A stretch of 64,000 nucleotides of DNA from Bacteroidetes bacterium MED-G21 (GTDB lineage: Bacteria; Bacteroidota; Bacteroidia; Flavobacteriales; UBA7430). Position 1 is the first letter of the stretch; each line of letters begins with the position of its first letter. Made by a program: the position numbers and the translations under genes. Below are positions 1-64,000 of the stretch, one piece after another. Where the stretch lies: assembly GCA_002457305.1 (NCBI GenBank), contig NTKG01000001.1, positions 1,191 to 65,190 of the forward strand, given 5' to 3'. The notes below the pieces were generated by a model that was given only the letters and a program-made list of their open reading frames with translations, made no database searches and was not told where the DNA came from.

Positions 1-2
1 CT

Positions 3-2753
3 ATGGAGGATTTAGAGTACATAGATGCAAAGCAAAATGTGGCTAGACAAAATGCAAGATTACAGGGTAAAATAGATTTTAAGCCAACATTGAACACCAA
101 TATTACTTTTGGGGGTAACTTTGCCAGAACTACTTACAGAGATTATATTTATGGTTACAGTTTGTTCAACCCAGGTAACAATCCAGAAACTGAGGAGCAG
201 TCATGGAGAGCTTTTGGGCGTTTTCAACAAAGTTTTGGCGCTTCAGGTGATGAGCAGTCGGCTTCTACTTTAAAAAATGCCTTCTTTACCCTGCAGGCAG
301 ATTATTCGCAGGATACTCAAAGTACATACGATGTTGATCACAGAGATAATCTTTTTAATTATGGTTACATCGGTAAGTTTACCCCTGTTAGAGAATTGGT
401 AGAAAATACGCCAACAGAATGGGAAGGTGATGAGAATACAATAGATATTATTGGTTTAGATGAAAATGGGGTTCCTACACCCAATGACACTCTTTTTGAT
501 GTATTGACCTCTGATGGTGCTGGAGGTACTTTATTTGGACTTACACAGAATTTGATCTCATATTATGATTTTGAAGCTGGAGATTTAAATACAAATGCAT
601 CTAATTACACACAATCATATTACGATTTTATTGGTGCAGAATCCGTAACAACATTAGATCAGATCACAGGAATTGGAGCAGCAGTAAATGGGGACCGTAC
701 CGAGTTTGTTCATTCATTATGGTACAACACTGGTCGTGAATATGATGGTTACTCCAAAGTGAATAATTCCCAGTTTCGTTTTACAGGTATGGCCTCAGCC
801 GATATAAAAGACCATGCTATACAGTTTGGTTTTGAATACGAACAGCGAGATAATAGGTATTATGGTGTTTCTCCTGTTGGTTTATGGACACTCGCAGAGC
901 AAAGGGTTAATAATTATGTTGGCCTTTATGATGGACCATATGAATTCTTAGAGCAAGATGAGGTAACCGGAGAGTATTTGATTACCAGTCAAAACACCTA
1001 CAATTATGATGAGATGTCAAGCTTTGCCATTAATTTTAGAGATCAGCATGGTATAGCTTATGATGAGTTTGTTGACATTCATACTTATAATCCAGATGAT
1101 TTAGATATTGGAATGTTTAGCGCTGATGGTTTATTTAATGGAGGTTCTAGTTTCACAGCTTATTATGGTTATGATTCACAAGGAAATATGCTAGAAGGTG
1201 TTCAGCCAGATATGAATTCATTTTTAACCGAAAAAGATGAGAATGGTAACTACACCAGAAATATAGGTGCTTTCCAACCAATTTATGTAGCAGGTTATAT
1301 TCAAGATAAGTTTGCTTTTGATGACATTATCTTTAATATAGGTGTTCGTGTAGACAGATACGATGCCAATCAAGAAGTCCTAAGAGATCCCTATTCTATT
1401 TATAATGTGATGACAGCAGGTGAGGTTACAGATTTTGGTGCACACCCTTCAAATATCGGTGACGATTATGTTGTTTATGTGGATGATAATACCAATGCAG
1501 GCTTAATAACGGGTTATCGTGATGGTGACAATTGGTATGATGCATCAGGTCTTCCTGTGTCAGACCCTAATGTGTTAAATGTTTCTAAAGGTGTGTTGCC
1601 TATGCTGGCAGATCCAGATGCCTTGTTAAATGGAGACCCATTAAATAAAGGTTTGTCTGCCGATGCTTTTGAGGATTATGAACCAGAAGTTGTTGTAATG
1701 CCTCGTATCTCATTTAACTTCCCAATTTCAGATGAGGCCATGTTCTATGCATATTATGATGTGCTTGCACAACGACCTTCTGCCAACAGAATGAATCCTT
1801 TGGATTACCTTTTCTTGGCTTATAAGGCAGATAATGCTGGTTTACAGAACCCTAACCTAAAGATGCAGAAAACCACCAACTATGAGGTAGGTTTTAAACA
1901 GGCTGTTTCTTCAAGCTCCGCTTTGACCATAAATGCATTTTATAGAGAAATGCGCGATATGATTCAGTATACGAGAGTTGCGTTTGCTTTTCCACAAGAA
2001 TATTTTACATATGGTAATATTGACTTTGGAACTGTTAAAGGATTGTCTCTTGCTTATGAGATGCGCCGAACAAAGAACGTGAGTTTAAATGCCAATTACA
2101 CCATGCAGTTTGCCGATGGATCAGGTTCTTCTGCTACTTCAGGTGCTAATATTGTAACCTCTGAGCAACCTAACCTAAGAACGACTTTACCTTTAGATTA
2201 TGACCAGCGTCACAATTTAACGGCCAGTGTAGATTTTAGATATGGCTCTGGTAAAAATTACAATGGACCACTTTTTAACGGGAAACAAATTCTTGCCAAT
2301 ATGGGTGTAAACCTTGTTGCCACTGCAGGATCTGGAACACCATATAGTCAACAGAAAAATGTAACACGTGAGGCTATGTTTGGAATTAACGATCGCGATT
2401 ACTTGGATGGGAGTATAAACGGTTCGCGCTTGCCATGGACTTACCGTTTAGACATGCGTGTGAATAAGAGCTTCGACCTGACATGGGGCGAAGAAGAAAA
2501 TCAAAAGTCAGCAGCCATGAACGTTTACCTTCAGGTGCAAAACCTTTTGAATACCCAAAATATTGTTAACGTATACCAATATACAGGAAATCCTGATGAC
2601 GATGGATACTTATCAACCGCTGTTGGTATTGGAGATGCGCAGGATCAATTGGATCCGGTTGCATTTACTGATATGTATATGTTGAAACTCAACAGTCCTT
2701 TTAACTATACAAGACCTAGAACAATACGTTTAGGTGTAACACTTGACTTTTAA
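3..2753 (+). CDS. TonB-dependent-receptor-like outer-membrane beta-barrel (C-terminal 916 aa; N-terminus lies upstream of the window)
   Basis: The ORF is open to the window edge and shows no signal peptide or plug at its start. It has Asn/Tyr/Gly-rich alternating strand patterns and ends ...RPRTIRLGVTLDF, with the terminal aromatic residue typical of TBDR/OM barrels. Confidence 0.75.
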   Translation: MEDLEYIDAKQNVARQNARLQGKIDFKPTLNTNITFGGNFARTTYRDYIYGYSLFNPGNNPETEEQSWRAFGRFQQSFGASGDEQSASTLKNAFFTLQADYSQDTQSTYDVDHRDNLFNYGYIGKFTPVRELVENTPTEWEGDENTIDIIGLDENGVPTPNDTLFDVLTSDGAGGTLFGLTQNLISYYDFEAGDLNTNASNYTQSYYDFIGAESVTTLDQITGIGAAVNGDRTEFVHSLWYNTGREYDGYSKVNNSQFRFTGMASADIKDHAIQFGFEYEQRDNRYYGVSPVGLWTLAEQRVNNYVGLYDGPYEFLEQDEVTGEYLITSQNTYNYDEMSSFAINFRDQHGIAYDEFVDIHTYNPDDLDIGMFSADGLFNGGSSFTAYYGYDSQGNMLEGVQPDMNSFLTEKDENGNYTRNIGAFQPIYVAGYIQDKFAFDDIIFNIGVRVDRYDANQEVLRDPYSIYNVMTAGEVTDFGAHPSNIGDDYVVYVDDNTNAGLITGYRDGDNWYDASGLPVSDPNVLNVSKGVLPMLADPDALLNGDPLNKGLSADAFEDYEPEVVVMPRISFNFPISDEAMFYAYYDVLAQRPSANRMNPLDYLFLAYKADNAGLQNPNLKMQKTTNYEVGFKQAVSSSSALTINAFYREMRDMIQYTRVAFAFPQEYFTYGNIDFGTVKGLSLAYEMRRTKNVSLNANYTMQFADGSGSSATSGANIVTSEQPNLRTTLPLDYDQRHNLTASVDFRYGSGKNYNGPLFNGKQILANMGVNLVATAGSGTPYSQQKNVTREAMFGINDRDYLDGSINGSRLPWTYRLDMRVNKSFDLTWGEEENQKSAAMNVYLQVQNLLNTQNIVNVYQYTGNPDDDGYLSTAVGIGDAQDQLDPVAFTDMYMLKLNSPFNYTRPRTIRLGVTLDF

Positions 2754-2776
2754 TCTTAGCAGTAAATCGTATAAAT

Positions 2777-5700
2777 ATGAAAAAAACAGCTAAAAACACA
2801 CTATATATTTTCTTTGCACTATTGACATTTGGATTACAAGCAAAGGAAAATGTAAATCATAATGGTGGCGGCGTAACCAGCCCATTACAAACCTTGGCTT
2901 ATAACTGTGCTGTAGGTACCGCTCAAACCCTGTTGGATATTAACAATGTTAAGACCACTATATTGAATGGTGGTGACATGTGGTGGGACTTGGTAAATGG
3001 CCGCTACGAAATTCCTCAAGGTTCCGGAAAGCATTCTATGTTTGCCGGTGCACTATGGATTGGTGGATATGATGACAACGGTCAGCTTAAGGTTGCAGGG
3101 CAAACGTACCGACAGTCTGGTACTGACTACTGGCCAGGGCCACTAGATAATGTGCGATTAACATCAGAAGGTATAAACAATTCAAAATACGGAAGTACAG
3201 ACGCAACTATTTGTGCACAGTACGATCAGCATTTTGTTATTTTAAGAACTGATGTAGAAGAATTTGTTGCTTGGTCAAATTCTGATAATCCATCTGTTGA
3301 TTATCCAGATTATGTGATTCCTCAGTCCATATTAAATTATCCTGGGAATAGAACTACTGATGATTTGTCTAATGCTAACATGCAAGCTGATTTAGAAATA
3401 GATTCTACTGGATCTTACTTTTATTCACTTGAGTCTTTAGCGCCTTTTGAGGATGTCAATAACGATGGTTTTTATGACCCATTGTCAGGAGATTATCCTC
3501 AATATAATTTAAATGGAACCCTAGGTTGTAGTGACGGTGATATTTTATTTGGTGATCAAACCCTATGGTGGGTCTATAATGACAATGGAAATGTACATAC
3601 AGAGACTCAATCTGAAACCGCCATTGGATTAGAGATACAAGCTCAGGCATTTGCCTTTTCTACCAATGACGAGATCAACAACATGACTTTTTATAACTAC
3701 AAATTAATCAACCGCTCCCACACTCCTCTTAATGACACTTATTTTGGTGTATGGGTTGATCCTGATCTTGGGGATTATCAAGATGATTATGTGGGCTGTG
3801 ATGTGGCGCGTGGTTTGGGGTATTGTTACAATGGTGACGAGGATGATGGAACAGCCGTTGGATATGGTGCGAACCCGCCAGCTATTGGGGTAGACTTCTT
3901 TAGAGGTCCTTTGGCTGATGAGAATGATGGTGTAGATAATAATGGTGATGGTGTGATAGATGAACCTGGAGAGCAGATCATCATGTCCAAGTTTGTTTAT
4001 TACAATAATATTCAAGGTACTGTAGATGGAAATCCAAACATAGCTCAAGATTTTTATAATTACTTAGATGGTAAGTGGCTTGATAATACACTTATGACTT
4101 ATGGTGGCGATGGAAGAGATCAAAATAATCCGGCATGTAACTACATGTTCCCTGGCGATACAGATCCAGCATTCCCTGGTCAAACATGGACCGAGCAAAC
4201 TGCTGGTAATGTGCCTGATGACCGTCGTTTCCTTCAATCAGCTGGTAAATTTACTCTAGCGCCAGGTGCACTTAATATCATTACCACTGGTGTTGTATGG
4301 GCAAGAGCTAATGAAGGTGGCGCATTTGCTTCGGTAGAATTGATGCGTTTGGCCGATGATAAGGCTCAAAAATTATTTGACACCTGTTTTGAGGTGCTTG
4401 ATGGGCCAGATGCGCCATTATTGGCCTTCCAAGAGCTTGATCAGAAAGTGGTGATTACTATTTCAAATGCCGTTTCATCTAACAACTATATGGAGCAATA
4501 TGTAGAGGCAGATGAAGTAAATATTATTGGTTCATATGGAAATGATACTACTGTGGTAGATGATACAACTACAGTAATTACATCCCTTGATTACAGAAAT
4601 GAGTATACCTTTGAAGGCTATCAAATCTTCCAATTGAGGGATGAGACAGTAACTGCTGCTGATGCTTATAATATTGACAAAGCACGCTTGGTATTCCAAT
4701 GTGATGTTAAAAATTACAAAGCTGCTGATGGTTCTATAACAACTCAAGTAACTGATGCACCTATTGCACAGTTAACCAATTTTGAATTCAGCCAAGATCT
4801 TCAAGCAAGTATACCTCAAAACATGACCATTGAGGCTGCTAATGATGGTATCGTTCATTCTTTGGTCTTAACAGACGATTTATTTGCCGCTGGTGATCGT
4901 ACCTTTATAAATAACAAGACATATTATTACACTGCTATTGCTTATGCATATAATGAGTATTTAGAGTATGCACCTGACCAGGTACCAGATCCGGGCGATA
5001 TGTATGCCCCAAGTTTTAATGGACAGAAAAAGCCATATTTGGCAGGACGTAAAAACATCAAACAATATTCGGTTATTCCACATATTACCACTGCCGAGGC
5101 TGGCGGAACCATTCAAAATGCAGATTATGGAACCCTTCCTTCAATGACGCGTATTGAAGGTGTGGGTAATGGCGGCTTAGAGCTGGAATTCTCTGCTGAA
5201 ACCAGAGCGGCAATTATTTCAGATTATTGTGCTGCCCAAACGGTTTATGCTAAAGACGGTGCACCTGTAAATGTTAAGGTTGTTGATCCTTTAAGTGTTC
5301 CTGAGAATACTGACTTTACCTTTAAGATGGACGATGTTGGCGAAGATGCCATGTGGGTTCTTGTTAATAATACCTCTGGAGATAGTATTAGTTCTGAACA
5401 AACTATTTCAGTTAAGAATGAACAAATTATACCTGAGTGGGGTCTTTCTGTAATGGTGCAAGATGCAATGAACCCAGGTGATGAAGGTACAATTTCAACT
5501 TCCTCAAATGGTTTCTTGAGTGCCACAGAAATAAAAGATAATGCGACCTCTTGGCTTAATTATTACAAAGACAATGATGATTTCTTTGAAGGTGGTGACG
5601 CAGTTTATGTTGATCCTGCCAATTGGATTCGTTCAGGTAATGATCCTATAGATCATGCCACTATTGACGATGGTGAAACATATGAGAATATTCTTGCCGG

Positions 5701-6808
5701 TTCGTGGGCTCCATATCGACTGGTTGGTGTTGATGGCCAAGGTACAGCTGCTTTTGAACATTCTGCAGCATGGGATCAGTTCCAATCTTTAAGTGCTTTA
5801 AAAGATGTTCCTTCTGTAGATATTGTATTTACAGATGATAAAGATTTATGGACGCGTGTTCCAGTTATTGAAACTGGATCAGGAACAAATAGGTTAAACT
5901 TAAAACCGAATCCTTCAGTAGGTAAAGATGGGCAGGAAGATGGTTCTGGAACCATTGGATTCTCATGGTTCCCAGGTTATGCTTTAGATCTTGAAAAAGG
6001 TGTTCGATTAAATATGATGTTTGGCGAATCTTCAGATCATGCAGACGAGCATAATGGTGATGATATGTGGTGGAACCCAACATCCGTAGAATCTACTGGT
6101 AACCGTTTTTATGAATTTAATGAAATAGGAGAGCCATTTGATCTAGTTATAGGTGGTCGACACTATGTTTATGTTATGAAGACCCAGTACGCTGGTTCTG
6201 ATGCTACTGCACATAGTGAGTATGATCATCTAACTGGTATGACATCTAATTCAAACAAACGAAGTGTTTTTAGAGAAGCAGCTTGGGTTTCTATACCGAT
6301 GTTATCTTCTTCAAGTGCAGAAGTTTCAGATGGAGATGTTGAGGTTAAAATCCGCGTTTCTAAAGCCTATGATGAATATGTCTCTGATTGCGGTGTTGGT
6401 GAGTTAAATGAACAAAATCCGTATTTAACTTTTAACACTTCTGATATTCAGACTGTAGTTGGTGATGAATCGGCAGCCGAGAGTGCTATGGATCTAATAA
6501 AGGTTGTTCCAAACCCTTATTATGGTTCAAGTAAGTATGAGAGAGATCAAGTAGATCACCGTGTTAAAATTACAAACCTACCTAAAACATGTACCATATC
6601 TATATACAATGTTTCAGGAACTTTAGTGCGTCAAGTAAGCCTTGATAGTGACCAAAATGTAACAGGTTGGGATTGGGATCTGAAAAATAATTACAATGTG
6701 GCCATCTCTTCGGGAGTTTACATTATACATGTTGATGCCGGAGATATTGGACAGAAAGTGTTGAAGTGGTTTGGTGCACTTCGTCCTATAGACTTAGACT
6801 CATTCTAG
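2777..6808 (+). CDS. Large secreted protein (1343 aa) of unknown function with a T9SS type-A-like C-terminal domain
   Basis: Signal peptide MKKTAKNTLYIFFALLTFGLQAKE. Acidic Ca-binding-like DNNGDGVIDEPGE loop. C-terminal ~105 aa (nt 6488-6805) read VVPNPYYG...ISIYNVSGTLVRQV...SSGVYIIHV..., matching the T9SS CTD/FlgD-Ig-like pattern. The gene starts 23 nt after the upstream barrel gene. Confidence 0.8.
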   Translation: MKKTAKNTLYIFFALLTFGLQAKENVNHNGGGVTSPLQTLAYNCAVGTAQTLLDINNVKTTILNGGDMWWDLVNGRYEIPQGSGKHSMFAGALWIGGYDDNGQLKVAGQTYRQSGTDYWPGPLDNVRLTSEGINNSKYGSTDATICAQYDQHFVILRTDVEEFVAWSNSDNPSVDYPDYVIPQSILNYPGNRTTDDLSNANMQADLEIDSTGSYFYSLESLAPFEDVNNDGFYDPLSGDYPQYNLNGTLGCSDGDILFGDQTLWWVYNDNGNVHTETQSETAIGLEIQAQAFAFSTNDEINNMTFYNYKLINRSHTPLNDTYFGVWVDPDLGDYQDDYVGCDVARGLGYCYNGDEDDGTAVGYGANPPAIGVDFFRGPLADENDGVDNNGDGVIDEPGEQIIMSKFVYYNNIQGTVDGNPNIAQDFYNYLDGKWLDNTLMTYGGDGRDQNNPACNYMFPGDTDPAFPGQTWTEQTAGNVPDDRRFLQSAGKFTLAPGALNIITTGVVWARANEGGAFASVELMRLADDKAQKLFDTCFEVLDGPDAPLLAFQELDQKVVITISNAVSSNNYMEQYVEADEVNIIGSYGNDTTVVDDTTTVITSLDYRNEYTFEGYQIFQLRDETVTAADAYNIDKARLVFQCDVKNYKAADGSITTQVTDAPIAQLTNFEFSQDLQASIPQNMTIEAANDGIVHSLVLTDDLFAAGDRTFINNKTYYYTAIAYAYNEYLEYAPDQVPDPGDMYAPSFNGQKKPYLAGRKNIKQYSVIPHITTAEAGGTIQNADYGTLPSMTRIEGVGNGGLELEFSAETRAAIISDYCAAQTVYAKDGAPVNVKVVDPLSVPENTDFTFKMDDVGEDAMWVLVNNTSGDSISSEQTISVKNEQIIPEWGLSVMVQDAMNPGDEGTISTSSNGFLSATEIKDNATSWLNYYKDNDDFFEGGDAVYVDPANWIRSGNDPIDHATIDDGETYENILAGSWAPYRLVGVDGQGTAAFEHSAAWDQFQSLSALKDVPSVDIVFTDDKDLWTRVPVIETGSGTNRLNLKPNPSVGKDGQEDGSGTIGFSWFPGYALDLEKGVRLNMMFGESSDHADEHNGDDMWWNPTSVESTGNRFYEFNEIGEPFDLVIGGRHYVYVMKTQYAGSDATAHSEYDHLTGMTSNSNKRSVFREAAWVSIPMLSSSSAEVSDGDVEVKIRVSKAYDEYVSDCGVGELNEQNPYLTFNTSDIQTVVGDESAAESAMDLIKVVPNPYYGSSKYERDQVDHRVKITNLPKTCTISIYNVSGTLVRQVSLDSDQNVTGWDWDLKNNYNVAISSGVYIIHVDAGDIGQKVLKWFGALRPIDLDSF

Positions 6809-6816
6809 TAGCATAA

Positions 6817-7911
6817 ATGTTAAAGACTAAATTTCATACGACTATGGTTATGAACAAATATACAAAGCATCTGATTCCTGCAATTTTAGCAGGTGTGTTA
6901 ACACTGTATTCTACAAGTGTAATAGCAGGAAACGAACAGCGTTCAGGTCAAGCTGGAGCGACTGAGTTATTAATCAACCCTTGGGCCCGATCATCTGGTT
7001 GGGGTGGTATCAATACAGCCTCAGTTTCAGGCCTCGAAGCAACTTTTATGAATGTTGCAGGTATGGCACATACTCAGAATACAGAGTTGATTTTTTCAAG
7101 TACTTCTTGGCTCTCTGATATCAAGATCAATGCCTTCGGTTTTTCCAAATCATTAGATGATCAAGCAGTACTTGGTCTCTCAGTGATGTCTATGAACTTT
7201 GGAGACATTGAAATTACTACTGAAGATTTACCAGAAGGGACCGGGTCGACTTTTTCGCCATCTTATATGAATATAGGTCTTTCTTATGCCAAGAAGTTTA
7301 CTGATAACATTTCATGTGGTGCAACTGTTCGAATGATTTCTCAATCCATTCCAGATTTAAGCGCTTCTGGTGTTGCATTAGATGCTGGTGTACAATATGT
7401 GTCAGGAGATCAGCGTCAGATTAAGTTTGGTATCTCTTTGAAAAATGTGGGACCTAAAATGCAATTTGCTGGAGATGGTAATGACCTTACCAACACAAAT
7501 TCAAATGCCAATGGCCAAGATTTCCCTATGAGTTATGACATGCGTGTTGATGCATTTGAATTGCCATCCTTATTAAATATAGGTGGTTCTTATGATTTTA
7601 ATTATGGTACAGACCATCGCTTGACTGTTGCAGGGAATTTCACTTCTAACTCTTTTTCTAAAGATCAATTTGGAGCTGGAGCCGAATACGCATATAAGTC
7701 TTACTTCATGTTAAGAGCAGGTTATGTCTATGAAGATGGCATTACAGGTGAGTTTTCTGAAGGAAGAACAACAGCCTTTACAGGTTTAAATTATGGTGTA
7801 TCATTTGAGCTTCCATTAAGCAATGGCACTAATTTTGGTATCGATTACTCTTACAGAGCAGCTAGTCCAATGGCTTCTCCTAACTCAATTGGCGTTAGAA
7901 TTACATTATAG
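6817..7911 (+). CDS. PorV/PorQ-family outer-membrane beta-barrel (T9SS-associated)
   Basis: Signal peptide ...LYSTSVIAGNEQ, then GQAGATELLINPWARSSGWGGINTASVSGLEATFMNVAGMA, the N-terminal signature of the PorV/PorQ (FadL-like) family. The likely true start is MNKY at 6850. The gene sits 8 nt downstream of the CTD protein. Confidence 0.7.
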   Translation: MLKTKFHTTMVMNKYTKHLIPAILAGVLTLYSTSVIAGNEQRSGQAGATELLINPWARSSGWGGINTASVSGLEATFMNVAGMAHTQNTELIFSSTSWLSDIKINAFGFSKSLDDQAVLGLSVMSMNFGDIEITTEDLPEGTGSTFSPSYMNIGLSYAKKFTDNISCGATVRMISQSIPDLSASGVALDAGVQYVSGDQRQIKFGISLKNVGPKMQFAGDGNDLTNTNSNANGQDFPMSYDMRVDAFELPSLLNIGGSYDFNYGTDHRLTVAGNFTSNSFSKDQFGAGAEYAYKSYFMLRAGYVYEDGITGEFSEGRTTAFTGLNYGVSFELPLSNGTNFGIDYSYRAASPMASPNSIGVRITL

Positions 7912-7952
7912 CAAGCGTCTATATTTTAAATAATATTTTATAAATTAGCATA

Positions 7953-7979
7953 AAGAGGACCCCCGGAGGTCTTCTTTTT
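7953..7979 (+). terminator. Intrinsic terminator after the PorV/PorQ-like gene
   Basis: Hairpin GAGGACC-cccgga-GGTCTTC (one G-U pair) followed by TTTTT. Confidence 0.55.
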
Positions 7980-8009
7980 GCTTTATCAAATAAACTAAAT
8001 TATTAGATT

Positions 8010-8483
8010 ATGTCTACAGTTTCATACTATACAGAAGAGGGACTCAAGAAATTGAAAGATGAACTAGAACATTTAAAATTTGTTGAAAGACCAAATATTT
8101 CTCAACAAATTGCTGAGGCAAGAGATAAAGGAGATTTGTCCGAAAATGCTGAATATGATGCTGCTAAGGAGGCACAGGGAATGCTTGAAATGAAAATAGC
8201 TAAGCTTGAGGAAATGTATGCCGGTGCACGTGTTATTGATGAGTCTCAGCTAGATACAGATAAGGTTCTTGCTTTGTCAATTGTGAAAATCAGAAACCTA
8301 AATACAAAAGCAGAAATGACCTTTACTTTAGTCGCTGAAACAGAAGCCGATATAAAAACGGGAAAAATATCTGTTAATTCGCCTATCGGCACAGGGCTAC
8401 TTGGGAAAAAAGTTGGCGAAGTTGCTGAAATAAAAGTGCCTGCAGGTCTTGTAAAATTTGAAATACTAGATATTTCTAGGTAA
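8010..8483 (+). CDS. greA: Transcription elongation factor GreA
   Basis: 157 aa. YYTEEGLKKLKDELEHLK...RDKGDLSENAEYDAAKEAQ coiled-coil plus a C-terminal FKBP-like domain (ISVNSPIGTGLLGKKVGE). Confidence 0.95.
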   Translation: MSTVSYYTEEGLKKLKDELEHLKFVERPNISQQIAEARDKGDLSENAEYDAAKEAQGMLEMKIAKLEEMYAGARVIDESQLDTDKVLALSIVKIRNLNTKAEMTFTLVAETEADIKTGKISVNSPIGTGLLGKKVGEVAEIKVPAGLVKFEILDISR

Positions 8484-8875
8484 TGTCTAGCATTTTTTCA
8501 AAAATAGTTCGAGGAGAAATTCCTTCTTATAAGATTGCTGAAGATGATCAATATCTTGCATTTTTAGATATTTTTCCACTAGCAGTAGGTCATGTTTTAG
8601 TTATTCCCAAGAATGAAACGGATTCTATTTTTGACCTTAATGATCAAGAGTATAAGGGTTTATGGCAGTTTGCTAAAAAAACAGCGAAAGCAATTGAAAA
8701 GACCATACCTTGTAAACGTGTAGGTATTGCAGTTATAGGATTAGAAGTGCCTCATGCACATATTCATTTAATTCCTTTACAGAGTGTAGAAGATATAAAT
8801 TTTTCAAAACCTAAGTTGAAATTAGATTCAGATATGATGAAAGGCATTGCCGAAAAAATTATTTCTGGGTTATAA
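8483..8875 (+). CDS. HIT-family (histidine triad) nucleotide hydrolase
   Basis: IFSKIVRGEIPSYKI N-terminus and the histidine triad HAHIHLIP. Start overlaps the greA stop by 1 nt. Confidence 0.9.
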   Translation: MSSIFSKIVRGEIPSYKIAEDDQYLAFLDIFPLAVGHVLVIPKNETDSIFDLNDQEYKGLWQFAKKTAKAIEKTIPCKRVGIAVIGLEVPHAHIHLIPLQSVEDINFSKPKLKLDSDMMKGIAEKIISGL

Positions 8876-8879
8876 TATG

Positions 8880-9437
8880 TTATCTTTTGTCAATTCTATT
8901 TTCGTTATTCTTGATGAAATTGGCCCACGAACTATAACCTTTTTTTGCTCCCGTCATACCGTTTTGTAATCCATGACAGACCGCTGCAGCAAGTCCATCA
9001 GTAGCGTCAAGATATTTTGGCATTTCTTTTAAATTTAACATTTGCATTAGCATTCCTGCAACCTGTTCCTTAGAAGCACTACCTCTTCCAGTAATTGATT
9101 TTTTAATTTTTAGCGGCGCATACTCAGTTACTGGCACTTCTCTCTGAAGTGCAGCAGCCATTGCAACACCTTGTGCCCGACCTAATTTAAGCATGGATTG
9201 CACATTTTTTCCAAAAAAAGGTGCTTCTAGTGCTACTTCGTCAGGATGATAATGATCAATTATTGCTGACGTTTTATCGAAAATCTTTTGAAGTTTTAAA
9301 TATGGGTCTTTGATTTTATTGAGAAGAAGAACATCCATCATAATCATTTCTAATTTGGCTCCCTTTTTTTTGATAAGCCCAAATCCCATAATCGTTGTTC
9401 CTGGATCTATACCTAATATGATTTTCTCTTGACTCAA
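8880..9437 (-). CDS. ruvC: Holliday junction resolvase RuvC
   Basis: ILGIDPGTTIMGFGLI catalytic N-terminus, 185 aa, RuvC-like length and C-terminal DATDGLAAAVCH motif. Confidence 0.93.
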   Translation of the reverse strand: MSQEKIILGIDPGTTIMGFGLIKKKGAKLEMIMMDVLLLNKIKDPYLKLQKIFDKTSAIIDHYHPDEVALEAPFFGKNVQSMLKLGRAQGVAMAAALQREVPVTEYAPLKIKKSITGRGSASKEQVAGMLMQMLNLKEMPKYLDATDGLAAAVCHGLQNGMTGAKKGYSSWANFIKNNENRIDKR

Positions 9438-9640
9438 TGGGTTTAATTTTAGGAGTTAGTGTTGCAATAAATATACTCTTTGTTGAATAAGATACCTAAT
9501 AAAGAAGATCAGTTAATCTATCTAAGATTTTTGTTTTGCACAATTATTTCTATTCTGATTTTAAATATTTTATTAGCAATAATACACGTTATGATTTAAT
9601 ACTCATATATTTTGTAGTTTTAAGAAATTCTTGAATCGTA

Positions 9641-10684
9641 ATGCATAAAAGGTTTAATATCCCTGTTTTTTTTGCTTTAATTACAATTGCACTGACTTTT
9701 TTTGTTGCTGTATTTGCGTATTATTTGGCACCAGATAGCAGCCCTTATGCCAATGAAATGCATTTGGAGTTAAGTCTGCTAGAACCTCAAACAGAGGTAA
9801 GGTTTATTAAACTTAGAAACGATAATACAACAGACGTTTCATTTTTTCACAGACTTATTTATGGTGAAAAAATTAATTATAGAGCTGTTCCGGTTAATAC
9901 TTTTACGCTTAAGGAAAATGAACTGGAGTATGAACTTTATAACAGCTCTTATATAAAGAAACTTAAGTTTAGTGAGCTAGAAGGAGATACACCAGATGTC
10001 TATAGTTATGTGAGGGTATATCATTTAGGTACGGATAAATACGGAAGAGATCTTTTAAGCAGACTTATGGTGGCTACTCGTATTTCGTTAGCTGTAGGAT
10101 TTATTTCGGTATTTATTTCTTTAGTAATAGGGATTACTTTAGGTTTAATTTCTGGCTATTATGGCTCATGGGTTGATAAGATTATTATGTGGCTTATAAA
10201 TGTCGTTTGGTCCATTCCTACTTTACTAATGGTGATTGCAATAAGCTTGGCTTTAGGTAAAGGTTTTTGGCAAGTTTTTGTTGCTGTTGGACTTACCATG
10301 TGGGTCGAAGTAGCACGTGTTGTAAGAGGTCAGGTTATGAGTTTAAAAAAAATGGAATATATACAGGCTGCTCAAGTTTTGGGTTTTGGAAATATCAGAA
10401 TCATGTTTGCACATATCTTACCAAATATAATGAGCCCAGTTATTGTGATTTCTGCTGCCAACTTTGCTTCGGCAATATTGATGGAAGCAGGTTTAAGCTT
10501 TTTGGGGATTGGTGCACAAGCACCTATTCCCTCATGGGGCTCCATGATAAAAGATCATTATGCTTATATTATTCTAGATAAAGCATATTTAGCTGTAGCC
10601 CCTGGAATGGCAATTATGTTTTTAGTACTTGCATTTATGTTGTTAGGTAACATGCTTCGTGACAGGCTTGATGTGAGAACATAA
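9641..10684 (+). CDS. ABC transporter permease (DppC/OppC-like), no partner genes nearby
   Basis: N-terminal TM, ~110-aa extracytoplasmic insert, then the binding-protein-dependent permease core with the EAA-type loop MEYIQAAQVLGFGNIRIMFAHILPN. Confidence 0.85.
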   Translation: MHKRFNIPVFFALITIALTFFVAVFAYYLAPDSSPYANEMHLELSLLEPQTEVRFIKLRNDNTTDVSFFHRLIYGEKINYRAVPVNTFTLKENELEYELYNSSYIKKLKFSELEGDTPDVYSYVRVYHLGTDKYGRDLLSRLMVATRISLAVGFISVFISLVIGITLGLISGYYGSWVDKIIMWLINVVWSIPTLLMVIAISLALGKGFWQVFVAVGLTMWVEVARVVRGQVMSLKKMEYIQAAQVLGFGNIRIMFAHILPNIMSPVIVISAANFASAILMEAGLSFLGIGAQAPIPSWGSMIKDHYAYIILDKAYLAVAPGMAIMFLVLAFMLLGNMLRDRLDVRT

Positions 10685-10726
10685 TTTATGCTTTTCCCCA
10701 GTTACCTCTTTTTAAATTGTGTTCTA

Positions 10727-12124
10727 TTAGAAAATAAGAAGTCCGCTCACAAAAATAATTCCACCAACCAACATAATTATTAAGGTGTAAGGTAGAATTT
10801 CTTTTGCTTTTAAACCTGTAATTCCAAGCAGAGGCAAAGCCCAAAAAGGTTGAAGCATGTTGGTTAATTGGTCTCCATAAGCGAGTGCCATTACATTTTT
10901 AGAGATGTTTAGACCTAGTTGCTGAGAAGCTTCAATAATAATTGGACCTTGAATAGCCCATTGACCACCACCACTTGGAACAAATACATTTACAATGCCC
11001 GCACTTATAAAAGTGAATATAGGAAAAGTGGTTTCGGTTGAGATACTCACAAAAAAATCTGATAAGGAATGAATCATTCCAGTGTGCTTCATAATCTCCA
11101 TAATACCAAAGTATAAAGGAAATTGAATGAGAATACCAGATGCACCAGAAATAGCTTGGTCTATTGCTTTTAAAAACCGATAGAAATTACCATGAAATAA
11201 AATACCCAGTCCAAGTAAAGAGAAATTGATGAAATTGGGACTAATGAAATTTAGATTAACAGACTCAGGAAGAATTACTGATTTGTAAAAAGCAAAAGAG
11301 AGTATTCCTGCACCTAATATTCCTGCTAATAATTTTGAGTGATCTAATCGTTCTGCACCCATTAATTCAGAAGGTTCAGAATCTATATTCATACTATTTA
11401 GTTGGTAGTCTTTGGCAATGCTTTTTTTACCAATAAAGTACATCATTCCTGGAAGTGTCATCAGTAGTATTATAGATACACTTAAATTCATTGTAGAGAA
11501 AACGGTGTCGGTAAAGCTCAGCATATCAGGTAATTGATCTAGCTGTTCTTTATTGTAAATACCTGTCATTAACGATTGAATATGCCCAGATTCAGCAGCT
11601 TTTACAGGTGCTGATCCCGATATGCCACCATGCCAAACCATTAAGCCAGAATAACCACATGCTCCAATAATTGGATAGTGGAGAGGCCATTTGTTTTGAC
11701 TTGCATTTTCGGCAACTTTTCTTGCAAATATTGCCCCAAATATAAGTCCTAAACCCCAGTTGAATAAACTCACTATTAATGTCAATAGGCACACCCAAAA
11801 TGCTGCACTCGCAGTGTTGTTACAATAAGCGGTCATGTATTGAATACCTTTGTTTATAGGTTGACTAAGTGCCAATACATGTCCTAAAACCAACATAAGC
11901 ATCATTTGCATGGCAAATACCATCAAAGGCGAATTCCAAAGTCCTTGTTCCCAGTATTCAATGATGGTTATACTTCGCGAAACATATCCTAGATCTTTGT
12001 CACCTGTATACACTAAGGCGAGTAATACACTTAAAAAAGTCAGTATTACCGCAATTGTAAATGGACTTGGGAATATTTTTTTAAATATATTTTCAATGTT
12101 GTTCGCAAATTTCATAGCGTTCAT
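10727..12124 (-). CDS. AtoE-like short-chain fatty acid transporter family membrane protein
   Basis: 465-aa polytopic membrane protein. The N-terminus FANNIENIFKKIFPSPFTIAVILT and overall pattern fit the AtoE/TIGR00366 family as I remember it. Confidence 0.75.
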   Translation of the reverse strand: MNAMKFANNIENIFKKIFPSPFTIAVILTFLSVLLALVYTGDKDLGYVSRSITIIEYWEQGLWNSPLMVFAMQMMLMLVLGHVLALSQPINKGIQYMTAYCNNTASAAFWVCLLTLIVSLFNWGLGLIFGAIFARKVAENASQNKWPLHYPIIGACGYSGLMVWHGGISGSAPVKAAESGHIQSLMTGIYNKEQLDQLPDMLSFTDTVFSTMNLSVSIILLMTLPGMMYFIGKKSIAKDYQLNSMNIDSEPSELMGAERLDHSKLLAGILGAGILSFAFYKSVILPESVNLNFISPNFINFSLLGLGILFHGNFYRFLKAIDQAISGASGILIQFPLYFGIMEIMKHTGMIHSLSDFFVSISTETTFPIFTFISAGIVNVFVPSGGGQWAIQGPIIIEASQQLGLNISKNVMALAYGDQLTNMLQPFWALPLLGITGLKAKEILPYTLIIMLVGGIIFVSGLLIF

Positions 12125-12232
12125 GTTTAAACCACTAAAGTATTAAATTTTGTTTCTAAGTACGGCCCCTTTTTTATTTGTATATGTTTTTAACTTTTAT
12201 TCTTCTTCGTATCACATGCGCCTTAATTTATT

Positions 12233-12240
12233 TACATTTG
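12233..12240 (+). promoter_or_regulatory. Bacteroidota -7 box TACATTTG (ruvB)
   Basis: Exact TAnnTTTG match 18 nt upstream of the ruvB ATG. Confidence 0.4.
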
Positions 12241-12258
12241 TTTATATAGTTTGGCTTT

Positions 12259-13281
12259 ATGAATGAACATTTAGATGCTTCTTCAGAAGATTTAGGTTCT
12301 GAAGAAAACGAATTTGAAATTAAACTTCGCCCTGCGGCTTTTGATGACTTTTCTGGTCAACAAAAGGTGGTTGATAATTTAGAGGTTTTTGTTTCTGCGT
12401 CGAATCAAAGAGGTGATGCTTTAGATCATGTACTCTTGCATGGACCTCCAGGTCTTGGTAAGACAACATTAGCAGGTATTGTTGCAAATGAACTTGGTGT
12501 TCAGATGAAAGTGACCTCTGGTCCTGTTTTAGATAAACCGGGCGACCTTGCTGGATTGTTGACAAATCTAGAGGAAAGAGATGTATTGTTTATTGATGAG
12601 ATTCATAGATTATCTCCTGTAGTGGAGGAGTATCTTTATTCTGCAATGGAAGATTTTAAGATTGATATTTTGATTGAGTCTGGCCCAAATGCACGTTCAG
12701 TTCAAATTAATTTAAATCCCTTTACACTTATTGGAGCGACCACTAGGTCTGGTTTGTTAACTGCGCCATTAAGAGCACGTTTTGGTATAAATAGTAGATT
12801 AGAGTATTATAATTCTGATTTGTTGTCTAAAATTGTTGACCGTTCTGCTGGTATATTAAATGTACCTATTGATTTTGATGCTGCTGCTGAAATAGCTGGC
12901 AGAAGTAGAGGTACGCCTCGTATAGCGAATGCATTATTGCGACGCGTTAGAGATTTTGCTCAAATTAAGGGTACAGGACATGTCGATATGTCAATTACTA
13001 ATGTTGCATTAGATGCTCTTAAAGTAGATAAAAAGGGTTTAGATGAGATGGATATTATGATTTTAGAGACGATAATTGATAAGTTTAAGGGTGGTCCTGT
13101 TGGTGTTGGAACCATTGCAACTGCAGTAAGTGAAAAGGCGGCAACTTTAGAGGAGGTTTACGAGCCTTATTTAATTCAAGAAGGTTATATCGTTAGAACA
13201 CAAAGAGGAAGGCTTGCTACAGAGGCAGCTTACAATCATTTAGGTCGCGTGTACAGCGACAAGGGCTTAAATTTGTTTTAA
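12259..13281 (+). CDS. ruvB: Holliday junction DNA helicase RuvB
   Basis: [15 protein letters not shown], Walker [10 protein letters not shown], Walker [28 protein letters not shown] sensor/winged helix. Confidence 0.97.
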
Positions 13282-13322
13282 AAGGGAAGTGTTCTTGGCT
13301 GAATAGCTTTAATTAAGACTTT

Positions 13323-13511
13323 CTATAGAATTGCTTCAAAAGCTTGCTGAATTATATCTGAGTATTTATTTCCATACATTTCGATGCACCACTCTCTTAA
13401 ACTTTTTGCATCTGTTGTGTTAATCCACTGAATTGATTTTACCAGTTCTTTTTTAAATAATACTTGATCAAAACTGACCTTTTCTAATATACTTTTACAA
13501 AATTCAAGCAT
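13323..13511 (-). CDS. Small hypothetical helical protein (62 aa)
   Basis: ORF with its own TATATTTG -7 box 23 nt upstream. No recognisable motif. Confidence 0.45.
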   Translation of the reverse strand: MLEFCKSILEKVSFDQVLFKKELVKSIQWINTTDAKSLREWCIEMYGNKYSDIIQQAFEAIL

Positions 13512-13533
13512 AGGAAAATTTTAGTTATTTTTT

Positions 13534-13541
13534 CAAATATA
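13534..13541 (-). promoter_or_regulatory. -7 box TATATTTG (minus strand) for the 62-aa ORF
   Basis: CAAATATA on the plus strand equals TAnnTTTG on the minus strand. Confidence 0.35.
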
Positions 13542-13591
13542 ACGTATTAAAGGATTTTTATTATGTGTCGTAATTTAAAAGATATGAACAT

Positions 13592-14152
13592 TTAAGATTG
13601 CCACCTGAAGCTGTCTTTCTTTAAATCAGCTAAATCGATTACTCTGTTGATGACTGTCGCTGCAAGTTCTTCAAAATTATTTGGTTTGCTGTAAAAAGAG
13701 GGTGATGCTGGCATAATAATTCCACCAGCTTCTGTAATCGTTTTCATACTGTTAATATGAATAAGATTTAAGGGCGAATCTCTATTAATAAGGATTAATT
13801 TTCTGCGCTCCTTTAAGATGACATCTGCAGCCCTAGTAACAAGATCATTTGAAACCCCAGATGCGATTCGCGCTAAAGTACCCATAGAACATGGAGCCAC
13901 AATCATGGTTTTGTATTGTGCTGATCCCGAAGCAAACGGAGCCATAAAGTCATTTTTTTCGTAATACTTAAAAGGATAGTCTTTATAACTGTCATTTCCC
14001 AGTTCAAATTCCCAAACATCTTTGGCATTTTTTGACATTACAATTCCAACAGCGTCTATTTGGTCTTTAAGAACGACCAACTGATCTAAAAGAACTTTAG
14101 CATAAATAGAACCACTGGCTCCGGTTATTGCAACTATAATTTTGTGTTTCAT
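13592..14152 (-). CDS. ubiX: Flavin prenyltransferase UbiX
   Basis: KIIVAITGASGSIYAKVLL flavoprotein N-terminus, APCSMGTLARIASGVSNDL motif, 186 aa. Confidence 0.9.
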   Translation of the reverse strand: MKHKIIVAITGASGSIYAKVLLDQLVVLKDQIDAVGIVMSKNAKDVWEFELGNDSYKDYPFKYYEKNDFMAPFASGSAQYKTMIVAPCSMGTLARIASGVSNDLVTRAADVILKERRKLILINRDSPLNLIHINSMKTITEAGGIIMPASPSFYSKPNNFEELAATVINRVIDLADLKKDSFRWQS

Positions 14153-14745
14153 TATCGACTAATTTGATACATGAATGCAAATGTAACTAAAGAAGAGAAC
14201 TGTCCACTATTAAGCCCCAATTCTTCTTCAGAAGCGTGTTTACGAATTCGGCTTATTGAGTTGGCGTACCTTATATTTAGTTTAAGATTTTTTTTAAACT
14301 GATATTGAACGCCTAATAAAAAATCAATTGCAAATGTATTGGGTTTATCTGTGTTTATGTCAGCGATTTCGTCTTGTTCTTTGTAGTCAACTAAAAAGGC
14401 TGTTCCGATGCCACTTTCTATAGATATTCCTTTTTTGACTTGGTAGTTCAAGGTCGTGGGAAGTTCAATATAATTCAGCTCAAATAAATAAGTTTCAGGA
14501 CTATTTTCGGTAAAAGGTTTTTTACTTCCTTTTTCCAGATACTGCATTTCCAGTTGATAATTCATTTTTTTATTGATGGGGTAGCTGATGTAGGCACCGA
14601 ATCTTGATCCTAACTTATTGAAGCCGCTGAGATTGTCTCCCGTTACTTGACTTGTGGAAAATCCACCAAGGAGTCCTGCATCAAAATTTTGTGCTGATGT
14701 TATTGCGAAACATAGTATGAAAATTGCTGTAAATACTGCTTTCAT
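14152..14745 (-). CDS. Small outer-membrane beta-barrel (porin-family/OMP_b-brl_2-like)
   Basis: Signal peptide ...CFAITSAQN. Alternating strands GLLGGFSTSQV..., ~8-strand size, aromatic-rich C-terminus. Its TAA stop overlaps the ubiX ATG (TAATG). Confidence 0.65.
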   Translation of the reverse strand: MKAVFTAIFILCFAITSAQNFDAGLLGGFSTSQVTGDNLSGFNKLGSRFGAYISYPINKKMNYQLEMQYLEKGSKKPFTENSPETYLFELNYIELPTTLNYQVKKGISIESGIGTAFLVDYKEQDEIADINTDKPNTFAIDFLLGVQYQFKKNLKLNIRYANSISRIRKHASEEELGLNSGQFSSLVTFAFMYQISR

Positions 14746-14746
14746 T

Positions 14747-15592
14747 TTATTCCATAATATAAGTTTCTTGAGCCTGAATCACTTGGTATGTGTTTGTGTT
14801 AGAAACAAATGCCACAGCAGTCATATTTTCAGCCAGCCAATTTTCATTTAGATTTAAACTAAAAGTATTAGAGATGACATCGCCATTATTGTAATCAGAT
14901 AGACCTAAATCTACACCCCAAGAGCCAGTAAGGCTTTTTCTCATGACATGATTGTGCTCATAGTCAGCGATTTCCTGAGGGTCTGCATCGTAATCTGTTT
15001 GGTATGCAATAATATGACTTTCGGTTAGGATAACATTTAGGCTTAGTGGTGCTGAAATAGATTCTAATATTTCTGTTGTAGTTTCAATCGTTAAGGAATT
15101 TGAAGAGGCGTTAAATTCAGGTTCTATTTCAATATATATTTGAGCATCTGATTGTAAAAGCTCATCTACTTTTTGCGCCCATTGGGAGTGTTGTGTAATA
15201 TGGTCTGATGAAGGATATCCTACTCTATTGACCATACCGTTTGGGTTCCCTGCCGCACTATTTCCAAAAAAAGCATCCCATTCATTTCCTGCAGTAGAGG
15301 TGAAATCTGTAGTGAAATTTCCTCCAAAATCAGAGGCGAAAAAACCTGCATGTATGGCAATAGGTATCAGTTGGTCTCCATAAATTTCTTTTAATTCTTC
15401 CGCTTTTTCTGCTGCCCTTGGGCAATTACCACATTTGTGTCCAGTATAATCTTCTAGAAGAATTTTTTTACATTTTTCTGCACATTCTTCTACAATAATT
15501 TCTTCAGTAAATGGACCCTCAATAACATCACAAGACTGAAAGATGTTAGAGAATGTGAAGATGAATGCGAAGAAATATTTTAAGTTATTCAT
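14747..15592 (-). CDS. Omp28-related protein with thioredoxin-like CxxC
   Basis: Signal peptide, then ILLEDYTGHKCGNCPRAAEKAEEL. This matches the EeFTG.wCg.CP pattern I associate with the Omp28-related family. Confidence 0.65.
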   Translation of the reverse strand: MNNLKYFFAFIFTFSNIFQSCDVIEGPFTEEIIVEECAEKCKKILLEDYTGHKCGNCPRAAEKAEELKEIYGDQLIPIAIHAGFFASDFGGNFTTDFTSTAGNEWDAFFGNSAAGNPNGMVNRVGYPSSDHITQHSQWAQKVDELLQSDAQIYIEIEPEFNASSNSLTIETTTEILESISAPLSLNVILTESHIIAYQTDYDADPQEIADYEHNHVMRKSLTGSWGVDLGLSDYNNGDVISNTFSLNLNENWLAENMTAVAFVSNTNTYQVIQAQETYIME

Positions 15593-15595
15593 GAT

Positions 15596-17236
15596 CTAAA
15601 AACTTGAAGTGATACTTAAAGAAAAACCATTTGATTTTGGAACATTACGACATACGCCACCAACACAAAAGATTCCTTCCCTTTGTTTGCCATAACCTAA
15701 AGCAAAACGAGTGGTGTTTTTTGTATAACCAGCCGAAATGTTTGGGTAATGTGTTTTATTTATTTTGTTACCGTAATTGTAAAGATTTTGAATAGCAAGG
15801 AAGTAGTGTGGAGATACGGTGTATTCAACAAGTCCCATAGCCCAATTGCCTTCGTGCTGAGCTGTTTTTAAGTGTTGTAATTCGGTTCGTATTGAGTGTT
15901 TGGGTTTTAGTTTGTATTGGGTTTCTAAAATCCAAATACCCGCTTTTATCATGCCATAATTTCCATAACCAACAATAAAATTACTGTTGTAATGTGTGTT
16001 CAGGTATGTTCCTATAAGTTTTAGTTTTCGATTTATTTTTTTTGAAATCTCTAGACTATATTCCTGAAAATATTTGTCATCCCCGACTTTGAAGAAGTCT
16101 GAAGTGTATCCGAGCGTTCCAGATTCTCCTATAGCAGTATCTTCATTAATTGGTGCTTTGTGAATGCTGTATGCATTAGAGAAATTTGCCAGGATTCCTA
16201 TTCCATATTTACCTCCTAAAAGAGTCCCTTTTTTAATTTTATAGTTTAAGTCGGCTTGGAGGCCCATTTCTCCGTTGGCAATAGTACCGTATGGGTAAAT
16301 TGTAGCTAGCGCATAGGTATGTTGTTTGGTTAAAGCAGGTAAAAAGTTAATACTAACTTCCTGACCACCTAAGTTTCGGTCTGAGTTAAAACTCATATTA
16401 TCAATACGTTTTGCAGCCAATGAGAATCCAAACCCTTTTTGGGAGTAGCCAAGGTTAGCTAAAAGCGCTTGTCCTTCCTTGTAAATAAAGTTATTTGTAG
16501 CAGAAGGGTCATTATACTTGTATACATACTCAGCACCCATTATCCATTTTCCGTGGTAGATGCTAAATCTACTGGCCCATGAGGCTACATTTTCAGGAAG
16601 GATATAAATAGGGTCTAAATCTTTTTGAAACTTGCTTACGAAGCTACCACCAATCATAACTTGAGTTTTGATATCTGAAAGGCTTTCAAAAGATTCGTTT
16701 AATGAAATTTCGCCATCGAACCCTCTCACAATTCCTTCAGCTTTATCAAAATATAAACGTTGTCTTCCAATTAATGATTTTAAATAAACCCCATTAAATG
16801 GTGAGTATTTTAAACGGATACCATCAAAAGCATTGTCGTAGCCTAAGTTTCTTTCTTCGAATGCGCGGAGGATCATTCCACTTCCAAATTGCTCATAAAA
16901 ATTACCTAATGTAATGTCTAAGCCATCCTTATTAAATTGAGTGTAACGATAGGTGATTCCTTCGCCATTATATCTTTTATCAAACCCTAGTAATACATTG
17001 TGGTTTGCTTCATAGCGCATTCCTGCACTAAAATTACTTGTTGTATATAGAAGATTTGCAAAACTATTGATTAGGAATTTTTCACTGGGTAGATTTTCAG
17101 AAGTAATACCTAGGTCTGCATCTTCATAATAGAGTTGTGAGTTGCTTTGAAAATTCCCACTGAGATGACCGTTTTGAATACCTTGGCAAAATAGAGGCCC
17201 TGAGCAAAAAAGAAGTCCATAAAGTACTTTTTTCAT
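15596..17236 (-). CDS. DUF6029-like large outer-membrane beta-barrel
   Basis: Signal peptide, then GNFQSNSQLYYEDADLG...FSAGMRYE...ITLGNFYEQFGSGMILRAFEERNLGYDNAFDG, and ends ...FSLSITSSF. Resembles the DUF6029 family from memory. Confidence 0.6.
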   Translation of the reverse strand: MKKVLYGLLFCSGPLFCQGIQNGHLSGNFQSNSQLYYEDADLGITSENLPSEKFLINSFANLLYTTSNFSAGMRYEANHNVLLGFDKRYNGEGITYRYTQFNKDGLDITLGNFYEQFGSGMILRAFEERNLGYDNAFDGIRLKYSPFNGVYLKSLIGRQRLYFDKAEGIVRGFDGEISLNESFESLSDIKTQVMIGGSFVSKFQKDLDPIYILPENVASWASRFSIYHGKWIMGAEYVYKYNDPSATNNFIYKEGQALLANLGYSQKGFGFSLAAKRIDNMSFNSDRNLGGQEVSINFLPALTKQHTYALATIYPYGTIANGEMGLQADLNYKIKKGTLLGGKYGIGILANFSNAYSIHKAPINEDTAIGESGTLGYTSDFFKVGDDKYFQEYSLEISKKINRKLKLIGTYLNTHYNSNFIVGYGNYGMIKAGIWILETQYKLKPKHSIRTELQHLKTAQHEGNWAMGLVEYTVSPHYFLAIQNLYNYGNKINKTHYPNISAGYTKNTTRFALGYGKQREGIFCVGGVCRNVPKSNGFSLSITSSF

Positions 17237-17248
17237 AGAAGGTCTTTC

Positions 17249-17740
17249 TTATAATTTTAAGATTTCTTCATATAATTCTTCCTCATCACCGTCAAGATAA
17301 GAGGTGTGCTGCCATACAATTTCTTTATTGGCATTTAAAAGAAAGGTATGTGGGATAGCATTTACGTTTAATGCTCTTTTAAGATCACTATTTGCATCGA
17401 TATAAATTTCAAATGGCCAATCTTTACCATTTGCAAATGGAGCTACTTTAGCTGCATTTCTAGAATCGTCAATAGATACAGCAATTACTTTTACACCGGT
17501 TTCTTCTTGCCAATCGTCATAAACTTCAGATATTGCATTGAGTTCTTTTGCACAAGGTTTACACCAGGTTGCCCAGAAGCTAATTACAATTGGATTATCT
17601 TCGTTTTCAAAAGTGTCTGTATTAACAGTTTTACCGTTAATTGATTTAACATTTACAGAAGGGAGTTTTGTGTTTTTTGTTTGAGCAACACAAAATGTAT
17701 TTGTTAAAATAAATAGAATTAAAATTAATATTTTTTTCAT
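17249..17740 (-). CDS. TlpA-family thiol:disulfide oxidoreductase (secreted thioredoxin fold)
   Basis: Signal peptide, WATWCKPC active site, AhpC/TSA-like length (163 aa). Confidence 0.9.
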   Translation of the reverse strand: MKKILILILFILTNTFCVAQTKNTKLPSVNVKSINGKTVNTDTFENEDNPIVISFWATWCKPCAKELNAISEVYDDWQEETGVKVIAVSIDDSRNAAKVAPFANGKDWPFEIYIDANSDLKRALNVNAIPHTFLLNANKEIVWQHTSYLDGDEEELYEEILKL

Positions 17741-17765
17741 GTTTTATTTTTATCAACAGTGTCTT

Positions 17766-17773
17766 CAAAGATA
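17766..17773 (-). promoter_or_regulatory. -7 box TATCTTTG (minus strand) for the tlpA-to-ubiX operon
   Basis: CAAAGATA on the plus strand, 26 nt upstream of the tlpA-like ATG. Confidence 0.35.
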
Positions 17774-17874
17774 CTAATATGTTTGTCATAAAGTGTGCCA
17801 AAATTACAGAATTCAATTTACATGATTTCTACACTAATTATTTGATAAGTATTGCATTGTGAAAAACATATTCG

Positions 17875-17882
17875 TATTTTTG
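17875..17882 (+). promoter_or_regulatory. -7 box TATTTTTG (gcvH)
   Basis: Exact TAnnTTTG 18 nt upstream of the ATG. TTG elements lie 15-20 nt further upstream. Confidence 0.4.
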
Positions 17883-17899
17883 ATTAAAATTTTTAAATA

Positions 17900-18280
17900 A
17901 TGAAAGTACCTGAAGAGTTGAAGTATACAAAAGACCATGAATGGGTTCGTGTCGAAGGAGAATTTGTTGTTGTTGGTGTAACAGATTTTGCGCAGAAAGA
18001 GCTTGGCGATATCGTTTATGTTGATGTAGATACTGAAGGAGATACGATAGAAAAAGAAGAGGTTTTTGGATCTGTTGAAGCAGTGAAAACAGTTTCAGAT
18101 TTAATGATGCCTGTTTCTGGAGAAATAGTTGCCTTTAATGAAGGACTTGAAGATGTTCCTGAGTTGGTTAATAATGATCCTTATGGTGATGGGTGGATTA
18201 TAAAAGTTCTTGTTTCTGATTTTAAAGAATTAGACAGCTTATTGTCAGCAGATCAGTATAAAGAACTCGTAGGTGTTTAA
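17900..18280 (+). CDS. gcvH: Glycine cleavage system protein H
   Basis: [12 protein letters not shown]..., lipoyl-lysine motif [11 protein letters not shown], 126 aa. Confidence 0.95.
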
Positions 18281-18653
18281 AAGCAGTCTTTGGTCTTCAA
18301 TTTATCCTTCTTTAATTTGGGTTTTGATTATTTTGGTTGGCAGTATATTGCCTTCATCAAATGTTGAAGAAATTGAGGTCTCGGATAAACTACTTCATTT
18401 TGTTTTTTATGCCATTTTTTCTTTTTTTCTTTTTTTGTTAAGTCATAATGAGACTCTAGGCTTAGATAATTTGATTAAAAAATGGACTTTTGTCTTTACA
18501 ATTGGAACTACAGCAGGTTTGAGTATTGAATTTATTCAATATACTTTAATTCCTTCAAGGTCTGGTGAATGGCTTGATGTGCTAGCAAATAGTATTGGGT
18601 TAATAATGATGTTGAGTATTATGTATTTATTAAAAAGGATTAGTGTTTTGTAA
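18273..18653 (+). CDS. VanZ-family membrane protein
   Basis: Four TM helices and [14 protein letters not shown] motif. Overlaps the gcvH end by 8 nt. Confidence 0.7.
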
Positions 18654-18696
18654 TCCTTGGCTAAATGTTTAATTTTACGCAGTTAACAGATAAATT

Positions 18697-19395
18697 ATGG
18701 AAACTAAAAAGAATCCAAAAGCGAATTTAGAAACTAAAAGAGGGATGTTTATCCAGATTGGTTTAGTTGTCGCTATTTCGGTTTCTCTTGTAGCTTTTGA
18801 ATGGAAAAGCTATGAAAAGTCTGCTTCCGATCTTGGATCGATGGAGTTGGCTCTTGATGATGAGGAAATGATTCCAATCACACAAAGAGAGATTAAACCA
18901 CCACCACCACCACCACCACCGCCAGAGATCATTCAAATTGTTGAAGATGATGTGGAAATTGAGGTAGAACTTGAAATTGAAGAAACAGATTCTGATGAAG
19001 ATGAGATTATAGAAATTGAAGAGGAAGAAGAGGATGATGAAATATTCAATTTTGCCGTTGTGGAAGATAAACCTATTTATCCAGGTTGTGAAAAAGTTTC
19101 AAAGGATGAACGTTATATATGTTTTCAGCAGGGAATCATGAAGCATATTCGCAGCAATTTTAAATACCCTGCGATTCCTAAAGAAATGGGTATTTCAGAA
19201 AAAATATTCGTACAATTTGTAATCGATAAGGCAGGAAGAATCACTAATTCATTAGTAGTAAGAGGCGAGGATAAACACCTCAAAGAAGAAGCCCTTCGAT
19301 TGGTAAATTCAATTCCTAAATTACAAGCAGCAAAGCAAAGAGGTAAGCCTGTTCCTTGTAGTTTTACGGTACCGATTAATTTTAAATTACAATAA
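18697..19395 (+). CDS. TonB-like energy transducer
   Basis: N-terminal anchor, run of nine Pro codons (18898-18924), acidic E/D/I tract, and a C-terminal TonB_C-like domain (PIYPGCEK...KIFVQFVIDKAGRI...GKPV...FTVPINFKL). Confidence 0.85.
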   Translation: METKKNPKANLETKRGMFIQIGLVVAISVSLVAFEWKSYEKSASDLGSMELALDDEEMIPITQREIKPPPPPPPPPEIIQIVEDDVEIEVELEIEETDSDEDEIIEIEEEEEDDEIFNFAVVEDKPIYPGCEKVSKDERYICFQQGIMKHIRSNFKYPAIPKEMGISEKIFVQFVIDKAGRITNSLVVRGEDKHLKEEALRLVNSIPKLQAAKQRGKPVPCSFTVPINFKLQ

Positions 19396-19403
19396 AAATA
19401 AAA

Positions 19404-19434
19404 GCCCTCTAATTTAGAGGGCTTTTATTTTTTT
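19404..19434. terminator. Intrinsic (bidirectional-looking) terminator after the TonB-like gene
   Basis: GCCCTCT-aattt-AGAGGGC flanked by an A-run and a T-run. Confidence 0.7.
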
Positions 19435-19550
19435 AGCTAAGTTTTTTCCCATCTCAAGGCATCATCCATTGCATGATTCATGAAATTTGTATTATTTACA
19501 TACAAGTCAATTAATTATCAACCGAAAATAATTCATATTCAAAAATGTGC

Positions 19551-19558
19551 TATTTTTG
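19551..19558 (+). promoter_or_regulatory. -7 box TATTTTTG (upxY-like gene)
   Basis: Exact TAnnTTTG 20-29 nt upstream of the candidate TTG starts. Confidence 0.4.
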
Positions 19559-19578
19559 AATGTTAACCCCTTAATTTA

Positions 19579-20079
19579 TTGATTACTTTGGCCTGGAATG
19601 TTCTTTATACAAAGACAAGAAATGAAAAGAAAGTTTTTGAGAGGCTTACTAATATTGGTGTTGATGCCTATTGTCCTTGTCAAAGAACATTGAAACAGTG
19701 GTCTGATAGAAAAAAGTGGGTGGATGAGCCTGTTTTTAAATCTTATCTTTTTGTTAAGATACCTGATTCCGAATCACAGAAGCTCGAGATTCTTAGCACA
19801 CCAGGAGTGGTTAGATTTCTTTATTGGCTTGGTCAACCAGCTCAAGTGAGACAAGGTGAAATAGATACAATACGAAGCTTTTTAGGTGAATATCAATCTG
19901 TTGAAAGCATTTCCTTTGATGCTGGCTTAAAACTTAATGTTAAACAAGGCGTACTTAAGGGTTCGGAAGGTGTTGTTCTTTATCAAACAAAGAATGAGGT
20001 GGTTTTAAGAGTGGAGAAGTTAGGGATGTCTTTGGTGGCAAGATTACCAAAGGTTAGTGTAGAGAGTTTAAAATTATAA
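19579..20079 (+). CDS. UpxY-family (NusG-like) transcription antiterminator
   Basis: WNVLYTKTRNEKKVFERL NGN-domain start and a KOW-like C-terminus (GSEGVVLYQTKNEVVLRVEKLG). TTG start at 19579 or 19588. Confidence 0.8.
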   Translation: MITLAWNVLYTKTRNEKKVFERLTNIGVDAYCPCQRTLKQWSDRKKWVDEPVFKSYLFVKIPDSESQKLEILSTPGVVRFLYWLGQPAQVRQGEIDTIRSFLGEYQSVESISFDAGLKLNVKQGVLKGSEGVVLYQTKNEVVLRVEKLGMSLVARLPKVSVESLKL

Positions 20080-20409
20080 GACCTCTCTTATCGCTACCAG
20101 TTGTACTCGGATATCTTTAAGCTGATTTATAATTTCTATATTTTTTATTGTATCCTCTTTGTTTTCTCGTAGTTTTTTCTTTGCACCATCTAATGTATAG
20201 CCTCTTTCTTTAACAAGATTAAAGATGATCTTAAAATTATTAATGTCTTTTTCAGTGAAATAGCGGTTTCCTTTTTTATTCTTTTTTGGTTTTATGATAC
20301 TGAATTCTTTTTCCCAAAAGCGAATTAAAGAGTTGTTTACATCAAACATGGCTGCAACCTCTCCTATAGAATAGTATATTTTTTTGATTGTTTTCTCTTT
20401 TAAAGGCAT
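20074..20409 (-). CDS. MerR-family HTH transcriptional regulator
   Basis: YYSIGEVAAMFDVNNSLIRFWEKEF helix-turn-helix, 111 aa. Its 3' end overlaps the upxY-like gene convergently by 6 nt. Confidence 0.8.
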   Translation of the reverse strand: MPLKEKTIKKIYYSIGEVAAMFDVNNSLIRFWEKEFSIIKPKKNKKGNRYFTEKDINNFKIIFNLVKERGYTLDGAKKKLRENKEDTIKNIEIINQLKDIRVQLVAIREVL

Positions 20410-20418
20410 CCCTCTAAT

Positions 20419-21390
20419 TTAGTCAAAAGATTGATTTTCTTGAGAAGCTAGCTCTAACATTTTATCATATTCTTCTACTGTTAAATCATTGAAGTAATAA
20501 TTTACAGGATTAACTCTTTTTTTATCCTTTACTACTTCATAGTGAAGGTGAGGCGCAGTAGATGTTCCAGAGTTACCAACGTATCCGATTAAATCGCCGC
20601 GTTTAACTTTTTGATTGCGTTTAACGGTGTACTTGTTAAGGTGTGCATAGAAAGTTTCATAACCATAACCATGATCTATGCGTACTTGATTTCCGTAGCC
20701 TCTTTTTGATCTTTTTGCTTTTTTAATTGTTCCATTTCCTGTAGCGAAAACTGGCGTGCCTTTTGGTGCGGAGAAATCCATGCCCCAGTGCATTTTACGT
20801 GTTTTATAAATGGGGTGAATACGATATCCATAGCCCGAGGCCATTCGTTTTAAATTTTTGTTGGCTACTGGTTGAATAGCAGGGATATGAGCCAACATCT
20901 CTTCTTTATTTTGAACCATTTCCAGTACATCATCAAAAGATTTAGATTGGACATAAATGGCTTTTGATAACTGGTCAACTTTTCGGTTTAAATCACTAAT
21001 CAGATCTGAATGTTCAAATCCTTCGTATTTTTTATATCTATTAATACCTCCAAACCCAGCCTTTCTTATACTTGCATCTATAGGGTCGGCTTCAAAAATG
21101 ACCCGGTAAATATTGTCATCTCTTTCTTGAAGTTCGTCTAAAATTTTAGAAGAATTTGAAATTTGTTGTTCTAGTAATTCGTATTGAACAAGAAGATTGT
21201 TTATTTCTCTTTTTAATTCTTTTTCTTTGGGTGAGTCAAATAAAGTAAAAAATAGTAAAACGAGACATAAGGCAATAGCCGAAGAACTAGTTATAAACAA
21301 AAGAATACTTTTAAGCACACCTAACTTAGAACGCTCAATTTTTTTATAAGAAAGTGTTTTAGTATCGTAATAATATTTGACCTTGGCCAT
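20419..21390 (-). CDS. M23-family metallopeptidase (EnvC/NlpD-like) with N-terminal TM and coiled coil
   Basis: HWGMDFSAPKGTPV...GNSGTSTAPHLHYEV catalytic motifs. Confidence 0.9.
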   Translation of the reverse strand: MAKVKYYYDTKTLSYKKIERSKLGVLKSILLFITSSSAIALCLVLLFFTLFDSPKEKELKREINNLLVQYELLEQQISNSSKILDELQERDDNIYRVIFEADPIDASIRKAGFGGINRYKKYEGFEHSDLISDLNRKVDQLSKAIYVQSKSFDDVLEMVQNKEEMLAHIPAIQPVANKNLKRMASGYGYRIHPIYKTRKMHWGMDFSAPKGTPVFATGNGTIKKAKRSKRGYGNQVRIDHGYGYETFYAHLNKYTVKRNQKVKRGDLIGYVGNSGTSTAPHLHYEVVKDKKRVNPVNYYFNDLTVEEYDKMLELASQENQSFD

Positions 21391-21407
21391 AAGCTGTAAA
21401 ATTTGGC

Positions 21408-21415
21408 TAAATTTG
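21408..21415 (+). promoter_or_regulatory. -7 box TAAATTTG (alaS)
   Basis: Exact TAnnTTTG. It would give a ~115-nt leader. Confidence 0.3.
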
Positions 21416-21532
21416 TATTCATTATTTAGCTCAATATGGCCGCAATTTAAGAAAATCTTAATTAAAGGTCTTTTTTAAAGCAAATGAGAGAGAGGATTAA
21501 AACGACATATACATTAGATATTACCCCTAGTT

Positions 21533-24127
21533 ATGAAGTCTCAACAAATACGTCAGAAGTTTTTAGACTTTTTTAAAGATAAAGGTCATTCGGTTGTTAG
21601 TTCGGCACCGATTGTTATAAAAAATGATCCGACTTTAATGTTTACCAATGCCGGAATGAATCAATTTAAAGATTTATTTCTTGGTATTAGTGAGGTTAAA
21701 GATGCTCGTGTGGTAAACAGTCAAAAGTGTTTGCGTGTTTCTGGGAAACATAACGACCTTGAAGAGGTAGGTCATGATACCTATCATCATACTATGTTTG
21801 AAATGTTGGGTAACTGGTCTTTTGGAGATTATTTCAAAAAAGAAGCTATCGATTGGGCTTGGGAATTGTTAACTGATGTCTATGGTATTGATAAAGATCG
21901 GTTGTATGTAACTGTTTTTGAAGGTGCAAAAGAAGATCAGCTTGAGAAAGATCAAGAAGCTTACGATTGTTGGAAAGCTCATGTTTCTGAAGACCGTATT
22001 TTAAACGGAAATAAAAAAGATAATTTTTGGGAAATGGGTGATGTTGGACCTTGTGGCCCTTGTTCGGAAATTCATATTGATTTGCGACCAGATGAAGATC
22101 GGGCAAAAGTGGATGCAAGAACATTAGTAAATTACGACCATCCGCAAGTTGTTGAGGTATGGAATTTGGTTTTCATGCAGTACAATAGAAAGTCGAATGG
22201 AAGTCTTGAGAATTTACCAAATACACATGTAGATACTGGAATGGGATTTGAGCGTTTGGCTATGGCGCTTCAAGGAAAACAATCTAATTACGATACAGAT
22301 GTTTTTACTCCTTTAATTGACAAAGTCTGTTCCATTACAGGTTTTCAATATGGTAAAGATGAGAAGGTTGATATTACTTTGCGCGTGGTTTCAGATCATG
22401 TGAGAGCAATTGCTTTTGCAGTTGCCGATGGCCAATTGCCATCAAATAATGGTGCGGGATATGTGATTCGAAGGATTTTGCGTAGAGCTGTTCGATATGG
22501 CTTTACTTTTTTAAATGTAAAAGGCCCTTTTATGTACCAACTTGTTGAAGTATTGGTGGATCAGATGGGTGTATTTTTTCCAGAAATTAAAAAACAACAA
22601 ACTCTGGTAGAGAAAGTTATTCAGGAAGAAGAACAGTCATTCATGCGCACTTTAGAAAACGGTTTAAAGCGTATTGATGACATCATGAATGCTTCCAAAG
22701 AGACGGTAGTAGAAGGCGCTAAAGCATTTGAGTTATATGATACGTTTGGATTCCCGATAGATTTAACGGCTTTAATTCTTTCTGAGAATGGTAAGGAAGT
22801 TGACATGGAAGGTTTTGATGTTGAAATGAAAAAGCAAAAAGAGCGTGCTCGTGCTGCATCTGTTGTTGAAACTGAGGATTGGGTTAACTTGTTTGAAACG
22901 GAAACAGTATTTTTAGGGTACGATCAATTATCGACTGACATTAAGATCAGTCAGTACAGAAAAGTAAAGCAAAAAGGGAAATCGTTCTATCAATTGGTAT
23001 TCGATAAAACGCCTTTTTATGCTGAAGGTGGAGGTCAAGTAGGGGACAAAGGAACCATTACTTGTAATGGCAAGAGTATATCCATTTTTAATACAAAGAA
23101 GGAGAACAATCTCATTGTTCATTTTACGACAGAGCTACCTGAAAATCCATCCGATGTATTTTTAGCAGAGGTTGATGCCCCCAAAAGATTACTCACAGAA
23201 AACAACCATACTTCAACGCATTTGTTACACGAGGCTTTAAGAACTATTTTAGGAACCCATGTCGAACAAAAAGGATCATTGGTAAACGATCAATATTTGC
23301 GATTTGACTTTTCTCATTTCTCTAAAATGACTGAAGAAGAAGTTCAGCAAGTTGAAGTAATTGTGAATGCTAAAATACGAGAGAATATAGCTTTAAATGA
23401 AAAGCGTTCTGTTCCAATGAGTGAAGCTGAGCAGATGGGTGCCATGATGCTTTTCGGAGAAAAGTATGGTGATGCGGTTCGCGTTATTCAATTTGGCAGT
23501 TCTGTAGAACTTTGTGGTGGCTGTCATGTGCCATCAACAGGTCAGATAGGTGTTTTTAAAATATCATCAGAAGCTGGGGTTGCAGCTGGTATAAGACGTA
23601 TTGAAGCCATTACTTCGGAAGTGGCTTTTGAATATTATAAAAAACAAGAAGAAACATTAAATACACTTCGATCCTTATTGAAAAACTCAAATGATCCGGT
23701 AAAAGGTGTTGAAAGTTTGATAAAAGATAAGGCAGAACTGGAAAAGAAGGTCGGTGTGCTTGTTGCCGAAAAGGCAAAAGGATTGAAAGCTGAGTTGCTC
23801 CAGTCTGCTATTGAAATAAACGGTATTAATTTTATAGGGGCACTTGTAGATTTGGAACCTGCATCGATGAAAGATCTTTCTTTTGCTTGCAAAAAAGAAT
23901 TAGGCAATCTTGTGATGGTGTTAGGGGCAAAGAATAATGGTAAAGCAAATTTAAGTGTGGCTGTTTCAGATGATCTTACTGAACATTTAAATGCCGGAGC
24001 CATTATTCGTGAAATTTCAAAAGAAATTCAAGGAGGCGGTGGTGGTCAGGCCTTTTTTGCCACAGCCGGCGGTAAAAACCCTGAAGGACTCAAAGATGCT
24101 ATTGAGAAAGCAAAGACGCTTTTATAG
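21533..24127 (+). CDS. alaS: Alanine--tRNA ligase
   Basis: [28 protein letters not shown], editing-domain [11 protein letters not shown] and CGGCHV, C-terminal DHHA1-like [14 protein letters not shown]. Confidence 0.98.
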
Positions 24128-24130
24128 AAA

Positions 24131-24358
24131 TTAGTCTCTTGCGTTTTTTATTACCTCTTTAGCTGCCTCAACATCTTTTTTTGCGACAAACACTCGAACA
24201 GAATTTTCTGATCCTGGACTCACCCAACCGGCAATAATACTGTTTTGGTAATCATCTTTTACCATACATTTTATATTGTTTTCGTCTAAAACGTTTGCTA
24301 CAAACTGAGCGTTAAGGAAAGAGCCGGAGTAGATGTGTATGAGTTCGTCAGCAGCCAT
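24131..24358 (-). CDS. DUF2007-like small protein (putative signal-transducing fold)
   Basis: 75 aa, pattern IYSGSFLNAQFVANVLDENNIKCMVKD. Lies 11 nt downstream of hutU on the same strand. Confidence 0.55.
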   Translation of the reverse strand: MAADELIHIYSGSFLNAQFVANVLDENNIKCMVKDDYQNSIIAGWVSPGSENSVRVFVAKKDVEAAKEVIKNARD

Positions 24359-24369
24359 ATGTTTTGGGT

Positions 24370-26379
24370 TTAGTATATTGAATCAATTAATTCGTCATCT
24401 GTAGTGTTAGGAAGTGTTACTTTTAATAGTGGTTCATGTTCCATAGCACGTTTTATGGCAAAGACTGCCTCCTCATTTCTCGCCCAGCTTCTTCTCGAAA
24501 TACCATTATTCACATCCCAGAACAACATAGATCGTAGCTTTTTGTCTGCCGCTTCTGTGCCATCTAGCAGCATTCCAAATCCGCCGTTAATTACTTCTCC
24601 CCAGCCAACGCCACCACCATTGTGAATAGAGACCCAGGTTGCACCTCTAAAGCTGTCGCCAATAACATTATGGATGGCCATATCTGCAGTGAATTTAGAA
24701 CCATCATAAATGTTAGATGTTTCCCGGTATGGAGAATCGGTACCTGATACATCGTGGTGGTCGCGACCTAAAATGACTGGACCAATTTCGCCTTTATTGA
24801 TGGCCTCATTAAATGCAGCTGCAATTTTAATACGTCCTTCGGCATCTGCATAAAGGATACGCGCCTGAGATCCAACTACCAATTTGTTTTCTTGTGCACC
24901 TTTAATCCATTGGATGTTGTCGGCCATTTGTTGCTGGATGTCTACAGGTGAATTTTGCATGATATCTTCGAGAACTTTACAAGCAATCTGATCTGTCTTT
25001 AATAAATCTTCAGGTTTTCCTGAAGCACAAACCCATCGGAAAGGCCCAAACCCATAATCAAAGCACATCGGACCCATGATGTCTTGAACGTATGATGGGT
25101 AGCGAAAGTTAATTCCATCTTCAGCCATCACATCAGCCCCTGCTCGAGATGCTTCAAGTAAGAAGGCATTTCCATAGTCGAAGAAGTATGTTCCTTTTGC
25201 GGTGTGTTGGTTTACTGCAGTTGCATGACGGCGGAGGGTGTCTTGAATTTTTTCTTTAAATTCCGCCGGATTATTTGACATCATGTCGTTTGCTTCTTCA
25301 AAGCTTAGACCTAAAGGGTAATATCCTCCTGCCCATGGGTTGTGTAATGATGATTGATCAGAACCCAAGTCGATATAGATATTTTCTTTGTAAAATTTTT
25401 CCCACACATCAACCACATTACCCTGGTAGGCAATGGAAACTACTTCTTTGTCTTTTTTTGCTTTTTGAACTCGTACACATAATTCGTCTAAATCTGAGAT
25501 GACTTCATCTACCCAGCCTTGAGAATGTCTTGTGTGAATGGCTTTTGGATTGATTTCGGCGGTTACCGAAATGCAACCTGCAATATTTCCAGCTTTTGGT
25601 TGTGCGCCACTCATGCCTCCCAGCCCTGCTGTAAGGAATAACTTTCCTGACAGTCCTTCGCCCGCTTTCGAAATTTTTCTACCGCCATTTAGTAGTGTGA
25701 TGGTGGTGCCATGAACAATGCCTTGTGGACCTATGTACATATATGAACCTGCAGTCATTTGTCCATATTGACTTACGCCTAAAGCATTAAATTTCTCCCA
25801 GTCATCTGGTTTAGAGTAGTTTGGAATCACCATACCATTGGTAACAATTACCCTAGGTGCATCTTTATGTGATGGGAATAAACCCATGGGATGACCAGAG
25901 TACATGGCCAGTGTTTGCTCATCAGTCATCTCTGCTAAATATTTCATGCAAAGACGGTATTGGGCCCAGTTTTGGAAAACAGCTCCATTACCTCCATAGG
26001 TAATCAATTCATCAGGATGCTGAGCAACAGCATGATCTAAATTATTTTGTATCATCAACATAACCGCTTTTGCTTGTAGCGATTTGCCTGGGTATTCTTC
26101 TATATTGCGTGCATGCATTTTGTGTGTTGGCTTATAGCGCAACATGTAAATACGTCCGTAGTCTTCTAATTCTTGCGCAAATTCTGGGGCTAAAACGGCA
26201 TGATGTTTTTTAGGGAAGTAACGCAAGGCGTTTTTTAGAGCCAGTTTTTTTTCCTCTTTATTGAGGCTGTCTTTGCGTTTCGGTGCGTGATTTAAATTAG
26301 TGTTGAATTCATATGCTGGAGGCAATTCGTTTGGAATACCTTCCATCAATTCATGTTTAAACGCTTTTAAAGTCATCAT
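24370..26379 (-). CDS. hutU: Urocanate hydratase (long ~670-aa form)
   Basis: ITYGGNGAVFQNW, GQMTAGSYMYIGPQGIVHGT, GLGGMSGAQPKA and the C-terminal GGGVGWGE motifs. Confidence 0.96.
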   Translation of the reverse strand: MMTLKAFKHELMEGIPNELPPAYEFNTNLNHAPKRKDSLNKEEKKLALKNALRYFPKKHHAVLAPEFAQELEDYGRIYMLRYKPTHKMHARNIEEYPGKSLQAKAVMLMIQNNLDHAVAQHPDELITYGGNGAVFQNWAQYRLCMKYLAEMTDEQTLAMYSGHPMGLFPSHKDAPRVIVTNGMVIPNYSKPDDWEKFNALGVSQYGQMTAGSYMYIGPQGIVHGTTITLLNGGRKISKAGEGLSGKLFLTAGLGGMSGAQPKAGNIAGCISVTAEINPKAIHTRHSQGWVDEVISDLDELCVRVQKAKKDKEVVSIAYQGNVVDVWEKFYKENIYIDLGSDQSSLHNPWAGGYYPLGLSFEEANDMMSNNPAEFKEKIQDTLRRHATAVNQHTAKGTYFFDYGNAFLLEASRAGADVMAEDGINFRYPSYVQDIMGPMCFDYGFGPFRWVCASGKPEDLLKTDQIACKVLEDIMQNSPVDIQQQMADNIQWIKGAQENKLVVGSQARILYADAEGRIKIAAAFNEAINKGEIGPVILGRDHHDVSGTDSPYRETSNIYDGSKFTADMAIHNVIGDSFRGATWVSIHNGGGVGWGEVINGGFGMLLDGTEAADKKLRSMLFWDVNNGISRRSWARNEEAVFAIKRAMEHEPLLKVTLPNTTDDELIDSIY

Positions 26380-26567
26380 TATTCTTGGTTCTTCTTAATT
26401 GAAGTTTTCACTTTATTAAACCCATAAGGGCAGTGCTTACAACTGTTTTGACAGCAATAGCCTCTTTTTAAATGGTACTTTTCTGTATAAACAATATAAC
26501 CATCTTCCGAATGATAATAATCTTCCGGGTCTAAATTTCTAAATTGAGAAAAGTAACCTGATTCCAT
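26379..26567 (-). CDS. DUF5522-like Cys-rich small protein
   Basis: EDGYIVYTEKYHLKRGYCCQNSCKHCPY. ATG at 26567 is preferred over the TTG at 26576 because a -7 box covers 26574-26581. Its stop overlaps the hutU ATG (ATGA). Confidence 0.6.
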   Translation of the reverse strand: MESGYFSQFRNLDPEDYYHSEDGYIVYTEKYHLKRGYCCQNSCKHCPYGFNKVKTSIKKNQE

Positions 26568-26573
26568 AAACAA

Positions 26574-26581
26574 CAAATTTA
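26574..26581 (-). promoter_or_regulatory. -7 box TAAATTTG (minus strand) for the DUF5522-hutU operon
   Basis: CAAATTTA on the plus strand. The motif ends 6 nt from the ATG at 26567. Confidence 0.35.
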
Positions 26582-26594
26582 CGATTTTCCCTTG

Positions 26595-26602
26595 TATATT
26601 TG
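26595..26602 (+). promoter_or_regulatory. -7 box TATATTTG for the ACC-deaminase-family gene
   Basis: Exact TAnnTTTG ending 4 nt before the ATG at 26607. Confidence 0.35.
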
Positions 26603-26606
26603 GGGT

Positions 26607-27512
26607 ATGAATTTACCACTTAAGGTGCCACTTCAGAAAGTAACAGATTCACTCTTAGAAGAAAAGGGTCTAAATGTCTTTATAAAGCGCGAGGATCTTA
26701 TTCATGATCGAATATCGGGAAATAAATGGCGTAAATTGCATTACAATTTAGAAGAGGCAGCTGCAAAAAAATATGCCACCTTGCTGACATTTGGTGGAGC
26801 CCATTCCAATCATATTGCTGCAACAGCCTTCGCCGGAAAGCAATTTGGATTTCAAACCATTGGTCTTATTAGAGGCGAGGCAACTCAACCCTTAAATCCT
26901 ACCTTACAATATGCTGTAGAATGTGGTATGCAGTTGCGTTATGTGAGTCGTGAAGACTATCGAGATAAAACTTCTAAAGTATTTGCAGAAAAATACTTAT
27001 TAGATTTTAGCGATTGTTATATAATTCCTGAAGGCGGGACCAACTTGCTGGCAGTAAAAGGCTGCGAAGAAATATTAAGTGATGTAGAGATTGATTTTGA
27101 CTTTGTTTGTTGTGCTGTTGGAACGGGTGGCACCATTTCGGGACTTATTAATTCTTTGAAGCCACATCAAAGGGCTCTGGGTTTTCCTTCACTTAAAGGC
27201 GCTGATTTTTTGAACGAAGAGATTGCTAAGTATGTCAGTAATTCACAGTGGACTTTAAATCTAGACCATCATTTTGGGGGCTATGCTAAGGTAAATAGTG
27301 CATTAATTGACTTTATAAATTATTTTAAGACAACACATCATATTCCTTTGGATCCGGTTTACACAGGAAAGATGTTGTTTGGCTTGTGGGACTTAATTGA
27401 AAAAGACTATTTTCGTAGAGGTTCTACCATCATTGCCATTCATACTGGAGGACTTCAGGGTATAGAGGGTATGAACCAACGAATCAAAAACAAAGGATTA
27501 CAGATTTTATGA
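26607..27512 (+). CDS. PLP-dependent 1-aminocyclopropane-1-carboxylate deaminase / D-cysteine desulfhydrase family protein
   Basis: ISGNKWRKL (PLP lysine), FGGAHSNH, CAVGTGGTISG glycine loop. The ORF track starts at 26592 (TTG), but ATG 26607 fits the promoter box better. Confidence 0.85.
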   Translation: MNLPLKVPLQKVTDSLLEEKGLNVFIKREDLIHDRISGNKWRKLHYNLEEAAAKKYATLLTFGGAHSNHIAATAFAGKQFGFQTIGLIRGEATQPLNPTLQYAVECGMQLRYVSREDYRDKTSKVFAEKYLLDFSDCYIIPEGGTNLLAVKGCEEILSDVEIDFDFVCCAVGTGGTISGLINSLKPHQRALGFPSLKGADFLNEEIAKYVSNSQWTLNLDHHFGGYAKVNSALIDFINYFKTTHHIPLDPVYTGKMLFGLWDLIEKDYFRRGSTIIAIHTGGLQGIEGMNQRIKNKGLQIL

Positions 27513-28405
27513 GAACGCTAGTTTACCTGTTTATTGCTTTAGGTTCTATATCTGTTGTGGCTCAAGAAGCCACTTCTGAGGATTACATTCGCAAGTACCA
27601 TAAAATTGCCATTGATGAGATGCATGCCTATGGGATTCCTGCCAGTATTACCCTGGCTCAGGGCATTTTAGAGTCTGGAAATGGAAATTCAGATTTGGCG
27701 CATAAATCAAAAAATCATTTTGGTATTAAGTGCCATAAAAACTGGTCTGGGCATAAAGTATACCACGATGATGACGCCAAAAATGAATGCTTTAGAAAAT
27801 ACAGAAAGGTGTCCGATTCGTATCGAGACCACTCTGAGTTTTTAAAAAATAGAGACCGCTACGCCTTTCTGTTTGATTACAAAATGACCGATTACAATGC
27901 TTGGGCAAAAGGCCTCAAAAAGGCGGGCTATGCAACACATCCAGAATATGCCGAAAAGCTCATTAATTTAATAGAGCGCTTTGATTTGGCTCAGTACGAT
28001 CAAGCCTCAAAATCGGGCAAGAGAAAGGTTAAAAAGCCAAAGCGCAGAGACCGAAAAGAAATCTTTAAAAGCGAGAACGGCTTAAAATATGTTTTGGCCG
28101 AAACCGCTGACACCTATGATATTATAGCTACAGAGCAAAGCCTTTGGATGTGGGAGTTGTTGGCCTTTAACGATCGCGAAAAAGACCAGCAGCTGGCTCA
28201 GGGCGATTTGGTGTATCTGGAAGTGAAAAAAAAGAAAGCCAAGACAGAATTTCATATCGTTAAAGAGGGTGAAACCCTGCATTTTATTTCTCAGCTTCAC
28301 GGTATTCAGCTGGCCAAGTTACAATATAAGAATCGGCTTAAAAAAGATCAAAATATTCAGGTCGGACAAAAGTTGTTTTTACGTAAACGAAAGCCTAGAA
28401 AATAG
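27509..28405 (+). CDS. Peptidoglycan N-acetylglucosaminidase-domain protein with C-terminal LysM
   Basis: GIPASITLAQGILESGNGNSDLA...NHFGIKC (FlgJ/glucosaminidase motif). C-terminal HIVKEGETLHFISQLHGIQLAKLQYKN LysM. Confidence 0.85.
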   Translation: MRTLVYLFIALGSISVVAQEATSEDYIRKYHKIAIDEMHAYGIPASITLAQGILESGNGNSDLAHKSKNHFGIKCHKNWSGHKVYHDDDAKNECFRKYRKVSDSYRDHSEFLKNRDRYAFLFDYKMTDYNAWAKGLKKAGYATHPEYAEKLINLIERFDLAQYDQASKSGKRKVKKPKRRDRKEIFKSENGLKYVLAETADTYDIIATEQSLWMWELLAFNDREKDQQLAQGDLVYLEVKKKKAKTEFHIVKEGETLHFISQLHGIQLAKLQYKNRLKKDQNIQVGQKLFLRKRKPRK

Positions 28406-28719
28406 AATTTTTTACAGAAGTCAACCTCTTTTTTTAAAAGTTCAATACCCTTATTTTTTCTGTAGACAAGTTCTACATATACTTCTGTTTTTTTAATACA
28501 ACATTATATTTATGCAAAAAATGAGTGATTTCACCTATTGACAAGCATACAAACAATCACCTACACTTGTTGTGAACTTTAAGCCAAAAAGTCTCTTTCT
28601 GAGCCTAACAAAGCGCCTGTGAGTGGACCGCTTAGTTCACCTTCCCATCTGCCTTCTCCATTTCAAATGAATCGTGCGCTCAAAAAGAGCAAACAGCTAA
28701 TTAAATACTTTAATATAAA

Positions 28720-29433
28720 ATGAATACAAAATTAAAATCAAGAAAGACAAAAAGTGAAAATATTTTTTGTAAAAACTATCAAGATAACGAATATTTGAAT
28801 ATTTTAAGGAAACCTTATTTAGCAATATTTTTGGCATCACTTACATTGTTTGTTTCTTGTTCTAAATATGATAATCATTTGATTGAATCTAATTCGATTG
28901 ATGAGTTAACTTTAAAGAATATTCATCATAATATTCAAATTGAACTGTCAAATTCAATTTTTTTTAGAAACCACCATAAGTCTATAGAAGAGTTAGATGC
29001 AGAAGAACTATATTTAAAAAATTTAGAATATATTAATAATCATACAATCGAAGAATTATTCATAAAAAACAATGTTGATACAGAAATTATTGCTGAGTTG
29101 GAATTTTATGAAAATAATAGTGATAACGAAAATGTTTATCAAGAACTTTTAAATAATTTCAATATTGATAGTGAGTTAGAAGCTACGGTTCTTTTAAGTA
29201 TCATAGAGGTTAAAAAATTGGTTGAACAAGAATTAGAGAACACAATAGAAACAACTATTTCAGAATCTCAAATGCAAAGAATTTCTTGGGGCTGTGGACT
29301 TGCAATAGCTGGGACTGTTGGAGCTACAATAGGATTTATTGGTGTCACTGGAGGTACAGGACTTCTATATGCATTGTCAATGAAAGCCCTTGCAACTGCG
29401 GCATTAGTTGATGCTTGTGGCGGAGGGGCTTAG
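28720..29433 (+). CDS. Lipoprotein with acidic helical region and C-terminal glycine-zipper hydrophobic tail (unknown function)
   Basis: Lipobox LTLFVSC (an alternative TTG start at 28795 would give MNILRKPYLAIFLASLTLFVSC). E/N/I-rich middle. Tail is WGCGLAIAGTVGATIGFIGVTGGTGLLYALSMKALATAALVDACGGGA. The gene is visibly AT-richer than its flanks. Confidence 0.6.
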   Translation: MNTKLKSRKTKSENIFCKNYQDNEYLNILRKPYLAIFLASLTLFVSCSKYDNHLIESNSIDELTLKNIHHNIQIELSNSIFFRNHHKSIEELDAEELYLKNLEYINNHTIEELFIKNNVDTEIIAELEFYENNSDNENVYQELLNNFNIDSELEATVLLSIIEVKKLVEQELENTIETTISESQMQRISWGCGLAIAGTVGATIGFIGVTGGTGLLYALSMKALATAALVDACGGGA

Positions 29434-29469
29434 AAAGTTTTGAATAAAAAAAAGTAAAATATTAAGATT

Positions 29470-29646
29470 ATGTATAAACTAGATAATGTTTTAATCGCTT
29501 TCTTTATAATTATTGAAATTTCAGCAATAGTGCTATATGTTACAAAAGAAATTGATTTAAAGTTATTCTGTATGCTAACGTTATTATCAGTTGGTATGAT
29601 TATATTACAAAAATACAATCAATTCGAAAAAAATAAACATAAATAA
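29470..29646 (+). CDS. Unannotated 58-aa two-TM protein (below the ORF-track cutoff)
   Basis: Hand translation: MYKLDNVLIAFFIIIEISAIVLYVTKEIDLKLFCMLTLLSVGMIILQKYNQFEKNKHK. It starts 36 nt after the glycine-zipper gene and is followed directly by a terminator. Confidence 0.45.
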   Translation: MYKLDNVLIAFFIIIEISAIVLYVTKEIDLKLFCMLTLLSVGMIILQKYNQFEKNKHK

Positions 29647-29662
29647 CCCTTTGGCAATTAAA

Positions 29663-29689
29663 GACCACACATCAAGTGTGGGCTTTTTT
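29663..29689 (+). terminator. Intrinsic terminator closing the glycine-zipper/58-aa pair
   Basis: CCACAC-atcaa-GTGTGG followed by GCTTTTTT. Confidence 0.65.
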
Positions 29690-29795
29690 ACTTCATAAAA
29701 TGAGTGGTATTGCTTATAGTAAGCACATTGAATTATTGTATTTTAGCAATTTAAGATGTAATAATTTGAATTCATTTAAATGAAAATAATATTTA

Positions 29796-29957
29796 ATGAG
29801 AGAGTTTATTAAGAAACACTTTTTTTGGTTTGGCTTGGTTCCATTATATCTTGGAGCTGTTATTGTTTGGATGGCCATCTCAAATTATGAAGGCGAGTTT
29901 GTAGATGAGGAAAGCATAAGAAATACATTAGGGAACTCATTTTTATATCTACCATAA
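29796..29957 (+). CDS. Unannotated 53-aa single-TM ORF
   Basis: Hand translation: MREFIKKHFFWFGLVPLYLGAVIVWMAISNYEGEFVDEESIRNTLGNSFLYLP. Its stop lies 2 nt before the next ATG. Confidence 0.35.
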   Translation: MREFIKKHFFWFGLVPLYLGAVIVWMAISNYEGEFVDEESIRNTLGNSFLYLP

Positions 29958-29959
29958 CG

Positions 29960-30178
29960 ATGTCTCCATTCATTTGTCTTTGGTTAAAAGAACCTGTTTT
30001 TAAAAAGAAAAAAACAGCAGTAAAATCAATCACCATTCTTTTCATTTTGTTTGTCATGATTTTGGCCCCATTTGTGTTAAAGTCATTTGATTTCACCATC
30101 TTAATTGCTCTTTTAATTTCAATATTTCTTGCAGAGTTTGGGGCACGAAAAATGTTAGAAGAGAGAATGAAACATTAG
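29960..30178 (+). CDS. 72-aa two-TM small membrane protein
   Basis: KKKKTAVKSITILFILFVMILAPFVL...FTILIALLISIFLAEF. Tightly coupled to the 53-aa ORF, or a frameshifted half of one gene. Confidence 0.4.
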   Translation: MSPFICLWLKEPVFKKKKTAVKSITILFILFVMILAPFVLKSFDFTILIALLISIFLAEFGARKMLEERMKH

Positions 30179-30195
30179 ATGTTTTTGTTATAAAA

Positions 30196-32790
30196 TCATT
30201 CTACAGCATAATTGTACAGGGTACCAGATTCTCCGGCTGTGATGAAATTGATCTTCCCGTCGAGGTTCATATCTTCTGCAATTCCGGTTGTTTTTCCGTA
30301 CATCGGAAAACCTTCTACCATTTCGTTTGGTTCTCTAAAAAGATAGGCTTCAGCTGTTTTGGTATCTGTGATGCTAAGATAATGTTCGTTCTTAATATTA
30401 AAGAGTTTGGCTGCACTTAAGCTTTCATTTTCAAACGAATAAAGAAGATTCATCTGAGGCCCGTTTACTTTTAGGTCTTCACCTTCAATAAGAATGTGAT
30501 GTTGCTTGGTATAGGTGTATTGTATGGTTTGATCAAATTCAAATTGAATGCTGTTGTCGATGCTTCCATCAAAAAGAATGTTTTGTTGTGCGCCTTTTTT
30601 GTCTATAGCAACAATACGTGTTTCTGCTAGGCTTTTACCTTTTACAACTTGGAGTTTGTTGCTTGAGAAGTCTATTTTTTCTTTTACCTTAACACGTGTT
30701 TCGCCACGTCGGTTTAAGATGTTTATCGTTCCGTTTTCTTCAGCCAAAAGGATGTAGTCTCTTCCCCCCACCACAAAGTGTTCTGCCGGGTAAAGGGCCT
30801 TGCTTTTGGTTTGCTTTAATTTCCAACCGTTAATTATTTTTCCATTTTTATCGTACATGTAATGGCGCTTACCACAAGAGAGAAGAATTCTATAGTTGCG
30901 ATTGTTTTCGTAGTCGAAAAGCGATAGCGGCAGGCTTGTGTTTTGTTTTAATGCCATCGGATAAGCGCCCACATCGCGCCCTTTTCGGTCGATTAAAAAC
31001 AGCTTGCTTTTGGTGTTAAACAGCAGCTGAAGTTTGTTGTTTTTGAAGAGGTCTATTTGCCGAATAGATCCAATAACAGCTTCCTGAAGTTTTCTTTTCC
31101 ATAGAATTTCTCCCTCTGAAGAAATGAGGTAAAGGTTCAGGTTTTCATCTTGTACAGCAATTTCCCATTTTTGGGTGTAGTGGTTTTTTACCAAGCTCAT
31201 TTCAGATAGAACAGCTGCTTCCAGTTGTGCTGCCCAAATGGCTCTTGTTTGATTTTCTTTTGAGGCATCGAAATGTAGATAAGCATTTGAGTAGCAATTA
31301 GAACCACTAAGGCTAAATTGCATGGCAAAAGATCGTATTGGACTTAAAGCTTCGGTATACTTTTCTATGAATGTGGCTATATTTTTATGAAGATACTTTT
31401 GAACCAGCTGCCATGATGACTGATTTTGAACGTAAATAAAATAGTTTGAATCGTAGTTAAGTTCGTCAATGCAGTTTTTGAAATCTGTAGAATGACTTAA
31501 AGATTTTTCGGATTTGAAATCATTAATAATACTTTTAAGTAGTGTTGCATCTTCTGCTACCAGCAATTGATTGTTTAGGATGCTGGCATATTCATAGGTC
31601 GCAGTTTCTGGCGTATTACATAAATTGCTTAAGTATTTAAGTTCGCTCCATTTAAAGATCTTTTGCTGTCGGTAGTCAAACATTGAGTCTGCATGTGTTG
31701 TGATGTAATTTTCGACCTGAGCACCTTTTGCGATGTGAAGTATTAAACCCGAATTTAATGCCGTACTATTTTCAACCAAGAACCATGTTATTTCACTGTC
31801 AATCCAGCTTTCAAATTCATCTTTGTGTTCTATTTTTAATAAGCTTAGCTTTTTATCGTACTTGTTTTTTTGATGTTTTTTTACCAAACCATTTATTTGC
31901 TGACGTTGGTATTGTTTAAAGTTTTCGAAGCATTTACTTGTGAAAAGCACAGTGTTTTTTGGAAGTACTGACGTTGCAATAAGGTCATGACCTTCGTTGT
32001 TTTCGAAAAATTGAAGCTCCTGAGCCAGCGAATCAAAACTTAAGCTTAAACCACTAAACAGCATGCCGTTTTTAAATACATCAATATCCCATTGAAACCA
32101 TTCAGCTTGATTTTGAATGTTTGAGTTTTGTAATAAGAGCCCCGTACTAATTTTGTCAAAATTTTTAGAATTTATAAAAAGGTTAAAGTCTTCTTTTTTA
32201 TTTGATGAGTTGTAAATGTTTTCAAAGGACTTGTCTGCGCTTAAATTATTTTCAGTTTTTATTTGTCTGATGGCATCTTGAATGAGAATTTTTTCTGGGC
32301 TTATTAATACAAGTCCCATATGTATGCAATAAAATACGCGATCATTTTCAATATTAACTTCTATGATTGTGCTATTGCTATAAGGGTGTTCTTTTGTGTT
32401 TGCAAAGTTTTTAAGTCCTATTTCAAGAAGTTGAAATTTGTGTTCTTGATCTTCTGAAGAGGTCGTTGCAAGCCAATTTATAGATTGAGCACCAGTTAAA
32501 TGTAGTGAGATGAATAAGGGATTGATACTCGTTAAGTGCGATGCATATGTTGTAAGAGCAGAGTCTATTCTTAAAAGCTTTTGCTGATTTAATTCTATTG
32601 AAGTTTCTGTTGTTAATAGACCCCATGGTGCGCTTTTCGAAAGTTCTTTTAAACTTTTTGATACATCATTTGTTTCTAAAATTAAAGCTGCGTCAATTGG
32701 AATCGCATCTAGTGCGTTGCTTGTCTGTTGCTTGTCTTCTTGACAGGCAAAAAAAGAAATAACGATTAATAAGTATAATGCCCTTTGCAT
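30196..32790 (-). CDS. Large lipoprotein (864 aa), unknown function, C-terminal beta-propeller-like repeats
   Basis: Lipobox VISFFAC. The C-terminal third has repeated ...L(Y/F)LI(S/D)..G..(L/V).. units reminiscent of PQQ/BamB-like blades. I recognise no enzymatic motif. Confidence 0.75.
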   Translation of the reverse strand: MQRALYLLIVISFFACQEDKQQTSNALDAIPIDAALILETNDVSKSLKELSKSAPWGLLTTETSIELNQQKLLRIDSALTTYASHLTSINPLFISLHLTGAQSINWLATTSSEDQEHKFQLLEIGLKNFANTKEHPYSNSTIIEVNIENDRVFYCIHMGLVLISPEKILIQDAIRQIKTENNLSADKSFENIYNSSNKKEDFNLFINSKNFDKISTGLLLQNSNIQNQAEWFQWDIDVFKNGMLFSGLSLSFDSLAQELQFFENNEGHDLIATSVLPKNTVLFTSKCFENFKQYQRQQINGLVKKHQKNKYDKKLSLLKIEHKDEFESWIDSEITWFLVENSTALNSGLILHIAKGAQVENYITTHADSMFDYRQQKIFKWSELKYLSNLCNTPETATYEYASILNNQLLVAEDATLLKSIINDFKSEKSLSHSTDFKNCIDELNYDSNYFIYVQNQSSWQLVQKYLHKNIATFIEKYTEALSPIRSFAMQFSLSGSNCYSNAYLHFDASKENQTRAIWAAQLEAAVLSEMSLVKNHYTQKWEIAVQDENLNLYLISSEGEILWKRKLQEAVIGSIRQIDLFKNNKLQLLFNTKSKLFLIDRKGRDVGAYPMALKQNTSLPLSLFDYENNRNYRILLSCGKRHYMYDKNGKIINGWKLKQTKSKALYPAEHFVVGGRDYILLAEENGTINILNRRGETRVKVKEKIDFSSNKLQVVKGKSLAETRIVAIDKKGAQQNILFDGSIDNSIQFEFDQTIQYTYTKQHHILIEGEDLKVNGPQMNLLYSFENESLSAAKLFNIKNEHYLSITDTKTAEAYLFREPNEMVEGFPMYGKTTGIAEDMNLDGKINFITAGESGTLYNYAVE

Positions 32791-32809
32791 GGTTTTATTT
32801 TAAGCTTTT

Positions 32810-32817
32810 CAAAAATA
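32810..32817 (-). promoter_or_regulatory. -7 box TATTTTTG (minus strand) for the 864-aa lipoprotein gene
   Basis: CAAAAATA on the plus strand, 19 nt upstream of the ATG. Confidence 0.35.
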
Positions 32818-32826
32818 GAACTATTA

Positions 32827-33426
32827 TTAAATATTTAGGCTTAATTGTTCGGGAAGTAGTCTAAAGCTTTTTCGATGGTATTGACTTACGCCTATTTTTT
32901 TTATCGCTGCTCTGTGAGATTTTGTTGGATATCCTTTATTATTTTCCCATTGATATTGAGGGTGTTCCAGGTGAAGTTTTTTCATGAGATCGTCTCTATA
33001 GGTTTTCGCTAATATAGAAGCGGCGGCAATGCTTAAGTACTTGCCATCACCCTTAATGATGCAGTGATGCTCTGTTTTATTATATTTTTTAAACCTATTT
33101 CCATCAACTAAAATACTGTCAAAAGGATTTTTAATTTGGTCTAGCGCACTATGCATGGCTAAAATGGAGGCATTTAAAATATTTATTTCATCAATTTCTT
33201 CATGATCTACAATACCAATTGCATAGGCTATGGCGTGTTCTTTAATTTCAGTTCTAAGTAAATCCCTCTTTTTTTCGCTTAGTTGTTTTGAATCGTTTAG
33301 TAATAGGTGTTTAAAGTTTTTCGGTAAAATAACTGCAGCAGCTACAACCGGACCAGCAAGACATCCTCTACCTGCCTCATCACAGCCCACTTCAATTTTG
33401 TTTTTGTGTAAGTAGGAAGCTAACAT
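32827..33426 (-). CDS. rnhB: Ribonuclease HII
   Basis: [20 protein letters not shown] catalytic motif, [16 protein letters not shown]. Confidence 0.95.
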
Positions 33427-34550
33427 CTATTCATTACTTTTTCTATGCTTTCCCATAGGGCTATAGCTGTTGTATTCCAATTGAAATGTTGTGAATGAAT
33501 TTGTCCTCTAGAAGAAAGTTCAGCTCTTAACTCGCTGTTGGCATTTAATTTTGTCATGGCATCTGTTATTTCCTTTATTTCAAATGGATTGACAAGTAAT
33601 GCAGCATCTCCAGCTACCTCAGGCATGGCCGAAACATTAGATGTGATTACCGGACAAGCACATTTCATAGCCTCAATAATTGGCATGCCAAAACCTTCGA
33701 AATATGGCACGTAACAAAGTGCAAGTGCCGAAGAATAAAGTTGGTTCAGTTCTTCAGTGTTTTTTCTTCCCGTAAAAATTATGTCCTCTTTGTATGTGAG
33801 GTTTTCGAAGCATTTTTTAAGATCATTATTCCACCACATTTTGGCGCCAACGATAAGCAATTTGTTCGAGGATTTGGTTTCAGCTTTGAATGCATCAAAT
33901 GCAAGGAGAAGTCTTAAAATGTTTTTTCTTGGGTGAAGCGCGCCTACAAAAATGAAGTAGTCTTTACTGTCACTATATTTATTTCTGGTGGCAATCTGGT
34001 CTTGTAACCCTATTGGATGGAAATTTGAATTGACGCCATTTAAGCTGAGGTCTATTTTAGACGCATCGATGTTATATGAGTTGCAAATATCTTGTTTTGA
34101 ATACTCTGAAACTGTTACTATTCGGCTGGCTTTTTTGGCATATTTTTTAAAAAAATAATTGTAGAATATTCTATGAATAAATTTTAGATTTTTTGGATGA
34201 TGCTTAAAGTTGATGTCGTGAATAACCGCAATAGAAGGGATGTTGCTCTTAAGAGATAGAAATCCGTCAGGCGATAGAAATACATCAGCATTAATTTTTC
34301 GAAGTATTTTTGGAATGCGCCACTCAAACCAAATATACCATAAAATAGGGTGCCTTGTAGGAGGACTTATGACCACAGGATGTACATTTTTTTCAAATAT
34401 AAATTCCTTTGAATAGGGTCTGTCAAATAAAAAGTAAAATTCGTGCTCTGGGTGTGATTTTACGATTCGTGAAAGGGTTTCATAGGTATACCAACCAATA
34501 CCTTCAAGCTTGTCTTTTAGAAGTAGACGTGTGTTAACCGCAATTCTCAT
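33420..34550 (-). CDS. Glycosyltransferase family 4 (GT-B, group 1)
   Basis: C-terminal [38 protein letters not shown] motif. Overlaps the rnhB start by 7 nt. Confidence 0.9.
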
Positions 34551-34555
34551 GCGTA

Positions 34556-34563
34556 CAAAAATA
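34556..34563 (-). promoter_or_regulatory. -7 box TATTTTTG (minus strand) for the GT4-rnhB operon
   Basis: CAAAAATA on the plus strand, ending 5 nt from the ATG, which implies a leaderless or near-leaderless mRNA. Confidence 0.35.
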
Positions 34564-34635
34564 GAGTTTTTTGTTGCGCATTAAGTACGAATGTTCTTTT
34601 TTTGACGTTGACTTAACTAAGATTTACAATTTCAC

Positions 34636-36075
34636 ATGCAGAAAAAGTTTATTACAAACTTATTTTTCTTATTGGTTCTTAACCTTTTAATAAAGCCCTT
34701 CTATATACTCGGGATTGATGCTGAAATTATTAATAGAGTGGGAGCAGATACTTACGGTATTTATTTTAGTTTATTCAATTTCTCCTTTCTTTTCAATATT
34801 TTTCTTGATTTTGGGATCAATAATTTTAACACTAAAAATGTTGCTCAAAACGAACACCTTTTATCCAAATATTTTTCTAAACTGTTCAGTTTAAAGCTCC
34901 TTCTTGTTTTAGCTTATGTATTTTTCACAATCAGTGCTGGTTTTATTTGGGGCTATTCTAATTATGCTTTAAAGTTGTTGTTGATGTTAGCTTTTAATCA
35001 GGGTTTAGTAGCTATTATTTTGTATTTAAGATCCAACCTAAGTGGCATACAAATGTTCGTAAAGGATAGTATGATTTCGGTTTTAGATCGTTTTTTAATG
35101 ATTCTTTTTTGTTCGGTATTGTTATGGGGTAATGTGACGGATCGGCCCTTTGAAATAGAGTGGTTTATTTACACACAAACACTTTCGTATACAATAACCT
35201 TGTTTGTTGCTTTATTTTGGGTTTGGCAGAAATCTGCTTTTGTGAAAATAAAGTACAATCATTTATTTTCTTTTGCCATCATCAAGCAAAGTGCGCCCTA
35301 TGCATTATTAATTTTATTAATGACTTTTTATTACAGAAGTGATTCGGTTATGTTAGAGAAACTGCTTGATGATGGAAGTAGACAAGCTGGTTATTATGCT
35401 CAAGCTTATCGGTTCTTTGAAGCCGGAAATATGGTTGCCTATTTGTTTTCAGTTTTATTGTTACCTATTTTCTCTAAAATGATTAAGGAGAAACAAGTTT
35501 TAAATGGGATTATAGACATCTCATTTAAGATGATGTTCTCTGGTGCTATTATATTAAGTGTGTTATGCTTTCAGTTTGGTGAAGAAATTTTAAATTGGAG
35601 GTACCATGATTTGAGTCATCAATCTGTACATCTGTTTTCTGTATTGATGTTTTGTTTTGTTTGCATTTCTTCTACTTATGTTTTTGGAACTTTACTAACT
35701 GCAAATGGCGATTTAAGAGTGCTGAATTTGTTGGCAGGTTCTGCAGTTGTTGTTAATATCGGTTTAAACTTATTGTTTATTCCAAAGTGGCAAGCATTAG
35801 GCTCAGCAGTTGCAAGTTTAATAACACAATTAATGGTTTCTATTGTACAGATCATCATCTCAAAAAAGAAGTTTGATATCCGTACAACTTTTATTGGCTT
35901 TACTCAGTTCCTCTGTTTTGTATTTGGCGTTTTGAGTATTTCTTATCTTTCTTATTTCTATGTTTCAAATTGGGTTTTAGCAATGGGTGTATTCGTTTTA
36001 AGTTCATTTGCTTTTGCTTCGTTTATTCGCATGATTCCGATAAAACGTATGATGTATATTGTGAGAAATGAATAA
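34636..36075 (+). CDS. Wzx-like oligosaccharide flippase (polysaccharide biosynthesis protein)
   Basis: 479 aa with ~12-14 TM helices and MOP-superfamily-like organisation. Sits in a polysaccharide gene context. Confidence 0.8.
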   Translation: MQKKFITNLFFLLVLNLLIKPFYILGIDAEIINRVGADTYGIYFSLFNFSFLFNIFLDFGINNFNTKNVAQNEHLLSKYFSKLFSLKLLLVLAYVFFTISAGFIWGYSNYALKLLLMLAFNQGLVAIILYLRSNLSGIQMFVKDSMISVLDRFLMILFCSVLLWGNVTDRPFEIEWFIYTQTLSYTITLFVALFWVWQKSAFVKIKYNHLFSFAIIKQSAPYALLILLMTFYYRSDSVMLEKLLDDGSRQAGYYAQAYRFFEAGNMVAYLFSVLLLPIFSKMIKEKQVLNGIIDISFKMMFSGAIILSVLCFQFGEEILNWRYHDLSHQSVHLFSVLMFCFVCISSTYVFGTLLTANGDLRVLNLLAGSAVVVNIGLNLLFIPKWQALGSAVASLITQLMVSIVQIIISKKKFDIRTTFIGFTQFLCFVFGVLSISYLSYFYVSNWVLAMGVFVLSSFAFASFIRMIPIKRMMYIVRNE

Positions 36076-36131
36076 GAATGGCATGTTTGTAAAGCCTTTT
36101 TTGCGTACTGTGCAAACCTGTTGATTAGTTG

Positions 36132-36139
36132 TATATTTG
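36132..36139 (+). promoter_or_regulatory. -7 box TATATTTG (wzz-like gene)
   Basis: Exact TAnnTTTG 22 nt upstream of the ATG. Confidence 0.35.
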
Positions 36140-36161
36140 GATGAAATTAAATTAAATAACT

Positions 36162-37172
36162 ATGAGTAAAGCGTCCCTGTCTAATTCCGGAAATATTATA
36201 TTAGATTTATATCAATGGCGGAAACCTTTAGTGATTTTCACTTTAATTGCTTCTGTTTTAGCTGCAGTTGTTTCATCGCCTTTGATTATAACGCCTAAAT
36301 TTAAATCTACAGCCGTTATTTATCCAACCACTACAAATTCTATTTCACAAGCATTACTAGTTGAGCACAATCCATATCGTAAGGATGTTCTAGAGTTTGG
36401 TGAGGAGTTGGAAGCAGAACGTCTGCTTCAGATTTTAAATTCTGATGAGATGCAGAATCGCATTATTGAAGAATTTAATTTGTTTGAGCATTATGAAATA
36501 CATCCAGAAGATCAACATGCTAAAACCTGGATGAATTTAGAGTTTGATGATCACTTTAGTTTTAAGCGTACAGAATTGATGTCTATTGAGATTGAAGTTT
36601 TGGATGAGAATCCTGAGCTTGCAGCTGCCATGTCTAATCGTGTGGTTGATTTAATTGATGTGGTCGTTAAACGGGTAAAGAGAGAACGTGCTGAACAAGC
36701 AGTGGTTATTTTAGAGCGAAGAGATGAAGAGCTCACCAGTCGTTTGTTCACAATACACGATTCATTAGAAGTGTTACGCATCCATGGAGTTCTTGACGTT
36801 TCATTACAAGCTGAAAGATTAACAGAATATTATGCGCAAGCACTGTCTAAAGGAAATACAACAGGAGCTGCAGCATTAAAAAAAGAATTTAGTCATTTGG
36901 CTCAATATGGAGGCGCTTATTACCGATTGTTTGAAGAGTTAGAATTGGTTCAAGAGCAATTAGAAATTATTCGCCTCGAAAAAGAAAATATTCGTGTTGA
37001 ACTTGATGCAGAGCTTACAAATAGATTTGTCATTAACAGAGCTTTTGCTGCTGATAAAAAATCTTATCCAATACGATGGCTCATTGTGTTCATGTCTGGT
37101 ATGGCAACTTTTGTAATGACTCTATTGCTTTTGTATATCCGTCAAACCATATCAACTTCAGATCTTGCTTAA
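36162..37172 (+). CDS. Wzz-like polysaccharide chain-length determinant (PCP without kinase domain)
   Basis: TM near the N-terminus (PLVIFTLIASVLAAVV), long coiled-coil periplasmic region, second TM at the C-terminus. Confidence 0.7.
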   Translation: MSKASLSNSGNIILDLYQWRKPLVIFTLIASVLAAVVSSPLIITPKFKSTAVIYPTTTNSISQALLVEHNPYRKDVLEFGEELEAERLLQILNSDEMQNRIIEEFNLFEHYEIHPEDQHAKTWMNLEFDDHFSFKRTELMSIEIEVLDENPELAAAMSNRVVDLIDVVVKRVKRERAEQAVVILERRDEELTSRLFTIHDSLEVLRIHGVLDVSLQAERLTEYYAQALSKGNTTGAAALKKEFSHLAQYGGAYYRLFEELELVQEQLEIIRLEKENIRVELDAELTNRFVINRAFAADKKSYPIRWLIVFMSGMATFVMTLLLLYIRQTISTSDLA

Positions 37173-38601
37173 GAAATACAGTTCATATCTCTTTTTATTA
37201 GCTCTTGTTTCTTTTGTTGTATCTAACACTTATTTGATTGGTAATGAGCGGTATTGGGGCATGTTAATTCCTCTACTTTTAGCGGTAATTACTATGGCCT
37301 TATTGCGTTTGGATTTACTTTTAACTACAGTTGCTTTTTTAACCCCTTTATCTACAAGCTTAAAAGAATTGGGTATTTATAATCCTATAGGTGTTGAAAT
37401 GGCATTACCAACAGAGCCTTTACTTTTCGGGTTAATGATTGTTGCCTGGGTTAAGATGTTTAGTGATAAGACACTTTTTAAAGGATTGTATACCCATCCA
37501 ATTTCCATTGCTATTGGTGCTTATTTGTTTTGGCTATTGTTTACCTCAATAAGCAGTTCGATGCCTATAGTTTCTTTAAAATTATTAGTTACCAGGTTGT
37601 GGTTTATTAGCAGCTTTTATGTTTTGGCATATGCTTGGTTTCAGAAAAAGTCTAATGTGCATCGCTTTGTTAAAGCTTATTTAACAGGGCTTTCTTTGGT
37701 TGCTTTATATACGATAGTTCAGCATTCAGCTAAGGGGTTTGAACATGAGGTAGCACACTGGGTGATGTCTCCATTTTTTAAAGACCATACCTCTTATGGA
37801 ATGGCTTTAGCGCTTCTATTACCCTTTTCATATTATTTGACAAAATTCAGTGATACTCAAGCCATCAAATTGATTTTCACTTTTGTATTTATACTGTTAA
37901 TTATTGCATTGATATTATCTTACACAAGAGCTGCTTGGTTGAGTTGCGTTTTGGCATTGTGTGTTTATATTATTATGAAACTTAGAATACGTTTTTCTTT
38001 ACTACTTTCATCACTCATCTTTTCTACAAGTTTTATTTTAATATTTCAAACAGATATTTTAATGTTACTTGAAAAGAATAGTCAGGATTCATCAGACAGT
38101 TTTGTAGAACATATAGAGTCTATGTCAAATATAACCACTGATGCTTCAAATTTAGAACGTATTAATAGATGGAAGTCAGCAATACGACTTTTTGAAGATC
38201 GCCCTCATTTGGGGTGGGGACCAGGTACTTACCAGTTTCATTATGCGCCTTATCAAAATTATTATGAGAAAACTGTTATAAGTACAAATGCTGGAGATAT
38301 GGGTAATGCGCATAGTGAGTATTTAAGTGCTTTGTCAGAAACAGGTTGGCCTGGTCTTCTTATTTTTTTGTTATTTATTACCACAGTTTTTTTTAATGCC
38401 ATTGTCTTGTATCCTCAGTTAGAAGACAAAAAAGAACAGTGGATGTTGATGGCCTGCATTTTGGGATTAGTGACTTATTTTAGCCATGCTATTTTAAATA
38501 ATTTTTTAGATATGGATAAGGCTTCAGTACCTATTTGGGCTTTTGTTGCTCTTATTGTGGTGTTAGATGTAAATCATAAAAACAAAAGAATTGAAGCGTA
38601 A
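37165..38601 (+). CDS. O-antigen ligase/polymerase family membrane protein (Wzy_C domain)
   Basis: Polytopic protein with SYTRAAWLS motif and a large loop with GWGPGTY...HSEYL. Overlaps the wzz-like end by 8 nt. Confidence 0.8.
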   Translation: MLKKYSSYLFLLALVSFVVSNTYLIGNERYWGMLIPLLLAVITMALLRLDLLLTTVAFLTPLSTSLKELGIYNPIGVEMALPTEPLLFGLMIVAWVKMFSDKTLFKGLYTHPISIAIGAYLFWLLFTSISSSMPIVSLKLLVTRLWFISSFYVLAYAWFQKKSNVHRFVKAYLTGLSLVALYTIVQHSAKGFEHEVAHWVMSPFFKDHTSYGMALALLLPFSYYLTKFSDTQAIKLIFTFVFILLIIALILSYTRAAWLSCVLALCVYIIMKLRIRFSLLLSSLIFSTSFILIFQTDILMLLEKNSQDSSDSFVEHIESMSNITTDASNLERINRWKSAIRLFEDRPHLGWGPGTYQFHYAPYQNYYEKTVISTNAGDMGNAHSEYLSALSETGWPGLLIFLLFITTVFFNAIVLYPQLEDKKEQWMLMACILGLVTYFSHAILNNFLDMDKASVPIWAFVALIVVLDVNHKNKRIEA

Positions 38602-38630
38602 AAAAAAGAGGGCTTTAAGCCCCCTTTTTA
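38601..38630. terminator. Weak bidirectional terminator between the ligase gene and efp
   Basis: A-run, GGGC-tttaa-GCCC, T-run. The stem is only about 4 bp. Confidence 0.35.
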
Positions 38631-38646
38631 TGAGTTTTGTAATGAT

Positions 38647-39213
38647 TTATGATTTAACGCGCTCTTGATAAGCTCCTTTTACAGTGTCAATTTTAATTTT
38701 ATCTCCTTCATTGATGAAAAGGGGTACATTTACATTTGCTCCAGTTTCTACAGTTGCTGGTTTTGTTGCATTTGTAGCAGTATTCCCTTTTTCTCCTGGT
38801 TCAGTATATGTAATTTCCAGTACAACAGATGAAGGTAGGTCGCAGGTAAGTGGGTTTTCTTCATCTGCGTCAAATACGACTTCTACAATTTGTCCTTCTT
38901 TCATAAATTCATGACCTCCAACCATTGTTTTTTCAAGAAATATTTGTTCAAAGGTGTCGGTATTCATAAAGTGAAAACCACTGTCTTCAGAATATAAATA
39001 TTGGTATTTTCTTGTCTCTACTCTTACAGCCTCAATTTTAGCACCTGAAGGAAATGTGTTTTCTAACACTTTTCCGCTTGTTAGACTTTTTAGTTTTGTT
39101 CTAACAAAAGCAGGTCCTTTTCCCGGTTTTACATGCAGGAATTCTATAATTTTAAATAAGTCATGGTTGTGTTTTATACATAAACCATTTTTGATGTCTG
39201 AAGTACTTGCCAT
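38647..39213 (-). CDS. efp: Elongation factor P
   Basis: TSDIKNGL...HVKPGKGPAFVRTKLK motif, 188 aa. Confidence 0.97.
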   Translation of the reverse strand: MASTSDIKNGLCIKHNHDLFKIIEFLHVKPGKGPAFVRTKLKSLTSGKVLENTFPSGAKIEAVRVETRKYQYLYSEDSGFHFMNTDTFEQIFLEKTMVGGHEFMKEGQIVEVVFDADEENPLTCDLPSSVVLEITYTEPGEKGNTATNATKPATVETGANVNVPLFINEGDKIKIDTVKGAYQERVKS

Positions 39214-39262
39214 AATGATAAATTTAAGTTGTCAAGATATTAATTTTTTATAAGCTAATTAT

Positions 39263-39883
39263 TTAAATAAAGTTACCTATGTCTAAGCTCTTTTTACAGA
39301 AAGAGAATTCATCTTCTATATGATTAGAGCACACAATGACGAGTTTATTTTTTGAATATTCTTTTGCTAAATTTTTATACCATTCTATGCCTTTTGCGTC
39401 AAGATTAGAGCATGGTTCGTCTAAAAGAACAACAGAAACCTCGCTAAGCCAAGCAAGAGCTAACTTTAATCGTTGCTTCATGCCAGAAGAAAAGTTTTTA
39501 ATTTGTTTGTCTTTTGCTTCCTCCAAATATGCGATTTTAATTAAGTCGTGTTGTGAAACGCCTTTTTGAAGAGGTTTAAATTTAATATAAAACGAAACAA
39601 ATTCTTCCAGATACATTTCTTCAATTAATTCATAATAAGGTGCTGTATATGCAATATGATTTGACCAGTTTTCGGTGGCAATATGATTTGAGTTGATCTG
39701 GAGTTTAAGCTCTCCCTCAGTAGGTGTTAAAAATCCAGAAAGAATTTTTAGTAGTGTAGATTTTCCCGAACCATTGGGTCCTTGAATGACATAAGATCCA
39801 GGTATTTCAAATTGATAATTTGCATTTCGAAACACCCAGTCTCTATTAAACTTTTTAGCAATATTTATAAGACTTAATGACAC
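39263..39883 (-). CDS. Orphan ABC transporter ATP-binding protein (206 aa)
   Basis: Walker A GPNGSGKST, signature FSSGMKQRL, Walker B VVLLDEP. Its start abuts the lpxA stop. Confidence 0.9.
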   Translation of the reverse strand: MSLSLINIAKKFNRDWVFRNANYQFEIPGSYVIQGPNGSGKSTLLKILSGFLTPTEGELKLQINSNHIATENWSNHIAYTAPYYELIEEMYLEEFVSFYIKFKPLQKGVSQHDLIKIAYLEEAKDKQIKNFSSGMKQRLKLALAWLSEVSVVLLDEPCSNLDAKGIEWYKNLAKEYSKNKLVIVCSNHIEDEFSFCKKSLDIGNFI

Positions 39884-40684
39884 TTACTTATAGGAGTATC
39901 CTTTCATTATACCTCGTTCTGATGTTTCAATAAAACTTAAAATTTTCTCTTTTTCTTTAGATTTGCTAAACTCTTTATCAATTGATTTTACAGCTTGAGA
40001 AATATTTTGATTTGACTGGAATAACTGACGATAAATGTTTTGTATTTCAGAAATTTTATCTGTTCCAAAGCCCCTTCTTTGAAGTCCTATTGAATTAATA
40101 CCAACAAAAGAAGCGGGTTCTTTTGCTGCTTTTACAAATGGTGGAATATCTTTTCGAATTAATGTGCCTCCAGAAATGATAGAGTTTTCGCCAATTTTAA
40201 CAAATTGGTGAACTGCACAGAGCCCTCCTAAAATCACATAATCTTCTAGTTTTACATGTCCTGCTATAGCTACACTGTTTGCGATGACACAATGATTTCC
40301 GATAATACAATCATGAGCCACATGGGAATAGGCCATAAGTAAACAATGGTCACCAACAATTGTTTGTCCTGAGGCACTTGTTCCACGATTAACGGTGACA
40401 CACTCCCTAATTGAAGTGTAATCTCCAATGCGTGCGATACTTTGTTCTCCACCAAATTTTAAATCTTGTGGAATCGCAGAGATGACTGCGCCAGGGAAAA
40501 TCCTGCAATTTTTCCCAATACGAGCGCCTTCCATAATGGTAACATTAGAACTGATCCATGTGCCTTCGCCAATTTCAACATTTTTATTTATTGTTGTAAA
40601 AGGTTCGATGATGACATTCTTTCCGATTTTTGCATCGGGATGAATAAAAGAAAGCGGTTGCTTCATATTAATTTTTTTTAACAA
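39884..40684 (-). CDS. lpxA: Acyl-ACP--UDP-N-acetylglucosamine O-acyltransferase
   Basis: Left-handed beta-helix hexapeptide repeats plus a helical C-terminal domain. 266 aa in lpx operon context. Confidence 0.93.
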   Translation of the reverse strand: MLKKINMKQPLSFIHPDAKIGKNVIIEPFTTINKNVEIGEGTWISSNVTIMEGARIGKNCRIFPGAVISAIPQDLKFGGEQSIARIGDYTSIRECVTVNRGTSASGQTIVGDHCLLMAYSHVAHDCIIGNHCVIANSVAIAGHVKLEDYVILGGLCAVHQFVKIGENSIISGGTLIRKDIPPFVKAAKEPASFVGINSIGLQRRGFGTDKISEIQNIYRQLFQSNQNISQAVKSIDKEFSKSKEKEKILSFIETSERGIMKGYSYK

Positions 40685-42053
40685 TTTGAGCCATTAGTTC
40701 GCCCTCCATAACTAATTTTTCACCTACAAAAGCTTTACCAAACATATGACATATGCCTCGTCTTATTGGACTTACTAACTCCATTTCGAATATTAAAGTA
40801 TCTCCTGGAAGAACTTTTTGTTTAAATTTAACTTTGTCAATTTTCATAAAATATGTTAAATAGTTTTCTGGATCAGGAACGGTTTTGAGAACCAGTATCC
40901 CTCCAGCCTGAGCCATAGCTTCAATTTGAAGCACTCCAGGCATAACAGGAGCACCGGGGAAGTGCCCTTGAAAAAAGGGTTCGTTCATAGTCACATTCTT
41001 TACGCCCACGACTTTAGTATCTGTTAATTCAATAATTTTATCTACCAATAAAAATGGTGGACGGTGAGGTAGTGTTTCCATGATTTGATGAATATCCATC
41101 ACTGGACTTTTATCAGCATCGTAATGTGGGGCTTTATTTTTGTTTTTTTTAATTAGGTCTTTCATGATTTTTGAAAATGTAGTATTGATTAAATGACCAG
41201 GTTTGTGGGCAATAATTTTTCCTTTTATTGGCATTCCGATAAGCATTAAATCTCCAACGACATCAAGTAACTTATGTCTTGCTGCTTCATTGGTGTAGTT
41301 AAGTTTTACGTTATTTAAGTAACCATCTTTAGAGATTTTAATTGATTTTTTATTGAATAGTTTTGAAAGTCTTTTTAATTCGCCTTCACCTATTTCTCTT
41401 TCAACATAAACGATGGCATTATTTAGATCACCTCCTTTTATAAGGCCATTTTTTGAAAGTAATTCTAGTTCATGTAAAAAACAAAATGTTCGAGCATCAG
41501 CAAATTCGGTTTCAAACTGCTCAATATTTTTTAATTCTGCTGTTTGTTTTCCTAAAACTTTAGATTTATAGTCGATTTCAATACTAATGTTAAAATCATT
41601 TGCAGGTAATGCTTGAATTTTGGCTCCAGTTTCTGGATCTTCAAAATTTATTTCTTCTTTAATAACTAAATACTTTCGTATTGCATTTTGTTTATGAAGT
41701 TGAGCCTTTTTTAAGCATTTTATGAATTCATATGAACTTCCGTCAAAAATAGGAAGCTCTTCTGAATTAATCTCAACTAAAATGTTGTCAATTTTTAAGC
41801 CTGCACATGCAGCTAAAACATGCTCAGGAGTTTGAATTTTAATTCCATTTTTACTGATGGTAGTACTTCTTTCAGTATCAGTAACATAAGATGCATTTGC
41901 TTCAATTATTGGCTGTGATTTATGGTCGATTCGTTTAAATGAAATACCATGGTTTACAGGTGCAGGTTTAAAAGTTAAGGTTACTTTATTGCCTGTATGT
42001 AAACCAACACCACTAATACTTACCTCATTTTTTATAGTTTGTTGATGCTCCAT
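40668..42053 (-). CDS. lpxC/fabZ: Bifunctional UDP-3-O-acyl-GlcNAc deacetylase / 3-hydroxyacyl-ACP dehydratase (LpxC-FabZ fusion)
   Basis: N-terminal LpxC (SGVGLHTG, TPEHVLAA, HKPGH). C-terminal FabZ hot-dog (LPHRPPFLLVD..., FFQGHFPGAPVMPGVL). This fusion is typical of Bacteroidota. Confidence 0.97.
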   Translation of the reverse strand: MEHQQTIKNEVSISGVGLHTGNKVTLTFKPAPVNHGISFKRIDHKSQPIIEANASYVTDTERSTTISKNGIKIQTPEHVLAACAGLKIDNILVEINSEELPIFDGSSYEFIKCLKKAQLHKQNAIRKYLVIKEEINFEDPETGAKIQALPANDFNISIEIDYKSKVLGKQTAELKNIEQFETEFADARTFCFLHELELLSKNGLIKGGDLNNAIVYVEREIGEGELKRLSKLFNKKSIKISKDGYLNNVKLNYTNEAARHKLLDVVGDLMLIGMPIKGKIIAHKPGHLINTTFSKIMKDLIKKNKNKAPHYDADKSPVMDIHQIMETLPHRPPFLLVDKIIELTDTKVVGVKNVTMNEPFFQGHFPGAPVMPGVLQIEAMAQAGGILVLKTVPDPENYLTYFMKIDKVKFKQKVLPGDTLIFEMELVSPIRRGICHMFGKAFVGEKLVMEGELMAQIVKKN

Positions 42054-42056
42054 TTG

Positions 42057-43088
42057 TTACAATATGAATTCTTTTTCTAATTTTTCAATTCTTTTTGCAA
42101 GCATTGGTAGTTGTCTAAAAAATATGTAAGAGCGTTGAAAGTCTTTTAGGTTAAAAGCTAATGGGCCTTGAAGAATTTCCCCATCTTTTTTTACACTTTT
42201 TGCGATTCCTGTTTTACCAGCAATTTTAACATGATTTGCGATTGAAAGGTGACCGGCTATGGCAACTTGGCCACCAATCATACAGTTTTTTCCAACTTTA
42301 CTCGAACCTGCTATAGCAGTATGCGAAGCAATAACAGTATTTTCTCCAATTTCTACATTGTGAGCTACTTGAATCATATTATCAAGTTTAACACCTTTAT
42401 GTATTATTGTTGATCCCATAGTCGCTCTGTCAATACAAGTATTAGCTCCAATTTCAACACCTTCTTTAATGATGACATTTCCAATTTGAGGAATTTTATC
42501 ATAAGCTTTGTCAGTATTTGGAGTAAATCCAAATCCATCTGATCCTATTATTGAACCAGAATGTATGGTGCTGTTTTTATCGATACGACAGTTATTGTAT
42601 ACTTTTACTCCGGAATATAGTGTGCTGTTATTTTTAATTATGACATCATCTCCTATATAGCAATGAGGGTAAATATTGACGTTTTCGCCAATACGGACAT
42701 TTTTACCAATGTAGGCAAAAGCACCGATGTAAATATTTTTGCCAATTTCTGCTGTTTCATCAATGAAACATGGTTGTTCTATACCCTCTTTTTTCTTTTG
42801 AAGATCCTCAACTACTTGAAGCAATTGTGCAAAAGAAGCGTATGCATCTTTAACTTTAATAAGTGTTATGTTGAGTTGTTGATGAGGTACGAAATTTTTA
42901 TTTACGATTACTGCAGAAGACTTCGTTTTATAAAGGTGTTTATTATATTTTGGGTTTGATAAAAATGATAAGGAATGTTCGCGTCCTTCTTCTATTTTAG
43001 AGAGTTGATTGATGCAAATATTTGGGTTTCCTATAACTTCACCATTAAGCATTTCTGCAATTTCACTTGTTGTAAATTCCATACGCAA
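42057..43088 (-). CDS. lpxD: UDP-3-O-acylglucosamine N-acyltransferase
   Basis: N-terminal LpxD domain (FTTSEIAEMLNGEVIGN), hexapeptide repeats, C-terminal helix. Confidence 0.95.
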   Translation of the reverse strand: MRMEFTTSEIAEMLNGEVIGNPNICINQLSKIEEGREHSLSFLSNPKYNKHLYKTKSSAVIVNKNFVPHQQLNITLIKVKDAYASFAQLLQVVEDLQKKKEGIEQPCFIDETAEIGKNIYIGAFAYIGKNVRIGENVNIYPHCYIGDDVIIKNNSTLYSGVKVYNNCRIDKNSTIHSGSIIGSDGFGFTPNTDKAYDKIPQIGNVIIKEGVEIGANTCIDRATMGSTIIHKGVKLDNMIQVAHNVEIGENTVIASHTAIAGSSKVGKNCMIGGQVAIAGHLSIANHVKIAGKTGIAKSVKKDGEILQGPLAFNLKDFQRSYIFFRQLPMLAKRIEKLEKEFIL

Positions 43089-43104
43089 CTAAATTACAAT
43101 TTTT

Positions 43105-44349
43105 CTATATGATACAATCTTTTGGATAGCACAGAAAATGTTTTGTAACCGTTTGTCCTAAAACTGATATGTTTAGTTGGTCAGCTGCTTCTGCAATATC
43201 CATAATTCTACCATCTTTATAAAGTAAATTTATTTTATCCTTTTTGGGGTTATAGGCCTTATTTTCTATTTGATTTGTAAAGACTAAATGTGAGCAGTTT
43301 TGTGAATCAATACCGTAAATTTTTGCTGCTTTATGCTTTATCTTATTAATGTACGAAATGTCAAATTTATTGTTTTGAAGTTCAATTTTTAGCAGTTTTC
43401 TCTCAATAATGTTTTTGCTAAGAACTGATAATACAGTATCTGGGTGTTGAGTCCATTCTTTGATAGAACTCATAATGTCAATATCATCGAGTTGACAAAA
43501 TAAACCCAATAGTTTAGGGTTGGTGTTGAAATTTTCGAGTGAATGATTGTTTTGTAAAAATTCTCGTAATGCTGAAGTGCTAAAGATATCTACCCCATTT
43601 TTTACTAGTGATTTAGCTCTTTTTAATGCTTCAACTAAACTGAATTCTGCCGATAAAACAGTTTTGTGAAGGTATACTTGCCAGTACATGAGTCTACGAG
43701 CAATAATAAATTTTTCAATCGAATAAATAGCTTTAGCATCTACGACTAGATGACCATTACTTACATTGAGCATACTAATTATTCGATCTGCATTAATAAT
43801 CCCTTCAGATACGCCAGAATAAAAGCTATCTCTTTTAAGGTAGTCAAGTCGATCCACATCTAATTGACTTGAGATAAGTTGGTGTAAAAATGCTTTTGAG
43901 TATTCATTTCTAAATATTTTGATTGCTAGAGACAATTTTCCTTTAAATTCCTCGTTAAGTTTGTCCATGATTAACATAGAGATATTTTCGTGGTTTATTC
44001 CGGATACAATACTGTGCTCTAAAGCATGTGAAAATGGACCGTGCCCCACATCATGTAGAAGAATTGCGATGAGTACTGCTTGTTCTTCCTCTGAAGTGAT
44101 TTCGTGGCCTTTACTTTTTAGTGTTGAAATTGCTTTTTGCATTAGATGCATAGCGCCTAGTGCATGGTGAAATCTTGTGTGATAAGCTCCAGGATATACC
44201 AGATAAGTTAGTCCTAACTGAGAAATGCGACGTAATCTTTGAAAATAGGGGTGTTCTAAGAGATTAAAAATGAGATCGTCAGAGATGTTGGTAAACCCAT
44301 AAATTGGGTCGTTAATAATTTTTGTTTTATTGGCATTGTTGGCCTTCAA
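43105..44349 (-). CDS. HD-domain phosphohydrolase (dGTPase-like family)
   Basis: RFHHALGAMHL...LLHDVGHGPFSH...DVDRLDYLKRD motifs. Confidence 0.85.
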   Translation of the reverse strand: MKANNANKTKIINDPIYGFTNISDDLIFNLLEHPYFQRLRRISQLGLTYLVYPGAYHTRFHHALGAMHLMQKAISTLKSKGHEITSEEEQAVLIAILLHDVGHGPFSHALEHSIVSGINHENISMLIMDKLNEEFKGKLSLAIKIFRNEYSKAFLHQLISSQLDVDRLDYLKRDSFYSGVSEGIINADRIISMLNVSNGHLVVDAKAIYSIEKFIIARRLMYWQVYLHKTVLSAEFSLVEALKRAKSLVKNGVDIFSTSALREFLQNNHSLENFNTNPKLLGLFCQLDDIDIMSSIKEWTQHPDTVLSVLSKNIIERKLLKIELQNNKFDISYINKIKHKAAKIYGIDSQNCSHLVFTNQIENKAYNPKKDKINLLYKDGRIMDIAEAADQLNISVLGQTVTKHFLCYPKDCII

Positions 44350-44400
44350 TTTTAGTAATTTTAGTCAGATTAGTATAAAAAACTAAATTAGTAAATATAT

Positions 44401-45951
44401 ATGGAAAAAGTGAAGATACTTTGGGTGGATGATGAAATTGAATTATTGAAACCTCATATTCTGTTTTTAGAGCGTAAAGGTTATGTTTTAGCAACTGCAA
44501 ATAACGGAGAAGATGCTTTGGATATGATTGATAATGAGGCGTATGATATTATTTTTTTAGATGAGAATATGCCTGGGATTTCTGGTCTAGAGACTTTGTC
44601 TCTAATTTATGAAAATCATAATATACCCGTAGTAATGATTACCAAAAGTGAAGAAGAGTACATTATGGAAGAAGCTTTGGGATCAAAAATATCCGATTAT
44701 CTCATCAAGCCTGTAAATCCGCATCAAATATTACTTTCTCTTAAGAAAAATTTAGACACCAAGCGTTTGGTAAATGAAAAGGTGACATCAAATTACCAAA
44801 AAGAGTTCCGAGAAATTAGTATGGCTTTATTAGATGTCCGAAGCTTGAAAGAATGGATAGAGATTTATCAGAAACTTGTTCATTGGGAAGTAGAATTGGA
44901 TAAAATTAACGCTTCTGGGATGCTTGAAATTCTAGAAATGCAAAAAAATGAAGCCAATTCACAGTTTTTTAAATATGTAAAGTCTCATTATAAATCATGG
45001 TTAAAAGATGGCGATGAAACACCTATACTTTCTCATACTTTAATGAAGGAAAAGGTGTTTCCGAATTTATCAAATGATAAATCAAGCTTTTTTCTGCTTA
45101 TTGATAATTTGAGATATGATCAGTGGAAAATACTTCAACCTATCATAGAAGAGTGGTTTACAGTAGATGAAGAGTCTACTTTTTGCAGTATTTTGCCTAC
45201 AGCAACTCAATATTCCAGAAATTCTATTTTTTCTGGCTTGACCCCTTTAGATATTTCAAAGCGATTTCCCCACTTATGGAAAAATGATCATGAAGAAGGT
45301 GGAAAAAATTTATATGAAAAGGAGTTTTTAGAAGATCAAATGCAGCGGTTAGGAATAGGTGAAAATAAGATGGTTTATCATAAAGTAGTGAAACAGCAAT
45401 ATGGAGAGAAGTTGGTTCAGCAGTTTAATAATTTACTTCAAAATGATTTAAATGTTATTGTATACAATTTTGTAGATATGCTTTCGCACTCAAAAACTGA
45501 TATGGATATGATTAGGGAGTTAGCAGGAAACGATAAGTCATATAGAGCTTTAACCAAAACTTGGTTTGAAAACTCAAGTCTGTTAGAGATGCTTAAGAAG
45601 ATTGCAGATAGTGGTTCTTGTCTTTTTTTAACTACCGATCATGGGACAATCAATGTTGGTGTGCCATCAAAAGTTATAGGGGATAGAGAAACATCTGCAA
45701 ATTTGAGATATAAATCAGGGAAAAGACTCCAGTATCAAGTTAAAGATGTGATGGTTATGGAAAATCCTGAGGAGTATTTTTTACCCGCCGCAAATTTGAC
45801 TTCAAGTTTTATCTTTGCTAAAGAAAATTTGTACTTAACATATCCGAATAATTACAATCATTTCGTGAAGTATTTTAGAGACACCTATCAACATGGAGGT
45901 GTCTCTATGGAAGAGATGATTTGTCCTTTTATTCGATTATCACCTAAATAA
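44401..45951 (+). CDS. porX: PorX-type response regulator (CheY receiver + PglZ/alkaline-phosphatase-superfamily domain)
   Basis: ILWVDDEIELL...DIIFLDENMPGISG...ITKSEE...DYLIKP receiver, then a PglZ region (LLIDNLRYDQW...TTDHG). 516 aa, the size and architecture of the T9SS regulator PorX. Confidence 0.85.
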   Translation: MEKVKILWVDDEIELLKPHILFLERKGYVLATANNGEDALDMIDNEAYDIIFLDENMPGISGLETLSLIYENHNIPVVMITKSEEEYIMEEALGSKISDYLIKPVNPHQILLSLKKNLDTKRLVNEKVTSNYQKEFREISMALLDVRSLKEWIEIYQKLVHWEVELDKINASGMLEILEMQKNEANSQFFKYVKSHYKSWLKDGDETPILSHTLMKEKVFPNLSNDKSSFFLLIDNLRYDQWKILQPIIEEWFTVDEESTFCSILPTATQYSRNSIFSGLTPLDISKRFPHLWKNDHEEGGKNLYEKEFLEDQMQRLGIGENKMVYHKVVKQQYGEKLVQQFNNLLQNDLNVIVYNFVDMLSHSKTDMDMIRELAGNDKSYRALTKTWFENSSLLEMLKKIADSGSCLFLTTDHGTINVGVPSKVIGDRETSANLRYKSGKRLQYQVKDVMVMENPEEYFLPAANLTSSFIFAKENLYLTYPNNYNHFVKYFRDTYQHGGVSMEEMICPFIRLSPK

Positions 45952-46374
45952 ATGAGAGTAATTATAAATTCTATTGAAGAATTGCCTGATTTGGCAGCAA
46001 AGATTACAAAAGCGTATTCAAACAAAGTCATAGCGTTTTATGGAGAGATGAGTGCAGGTAAAACCACATTTATTAAATATTTGTGTCAAGAGTTAGGTGT
46101 GGATCCATCTTTGGTTAATAGCCCAACTTATAGTATGGTAAATGAATATGAAACTCGTGGTGATCAACTTATTTTTCATTTCGATTTTTATAGAATAAAA
46201 GATGAAAATGAAGCTTATGATATGGGTTATGAGAATTATTTTTATTCGAATCATTACTGTTTTATTGAATGGCCGGAAAAAATTACTAACTTATTACCTG
46301 AAAAGCTGTTGCGGATTCATATCGAGTCTGAGGCAAATATGCGTATATTTACAATAGAAGAAATTAAGTCCTAA
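45952..46374 (+). CDS. tsaE: tRNA t6A37 biosynthesis ATPase TsaE
   Basis: P-loop GEMSAGKTTF, SPTYSMVNEY, HFDFYR motifs. Confidence 0.9.
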   Translation: MRVIINSIEELPDLAAKITKAYSNKVIAFYGEMSAGKTTFIKYLCQELGVDPSLVNSPTYSMVNEYETRGDQLIFHFDFYRIKDENEAYDMGYENYFYSNHYCFIEWPEKITNLLPEKLLRIHIESEANMRIFTIEEIKS

Positions 46375-46376
46375 AA

Positions 46377-47588
46377 ATGAGTAAGCCTGATATTTTAAGT
46401 TTTTTAAATGATGAGTTTTTGATGCCACAACCTGAAGTGCTTGAGCATTCTACAAAGAGGGAGTCTCTTTTTATTGGTATTCCAAAAGAATGTGCCTTTC
46501 AAGAAAAAAGAGTACCCTTGGTTCCAGAGGCAGTTGCATTATTAGTGAGTAATGGTCATAAAGTACATGTAGAGTCTAATTCCGGAATTTCAAGCTCATT
46601 TACAGACCAAGAGTACAGTGAAGCTGGTGCAAAAATATGTCTTAATGTTAAGGAGGTGTATGAAGCAGATATTATACTTAAAGTTGAACCACCATCACTT
46701 CAGGAATTGGATTACTTTAAACATAATCAGTGTTTGATTTCTGCACTTCAGTTAAAGACTCAGAAGGCAGAATATTTTAAAAAATTGATGGATAAGAAGG
46801 TTACAGCAGTTGCTTTTGATTATATCAAAGACGAAGAACAGGTTTTTCCTATTGTTCGATCAATGGGTGAAATAGCAGGTACCTCATCGATACTTATTGC
46901 TGCTGAATTGTTGACTACTTTTTCAGGTGGTAGAGGTCTTCTTATGGGAGGGATTCCTGGTGTTAAACCTACCCGTGTTGTGATTATAGGTGCAGGGACG
47001 GTTGCTGAGTATGCCGCTCGTTCTGCTGTAGGTTTAGGTGCATTGGTGAGTGTGTTTGACAACTCAGTTGCACGTTTACGAAGAATGCAAAGTGACTTAA
47101 ATTTCCCAATAGCAACGTCCATTATGCAACCCAAAGTTTTAGAGAAAGCATTAAAAAGAGCCGATGTGGCTATTGGTGCTTTGAGGGCTAAAGAGGGCAG
47201 AACACCATGTGTTATTTCTGATGAAATGGTTCAAAAAATGAAGCCTAAGTCAGTGATTGTAGATGTAAGTATTGATCAGGGTGGATGTTTTGAAACTTCA
47301 GAGCTTACTACGCATGAATCCCCCACTTTTATTAAGCATGACGTTATTCACTATGGTGTTCCTAATATTGCTTCGCGTGTTGCAAAAACCGCTTCTTTTT
47401 CTTTGAGTAACATCTTAGCTCCCCTCCTTTTACAAGTTGGAGAAGGTGGAGGTGTAAAAGGTATGCTATTGCGATCTCCAAATATTAGAGGAGGTGTATA
47501 TGTTTACAACGGCATCATTACAAATAGGGGTATTGGAGCTTGGTTTGATTTGCCGCATAAAGAAATACGACTTCTTTTGGGTCATTAA
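46377..47588 (+). CDS. ald: Alanine dehydrogenase-family NAD(H) enzyme
   Basis: EKRVPLVPE substrate domain and Rossmann VVIIGAGTVAEYAA. 403 aa with an N-terminal extension. Confidence 0.8.
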   Translation: MSKPDILSFLNDEFLMPQPEVLEHSTKRESLFIGIPKECAFQEKRVPLVPEAVALLVSNGHKVHVESNSGISSSFTDQEYSEAGAKICLNVKEVYEADIILKVEPPSLQELDYFKHNQCLISALQLKTQKAEYFKKLMDKKVTAVAFDYIKDEEQVFPIVRSMGEIAGTSSILIAAELLTTFSGGRGLLMGGIPGVKPTRVVIIGAGTVAEYAARSAVGLGALVSVFDNSVARLRRMQSDLNFPIATSIMQPKVLEKALKRADVAIGALRAKEGRTPCVISDEMVQKMKPKSVIVDVSIDQGGCFETSELTTHESPTFIKHDVIHYGVPNIASRVAKTASFSLSNILAPLLLQVGEGGGVKGMLLRSPNIRGGVYVYNGIITNRGIGAWFDLPHKEIRLLLGH

Positions 47589-47597
47589 TTTAGAGCT

Positions 47598-47978
47598 GTG
47601 TTAAGAAGATTCTTTTTATATCTAATTGGTGTTGGTTTTGGTGTCATTGTATCTATTTTCTTTTTTGGAGATCGAGATATTGAATTCTCTTATTTGCCAA
47701 ATGCGCGTACTTTAAAACATTTGCGAGGTCAATCGTTTCAGTTTTCAGAAATGGCACTTTGTCAGCTAGATTGCATAAATATGTCGCAGAGTTCATTTGA
47801 ACAGATATTTTACGATACAGATTTAGATGTAGATTTTGGTGGGAGTGATGTAAGTGCAAATTGTAGCAGGTATCTTATTGAAGTTACGGGACAAAAGTTT
47901 TCTAAATTTAATATTAATGATTGTGATAGTACGTCTACTTTACTTAATATAGATCTAACAGGTTGTAAATGTCTATAA
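47598..47978 (+). CDS. Membrane-anchored small protein, DUF4258-like
   Basis: GTG start, N-terminal TM (FFLYLIGVGFGVIVSIFFF), then a Cys-containing globular part. Resembles DUF4258 proteins that follow ald in Flavobacteriia, from memory. Confidence 0.5.
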   Translation: MLRRFFLYLIGVGFGVIVSIFFFGDRDIEFSYLPNARTLKHLRGQSFQFSEMALCQLDCINMSQSSFEQIFYDTDLDVDFGGSDVSANCSRYLIEVTGQKFSKFNINDCDSTSTLLNIDLTGCKCL

Positions 47979-47985
47979 CTGTTTT

Positions 47986-49152
47986 TTAATTCGATTTTCT
48001 TCTTTTTATTTCCTGTATAATAAGATTCAATTCCCTACCCGTTTGCCCAGCAATGGATCTGTTTTCTTCTGCTCTACGAATAAGGTAAGGTAGGACTTCT
48101 TTAACCGGTCCGTATGGTACATATTTGACTGTATTGTATCCTTTGTCAGCCAAGTTATAGCTTATGTGATCACTCATTCCAAGGAGCTGAGAAAAGTATA
48201 TTTTTGGATTATTCCTTTCAATATTATACAGTTGCATAAGACGCGTTAAGAGTAGAGAACTTTCTTCGTTATGCGTTCCTGCACAAATAGAAATTCCATA
48301 AATATTCTCACAAGCATATTCTAAAGCTGAGTCATAATCTTCGTTACATGCTTCTTTGTTAGGTTGAATAGGTGTTGGGTAATCCATTTTTTTTGCCCGT
48401 TCATTTTCTTTTTCAAGATAGGCTCCTCTGACTAATTTTACACCAATAAAGTATCCTTCCTCTTTAGAGTCTTCATGTATTTTTTTCAAATAATCTAATC
48501 GATCGTGTCGATACATTTGAATTGTATTGTATATGATGGCTTGTTCTTTATTAAAGGTTTTCATCATCGTTTCAACAATAGAGTCAATAGCATCCTGAAT
48601 CCAACTTTCCTCGGCATCAATCATGATTGGTATTTTGTATTGATGTGCTTTTTTGCAGATTTTATTAATGCGATGAATGACGCGATCGTATTCTTGTTGT
48701 TCTTCAGTATTAAGTTCTTCGTTGAGGTTTATTTTTTCAAGTAATTGGAATCTTGCAAGACCTGTAATTTTAAATACGGCAAAGGGGATGTTTTTATTTT
48801 TATGGGCAAAATTAAGTACAGCAATTGTTTGCTCCATTGTTTTTTTGAAGTCTTTTTCTGATGCTTTTCCTTCTACAGAATAATCTAAAATAGTTGCAAT
48901 ATTATGCATGGCTAGTTCGTCAATTTTATCAGAACAATTCTCTATACTTTCACCACCACAAAATTGCTGAAAAATCGTGCTTTTGATCAATCTAGTGATT
49001 GGAATATGCATTTTGATTGCCACATTAGCAATTTCACCTCCTAGTTTAGATAGAAGAGGCTTACCCATTAATTTAAATAGGTAATATGCTTTTCGAAGTT
49101 GTGATTTTGATTTCGATCGAAAGGCTATTTCTGTGTCATCAAAGGAGATCAT
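47986..49152 (-). CDS. Proline dehydrogenase family protein
   Basis: ISFDDTEIAFRSKS start, TIM-barrel PRODH motifs (DAEESWIQDAID, GVKLVRGAYLEKE, QLLGMSD). ATG 49152 is preferred to the TTG at 49173 because a -7 box covers 49171-49178. Confidence 0.85.
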   Translation of the reverse strand: MISFDDTEIAFRSKSKSQLRKAYYLFKLMGKPLLSKLGGEIANVAIKMHIPITRLIKSTIFQQFCGGESIENCSDKIDELAMHNIATILDYSVEGKASEKDFKKTMEQTIAVLNFAHKNKNIPFAVFKITGLARFQLLEKINLNEELNTEEQQEYDRVIHRINKICKKAHQYKIPIMIDAEESWIQDAIDSIVETMMKTFNKEQAIIYNTIQMYRHDRLDYLKKIHEDSKEEGYFIGVKLVRGAYLEKENERAKKMDYPTPIQPNKEACNEDYDSALEYACENIYGISICAGTHNEESSLLLTRLMQLYNIERNNPKIYFSQLLGMSDHISYNLADKGYNTVKYVPYGPVKEVLPYLIRRAEENRSIAGQTGRELNLIIQEIKRRKSN

Positions 49153-49170
49153 ACCTATGGTTTTCTTTCG

Positions 49171-49178
49171 CAAATATA
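49171..49178 (-). promoter_or_regulatory. -7 box TATATTTG (minus strand) for the proline dehydrogenase gene
   Basis: CAAATATA on the plus strand, 18 nt upstream of ATG 49152. Confidence 0.35.
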
Positions 49179-49222
49179 CTATTAAAGCTCCTAATTCTTT
49201 TATTAGATGTTCTTCGATTATT

Positions 49223-49230
49223 TAACTTTG
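49223..49230 (+). promoter_or_regulatory. -7 box TAACTTTG (aroB-aroA operon)
   Basis: Exact TAnnTTTG 33 nt upstream of the GTG start. A second match, TATCTTTG, lies at 49257-49264. Confidence 0.3.
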
Positions 49231-49263
49231 TTTTAAGGATGTCTTCGTAGCTTTTTTATCTTT

Positions 49264-50361
49264 GTGTCTAGAATTAAGATTCACCCTGTGGAAATACAAT
49301 CAGATAAGTATTCTATTTATATTGGAAATGATATTTTACAAGAATTTAATGCGATTCTTGAAGATTATCAAGAACAGTATTCTAAGGTTTTTATTTTTTG
49401 CGATGAAAATTCTTCTCAGTTATGTTTGCCTTATCTTATAGAACATGTTCCTATGCTTATTGGTGCAGAGTTAATAGAGATTGAATCTGGTGAGGATAAT
49501 AAAACCCTCTCCATTTGTAATGATGTCTGGAAAACTCTAAGTGAATCCAATGCTGATCGAAATGCGTTTATTGTTAATTTAGGTGGTGGCGTAGTCTGTG
49601 ATATGGGGGGTATGATTGCCTCATTATACAAAAGAGGGATTCGTTTTTTTCATATTCCAACCACGCTTTTGTCTCAGGTAGATGCATCCGTAGGCGGTAA
49701 GTTAGCGGTTGATTTAGATGGTCATAAAAATCAAATAGGCTTGTTTAGAAATCCAGATTTGGTACTTATCGTTCCTGAATTTCTTAAAACCTTACCAGAA
49801 AGACATTGGATGAGTGGTATGGCAGAGGTCTATAAACATGCTTTAATTTCGGATGCATCATACTGGTCTTTTTTAGAGCATGTGGATGTAAAAGATGAAG
49901 ATGCCTTATTGTCTCTCCTTAACCAATCCATTTCTATAAAAAATAATATTGTTCTTCAGGATTGGGAAGAGAAAGGTTTGCGTAAAACATTAAATTTTGG
50001 CCATACCATAGGGCACGCAATAGAAAGTCAGGCTTTATTAAAAGGTCGTGATTTACTTCATGGGGAGGCTATTGCTATAGGAATGGTTGTAGAGACCTTT
50101 TTATCTGAAATGACAAATGGCTTAAAGACAGATGTCTCTAGTGTTATTCGAAAAAAAATTCAAAATGTTTTTTCATTAACTCAAATTGACGAGCGCGAAT
50201 TTTCGGAATTGATTGAATGGATGAGGAATGATAAAAAAAATGATGCTTCTGAAATTAATTTCACCTTACTCAAAGATATAGGGCAGGCTGAATTTAATAA
50301 GGTATGTTCTGTAGATCAGATTGAGCAGGCTATCAAAATGTATAATACCCTTTTATCGTGA
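49264..50361 (+). CDS. aroB: 3-dehydroquinate synthase
   Basis: NLGGGVVCDMGGMIAS, PTTLLSQVDASVGGK, HTIGHAIE, HGEAIAIGM. Confidence 0.95.
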   Translation: MSRIKIHPVEIQSDKYSIYIGNDILQEFNAILEDYQEQYSKVFIFCDENSSQLCLPYLIEHVPMLIGAELIEIESGEDNKTLSICNDVWKTLSESNADRNAFIVNLGGGVVCDMGGMIASLYKRGIRFFHIPTTLLSQVDASVGGKLAVDLDGHKNQIGLFRNPDLVLIVPEFLKTLPERHWMSGMAEVYKHALISDASYWSFLEHVDVKDEDALLSLLNQSISIKNNIVLQDWEEKGLRKTLNFGHTIGHAIESQALLKGRDLLHGEAIAIGMVVETFLSEMTNGLKTDVSSVIRKKIQNVFSLTQIDEREFSELIEWMRNDKKNDASEINFTLLKDIGQAEFNKVCSVDQIEQAIKMYNTLLS

Positions 50362-51593
50362 ACGCCAAAATTCAAATAACAAGTCCATTAATTAATGGCA
50401 AGGTTCATTTAACTGGTTCAAAGAGCATATCAAATCGATTGCTTATTCTACAAGCGTTATCGGGGAATAATAATGTATTAAAAAATCTTTCAGATTCTGA
50501 TGACACGACTGTACTGCAAAAAGCATTGTCTTCACAATACACGACTATAGACGTCGGGATTGCTGGAACGGCGATGCGTTTTTTAACAGCATATTATACC
50601 CTTAGAGGTTCTGAAGTGATTCTTACAGGTGCATCAAGAATGAAACAACGTCCTATTAAAGGTTTGGTCGATGCCCTTTGTTATTTAGGTGCTGATATTG
50701 AGTATATGGAACATGAAGGATTTCCTCCTTTAAAAATTAAGGGAGGCAATTTGAAGGGTGGCTTACTCCAAATGAAGGCTGATGTTTCCAGTCAGTTTAT
50801 TTCTGCCATTTTAATGATAGCGCCCTATTTTGAAAAAGGAATTCAATTGAAATTGATTGGAGAGGTTTTATCTCGACCTTATATTGAAATGACATTGAAT
50901 TTAATGGAAAAACAAGGTGTGCCTTATCAATGGGTGGGGGATACAATTTCTATTCTTCCTGGTGCTTACCAAAATAATATTACTCGAGTAGAATCTGACT
51001 GGTCTTCTATATCTTACATGTTTGAGTTGGTGGCTTTGAGTGATTCTGGATGTATTCAACTTACTCAGGTAGATGAGCATTCGGTTCAAGGTGATCAGGA
51101 AGGGATGCGGTATTTCGACCTGTTGGGGGTTGATTCTACTATTGAACAGGGTATTTTAACACTTCGTAAAAGGTTTGATTTTGAGCTTCCGAAATGTTTG
51201 GAATTAGATTGTTTAAAGACCCCAGATCTTGCTCAAACATTAGCTGCAACAGCTTGTGGTATGGGTGTGCGAATGAAACTTACCGGTTTAAAAAGTTTGC
51301 CTATTAAAGAAACCGATCGTTTAATGGCATTAAAAAATGAGCTTGAAAAATGTGGAGCTCAGGTTCAGATTATAAATAATGAGGCTTTGGATATTATTCC
51401 TGGAACCGAACTTTTGAATCGAAGTTTTAATTTTGAAACCTATGGCGACCATCGTATGGCACTATGTTTAGCCCCTTTGGCTTTAAAAGCTAAGTCGGTG
51501 CATCTTAATAACCCAATGGTGGTAAATAAATCTTATAAATCATATTGGGAGGATTTAAAAACTCTTTCATTTAACATTCAATTAAAAACATAA
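50358..51593 (+). CDS. aroA: 3-phosphoshikimate 1-carboxyvinyltransferase (EPSP synthase)
   Basis: LTGSKSISNRLLILQAL, GIAGTAMRFLTA, MKQRPI, DHRMAL motifs. Overlaps the aroB end by 4 nt. Confidence 0.95.
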   Translation: MNAKIQITSPLINGKVHLTGSKSISNRLLILQALSGNNNVLKNLSDSDDTTVLQKALSSQYTTIDVGIAGTAMRFLTAYYTLRGSEVILTGASRMKQRPIKGLVDALCYLGADIEYMEHEGFPPLKIKGGNLKGGLLQMKADVSSQFISAILMIAPYFEKGIQLKLIGEVLSRPYIEMTLNLMEKQGVPYQWVGDTISILPGAYQNNITRVESDWSSISYMFELVALSDSGCIQLTQVDEHSVQGDQEGMRYFDLLGVDSTIEQGILTLRKRFDFELPKCLELDCLKTPDLAQTLAATACGMGVRMKLTGLKSLPIKETDRLMALKNELEKCGAQVQIINNEALDIIPGTELLNRSFNFETYGDHRMALCLAPLALKAKSVHLNNPMVVNKSYKSYWEDLKTLSFNIQLKT

Positions 51594-51604
51594 ATGATAT
51601 AATT

Positions 51605-52168
51605 ATGAATTTTCGCGATGTACTTACAGTAACACTAACTCTTTTTGCAGTTATAGATATTTTGGGCTCCATTCCAATTATAATTGGCTTAAGATCTAAG
51701 ATGGGACATATCCAGTCAGAAAAGGCAACGCTGGTTTCTGGATTGATTATGATTTTATTTCTATTTGTAGGAGAACGACTACTTAATTTAATAGGAATTG
51801 ATATTGCCTCTTTTGCATTAGCAGGTGCCTTTGTTATTTTTCTATTGGCATTAGAGATGATTTTGAATATTGAACTTTTTAAGTCTGATGAAGGGGATAC
51901 TTCAGGTAGTATTGTACCTATAGCATTTCCCATTATTGCAGGATCCGGAACACTAACTACTTTAATTTCACTTAGATCTACTTATACAATTAATGATATT
52001 ATAGTAGGTGTTTTAGTGAATTTAGCATTTGTATATATTGTTCTAAAATCTACTGGAAAAATTGAGCGCTTGCTGGGTAAAGGAGGTATTAATGTGTTGC
52101 GTCGTATTTTTGGGATTGTTCTTTTAGCAATAGCTATTAAGCTCACAAAAATGCATCTTTCTTTTTAG
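51605..52168 (+). CDS. MarC-family (UPF0056) integral membrane protein
   Basis: Six TM helices with FAVIDILGSIPI and IVPIAFPIIAGSGTLTT motifs. Confidence 0.85.
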   Translation: MNFRDVLTVTLTLFAVIDILGSIPIIIGLRSKMGHIQSEKATLVSGLIMILFLFVGERLLNLIGIDIASFALAGAFVIFLLALEMILNIELFKSDEGDTSGSIVPIAFPIIAGSGTLTTLISLRSTYTINDIIVGVLVNLAFVYIVLKSTGKIERLLGKGGINVLRRIFGIVLLAIAIKLTKMHLSF

Positions 52169-53985
52169 TTTTTCCATTTAAGGTAAAGGCTGATTTCAGA
52201 CTTATATGGTTTGTTTGTTTGTTCATTTCCTGAGCCAATTTCATCTCTATCGGCATAACGCATGTGATTCATTTGAATGCCAAGAATGGTTTTATATATT
52301 TTTCTTTGGTAAGATAGAGTCGTTACCGTTCCTTTTCCATATAAAAATCTGGAATTGAAGCTTCCATAGAAGTATGGGCCTTGCCAGAAAGTAGATGAAT
52401 TTGTAGCGTGAAATGCGCAGTATGAAATATTGATTTTGTTTTTTTTGTTCCTACTGGTTTGGTATAAATTAGTTTGCATACTTGTATTTAGGTGTCCTAG
52501 ATTAAAGGTATAATTTCCTTTTATATTTACTCTCGTATTTGAGTTTAAATATTCTTGGTAAAAGAGTCTAAATTGGCTCTTTTTTTGTGCCTCATAAAGA
52601 TATTTATATTGAAATTGGATTCTCATTTTTCTTTTTTCTGTATTTCTTGAAATCTGTGTGTAAATTGCTCTTCCCTGAGAAGTATGTTTTTTAACAAAAT
52701 TTGCATTAAAATGATCAAAAGTGGCTCTAAATTGCCATTTTTTGTCAAAATTATGCTGAAAACACCATAAAATACCATTTTCATATCCGTTACTAAAATG
52801 GCTGTAATCAGATTTATATTGGTTAAAAAATCCATGTTTACGTGTTCTAAATTGAACTGAAATTAGGCTATTATTTGATGCACTTATAGTGAGTTTCTGA
52901 ATGCTCGCCCAATAGGTGAAATTTTGCACGACAGTTTCACTAGAATATTTTATGTTATAGTAGCTTTTTGAGAGATAGAAACTTTGAATATAATTGGTAT
53001 TAAAATCTTCGAAATTGGATTGATAAATTAAGTTTGATAAAGATATTTTATACTTATTTTTTTCTATATTTAATATCAATCCAACTAGATTTTCTTTAAT
53101 ATTCCTTCGCTTTTTAATTTCTGTTTCTGTTCTATAAAGGCCAGTTTTATCAATATTTGATGTGCCATTTAATTTTTTATGAGAAGCAAATAAGTTAATA
53201 CTGAGGTCTTTAATTTTCCATTCTGAAGCTGCACCTTCAAAATAATTATACTCCTTAGAACTAAGGCTTGCTTTTGTTATATCTATTGGTGAATAGCTTA
53301 GGAAATATGGATTGTTTATTCTGTAACTGGTTCCAAAAACTAAACCTTCTCCAATATTGATATCGTATTTACCGAATAATAGGCTTTTTAATTTTCCTTT
53401 ACCTTGAAATTGGAAGTAAAATGCAAGGTTGTTTATGTCGTATTTTTTGTAGTAAAATGGTTCTCCATGGTCTTTTTCTAAATTTAATCCTAACCGCCAT
53501 CCTTTTTGAAGATCTGTTCGATATCTGTAATGTATTTTAAATGGGCTTCCCAGATATTCTTTATTTTTTGTTCCTTTTTGTAGCGGCCTTATAAATTGAA
53601 TCCCTGTGAAAAAATCCGAGCTTATTTTTGTGCTAGTAGTGTTCGTTTGGGGAACGCTTACAAAATCTTTTACTCTTTTGAGTGATTCTATTTCGATGTC
53701 TAGAATTTGGAGTTGGTATTTTGAGAGGAGGTTATTTGTTTTGCAATAGTCTATAATGATTTTCAATTCATGATCTGTTAATAGGTATAGTGTTTTAAGT
53801 TGTTCAATTTCTTTAAGGTCGTTTAGGTTAATCGGTTTTTGGTAGAAATATTCCCAAACCTCTATAAGTTCTAATGGGTTGCTTTCTTGGTTATAAGCTT
53901 CTATGTATTCCCATTGTTTTGAGAAGTCTTGAGCACTAAGCATAAATCCACCTAGGCTTAGTGTAACAATCATTTTTTTATTCAT
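52165..53985 (-). CDS. Outer-membrane beta-barrel protein with N-terminal degenerate ComEA-like helix-hairpin-helix domain
   Basis: Signal peptide. Residues ~45-110 (nt 53656-53853) read PINLNDLKEIEQLKTLYLLTDHELKIIIDYCKTNNLLSKYQLQILDIEIESLKRVKDFV, which parallels ComEA INLN...Ii.yr...g.f....eL. The remaining ~480 aa are Tyr/Asn/Lys-rich alternating strands. Confidence 0.65.
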   Translation of the reverse strand: MNKKMIVTLSLGGFMLSAQDFSKQWEYIEAYNQESNPLELIEVWEYFYQKPINLNDLKEIEQLKTLYLLTDHELKIIIDYCKTNNLLSKYQLQILDIEIESLKRVKDFVSVPQTNTTSTKISSDFFTGIQFIRPLQKGTKNKEYLGSPFKIHYRYRTDLQKGWRLGLNLEKDHGEPFYYKKYDINNLAFYFQFQGKGKLKSLLFGKYDINIGEGLVFGTSYRINNPYFLSYSPIDITKASLSSKEYNYFEGAASEWKIKDLSINLFASHKKLNGTSNIDKTGLYRTETEIKKRRNIKENLVGLILNIEKNKYKISLSNLIYQSNFEDFNTNYIQSFYLSKSYYNIKYSSETVVQNFTYWASIQKLTISASNNSLISVQFRTRKHGFFNQYKSDYSHFSNGYENGILWCFQHNFDKKWQFRATFDHFNANFVKKHTSQGRAIYTQISRNTEKRKMRIQFQYKYLYEAQKKSQFRLFYQEYLNSNTRVNIKGNYTFNLGHLNTSMQTNLYQTSRNKKNKINISYCAFHATNSSTFWQGPYFYGSFNSRFLYGKGTVTTLSYQRKIYKTILGIQMNHMRYADRDEIGSGNEQTNKPYKSEISLYLKWKN

Positions 53986-54724
53986 ATACGGGTTGGTAAA
54001 TCAGTCCAATTCCAGTTGAATATGCTTGGGCTTGTTTTTTATATTGACTGAACCATTGGAATTCCCCCTTTTTGTAACCCAATCTAAATCCATATTCAAA
54101 AGGTCTAAAGGCTTGAAGAATTGAGAGGTTAAAACTGTTTTGATATTTGTATGATAAGCGATGTTTTAAATGAAATCCTGTATGAATGGATTCTTCAAAT
54201 TGAAGATCAGAATGAAGGTTGGTATTCCAGTAGTATAGTGTGTTTAGAATGAATCGGCTTTCCAAATCATTTTTTATATAATTGTTGTTTAAAGGATTCT
54301 CTATGAAGAGGTAAAGTTCATACTGCTCAACTTTGTATCTTAAGCCTAGGTTAAAACTAATTGCAGTATGTTTTTCTGTCTCATCAATTTTAAGATGATG
54401 TAAATTTATGCTAAGCCCTAAATTTGTCCACCTATTTAACTTTTGATTGCTAGATATAATGTATTCCGAATCTTTAAATAGCTTGTATCCATATTGCTCG
54501 TAACCTAATTGGTAAGATCTTTTTTGAACTTTAAAGAAGGTATGATATTTACTACTGTGTATACCAAATTCAGGATTTAAAATATTGATTTGTGAGTAAA
54601 ATTTTATGGCCTTTAATTCTTCACTAAAAACTGGGTTGAAATGGTTTTTGAGAAGATTTTCTGTGTTTTGTGCACAGGCGTATATACTTATTAATACAGA
54701 CCATGTGAGGTGTATTAATTTCAT
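53978..54724 (-). CDS. Hypothetical small outer-membrane beta-barrel (248 aa)
   Basis: Signal peptide ...SIYACAQN and alternating-strand pattern. Overlaps the downstream HhH-barrel gene by 8 nt. Confidence 0.55.
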   Translation of the reverse strand: MKLIHLTWSVLISIYACAQNTENLLKNHFNPVFSEELKAIKFYSQINILNPEFGIHSSKYHTFFKVQKRSYQLGYEQYGYKLFKDSEYIISSNQKLNRWTNLGLSINLHHLKIDETEKHTAISFNLGLRYKVEQYELYLFIENPLNNNYIKNDLESRFILNTLYYWNTNLHSDLQFEESIHTGFHLKHRLSYKYQNSFNLSILQAFRPFEYGFRLGYKKGEFQWFSQYKKQAQAYSTGIGLIYQPVYE

Positions 54725-54982
54725 TTGGTTATTTTCACATTCATAATCTTGTTACTTCATTTAGGGAAGGCAAGAGGTGAAAATGTTTTGATTGAGGTGG
54801 TGAAGAGAAATGAAAATTAAACTCAAAAAATAGTGGGAGGATTTACATCCATTTTTTGAACATTTATTTATGATGAATTTACTACAATTTAAAGATAATT
54901 CAGAACTTGTTGTTGGAAATCATCATATTTTTTTTGTAAAAAAATAGCTGCTAATACTCAATTCTAAATATGGTAATGTTAG

Positions 54983-55744
54983 CTAATGATCGAGTTTTAC
55001 AGCATCAAGAAAACTTTTTCGCATTCTCTTATGAATCGCATTATCATTACCAAGTCTTTCTGGATGAAATTGAACAGCAATCATAAAGGGATGAAGTTCC
55101 TCATCTACATAAATAGCTTCAGGAAGATCATCAAAGGATCTGGCAACAACATTAATTCCATCAGGTATGTTTTTTAAACCTTGATGGTGCCATGAGTTGA
55201 CCATAAATGTATCTTGGCCTTCTGGAAAAATAAGTGGACAAGATTCTGTTAATGTGATCTCATGTATTACTTCCCCATTATTTCTGTGTATGACTTCCGT
55301 GCCTATTTCAGATGGGATATCACCATAAAGGGTTCCGCCGCTGGCGACATTAATCATTTGCATGCCTCTACACACTCCCATTAAGGGAATTTTATTTTCA
55401 AATGCATAATCAAACAGTTTTTTTTCGAGTGTATCTCTTCTGTGGTCTATGTCACCACATACTTTTAGGTTAGATGAATCGTTATATAATAGCGGATTAA
55501 TATCTTCCCCTCCAGTTATTATAATGCCATCTGCTAATGCTAAAATACTATCTGTGTTTGAAATTCTATAGGCATCTAGAATTACTGTGTTTTCATCTGC
55601 AATCCAATCAATATAGTTTTGAGATGCTTTTGATAAGATAATTTTGGTGGGTTTATTGCAAGATTGTAGTAAACCAATTGTTGTTAAAAAAAATAGGCTA
55701 TAAAAACCCATTCTTTTTATTTTACTTATTTCTACTTCATGCAT
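54983..55744 (-). CDS. Peptidase C26 / gamma-glutamyl-GABA hydrolase-family class I glutamine amidotransferase lipoprotein
   Basis: MGVCRGMQMINVASGG nucleophile elbow and WHHQG...QFHPE. Lipobox LLQSC. The likely true start is the M at 55711. Confidence 0.85.
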   Translation of the reverse strand: MHEVEISKIKRMGFYSLFFLTTIGLLQSCNKPTKIILSKASQNYIDWIADENTVILDAYRISNTDSILALADGIIITGGEDINPLLYNDSSNLKVCGDIDHRRDTLEKKLFDYAFENKIPLMGVCRGMQMINVASGGTLYGDIPSEIGTEVIHRNNGEVIHEITLTESCPLIFPEGQDTFMVNSWHHQGLKNIPDGINVVARSFDDLPEAIYVDEELHPFMIAVQFHPERLGNDNAIHKRMRKSFLDAVKLDH

Positions 55745-55755
55745 TACTTAATGAA

Positions 55756-56847
55756 TTAGTATTGATCGTTGTTTGAAAGATAAATAAGGATACCAGAATA
55801 GTTCGTTTTTAATTGATACCCTTGACCAGCCTCTATGTTTCCAATGCCATTAAAATTCCAATCGGGAAGAAAAGCTGCTCCAGTTCCGTCTTTTGCAATG
55901 ACTAAATTACCTTCCTCAACGAGATTTTGAAATACCATATTGGCAGGCGCAGGATTTAAACGTATGTATGAGATGATGTTCCATCCTTCCACTAGATTAA
56001 TTGTATTTTCTTCTGGATCCATGTATTCGCCTTCAAATATTATAGAGCAAGCCTGATTTGTTTTAATTTGGTATCCTTCATTGAATTTAATATCTCCAAT
56101 TCCATTATAATTCCACTCAGCTAAATATACGTGCCCTAAGTAGTTTTTTATCATAATTACCTCTTCTTTATGATAAAAATTAGCTTGAAAATTCATGTTC
56201 TCTGACTGAATATATGTAGAGAAAATACTCCAACCGTTTGGGATGTTAATATCTTGAGTCCATAAAGGATAGATACATGAGCCATTGTTTTGTGTTGCAC
56301 TTGGGTTAAAATTTATTGCAGAAGGATCAGTACAATCAGGTATTCCACAGTTACCATATATTAAGTTACTTATGGTATTTATTTCAAGGTTGTTAATTTC
56401 TGTAATTGATCTGTCAGGGCAAACAATGTATAATGATGGGTAGAAATTAATGTTATATTCATATGGTACATTTCCAGTATTATTAATAATTGGATAAGAG
56501 GTTACTGCGCCCCATGGAAATCCATTATAATTTACACATTGAGCGTCTGAAGTTGCATCCTCCGATTCTAAACCTAGAATCATCATTGAATTATTTCCGT
56601 TTGGACCAAAAGTTTGGTATGCATTTTCTAATAAATCTGCTTGACTTTGACATGGCCCACACCAAACGGCAAAAAAATCTAGTAAGACAGACTTACCTTG
56701 GTCAAGATAATCATATAGATTATGTTGATTTCCATTTAAATCTGTTAGTGTAAAATTTGGGGCTATACTTCCATTTGGGATTTGGGCGCTTGATTTTTGC
56801 GTGGAAAAATAAAATAAAACACAAAAAAGTATATTTAAAAATTTCAT
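55756..56847 (-). CDS. Secreted thioredoxin-fold (redoxin) protein with a Cys mini-repeat and an unclassified C-terminal tandem module
   Basis: Signal peptide ...KSSAQ, FFAVWCGPCQ active site, CTDPSAINFNPSATQNNGSC (nt 56275-56334), then two ~75-aa repeats (nt 55759-56280) ending YLSNNDQY. Confidence 0.8.
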   Translation of the reverse strand: MKFLNILFCVLFYFSTQKSSAQIPNGSIAPNFTLTDLNGNQHNLYDYLDQGKSVLLDFFAVWCGPCQSQADLLENAYQTFGPNGNNSMMILGLESEDATSDAQCVNYNGFPWGAVTSYPIINNTGNVPYEYNINFYPSLYIVCPDRSITEINNLEINTISNLIYGNCGIPDCTDPSAINFNPSATQNNGSCIYPLWTQDINIPNGWSIFSTYIQSENMNFQANFYHKEEVIMIKNYLGHVYLAEWNYNGIGDIKFNEGYQIKTNQACSIIFEGEYMDPEENTINLVEGWNIISYIRLNPAPANMVFQNLVEEGNLVIAKDGTGAAFLPDWNFNGIGNIEAGQGYQLKTNYSGILIYLSNNDQY

Positions 56848-56875
56848 GAGGAATCGCTTCTAAAAATTAAATATA

Positions 56876-56883
56876 CAAAATTA
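56876..56883 (-). promoter_or_regulatory. -7 box TAATTTTG (minus strand) for the secreted thioredoxin gene
   Basis: CAAAATTA on the plus strand, 28 nt upstream of the ATG. Confidence 0.3.
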
Positions 56884-56945
56884 TTTAGGGCTTATTATTG
56901 TATGCCAATGAATCAGTATATTTATGTTTGTCAGAGTTATTATGG

Positions 56946-56953
56946 TATTTTTG
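56946..56953 (+). promoter_or_regulatory. -7 box TATTTTTG for the PI-PLC-like gene
   Basis: Exact TAnnTTTG 11 nt upstream of ATG 56965. This argues against the longer ORF-track start at 56902. Confidence 0.35.
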
Positions 56954-56964
56954 TTTTCATTTTT

Positions 56965-58077
56965 ATGAGATTTTTTCTTTACATATTAAATATTCTATTA
57001 TTTGTAATTATTACACCAGCTAATTCACAGTGTAATGGTGATGAGTCTTTGTGCTTAAAAAAATATAATGAGGTTGCTTATTTAACTACTCACAATGCAT
57101 ATAGCTCTTTTGAGGACGAATTTTATTTACCAAATCAAAATTTGAACATTACATCTCAATTAAATGATGGTGTTAGAGCTTTTATGTTGGATGTCTATTC
57201 TGAGGACGGTGTGTTGGTCTTATACCATGGTACTGATCAATTGGGCTCTTCACTTTTTGTGGATGTGTTAAATGAATTCAAAACTTTTATTAATGAAAAT
57301 TCTAATGAAGTTATTACACTTATATTAGAAGATTATGGCTCTATTATTGAATTAAGTGATGCCTTATTTATTTCAGGAATAGTTGAAGATCTTTATACAT
57401 ATGATGAAGTAATAGGCTGGCCTACTCTTCAAGAGATGATTGATCTTGATCGTAGAATTGTATTGTTTTCTGATAATGTAGTTTCAAATCCACCTTCATG
57501 GTTTAATTTCATCTGGGATCATGCTGTTGAAACTCATTTTAATAATGTATCAATTGATGATTTTTCCTGTGATTTTAATAGAGGCGATTCCCAGAATGAT
57601 TTATTTATATTGAATCATTTTATAACCAATTTTGAGTTGGTTCTTTTCAATTTAGAACTCTACAATGAACAAGTTGAACAAGTAAATTCTAACCCTTATT
57701 TCATAGGTCATGTTTACGATTGCGCATCAGAAAAAGATAAATTTCCAAATTTTATAACAGTTGATTTTTATGATGTTGGGGACTGTTTAGAGGTGGTAAA
57801 TATTTTGAATGAAATTACTCAGGTAAGCACAAATGATATAACATTCCGAAACATAATATTTCCCAATCCTAGTAAGGGTATTATTCATTTAAATATTCCA
57901 GATGTAGGTACGTCATCAACTATAAGAATTACAAATATTCAAGGAGAAGAAATCAAATGGCGGGGTATTTTGGAAAGAACATATAATGGTGTCAGAATTG
58001 ATTTATCATCTATAAATAAGGGATACTATTTTTTACACATTGGAGATTATGTCTCTCCAGTTTTACTAATAGATTAA
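56965..58077 (+). CDS. Secreted PI-PLC X-domain-like phosphodiesterase with T9SS type-A C-terminal domain
   Basis: Signal peptide MRFFLYILNILLFVIITPANSQ. YNEVAYLTTHNAYSS...GVRAFMLDVY...VLYHG matches the PLC-like TIM-barrel pattern. The last ~75 aa read IIFPNPSKGIIHLNI...IRITNIQGEEI...INKGYYFLHI. Confidence 0.75.
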   Translation: MRFFLYILNILLFVIITPANSQCNGDESLCLKKYNEVAYLTTHNAYSSFEDEFYLPNQNLNITSQLNDGVRAFMLDVYSEDGVLVLYHGTDQLGSSLFVDVLNEFKTFINENSNEVITLILEDYGSIIELSDALFISGIVEDLYTYDEVIGWPTLQEMIDLDRRIVLFSDNVVSNPPSWFNFIWDHAVETHFNNVSIDDFSCDFNRGDSQNDLFILNHFITNFELVLFNLELYNEQVEQVNSNPYFIGHVYDCASEKDKFPNFITVDFYDVGDCLEVVNILNEITQVSTNDITFRNIIFPNPSKGIIHLNIPDVGTSSTIRITNIQGEEIKWRGILERTYNGVRIDLSSINKGYYFLHIGDYVSPVLLID

Positions 58078-58153
58078 CTGTTTTTTTCTGAAAAGTATAT
58101 TTCACACTCTATTTTAATGGGGTTTTAATGTTTAGGGATATTTTTAAAATCAA

Positions 58154-58161
58154 TATATTTG
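58154..58161 (+). promoter_or_regulatory. -7 box TATATTTG for the 1208-aa gene
   Basis: Exact TAnnTTTG 31 nt upstream of the ATG. Confidence 0.35.
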
Positions 58162-58192
58162 TATTCCTCCCTATAGATTTAAAACATAATAT

Positions 58193-61100
58193 ATGACTTA
58201 TAGTTATCGATTCTTTACCTCTCATCTGAGCTCTTATTCCAAATATTTATCAAAGAATTTATTCAACTTAACTTTTATTTTACTTGTATCACTTTTCCCT
58301 ATTAAATTATATCAAGTAAATGCGCAAACTGTCGATGCTAACCGATCTGGTTTCACTTGGGTCTCGACTGAAAATATAAATGATACATCTTATGGTTCGG
58401 GTTATACCGTTTATAGTGCTGCTTGGCCTGTATTTAAAGACTACCCTGGGGCAAATAATTTTCAAATGGGTTTGGGTGGCTGTTGGCTTACTACTCAAAG
58501 AACAGGAAATGAGCCAGAACAATTTTATACCACCATTGAAGGTGGTTTAGGTTGGTGGCATGATACACGTTTCGGTACAAAAGTCCCAAAGTTTATCATG
58601 GGCGGTGTTTCTTTAAATTTTCATGCATGGGCAAATGGACCTGGTGCAGGGAAAACTGGGATGCTTCCCAATGGTCAAAGGGATTGGAGTTCGCCAGGTG
58701 GAAAATATGGTGTTGCACAATTGTCTAACAAATTACTTTGGGCACCCGATGGATTAAATATGGCACAAAGTTTAAATGGTGAAATGCTTGGTTATGGATA
58801 CTCTCCTTTACCGCTTACCGAACCCATGATGCAAACAAATGGACAAGACTTGCAAACAGGAAATCAATGCTGGACCTTGTTCCTAAATTCAACTAACTTT
58901 AAAGGCCCTGCAACTTTCTTTTTGCCAACTTTTTGGACAGAGCCCGCACTAGATGATCTTTCTTTAGAAGGGTTGTTTTTAGATACCCGACCTTCAGATC
59001 CCAATATAGGTTTTGGTTTTGAACATGCGTCTTCACCAGCCTTAATTTCTGAAGATGAAGATGGTAATCTTTTCGCAAAGATTGAACCACTTCAGTTCCC
59101 TGCAAGTAATGATGATAATACAATGCTGTTAAATCAAATTTCTGTTTATTCTCAAAATGGGTTATGGAATGCTATGGAGTCATGGTTTGGTGGAGGTAGT
59201 GTCGTTCAGCCTGGAATAGATGCTGATGGAACTTTTAATGTCTCATTTACAAATAATGGTGGGTCAATGATGGGGGAGATTTCTGAAAATTGGTATGAGG
59301 GAGATCTTAATCATGAAATCGAATTAACTTACATTGATAATGTTCAGCAAACGGAGAATATTATGGGGTATGCGTTCGATACAGCAACGGTATATGAAGA
59401 ATACGGGCGCTTTATTTTACCTAAGTATTTTGAACTTAATTCTGAGAACAAATGGCAGCCAATTACTGAAGATGAATTGCCCACCTCAACGAACTTGATT
59501 TCTGCTGATGTGCCTACAACTCCACGAAGTGAAATCCCTTACTTAACCCCTTTAGATCCTGATTGTCAATGGCAAGATCTTAATGGACCATGGAATAATC
59601 CTGGGCCAAGTGCAGGTCCTTACTATGCCAAAATGGAAGATGGTTCGACCCTCACCTATTATTGGTATCGTTTTGTGGATCAACCCGCAATTATTCAAGC
59701 CAACCTCCCAGACAATATTAGGGAGGTATTGCAAACCAGAGTGGAACTCATTCATTCTAATTGGAGTCACACAGATGAATATATGGCAGCACCTGCTATT
59801 GGAGATATTGCTACATTAGATCCAAATGGTATTGTTACGCCGCCTGCAGGATTAGAAATAGGGTATGTGCCAATTGTAAGTAAACAAGAGAAAAGTACAT
59901 CTAAAGTTCGAGTATTCGTTATGGCTGGACAGTCGAATATGGAAGGCTTTGGAACCGTTGTGGATGCGGAAAACGACCCTGGAAGTTTGGTCGATGTGAT
60001 TGCAAATGATGTTGATGGTAATTGGTCGGAAATAGGAGGAGTAGACAATTGGAACTCGCTAGATGATGCCTTTATTTATTTTGCAAATGATGGAGACACC
60101 ATCAAAACAAATGTTACAGTTGGTCAAGGAAATGATCCTAATTTAATTGGAGCAGAGTTAATGTTTGCACATAAAATGGATGCTTATTATGAAGATCCTG
60201 TGTTGATCATTAAAACTGCATGGGGGGGTAAGAATCTCGCAGTAGATTTTAGACCACCTTCATCCGGAGGTGAAACAGGTGAATATTATACTGCAATGAT
60301 ACAAACCATTCAAGAGGTCACACAAAACTTAGGATCAGAATTTACAGATCTCAGTACTGCAGATTTTGAAATATCAGGATTTGCATGGTTTCAAGGTTGG
60401 AATGATGGAGGTGATGATGCTTATTTAAATGAATATGAAAGCAACCTATCTCATTTAGTAAATGACGTAAGAAATGATTTAGGTATTTCTGATCTTCCTT
60501 TTATTATTGCAAATTCGGGTCATGGAGGTTTTGAATTTACAGGTGATCTTTGGGTTCAAAACATGCAAAATATTGTTTCTGTTGCACAAGAAAATGTGGG
60601 TTGTGATGATGAAAGTTATGGTGGAAGAGTTGGCTTTGTAGAAACAAAGCAATACTATTTAAATGCTTCTGTTTCTCCCACTGATGCTATTCATCATTAT
60701 AATAATAATGCGCTTAGTTATTTAAATATAGGTGCTGCTATCGGTGATGAAATGATAAGGGCTCTAAATGATATGGCTTTCTGTTATGAAGATTGTGATG
60801 AACAAATAGCACCGGGTATCGTATCTATAGGTAATAGAGTTTGGAATGATTATAATATGGATGGGATTCAGGATTCAAATGAACCGGGTATACCTGGTGT
60901 TTCTCTAGTTATTTGGAGTGATTCAGATGGCGATAATATTCCCGATTGGCAAGGTTTCGGAGGTGTTCAGGTGACCGATAGTGAGGGTTATTATAATTTT
61001 ACCGGTTTAGAACCAGGAAATTATACTGTTTTTGTTTGGAGTGTTGATAACTGGGGGCCCGGAGAACCTTTAGAAGGATTCCAATCTTCCAACGTCTTTG

Positions 61101-61819
61101 TGTCCAATGCAAATAATGATGTGGATTTTGATAACAATGGTTTCGGAAATCCTTTTACTGATATCATGGCTGGTGTTGTAACCCTCACATTAGATCAAGA
61201 ACCTTTAGATGATGGAGATTCTTATAATTGTTATTTTAATTATGATGCGAGTGGTAACAATACTATAGATTTTGGGTTTTATAATCCAAATGTTGTTGCA
61301 GAAGGACCTTCTTGTCAAATACTTGAACTACCAGTTGGTTGGTCTACGTTTTCGACATACATGTTGCCATATAATACAGAGATAAATATCGTTTTAGCAC
61401 CTATTAATGATCAGATTGTTATAGTTAAAGACTATGCCGGAAATGCTTATTTACCAGAGTTTCTTTTTAACGGCATAGGAACGATAGATCAGGGGCAGGG
61501 TTATTATATAAAAACAACTGCAGATGTTTCGGTTGAAATATGTGGTACTTATCTTGTCCCTGAAAACCATCCTATTTCCTTGATTTCGGGCTGGAATTTA
61601 ATAGGTTATCTCAGGTTAGAGTCTGTAGAAATTACAGATGTTTTAGCTGATGTAAGTGAGGCTGGTAATTTAATTATTGCCAAAGATTATATGGGCAATG
61701 CCTATTTACCTGAATGGGATTTTAATGGTATAGGTGATATGGTGCCAGGTAGAGGATATCAATTAAAAGTTGTTCTTGATGATGTGCTTTATTTTTTATC
61801 TAACTCCGAAAACTATTAA
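58193..61819 (+). CDS. 1208-aa secreted multidomain protein: unknown N-terminal region + SASA/SGNH-type (sialate O-acetylesterase-like) domain + SdrD-B-like domain + unclassified C-terminal tandem module
   Basis: Signal peptide ...KLYQVNAQ. An unrecognised region of ~520 aa. VRVFVMAGQSNMEGFG...KTAWGGKNL...FAWFQGWND (SASA family). GNRVWNDYNMDGIQDSNEPGIPGVSLVIW...DSEGYYNFTGLEPGNYTV (SdrD B-like). The last 169 aa (nt 61310-61816) are two repeats ending FLSNSENY. Confidence 0.8.
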   Translation: MTYSYRFFTSHLSSYSKYLSKNLFNLTFILLVSLFPIKLYQVNAQTVDANRSGFTWVSTENINDTSYGSGYTVYSAAWPVFKDYPGANNFQMGLGGCWLTTQRTGNEPEQFYTTIEGGLGWWHDTRFGTKVPKFIMGGVSLNFHAWANGPGAGKTGMLPNGQRDWSSPGGKYGVAQLSNKLLWAPDGLNMAQSLNGEMLGYGYSPLPLTEPMMQTNGQDLQTGNQCWTLFLNSTNFKGPATFFLPTFWTEPALDDLSLEGLFLDTRPSDPNIGFGFEHASSPALISEDEDGNLFAKIEPLQFPASNDDNTMLLNQISVYSQNGLWNAMESWFGGGSVVQPGIDADGTFNVSFTNNGGSMMGEISENWYEGDLNHEIELTYIDNVQQTENIMGYAFDTATVYEEYGRFILPKYFELNSENKWQPITEDELPTSTNLISADVPTTPRSEIPYLTPLDPDCQWQDLNGPWNNPGPSAGPYYAKMEDGSTLTYYWYRFVDQPAIIQANLPDNIREVLQTRVELIHSNWSHTDEYMAAPAIGDIATLDPNGIVTPPAGLEIGYVPIVSKQEKSTSKVRVFVMAGQSNMEGFGTVVDAENDPGSLVDVIANDVDGNWSEIGGVDNWNSLDDAFIYFANDGDTIKTNVTVGQGNDPNLIGAELMFAHKMDAYYEDPVLIIKTAWGGKNLAVDFRPPSSGGETGEYYTAMIQTIQEVTQNLGSEFTDLSTADFEISGFAWFQGWNDGGDDAYLNEYESNLSHLVNDVRNDLGISDLPFIIANSGHGGFEFTGDLWVQNMQNIVSVAQENVGCDDESYGGRVGFVETKQYYLNASVSPTDAIHHYNNNALSYLNIGAAIGDEMIRALNDMAFCYEDCDEQIAPGIVSIGNRVWNDYNMDGIQDSNEPGIPGVSLVIWSDSDGDNIPDWQGFGGVQVTDSEGYYNFTGLEPGNYTVFVWSVDNWGPGEPLEGFQSSNVFVSNANNDVDFDNNGFGNPFTDIMAGVVTLTLDQEPLDDGDSYNCYFNYDASGNNTIDFGFYNPNVVAEGPSCQILELPVGWSTFSTYMLPYNTEINIVLAPINDQIVIVKDYAGNAYLPEFLFNGIGTIDQGQGYYIKTTADVSVEICGTYLVPENHPISLISGWNLIGYLRLESVEITDVLADVSEAGNLIIAKDYMGNAYLPEWDFNGIGDMVPGRGYQLKVVLDDVLYFLSNSENY

Positions 61820-61860
61820 TACGGCTTATAGAAGGTACTAACTTTACTAATTTATAATTT

Positions 61861-63387
61861 TTAGGGTTTTACAATCTTCTTTACTTCTCCATTTTTATAC
61901 AAATAGAATAGGAGTGCGCCTTGTTTATGCTCTTTTTGTACTCTTCCAAAAACATCTATCATTTGTAAGAGTTCAAGCGTCGGTGTTTCCCTCATATCAA
62001 TTTCTAATCCATCATCGAAATCAATTTCATCACATTCGCCATCTTGATCTGCATCATTGATACAGTTTCCTGAACAATCAAGATACATTTCTTCAGGATA
62101 AAGACAGGTTCCATCGTCCTGATTTGCCTCGGAATCCCAATTGCAAGCTACAGGATCAGTACATCCATATGAAGTTGGGTTGAGGCATGATCCATCATCT
62201 ATGGTCGCAAGAGGATCGAATTCTACATAGGCTTCATCAGTACAACCGCCAATACATTCACCATCTCCAACATAAAAATTTACAAAGGCTTGGATTGTAT
62301 CCAATGTATATGAAAAGCTCCCAATTTCAATGGTATTTCCAATCCACTCTTCAGTAATGTTACAATCGGCAAATAAATGTAAACTATAACATCCATCGGG
62401 TATGCATACCCCAATATTAAAATTTTCTTCAGTAACATGTTCAAAAGCAATCTCACCATTATTTATTTGAAAAAACATAGTATTTCCAATGAGAGAATCA
62501 TAGCTGACGTGAATTGTTTGATAGTCTTCTGAACAATATAAACAGGAACCGTCGTCTATTGTAATTTCTGAGCCTAAGTAATTTAATGCTGACGGATCTG
62601 TACAACCAATACAGCTGAAATCGCACAACATGGAATTATTTAGAGTAACCTCGGAGTCAAAGTTGCATGCAGTTGAGTCAGTACAACCTTCTATATATTC
62701 ACATGACAAATCATCGGCACCTACATTTGGGTTATAATTTTCTGCTATAGGATCTGTACAGCCATAACTTGGGGCACTGTCAAAAGCACAATCGTTGTTA
62801 ATACATCTTACAGCTCTTACCAGTGCAGGATTACTTTTTGTCCATTCTAAAGGGAGTGGTCCAACCGGTTCGCCATTTGAATTTGTGGCGGAAGGAGATA
62901 AAGACCAGGCTTTACTCGTGTTATTGCCTTGTGTGGAGCTCCAGTGTAATGCATTATTGATAGGCTGTCCCCCATGAATTTCCATCATTGAATCAATGAG
63001 GTTTATGTTTAGCATGACTTCATGCAATTCATCTTTAGAGGGTAGAAACCAATCAGAGTAGCCCCCATTATTACTGTTGAAGCAGAGGTTGCCTGCATAA
63101 TGGTTGTCGTTGTCTGCAGCCAAGCTATTTGTGTTAAATTGGCCAGCTCCAATAAATGTTTCTACTGTACCGGGATTGCCAAACCAGTGGACGCCCCATT
63201 CTGACATTAAAGTGTCATCATATCCCCAATCAAAGCTTGCTTCAAGGTATGAGGTGTCTATTATTAACCCATGTGCAGAAGAATCCATGTAAAAAATAAT
63301 ACCACCTTGATAATAGTCTCCAACACTTTGAGAAAATATTAGAGGAGTCTTAATGATTAATAAAGTGTAAAATAAGAGAGTTCTCAT
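61861..63387 (-). CDS. Secreted DUF1566 (Lcl C-terminal-like) protein with five Cys mini-repeats and a short T9SS-like C-terminal domain
   Basis: GGIIFYMDSSAHGLII...IGAGQFNT...GGYSDWFLPSKDEL (DUF1566 pattern). Repeats of GCTDPxAxN(Y/F)...DDGSC. DADQDGECDEID acidic loop. Ends MIDVFGRVQKEHKQGALLFYLYKNGEVKKIVKP. Confidence 0.75.
   Translation of the reverse strand: MRTLLFYTLLIIKTPLIFSQSVGDYYQGGIIFYMDSSAHGLIIDTSYLEASFDWGYDDTLMSEWGVHWFGNPGTVETFIGAGQFNTNSLAADNDNHYAGNLCFNSNNGGYSDWFLPSKDELHEVMLNINLIDSMMEIHGGQPINNALHWSSTQGNNTSKAWSLSPSATNSNGEPVGPLPLEWTKSNPALVRAVRCINNDCAFDSAPSYGCTDPIAENYNPNVGADDLSCEYIEGCTDSTACNFDSEVTLNNSMLCDFSCIGCTDPSALNYLGSEITIDDGSCLYCSEDYQTIHVSYDSLIGNTMFFQINNGEIAFEHVTEENFNIGVCIPDGCYSLHLFADCNITEEWIGNTIEIGSFSYTLDTIQAFVNFYVGDGECIGGCTDEAYVEFDPLATIDDGSCLNPTSYGCTDPVACNWDSEANQDDGTCLYPEEMYLDCSGNCINDADQDGECDEIDFDDGLEIDMRETPTLELLQMIDVFGRVQKEHKQGALLFYLYKNGEVKKIVKP
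62098..62250 (-). repeat. Two further CTDxxAxxF/W...DDGSC mini-repeats (residues 380-430)
   Basis: GCTDEAYVEFDPLATIDDGSCL / GCTDPVACNWDSEANQDDGTCLY. Confidence 0.8.
62536..62763 (-). repeat. Three tandem protein-level CTDPxAxNY...DDGSC cysteine mini-repeats (residues 209-284)
   Basis: GCTDPIAENYNPNVGADDLSCEY / GCTDSTACNFDSEVTLNNSMLCDF / GCTDPSALNYLGSEITIDDGSCLY. Confidence 0.8.
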
Positions 63388-63396
63388 TAATTTAGA

Positions 63397-64000
63397 TTAC
63401 AGATAACTCAGCCACCATTTTTTTGAATTTGATTTGTATTTCATGTATTTGTAACACGGTAAGTATAATATTAATACAACAAAAAGCCAAACTAGATATA
63501 CAACCCATAAAGGATATCCGTACTCAATTAATTGATTTTGTTCAGGAAGATAAGGTGTCATGTTAAACATGATGCTGTAGTCTTTATTATTAATAATTAA
63601 TAAAACAATTGCTAAAAAGTGGATTATTAAAATATGACTGAAGTAATAGAATAAAGGTACCCTCCCGAAAACAATAAAAAAGTCAGTGACTGTATTTTTG
63701 TATTTTTCTATGACGGATAATAGTAATAATGAGGGGCCAATAGTCATTAATATGTAAAGCAAGGAGGGAGGGTATTTTGTGGTGTTGAAAAAACTCATTA
63801 ACGAATATGTCAAGCTATCCTGAAGACCAAAAGGATTAGGCTCGCCATAAAAATTTGTAAGTCTTAGAATTAAAAATACACCAATAGAACAAAAACCGTA
63901 TTTCATTAATAAGGCTGCCCTCTCTTTAGCTTGATAATCAGTGTAGAGTGATCCTAAAGTATAACCAATAGCAATTAGTCCGATCCAAGGCAAAATAGGA
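63397..64000 (-). CDS. DUF1624 / heparan-alpha-glucosaminide N-acetyltransferase-like membrane protein (C-terminal part; N-terminus beyond the window)
   Basis: The reading frame is open to the window end (the track start at 63993 is only a TTG). LPWIGLIAIGYTLG motif and multiple TM helices. Its stop lies 9 nt upstream of the DUF1566 gene start. Confidence 0.65.
   Translation of the reverse strand, partial: PILPWIGLIAIGYTLGSLYTDYQAKERAALLMKYGFCSIGVFLILRLTNFYGEPNPFGLQDSLTYSLMSFFNTTKYPPSLLYILMTIGPSLLLLSVIEKYKNTVTDFFIVFGRVPLFYYFSHILIIHFLAIVLLIINNKDYSIMFNMTPYLPEQNQLIEYGYPLWVVYLVWLFVVLILYLPCYKYMKYKSNSKKWWLSYL

Follow-up and report, generated by a model that had tools for sequence, protein, structure and literature searches.

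A conserved Bacteroidota operon encoding a TonB-dependent receptor, a large protein with a PorZ/PorU-like T9SS domain and a PorV/PorQ-family barrel

Bacteroidota are the dominant agents of polymer turnover in marine, soil and gut habitats, and to our knowledge each of their outer-membrane uptake machines, SusCD, utilisomes and BtuBG included, is explained as a transporter working with lipoproteins. Transporters of this phylum outside the SusC family commonly need surface partners encoded alongside them, and the transporter lids discussed by Price et al. are all lipoproteins (bioRxiv 10.1101/2023.03.17.533168). In the T9SS, PorU and PorZ retain their C-terminal domains (CTDs) and are anchored on the barrels PorV and PorQ, respectively (PMC10202324; PMC12365241), and cognate PorV-like barrels have already been proposed to shield CTDs from cleavage (PMC10202324). 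SprB, a cargo with a type-B CTD, is encoded with a cognate PorP/SprF-like barrel, SprF, and is anchored without A-LPS (PMC9143113).

The locus described here lies in a 64,000-nucleotide stretch of DNA from Bacteroidetes bacterium MED-G21 (hereafter the window; all coordinates are window positions on the + strand) and encodes a TonB-dependent receptor, a 1343-aa secreted protein (the middle protein, MID) and a PorV/PorQ-family barrel. No published description of this trio was found in the literature. As in the PorZ-PorQ and PorU-PorV pairs of Porphyromonas gingivalis, the trio combines a large, putatively surface-exposed protein bearing a type-A CTD with a PorV/PorQ-family barrel, and the order of the genes, CTD protein before barrel, is that of porU-porV, which carry adjacent locus tags (PG0026/PG0027 and Fjoh_1556/Fjoh_1555). 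The trio departs from these pairs in that the body of MID is unrelated to the PorZ β-propellers or the PorU C25-type sortase, the barrel falls below both equivalog cut-offs, MID adds a conserved 10-residue tail, and a TonB-dependent receptor invariably accompanies the MID-barrel pair. With SprB-SprF it shares a dedicated barrel gene adjoining the gene for its own large surface protein, but the MID CTD is of type A and not type B (by TIGR04183 and by fold), the barrel belongs to the PorV/PorQ family, and a TonB-dependent receptor is included. A transporter with a SusC-style N-terminal extension, encoded directly upstream of a surface partner, is common to the trio and to SusC/SusD, BtuG-BtuB, XusB and the DUF4249 lids, and in SusC/SusD and the lipoprotein lids, as in the trio, the association of transporter and partner is conserved across families. 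The trio receptor, however, is not SusC/RagA and, unlike the lipoprotein lids, MID is a 1343-aa predicted T9SS substrate without a lipobox, for which the third gene, the barrel, is the proposed anchor. By its description, PorF (PG0534/Fjoh_0118) is also comparable, being a plug-containing TonB-receptor-type barrel functionally tied to the T9SS; it is smaller than the trio receptor (~92 kDa versus ~137 kDa, the latter estimated from ~1240 residues) and, unlike it, is not reported to adjoin porZ/porQ, which have separate locus tags.

Operon layout and genomic setting

The window opens within the receptor gene, so that only the 3' part of its ORF (916 codons and the stop, 3-2753) is present; it is followed by the ORFs for MID (2777-6808) and for a barrel of 364 aa (6817-7911). 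The three same-strand genes described previously from the sequence alone (the sequence-only reading), separated by 23 nt (receptor-MID) and 8 nt (MID-barrel), are borne out by the ORF positions. The terminator proposed in that reading is also there, as an intrinsic-terminator-like hairpin with a 10-bp stem and a T-run that would close the operon (7952-7987); its position differs slightly, with the stem-loop at 7952-7977 and the T-run directly after it, as against 7953-7979. Many orthologues of the barrel are 353-355 aa long, which suggests that its true start may be Met10 (6844) and that the second gap may be ~35 nt, matching the median of 35 nt at the other trio loci, where the median first gap is 31 nt.

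The sequence-only reading had suggested comparing gene neighbourhoods among relatives, and the trio proved to be strongly conserved. It was complete, in unchanged order and on the same strand, at 67 of the 80 independent MID-anchored loci, all from different species, with two further loci of this set interrupted by contig ends, and reciprocal look-ups recovered it in 4/4 cases, whether anchored on the receptor (L081, L083) or on the barrel (L082, L084). These counts and the tight spacing across Bacteroidota orders make chance adjacency very unlikely, and the trio is one outer-membrane operon conserved across Bacteroidota. Its neighbours are the housekeeping genes ahcY, greA, HIT and ruvC; no regulator, inner-membrane transporter or catabolic gene was found among the neighbouring genes and no riboswitch upstream of the trio, and in these features the locus is unlike typical nutrient-uptake loci.

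The position among housekeeping genes is deeply conserved, as would be expected of core envelope machinery, and this speaks for a different reading, absent from the earlier one, in which the trio would serve the T9SS as an accessory module, the counterpart of P. gingivalis PorF, PorZ and PorQ. MID, seated on a PorQ-like barrel, would then deal with a glycan or glycolipid anchor by which T9SS cargo is attached, and the TonB-receptor-like barrel would serve this cargo-attachment pathway and not nutrient uptake. By analogy this constitutes a serious alternative and the chief rival to the reading favoured below, albeit one that we consider unlikely. PorF is a TonB-receptor plug-domain protein needed for T9SS function (PMC12704123; PMC5445135), and a porF mutant falls into one phenotypic group with porQ and porZ mutants (PMC12704123). 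Against it, the PorZ, PorQ and PorF orthologues of F. johnsoniae have separate, non-adjacent locus tags, so that the trio would be an additional paralogous system and not those genes themselves, and the occurrence of several MID paralogues per genome is unusual for a part of a core machine. The trio also gives a genomic starting point for explaining the likeness in behaviour of PorF to PorQ and PorZ.

The receptor and the barrel

The receptor fragment in the window matches PF00593, a barrel domain of the 22-strand type, at 57.3 bits (cut-off 27). Its orthologue P0389, which is 95% identical, has 1240 aa, indicating that ~324 N-terminal residues of the window receptor are missing. Full-length orthologues of ~1210-1260 aa comprise a signal peptide, a CarboxypepD_reg N-terminal extension, a plug and a very large barrel, as exemplified by L001:4153-7887, which carries PF13620, PF07715 and PF00593. 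The Plug domain (PF07715), which corresponds to a region outside the window, scores 42.4 bits in orthologues against a cut-off of 23.9; the receptor family profile matches the Cir plug (E 6.5e-11) as well as SusC-type N-terminal-extension domains, and a TonB-box-like 'EVELIEYVVPLID' can be read from the sequence upstream of the plug in this family. The SusC/RagA signature (TIGR04056) gave no match at E <= 0.01 in a full-length orthologue. A SusC/RagA-SusD pair was rejected on this ground and because the downstream gene encodes neither a SusD domain nor a lipobox. By its predicted domains, the gene 1 family is a complete TonB-dependent transporter outside the SusC/RagA family.

Since the trio receptor has the N-terminal domain type of Oar (CarboxypepD_reg), transport in the outward direction was also considered: Myxococcus xanthus Oar, a TonB-dependent transporter which bears CarboxypepD_reg, is reported to be needed to secrete the protease PopC (PMC6434023). 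That the receptor works outward, as Oar does for PopC, or that the three genes are neighbours without a shared function, appears very improbable, as MID already carries a T9SS export signal and mere neighbourhood is effectively refuted by the synteny described above.

The barrel is recognized by the PorV/PorQ family model NF033709 over residues 47-362 (157.9 bits, cut-off 90) and matches PorV in the PDB (6h3i_F, E 1.9e-6). Assignment to the named members of the family was rejected in each case, namely PorV proper (NF033710, 84.4 versus 250; 30.6 bits for the solved F. johnsoniae PorV), PorQ proper (NF033711, 88.4 versus 220, the alignment being limited to the N-terminal half) and PorV2 (46.7 versus 325). 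It was suggested previously that the 364-aa protein might be something other than the canonical PorV, and this holds, with the PorV and PorQ equivalog cut-offs both far from being reached. The profile scores place the barrel in a distinct orthologous group, FadL-like and neither PorV nor PorQ. A PorP_SprF Pfam domain was not found in the window barrel, and PF11751 appears in the precomputed Pfam column for some orthologues only. Among the matches listed, most homologues, drawn from across the phylum, share 50-58% identity with the window barrel; they go under the name 'PorV/PorQ family protein'. For the parallel with PorF, PorZ and PorQ, these results cut both ways, in that the barrel scores marginally higher for PorQ than for PorV (88.4 versus 84.4) but stays below the PorQ equivalog cut-off.

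The middle protein and its C-terminus

The N-terminus of MID reads as a Sec (SPI-type) signal peptide of 22 residues (2777-2842), MKKTAKNTLYIFFALLTFGLQA, with KEN following the putative cleavage site; no lipobox is present in the N-terminus, the first Cys being residue 44, well past the hydrophobic core. MID matched no Pfam or NCBIfam family, catalytic or otherwise, and no PDB relative. The sequence-only reading had described a middle protein with a signal peptide, a type-A-like CTD and no recognisable catalytic motif, and this description stands, as does the lack of any known enzyme family or solved-structure match for the 1343-aa protein in Pfam, NCBIfam, PDB and fold searches. MID, with more than 6700 homologues and 7557 representatives at 50% identity, belongs to a very large and uncharacterised family of Bacteroidota proteins, and its body is β-rich and multidomain. 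In the AF2 model (pLDDT 78.4), the body gives weak and local fold matches to β-supersandwich domains of glycoside hydrolases and phosphorylases (TMq <= 0.15), and this weakly matching domain, which accompanies such enzymes, may provide a weak clue to the substrate.

Identity with PorZ was rejected, since profile NF052228 aligns only over positions 666-746 of 757, corresponding to the CTD, with 28.8 bits versus 260, and the body model gives no match to the PorZ β-propellers of 5m11. Likewise, the PorU sortase model NF033707 is matched in its CTD part only (22.1 versus 420), no Peptidase_C25 is present, and the body has no gingipain or PorU fold match. The MID body thus has no sequence or fold similarity to the PorZ β-propellers or to PorU, and the CTD alone matches, which argues against an accessory module modelled on PorF, PorZ and PorQ. 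On the other side, PorZ is the best match of the CTD of the window copy, both in sequence and in fold.

The CTD spans residues ~1242-1333 (6500-6775) and belongs to a PorZ/PorU-like subclass of the T9SS type-A domains. TIGR04183 scores 22.9 on whole MID, just under its cut-off of 23, and 26.8 on the CTD alone; the PorZ model is not reported at E <= 0.01 for whole MID, and for the CTD alone it scores highest (28.8 bits, followed by TIGR04183 with 26.8 and the PorU model with 22.1). The PorZ, PorU and TIGR04183 models each match 17/17 MID-family CTDs tested, whereas the ordinary type-A CTDs of a control set (n = 11) matched TIGR04183 with 33-61 bits and, in addition, the CTDs of cargo proteins; of these controls the PorZ model matched 2/11, with at most 18.6 bits, and the PorU model 3/11. 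The CTD model (pTM 0.72, seven strands) has PorZ (5m11) as its best PDB match (E 9.5e-6, TMq 0.61, 24% identity), the next T9SS matches being the translocon-bound NucA cargo CTD (8glk_D) and then PorU (6za2). V-P-N-P, the Tyr of G-x-Y and a Lys are invariant in MID-family CTDs, and the conserved C-terminal Lys is important in T9SS CTDs (PMC10994853). The MID CTD is a genuine T9SS type-A domain and is closest, in sequence and in fold, to the CTDs of PorZ and PorU, with a similarity that is modest in bits.

Beyond the CTD lies a tail, ALRPIDLDSF (residues 1334-1343; 6776-6805), which is a conserved hallmark of the family. An extension of the CTD had been noted before and is present, with ~10 and not 12 residues following the last predicted strand. 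It is predicted to be coil (pLDDT ~55) and conforms across the family to KWFG-x-x-RP-x-D-L-[DN]-x-[FY]; among the trio-encoded copies of MID, 66/68 end in F or Y and 52/68 carry the strict tail motif. Mean pairwise identity is 66% over the last 30 residues of MID versus 52% in the body, a measure by which the C-terminus is unusually strongly constrained; conservation of these 30 residues equals that of the core of MID.

These features bear on whether MID could be an ordinary, cleaved T9SS cargo, that is, a secreted or A-LPS-anchored enzyme or adhesin, with the barrel merely a shuttle of its own for export and the receptor importing what MID releases, without a stable tethered complex. In favour of this, the CTD taken by itself scores above the cut-off of the generic type-A model and includes the conserved Lys; a cargo-releasing shuttle role is known for PorV (PMC10994853); and gene linkage alone does not separate a functional pathway from a stable complex. 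We nonetheless regard this reading as quite improbable, since few parts of MID are as conserved as its CTD and tail, the CTD is more like retained CTDs than like those of cargo, and a generic signal would not require a dedicated barrel that is >50% identical across the phylum.

A proposed outer-membrane assembly

The reading that we favour, with a confidence approaching but not reaching an even chance, is that of a TonB-dependent transporter with a T9SS-delivered partner held by a dedicated barrel in place of a lipid anchor. The three genes of the operon would build a single outer-membrane assembly, in which MID would pass the inner membrane via Sec and the outer membrane via the T9SS, using its type-A CTD as judged from the sequence. 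Unlike that of ordinary cargo, this CTD would probably be left uncleaved and, together with the 10-residue tail, would probably dock MID permanently on the extracellular loops of gene 3, mirroring the docking of PorZ on PorQ and of PorU on PorV. On the cell surface, where it would stand next to or above the transporter, MID may act as a capture or processing partner, by analogy the counterpart of SusD, BtuG and the other lipoprotein lids found elsewhere in the phylum. We infer CTD retention, CTD-barrel binding, contact between MID and the transporter, and the direction of import. The dedicated cargo/barrel pair coupled to a TonB barrel, as put forward in the sequence-only reading, is supported in part, by synteny, by the PorZ/PorU-like CTD, by the C-terminal constraint and by the non-canonical barrel, and none of the three outcomes named there as fatal to it was obtained.

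If this assembly is correct, it would represent a different architecture, in which the transporter is joined by a protein that the T9SS delivers and that sits on a barrel of its own, linking T9SS and TonB-dependent transport, two signature systems of the phylum, in one operon. For the first time, there would be genomic evidence that a retained-CTD protein forms one functional unit with two barrels, one like a TonB receptor and one like PorQ, and this could account for the unexplained grouping of the PorF, PorZ and PorQ phenotypes in P. gingivalis. The trio further provides a concrete, testable instance of the proposed role of cognate PorV-like barrels in shielding CTDs and keeping them in place. 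It is tentatively suggested, as possible rather than probable, that a T9SS-exported partner held non-covalently on a private barrel, through an uncleaved PorZ-like CTD and a tail, is a phylum-wide anchoring principle, which would be the third beside lipid anchors and A-LPS linkage. With ~7500 clusters at 50% identity, MID is among the larger protein families still without domain annotation, and at least 597 matched stretches in a collection of species-representative genomes encode a MID relative. Surplus MID copies are found either next to one receptor and one barrel or at other sites in the genome, which fits a variable surface component sharing one anchor and one transporter.

Layout and conservation of the trio

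The three-gene + strand module with a closing terminator that the sequence-only reading had proposed was recovered in the window as three open reading frames separated by gaps of 23 nt and 8 nt. These encode a TonB-dependent receptor (gene 1; 3..2753, PF00593 match of 57.3 bits, start codon outside the window), a 1343-aa secreted protein, here called MID, which begins with a Sec-type signal peptide (gene 2; 2777..6808), and a PorV/PorQ-family protein of 364 aa (gene 3; 6817..7911, NF033709 at 157.9 bits vs a cut-off of 90). Gene 3 may truly start at Met10 instead of the annotated start, since many orthologues are 353-355 aa long. The terminator, a hairpin with a 10-bp stem and then a T-run, does lie 3' of gene 3, its position being corrected to 7952-7977. 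Beyond it the minus strand carries greA, a HIT gene and ruvC, and further on come ruvB and other housekeeping or metabolic genes. Elsewhere in the window, two sizeable minus-strand ORFs, at 30196-32790 (864 aa) and 61861-63387 (508 aa), have no NCBIfam match at E <= 1e-5.

MID belongs to a large family: of 8000 candidates that were scored, more than 6700 proved to be homologues, and when representatives clustered at 50% identity were searched exhaustively, 7557 were related to it at E <= 1e-3 and 2227 of them at E <= 1e-30. With each species represented by a single genome, a further scan returned at least 597 MID loci, the best 80 of which (L001-L080) were used as a synteny sample in which all ORFs were searched with the three window proteins. 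The record titles of these 80 loci include Cryomorphaceae, Crocinitomicaceae, Schleiferiaceae, Salibacteraceae, Parvicellaceae, Weeksellaceae, Lentimicrobiaceae, many 'Bacteroidales' and others. Synteny, on which the idea of a dedicated module depended, proved to be conserved: receptor, MID and barrel occur in the same order and on the same strand in 67 of these best 80 loci of at least 597, with median gaps of 31 nt and 35 nt across trio loci, and contig ends interrupt the trio in two more (L013 and L026). Reciprocal look-ups anchored on homologues of the receptor (P0469, P0492) and of the barrel (P0306, P0384) recovered the trio in four of four cases. In Cryomorphaceae bacterium CM1_5m.P23 (L003), which at 94% identity is the closest genome to the window among the fetched loci, all three genes are split into several ORFs at 4038-12814, which are most likely assembly frameshifts and not real pseudogenes.

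Directly 3' of the trio, greA is found in 54 and the HIT gene in 53 of the best 80 loci of at least 597, and ruvC follows in 31; the greA/HIT/ruvC group, at 8010-9437 on the minus strand of the window, succeeds the trio in most loci across several Bacteroidota orders. No fourth conserved gene was found around the 80 loci other than these downstream housekeeping genes, neither the window nor the flanks of those loci contained an additional PorV-family gene, and a search for riboswitches or other Rfam elements upstream of the trio in seven orthologous loci returned tRNAs only. Chance adjacency of the three genes is effectively excluded, and their positional conservation is unusually deep for an outer-membrane operon. 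Given the conserved order and the housekeeping neighbours, the trio is therefore regarded as an old, vertically inherited and housekeeping-embedded unit.

The receptor and the PorV/PorQ-family barrel

Orthologues of the receptor measure about 1210-1260 aa; a signal peptide and an N-terminal extension of the CarboxypepD_reg type precede the plug, and the barrel that follows is very large. Among plug domains, the family profile matches those of Cir, the colicin I receptor (E 6.5e-11), and of FoxA, CntO and PirA; it also matches isolated N-terminal-extension domains from a SusC homologue. A SusC-type receptor was ruled out for lack of any SusC/RagA match, and no close solved relative was found. 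Judged by these profile matches, the product of gene 1 is predicted to be a genuine but divergent TonB-dependent transporter.

Gene 3 might have been the canonical PorV with a generic function, in conflict with the idea of a private barrel, and this is not the case: its score of 84.4 bits lies far below the PorV equivalog cut-off of 250, as do those for PorQ (88.4 vs 220) and PorV2 (46.7 vs 325), and it matches the solved F. johnsoniae PorV with a mere 30.6 bits. A canonical porU-porV pair was likewise rejected, since MID lacks a C25 peptidase domain and the barrel falls far under the PorV cut-off.

Body, C-terminal domain and tail of MID

Apart from a borderline type-A C-terminal domain (CTD), MID matches no Pfam or NCBIfam family, and Pfam, NCBIfam, PDB sequence, PDB profile and Foldseek searches identified no known enzyme or solved relative; the sole match in the PDB sequence and profile searches was the PorZ CTD (E 0.21). 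An AF2 model of residues 30-1229 is beta-rich and multidomain (pLDDT 78.4, pTM 0.62). Compared with the PDB by Foldseek, this body gave weak local matches (best E 2e-4, TMq <= 0.15) to beta-supersandwich domains accompanying GH116, GH94, GH63 and related enzymes, and showed no resemblance to PorZ, PorU or gingipains. The predicted supersandwich domain offers a weak hint of a glycan link. Conservation is highest in the N-terminal half, in a core at aa about 30-560, with 63-65% mean pairwise identity over alignment columns 300-600. This half combines many invariant Asp, Asn and Gly residues with a DxDxDG-like loop, features that suggest candidate calcium sites.

The most informative result on MID is the analysis of its CTD. 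Whole MID scores 22.9 against TIGR04183, whose cut-off is 23. When CTDs of the family were scanned alone, 17 of 17 matched the PorZ CTD segment (best E 5.3e-11), TIGR04183 and the PorU CTD segment; that of the window scored 28.8 bits for PorZ (positions 666-746 of 757), 26.8 for TIGR04183 (above cut-off) and 22.1 for PorU. The control set consisted of 11 ordinary type-A CTDs, one from the window and 10 from fetched loci, which reached 33-61 bits with TIGR04183 and matched cargo CTDs such as those of M36 and TapA; two of the 11 matched PorZ (at most 18.6 bits) and three PorU. Aligned by hhalign with one in-genome cargo CTD, the MID CTD family yielded a probability of 10.7% and a misregistered, uninformative alignment of 21 columns. 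The in-genome control is a 391-aa protein at 56902-58077 (+) whose ordinary type-A CTD (TIGR04183, 33.8 bits) shows the organism to have regular, predicted T9SS cargo. The nearby 1208-aa protein at 58193-61819 (+) matches SdrC/SdrD-type adhesin repeats and nothing else, and its last 110 residues gave no sign of a CTD.

In an AF2 model, the last 119 residues of MID form a seven-strand sandwich (pTM 0.72) whose top PDB match is PorZ (5m11; E 9.5e-6, TMq 0.61, 24% identity); the translocon-bound NucA CTD (8glk_D) and PorU (6za2) rank lower among its matches. PorZ itself was ruled out as the identity of MID, as the match is confined to the CTD. The family shows no variation at the residues that characterise type-A CTDs, among them the Lys near the end, which touches PorV in translocon structures (PMC10994853). 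Extra residues beyond the CTD had been noticed before, and the tail is indeed present, with a length of about 10 residues and not 12: the final ten, ALRPIDLDSF, are modelled as a low-confidence coil. A near-universal motif, KWFG-x-x-RP-x-DL-[DN]-x-[FY], marks the tail of the family; 66 of 68 trio-encoded MIDs end in F or Y, and the last 30 residues show 66% mean identity, level with the protein core. Such constraint would not be expected of a generic, disposable secretion signal. The alternative that MID is ordinary cleaved cargo, with the barrel acting as its private shuttle, is among the weaker ones.

Proposed export and anchoring of MID, and its additional copies

In PorU and PorZ the CTD is retained, with PorV and PorQ serving as their anchors (PMC10202324; PMC12365241), and cognate PorV-like barrels have been proposed to shield CTDs from cleavage (PMC10202324). 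In the simplest reading, MID would leave the cell via the T9SS, its uncleaved PorZ-like CTD and tail would then hold it on the private PorV/PorQ-type barrel, and the resulting pair would serve the co-transcribed TonB-dependent transporter as an extracellular capture or processing partner; the contacts, the retention of the CTD and the direction of transport are what we infer here. An Oar-like exporting receptor is another of the weaker alternatives. The role of MID would be analogous to that of SusD, BtuG and other lids; however, the lids discussed for Bacteroidota transporters are all lipoproteins (bioRxiv 10.1101/2023.03.17.533168), whereas the Sec-type signal peptide of MID has no lipobox, and a lipoprotein lid was rejected as its identity for this reason.

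The strongest rival reading makes the trio a possible module of the T9SS, of accessory or attachment type. PorF (PG0534), a barrel with a TonB-receptor plug domain, is needed for T9SS function (PMC12704123; PMC5445135), and the phenotype of the porF mutant groups with those of porQ and porZ mutants (PMC12704123). One operon with a receptor, a protein with a PorZ-like CTD and a PorQ-like barrel mirrors this set, and such a role is therefore conceivable. Identity with porF/porZ/porQ is, however, opposed by a MID body unrelated to PorZ, by a barrel that misses the PorQ cut-off and by the occurrence of canonical PorZ, PorQ and PorF orthologues under separate locus tags in F. johnsoniae. TonB-dependent transporters, type-A CTD substrates and PorV/PorQ-family barrels are each known kinds of component; what is new is the combination of the three genes and the anchoring principle it implies, and a full-text literature search turned up no account of either the trio or the MID family. 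The trio matters through its breadth and its direct testability.

Further MID copies bear on the anchoring scheme. A second MID lies directly 3' of the barrel in L004, L039, L073 and L077 and a short distance downstream of it in L047 and L064, and in L082, a locus anchored on the barrel, an unannotated 1274-aa gene directly after the barrel occupies the same position. Where the fetched sequence includes the C-terminus, the second copies carry the same tail; the L077 copy is without it. This arrangement suggests two surface proteins sharing one barrel and one receptor. Solitary MID copies account for 11 of the best 80 loci of at least 597, and no conserved neighbours were found around them beyond local synteny; one assembled genome contains both a trio (L012) and a solitary copy (L019). 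The solitary MIDs of L043, L059, L066 and L070, all Crocinitomicaceae or Fluviicola records, and of L052, labelled just Bacteroidetes bacterium, have degenerate tails with L, I or Y as the last residue and no KWFG..RP motif, as expected for MIDs without barrel and receptor neighbours if tail and barrel co-evolve.
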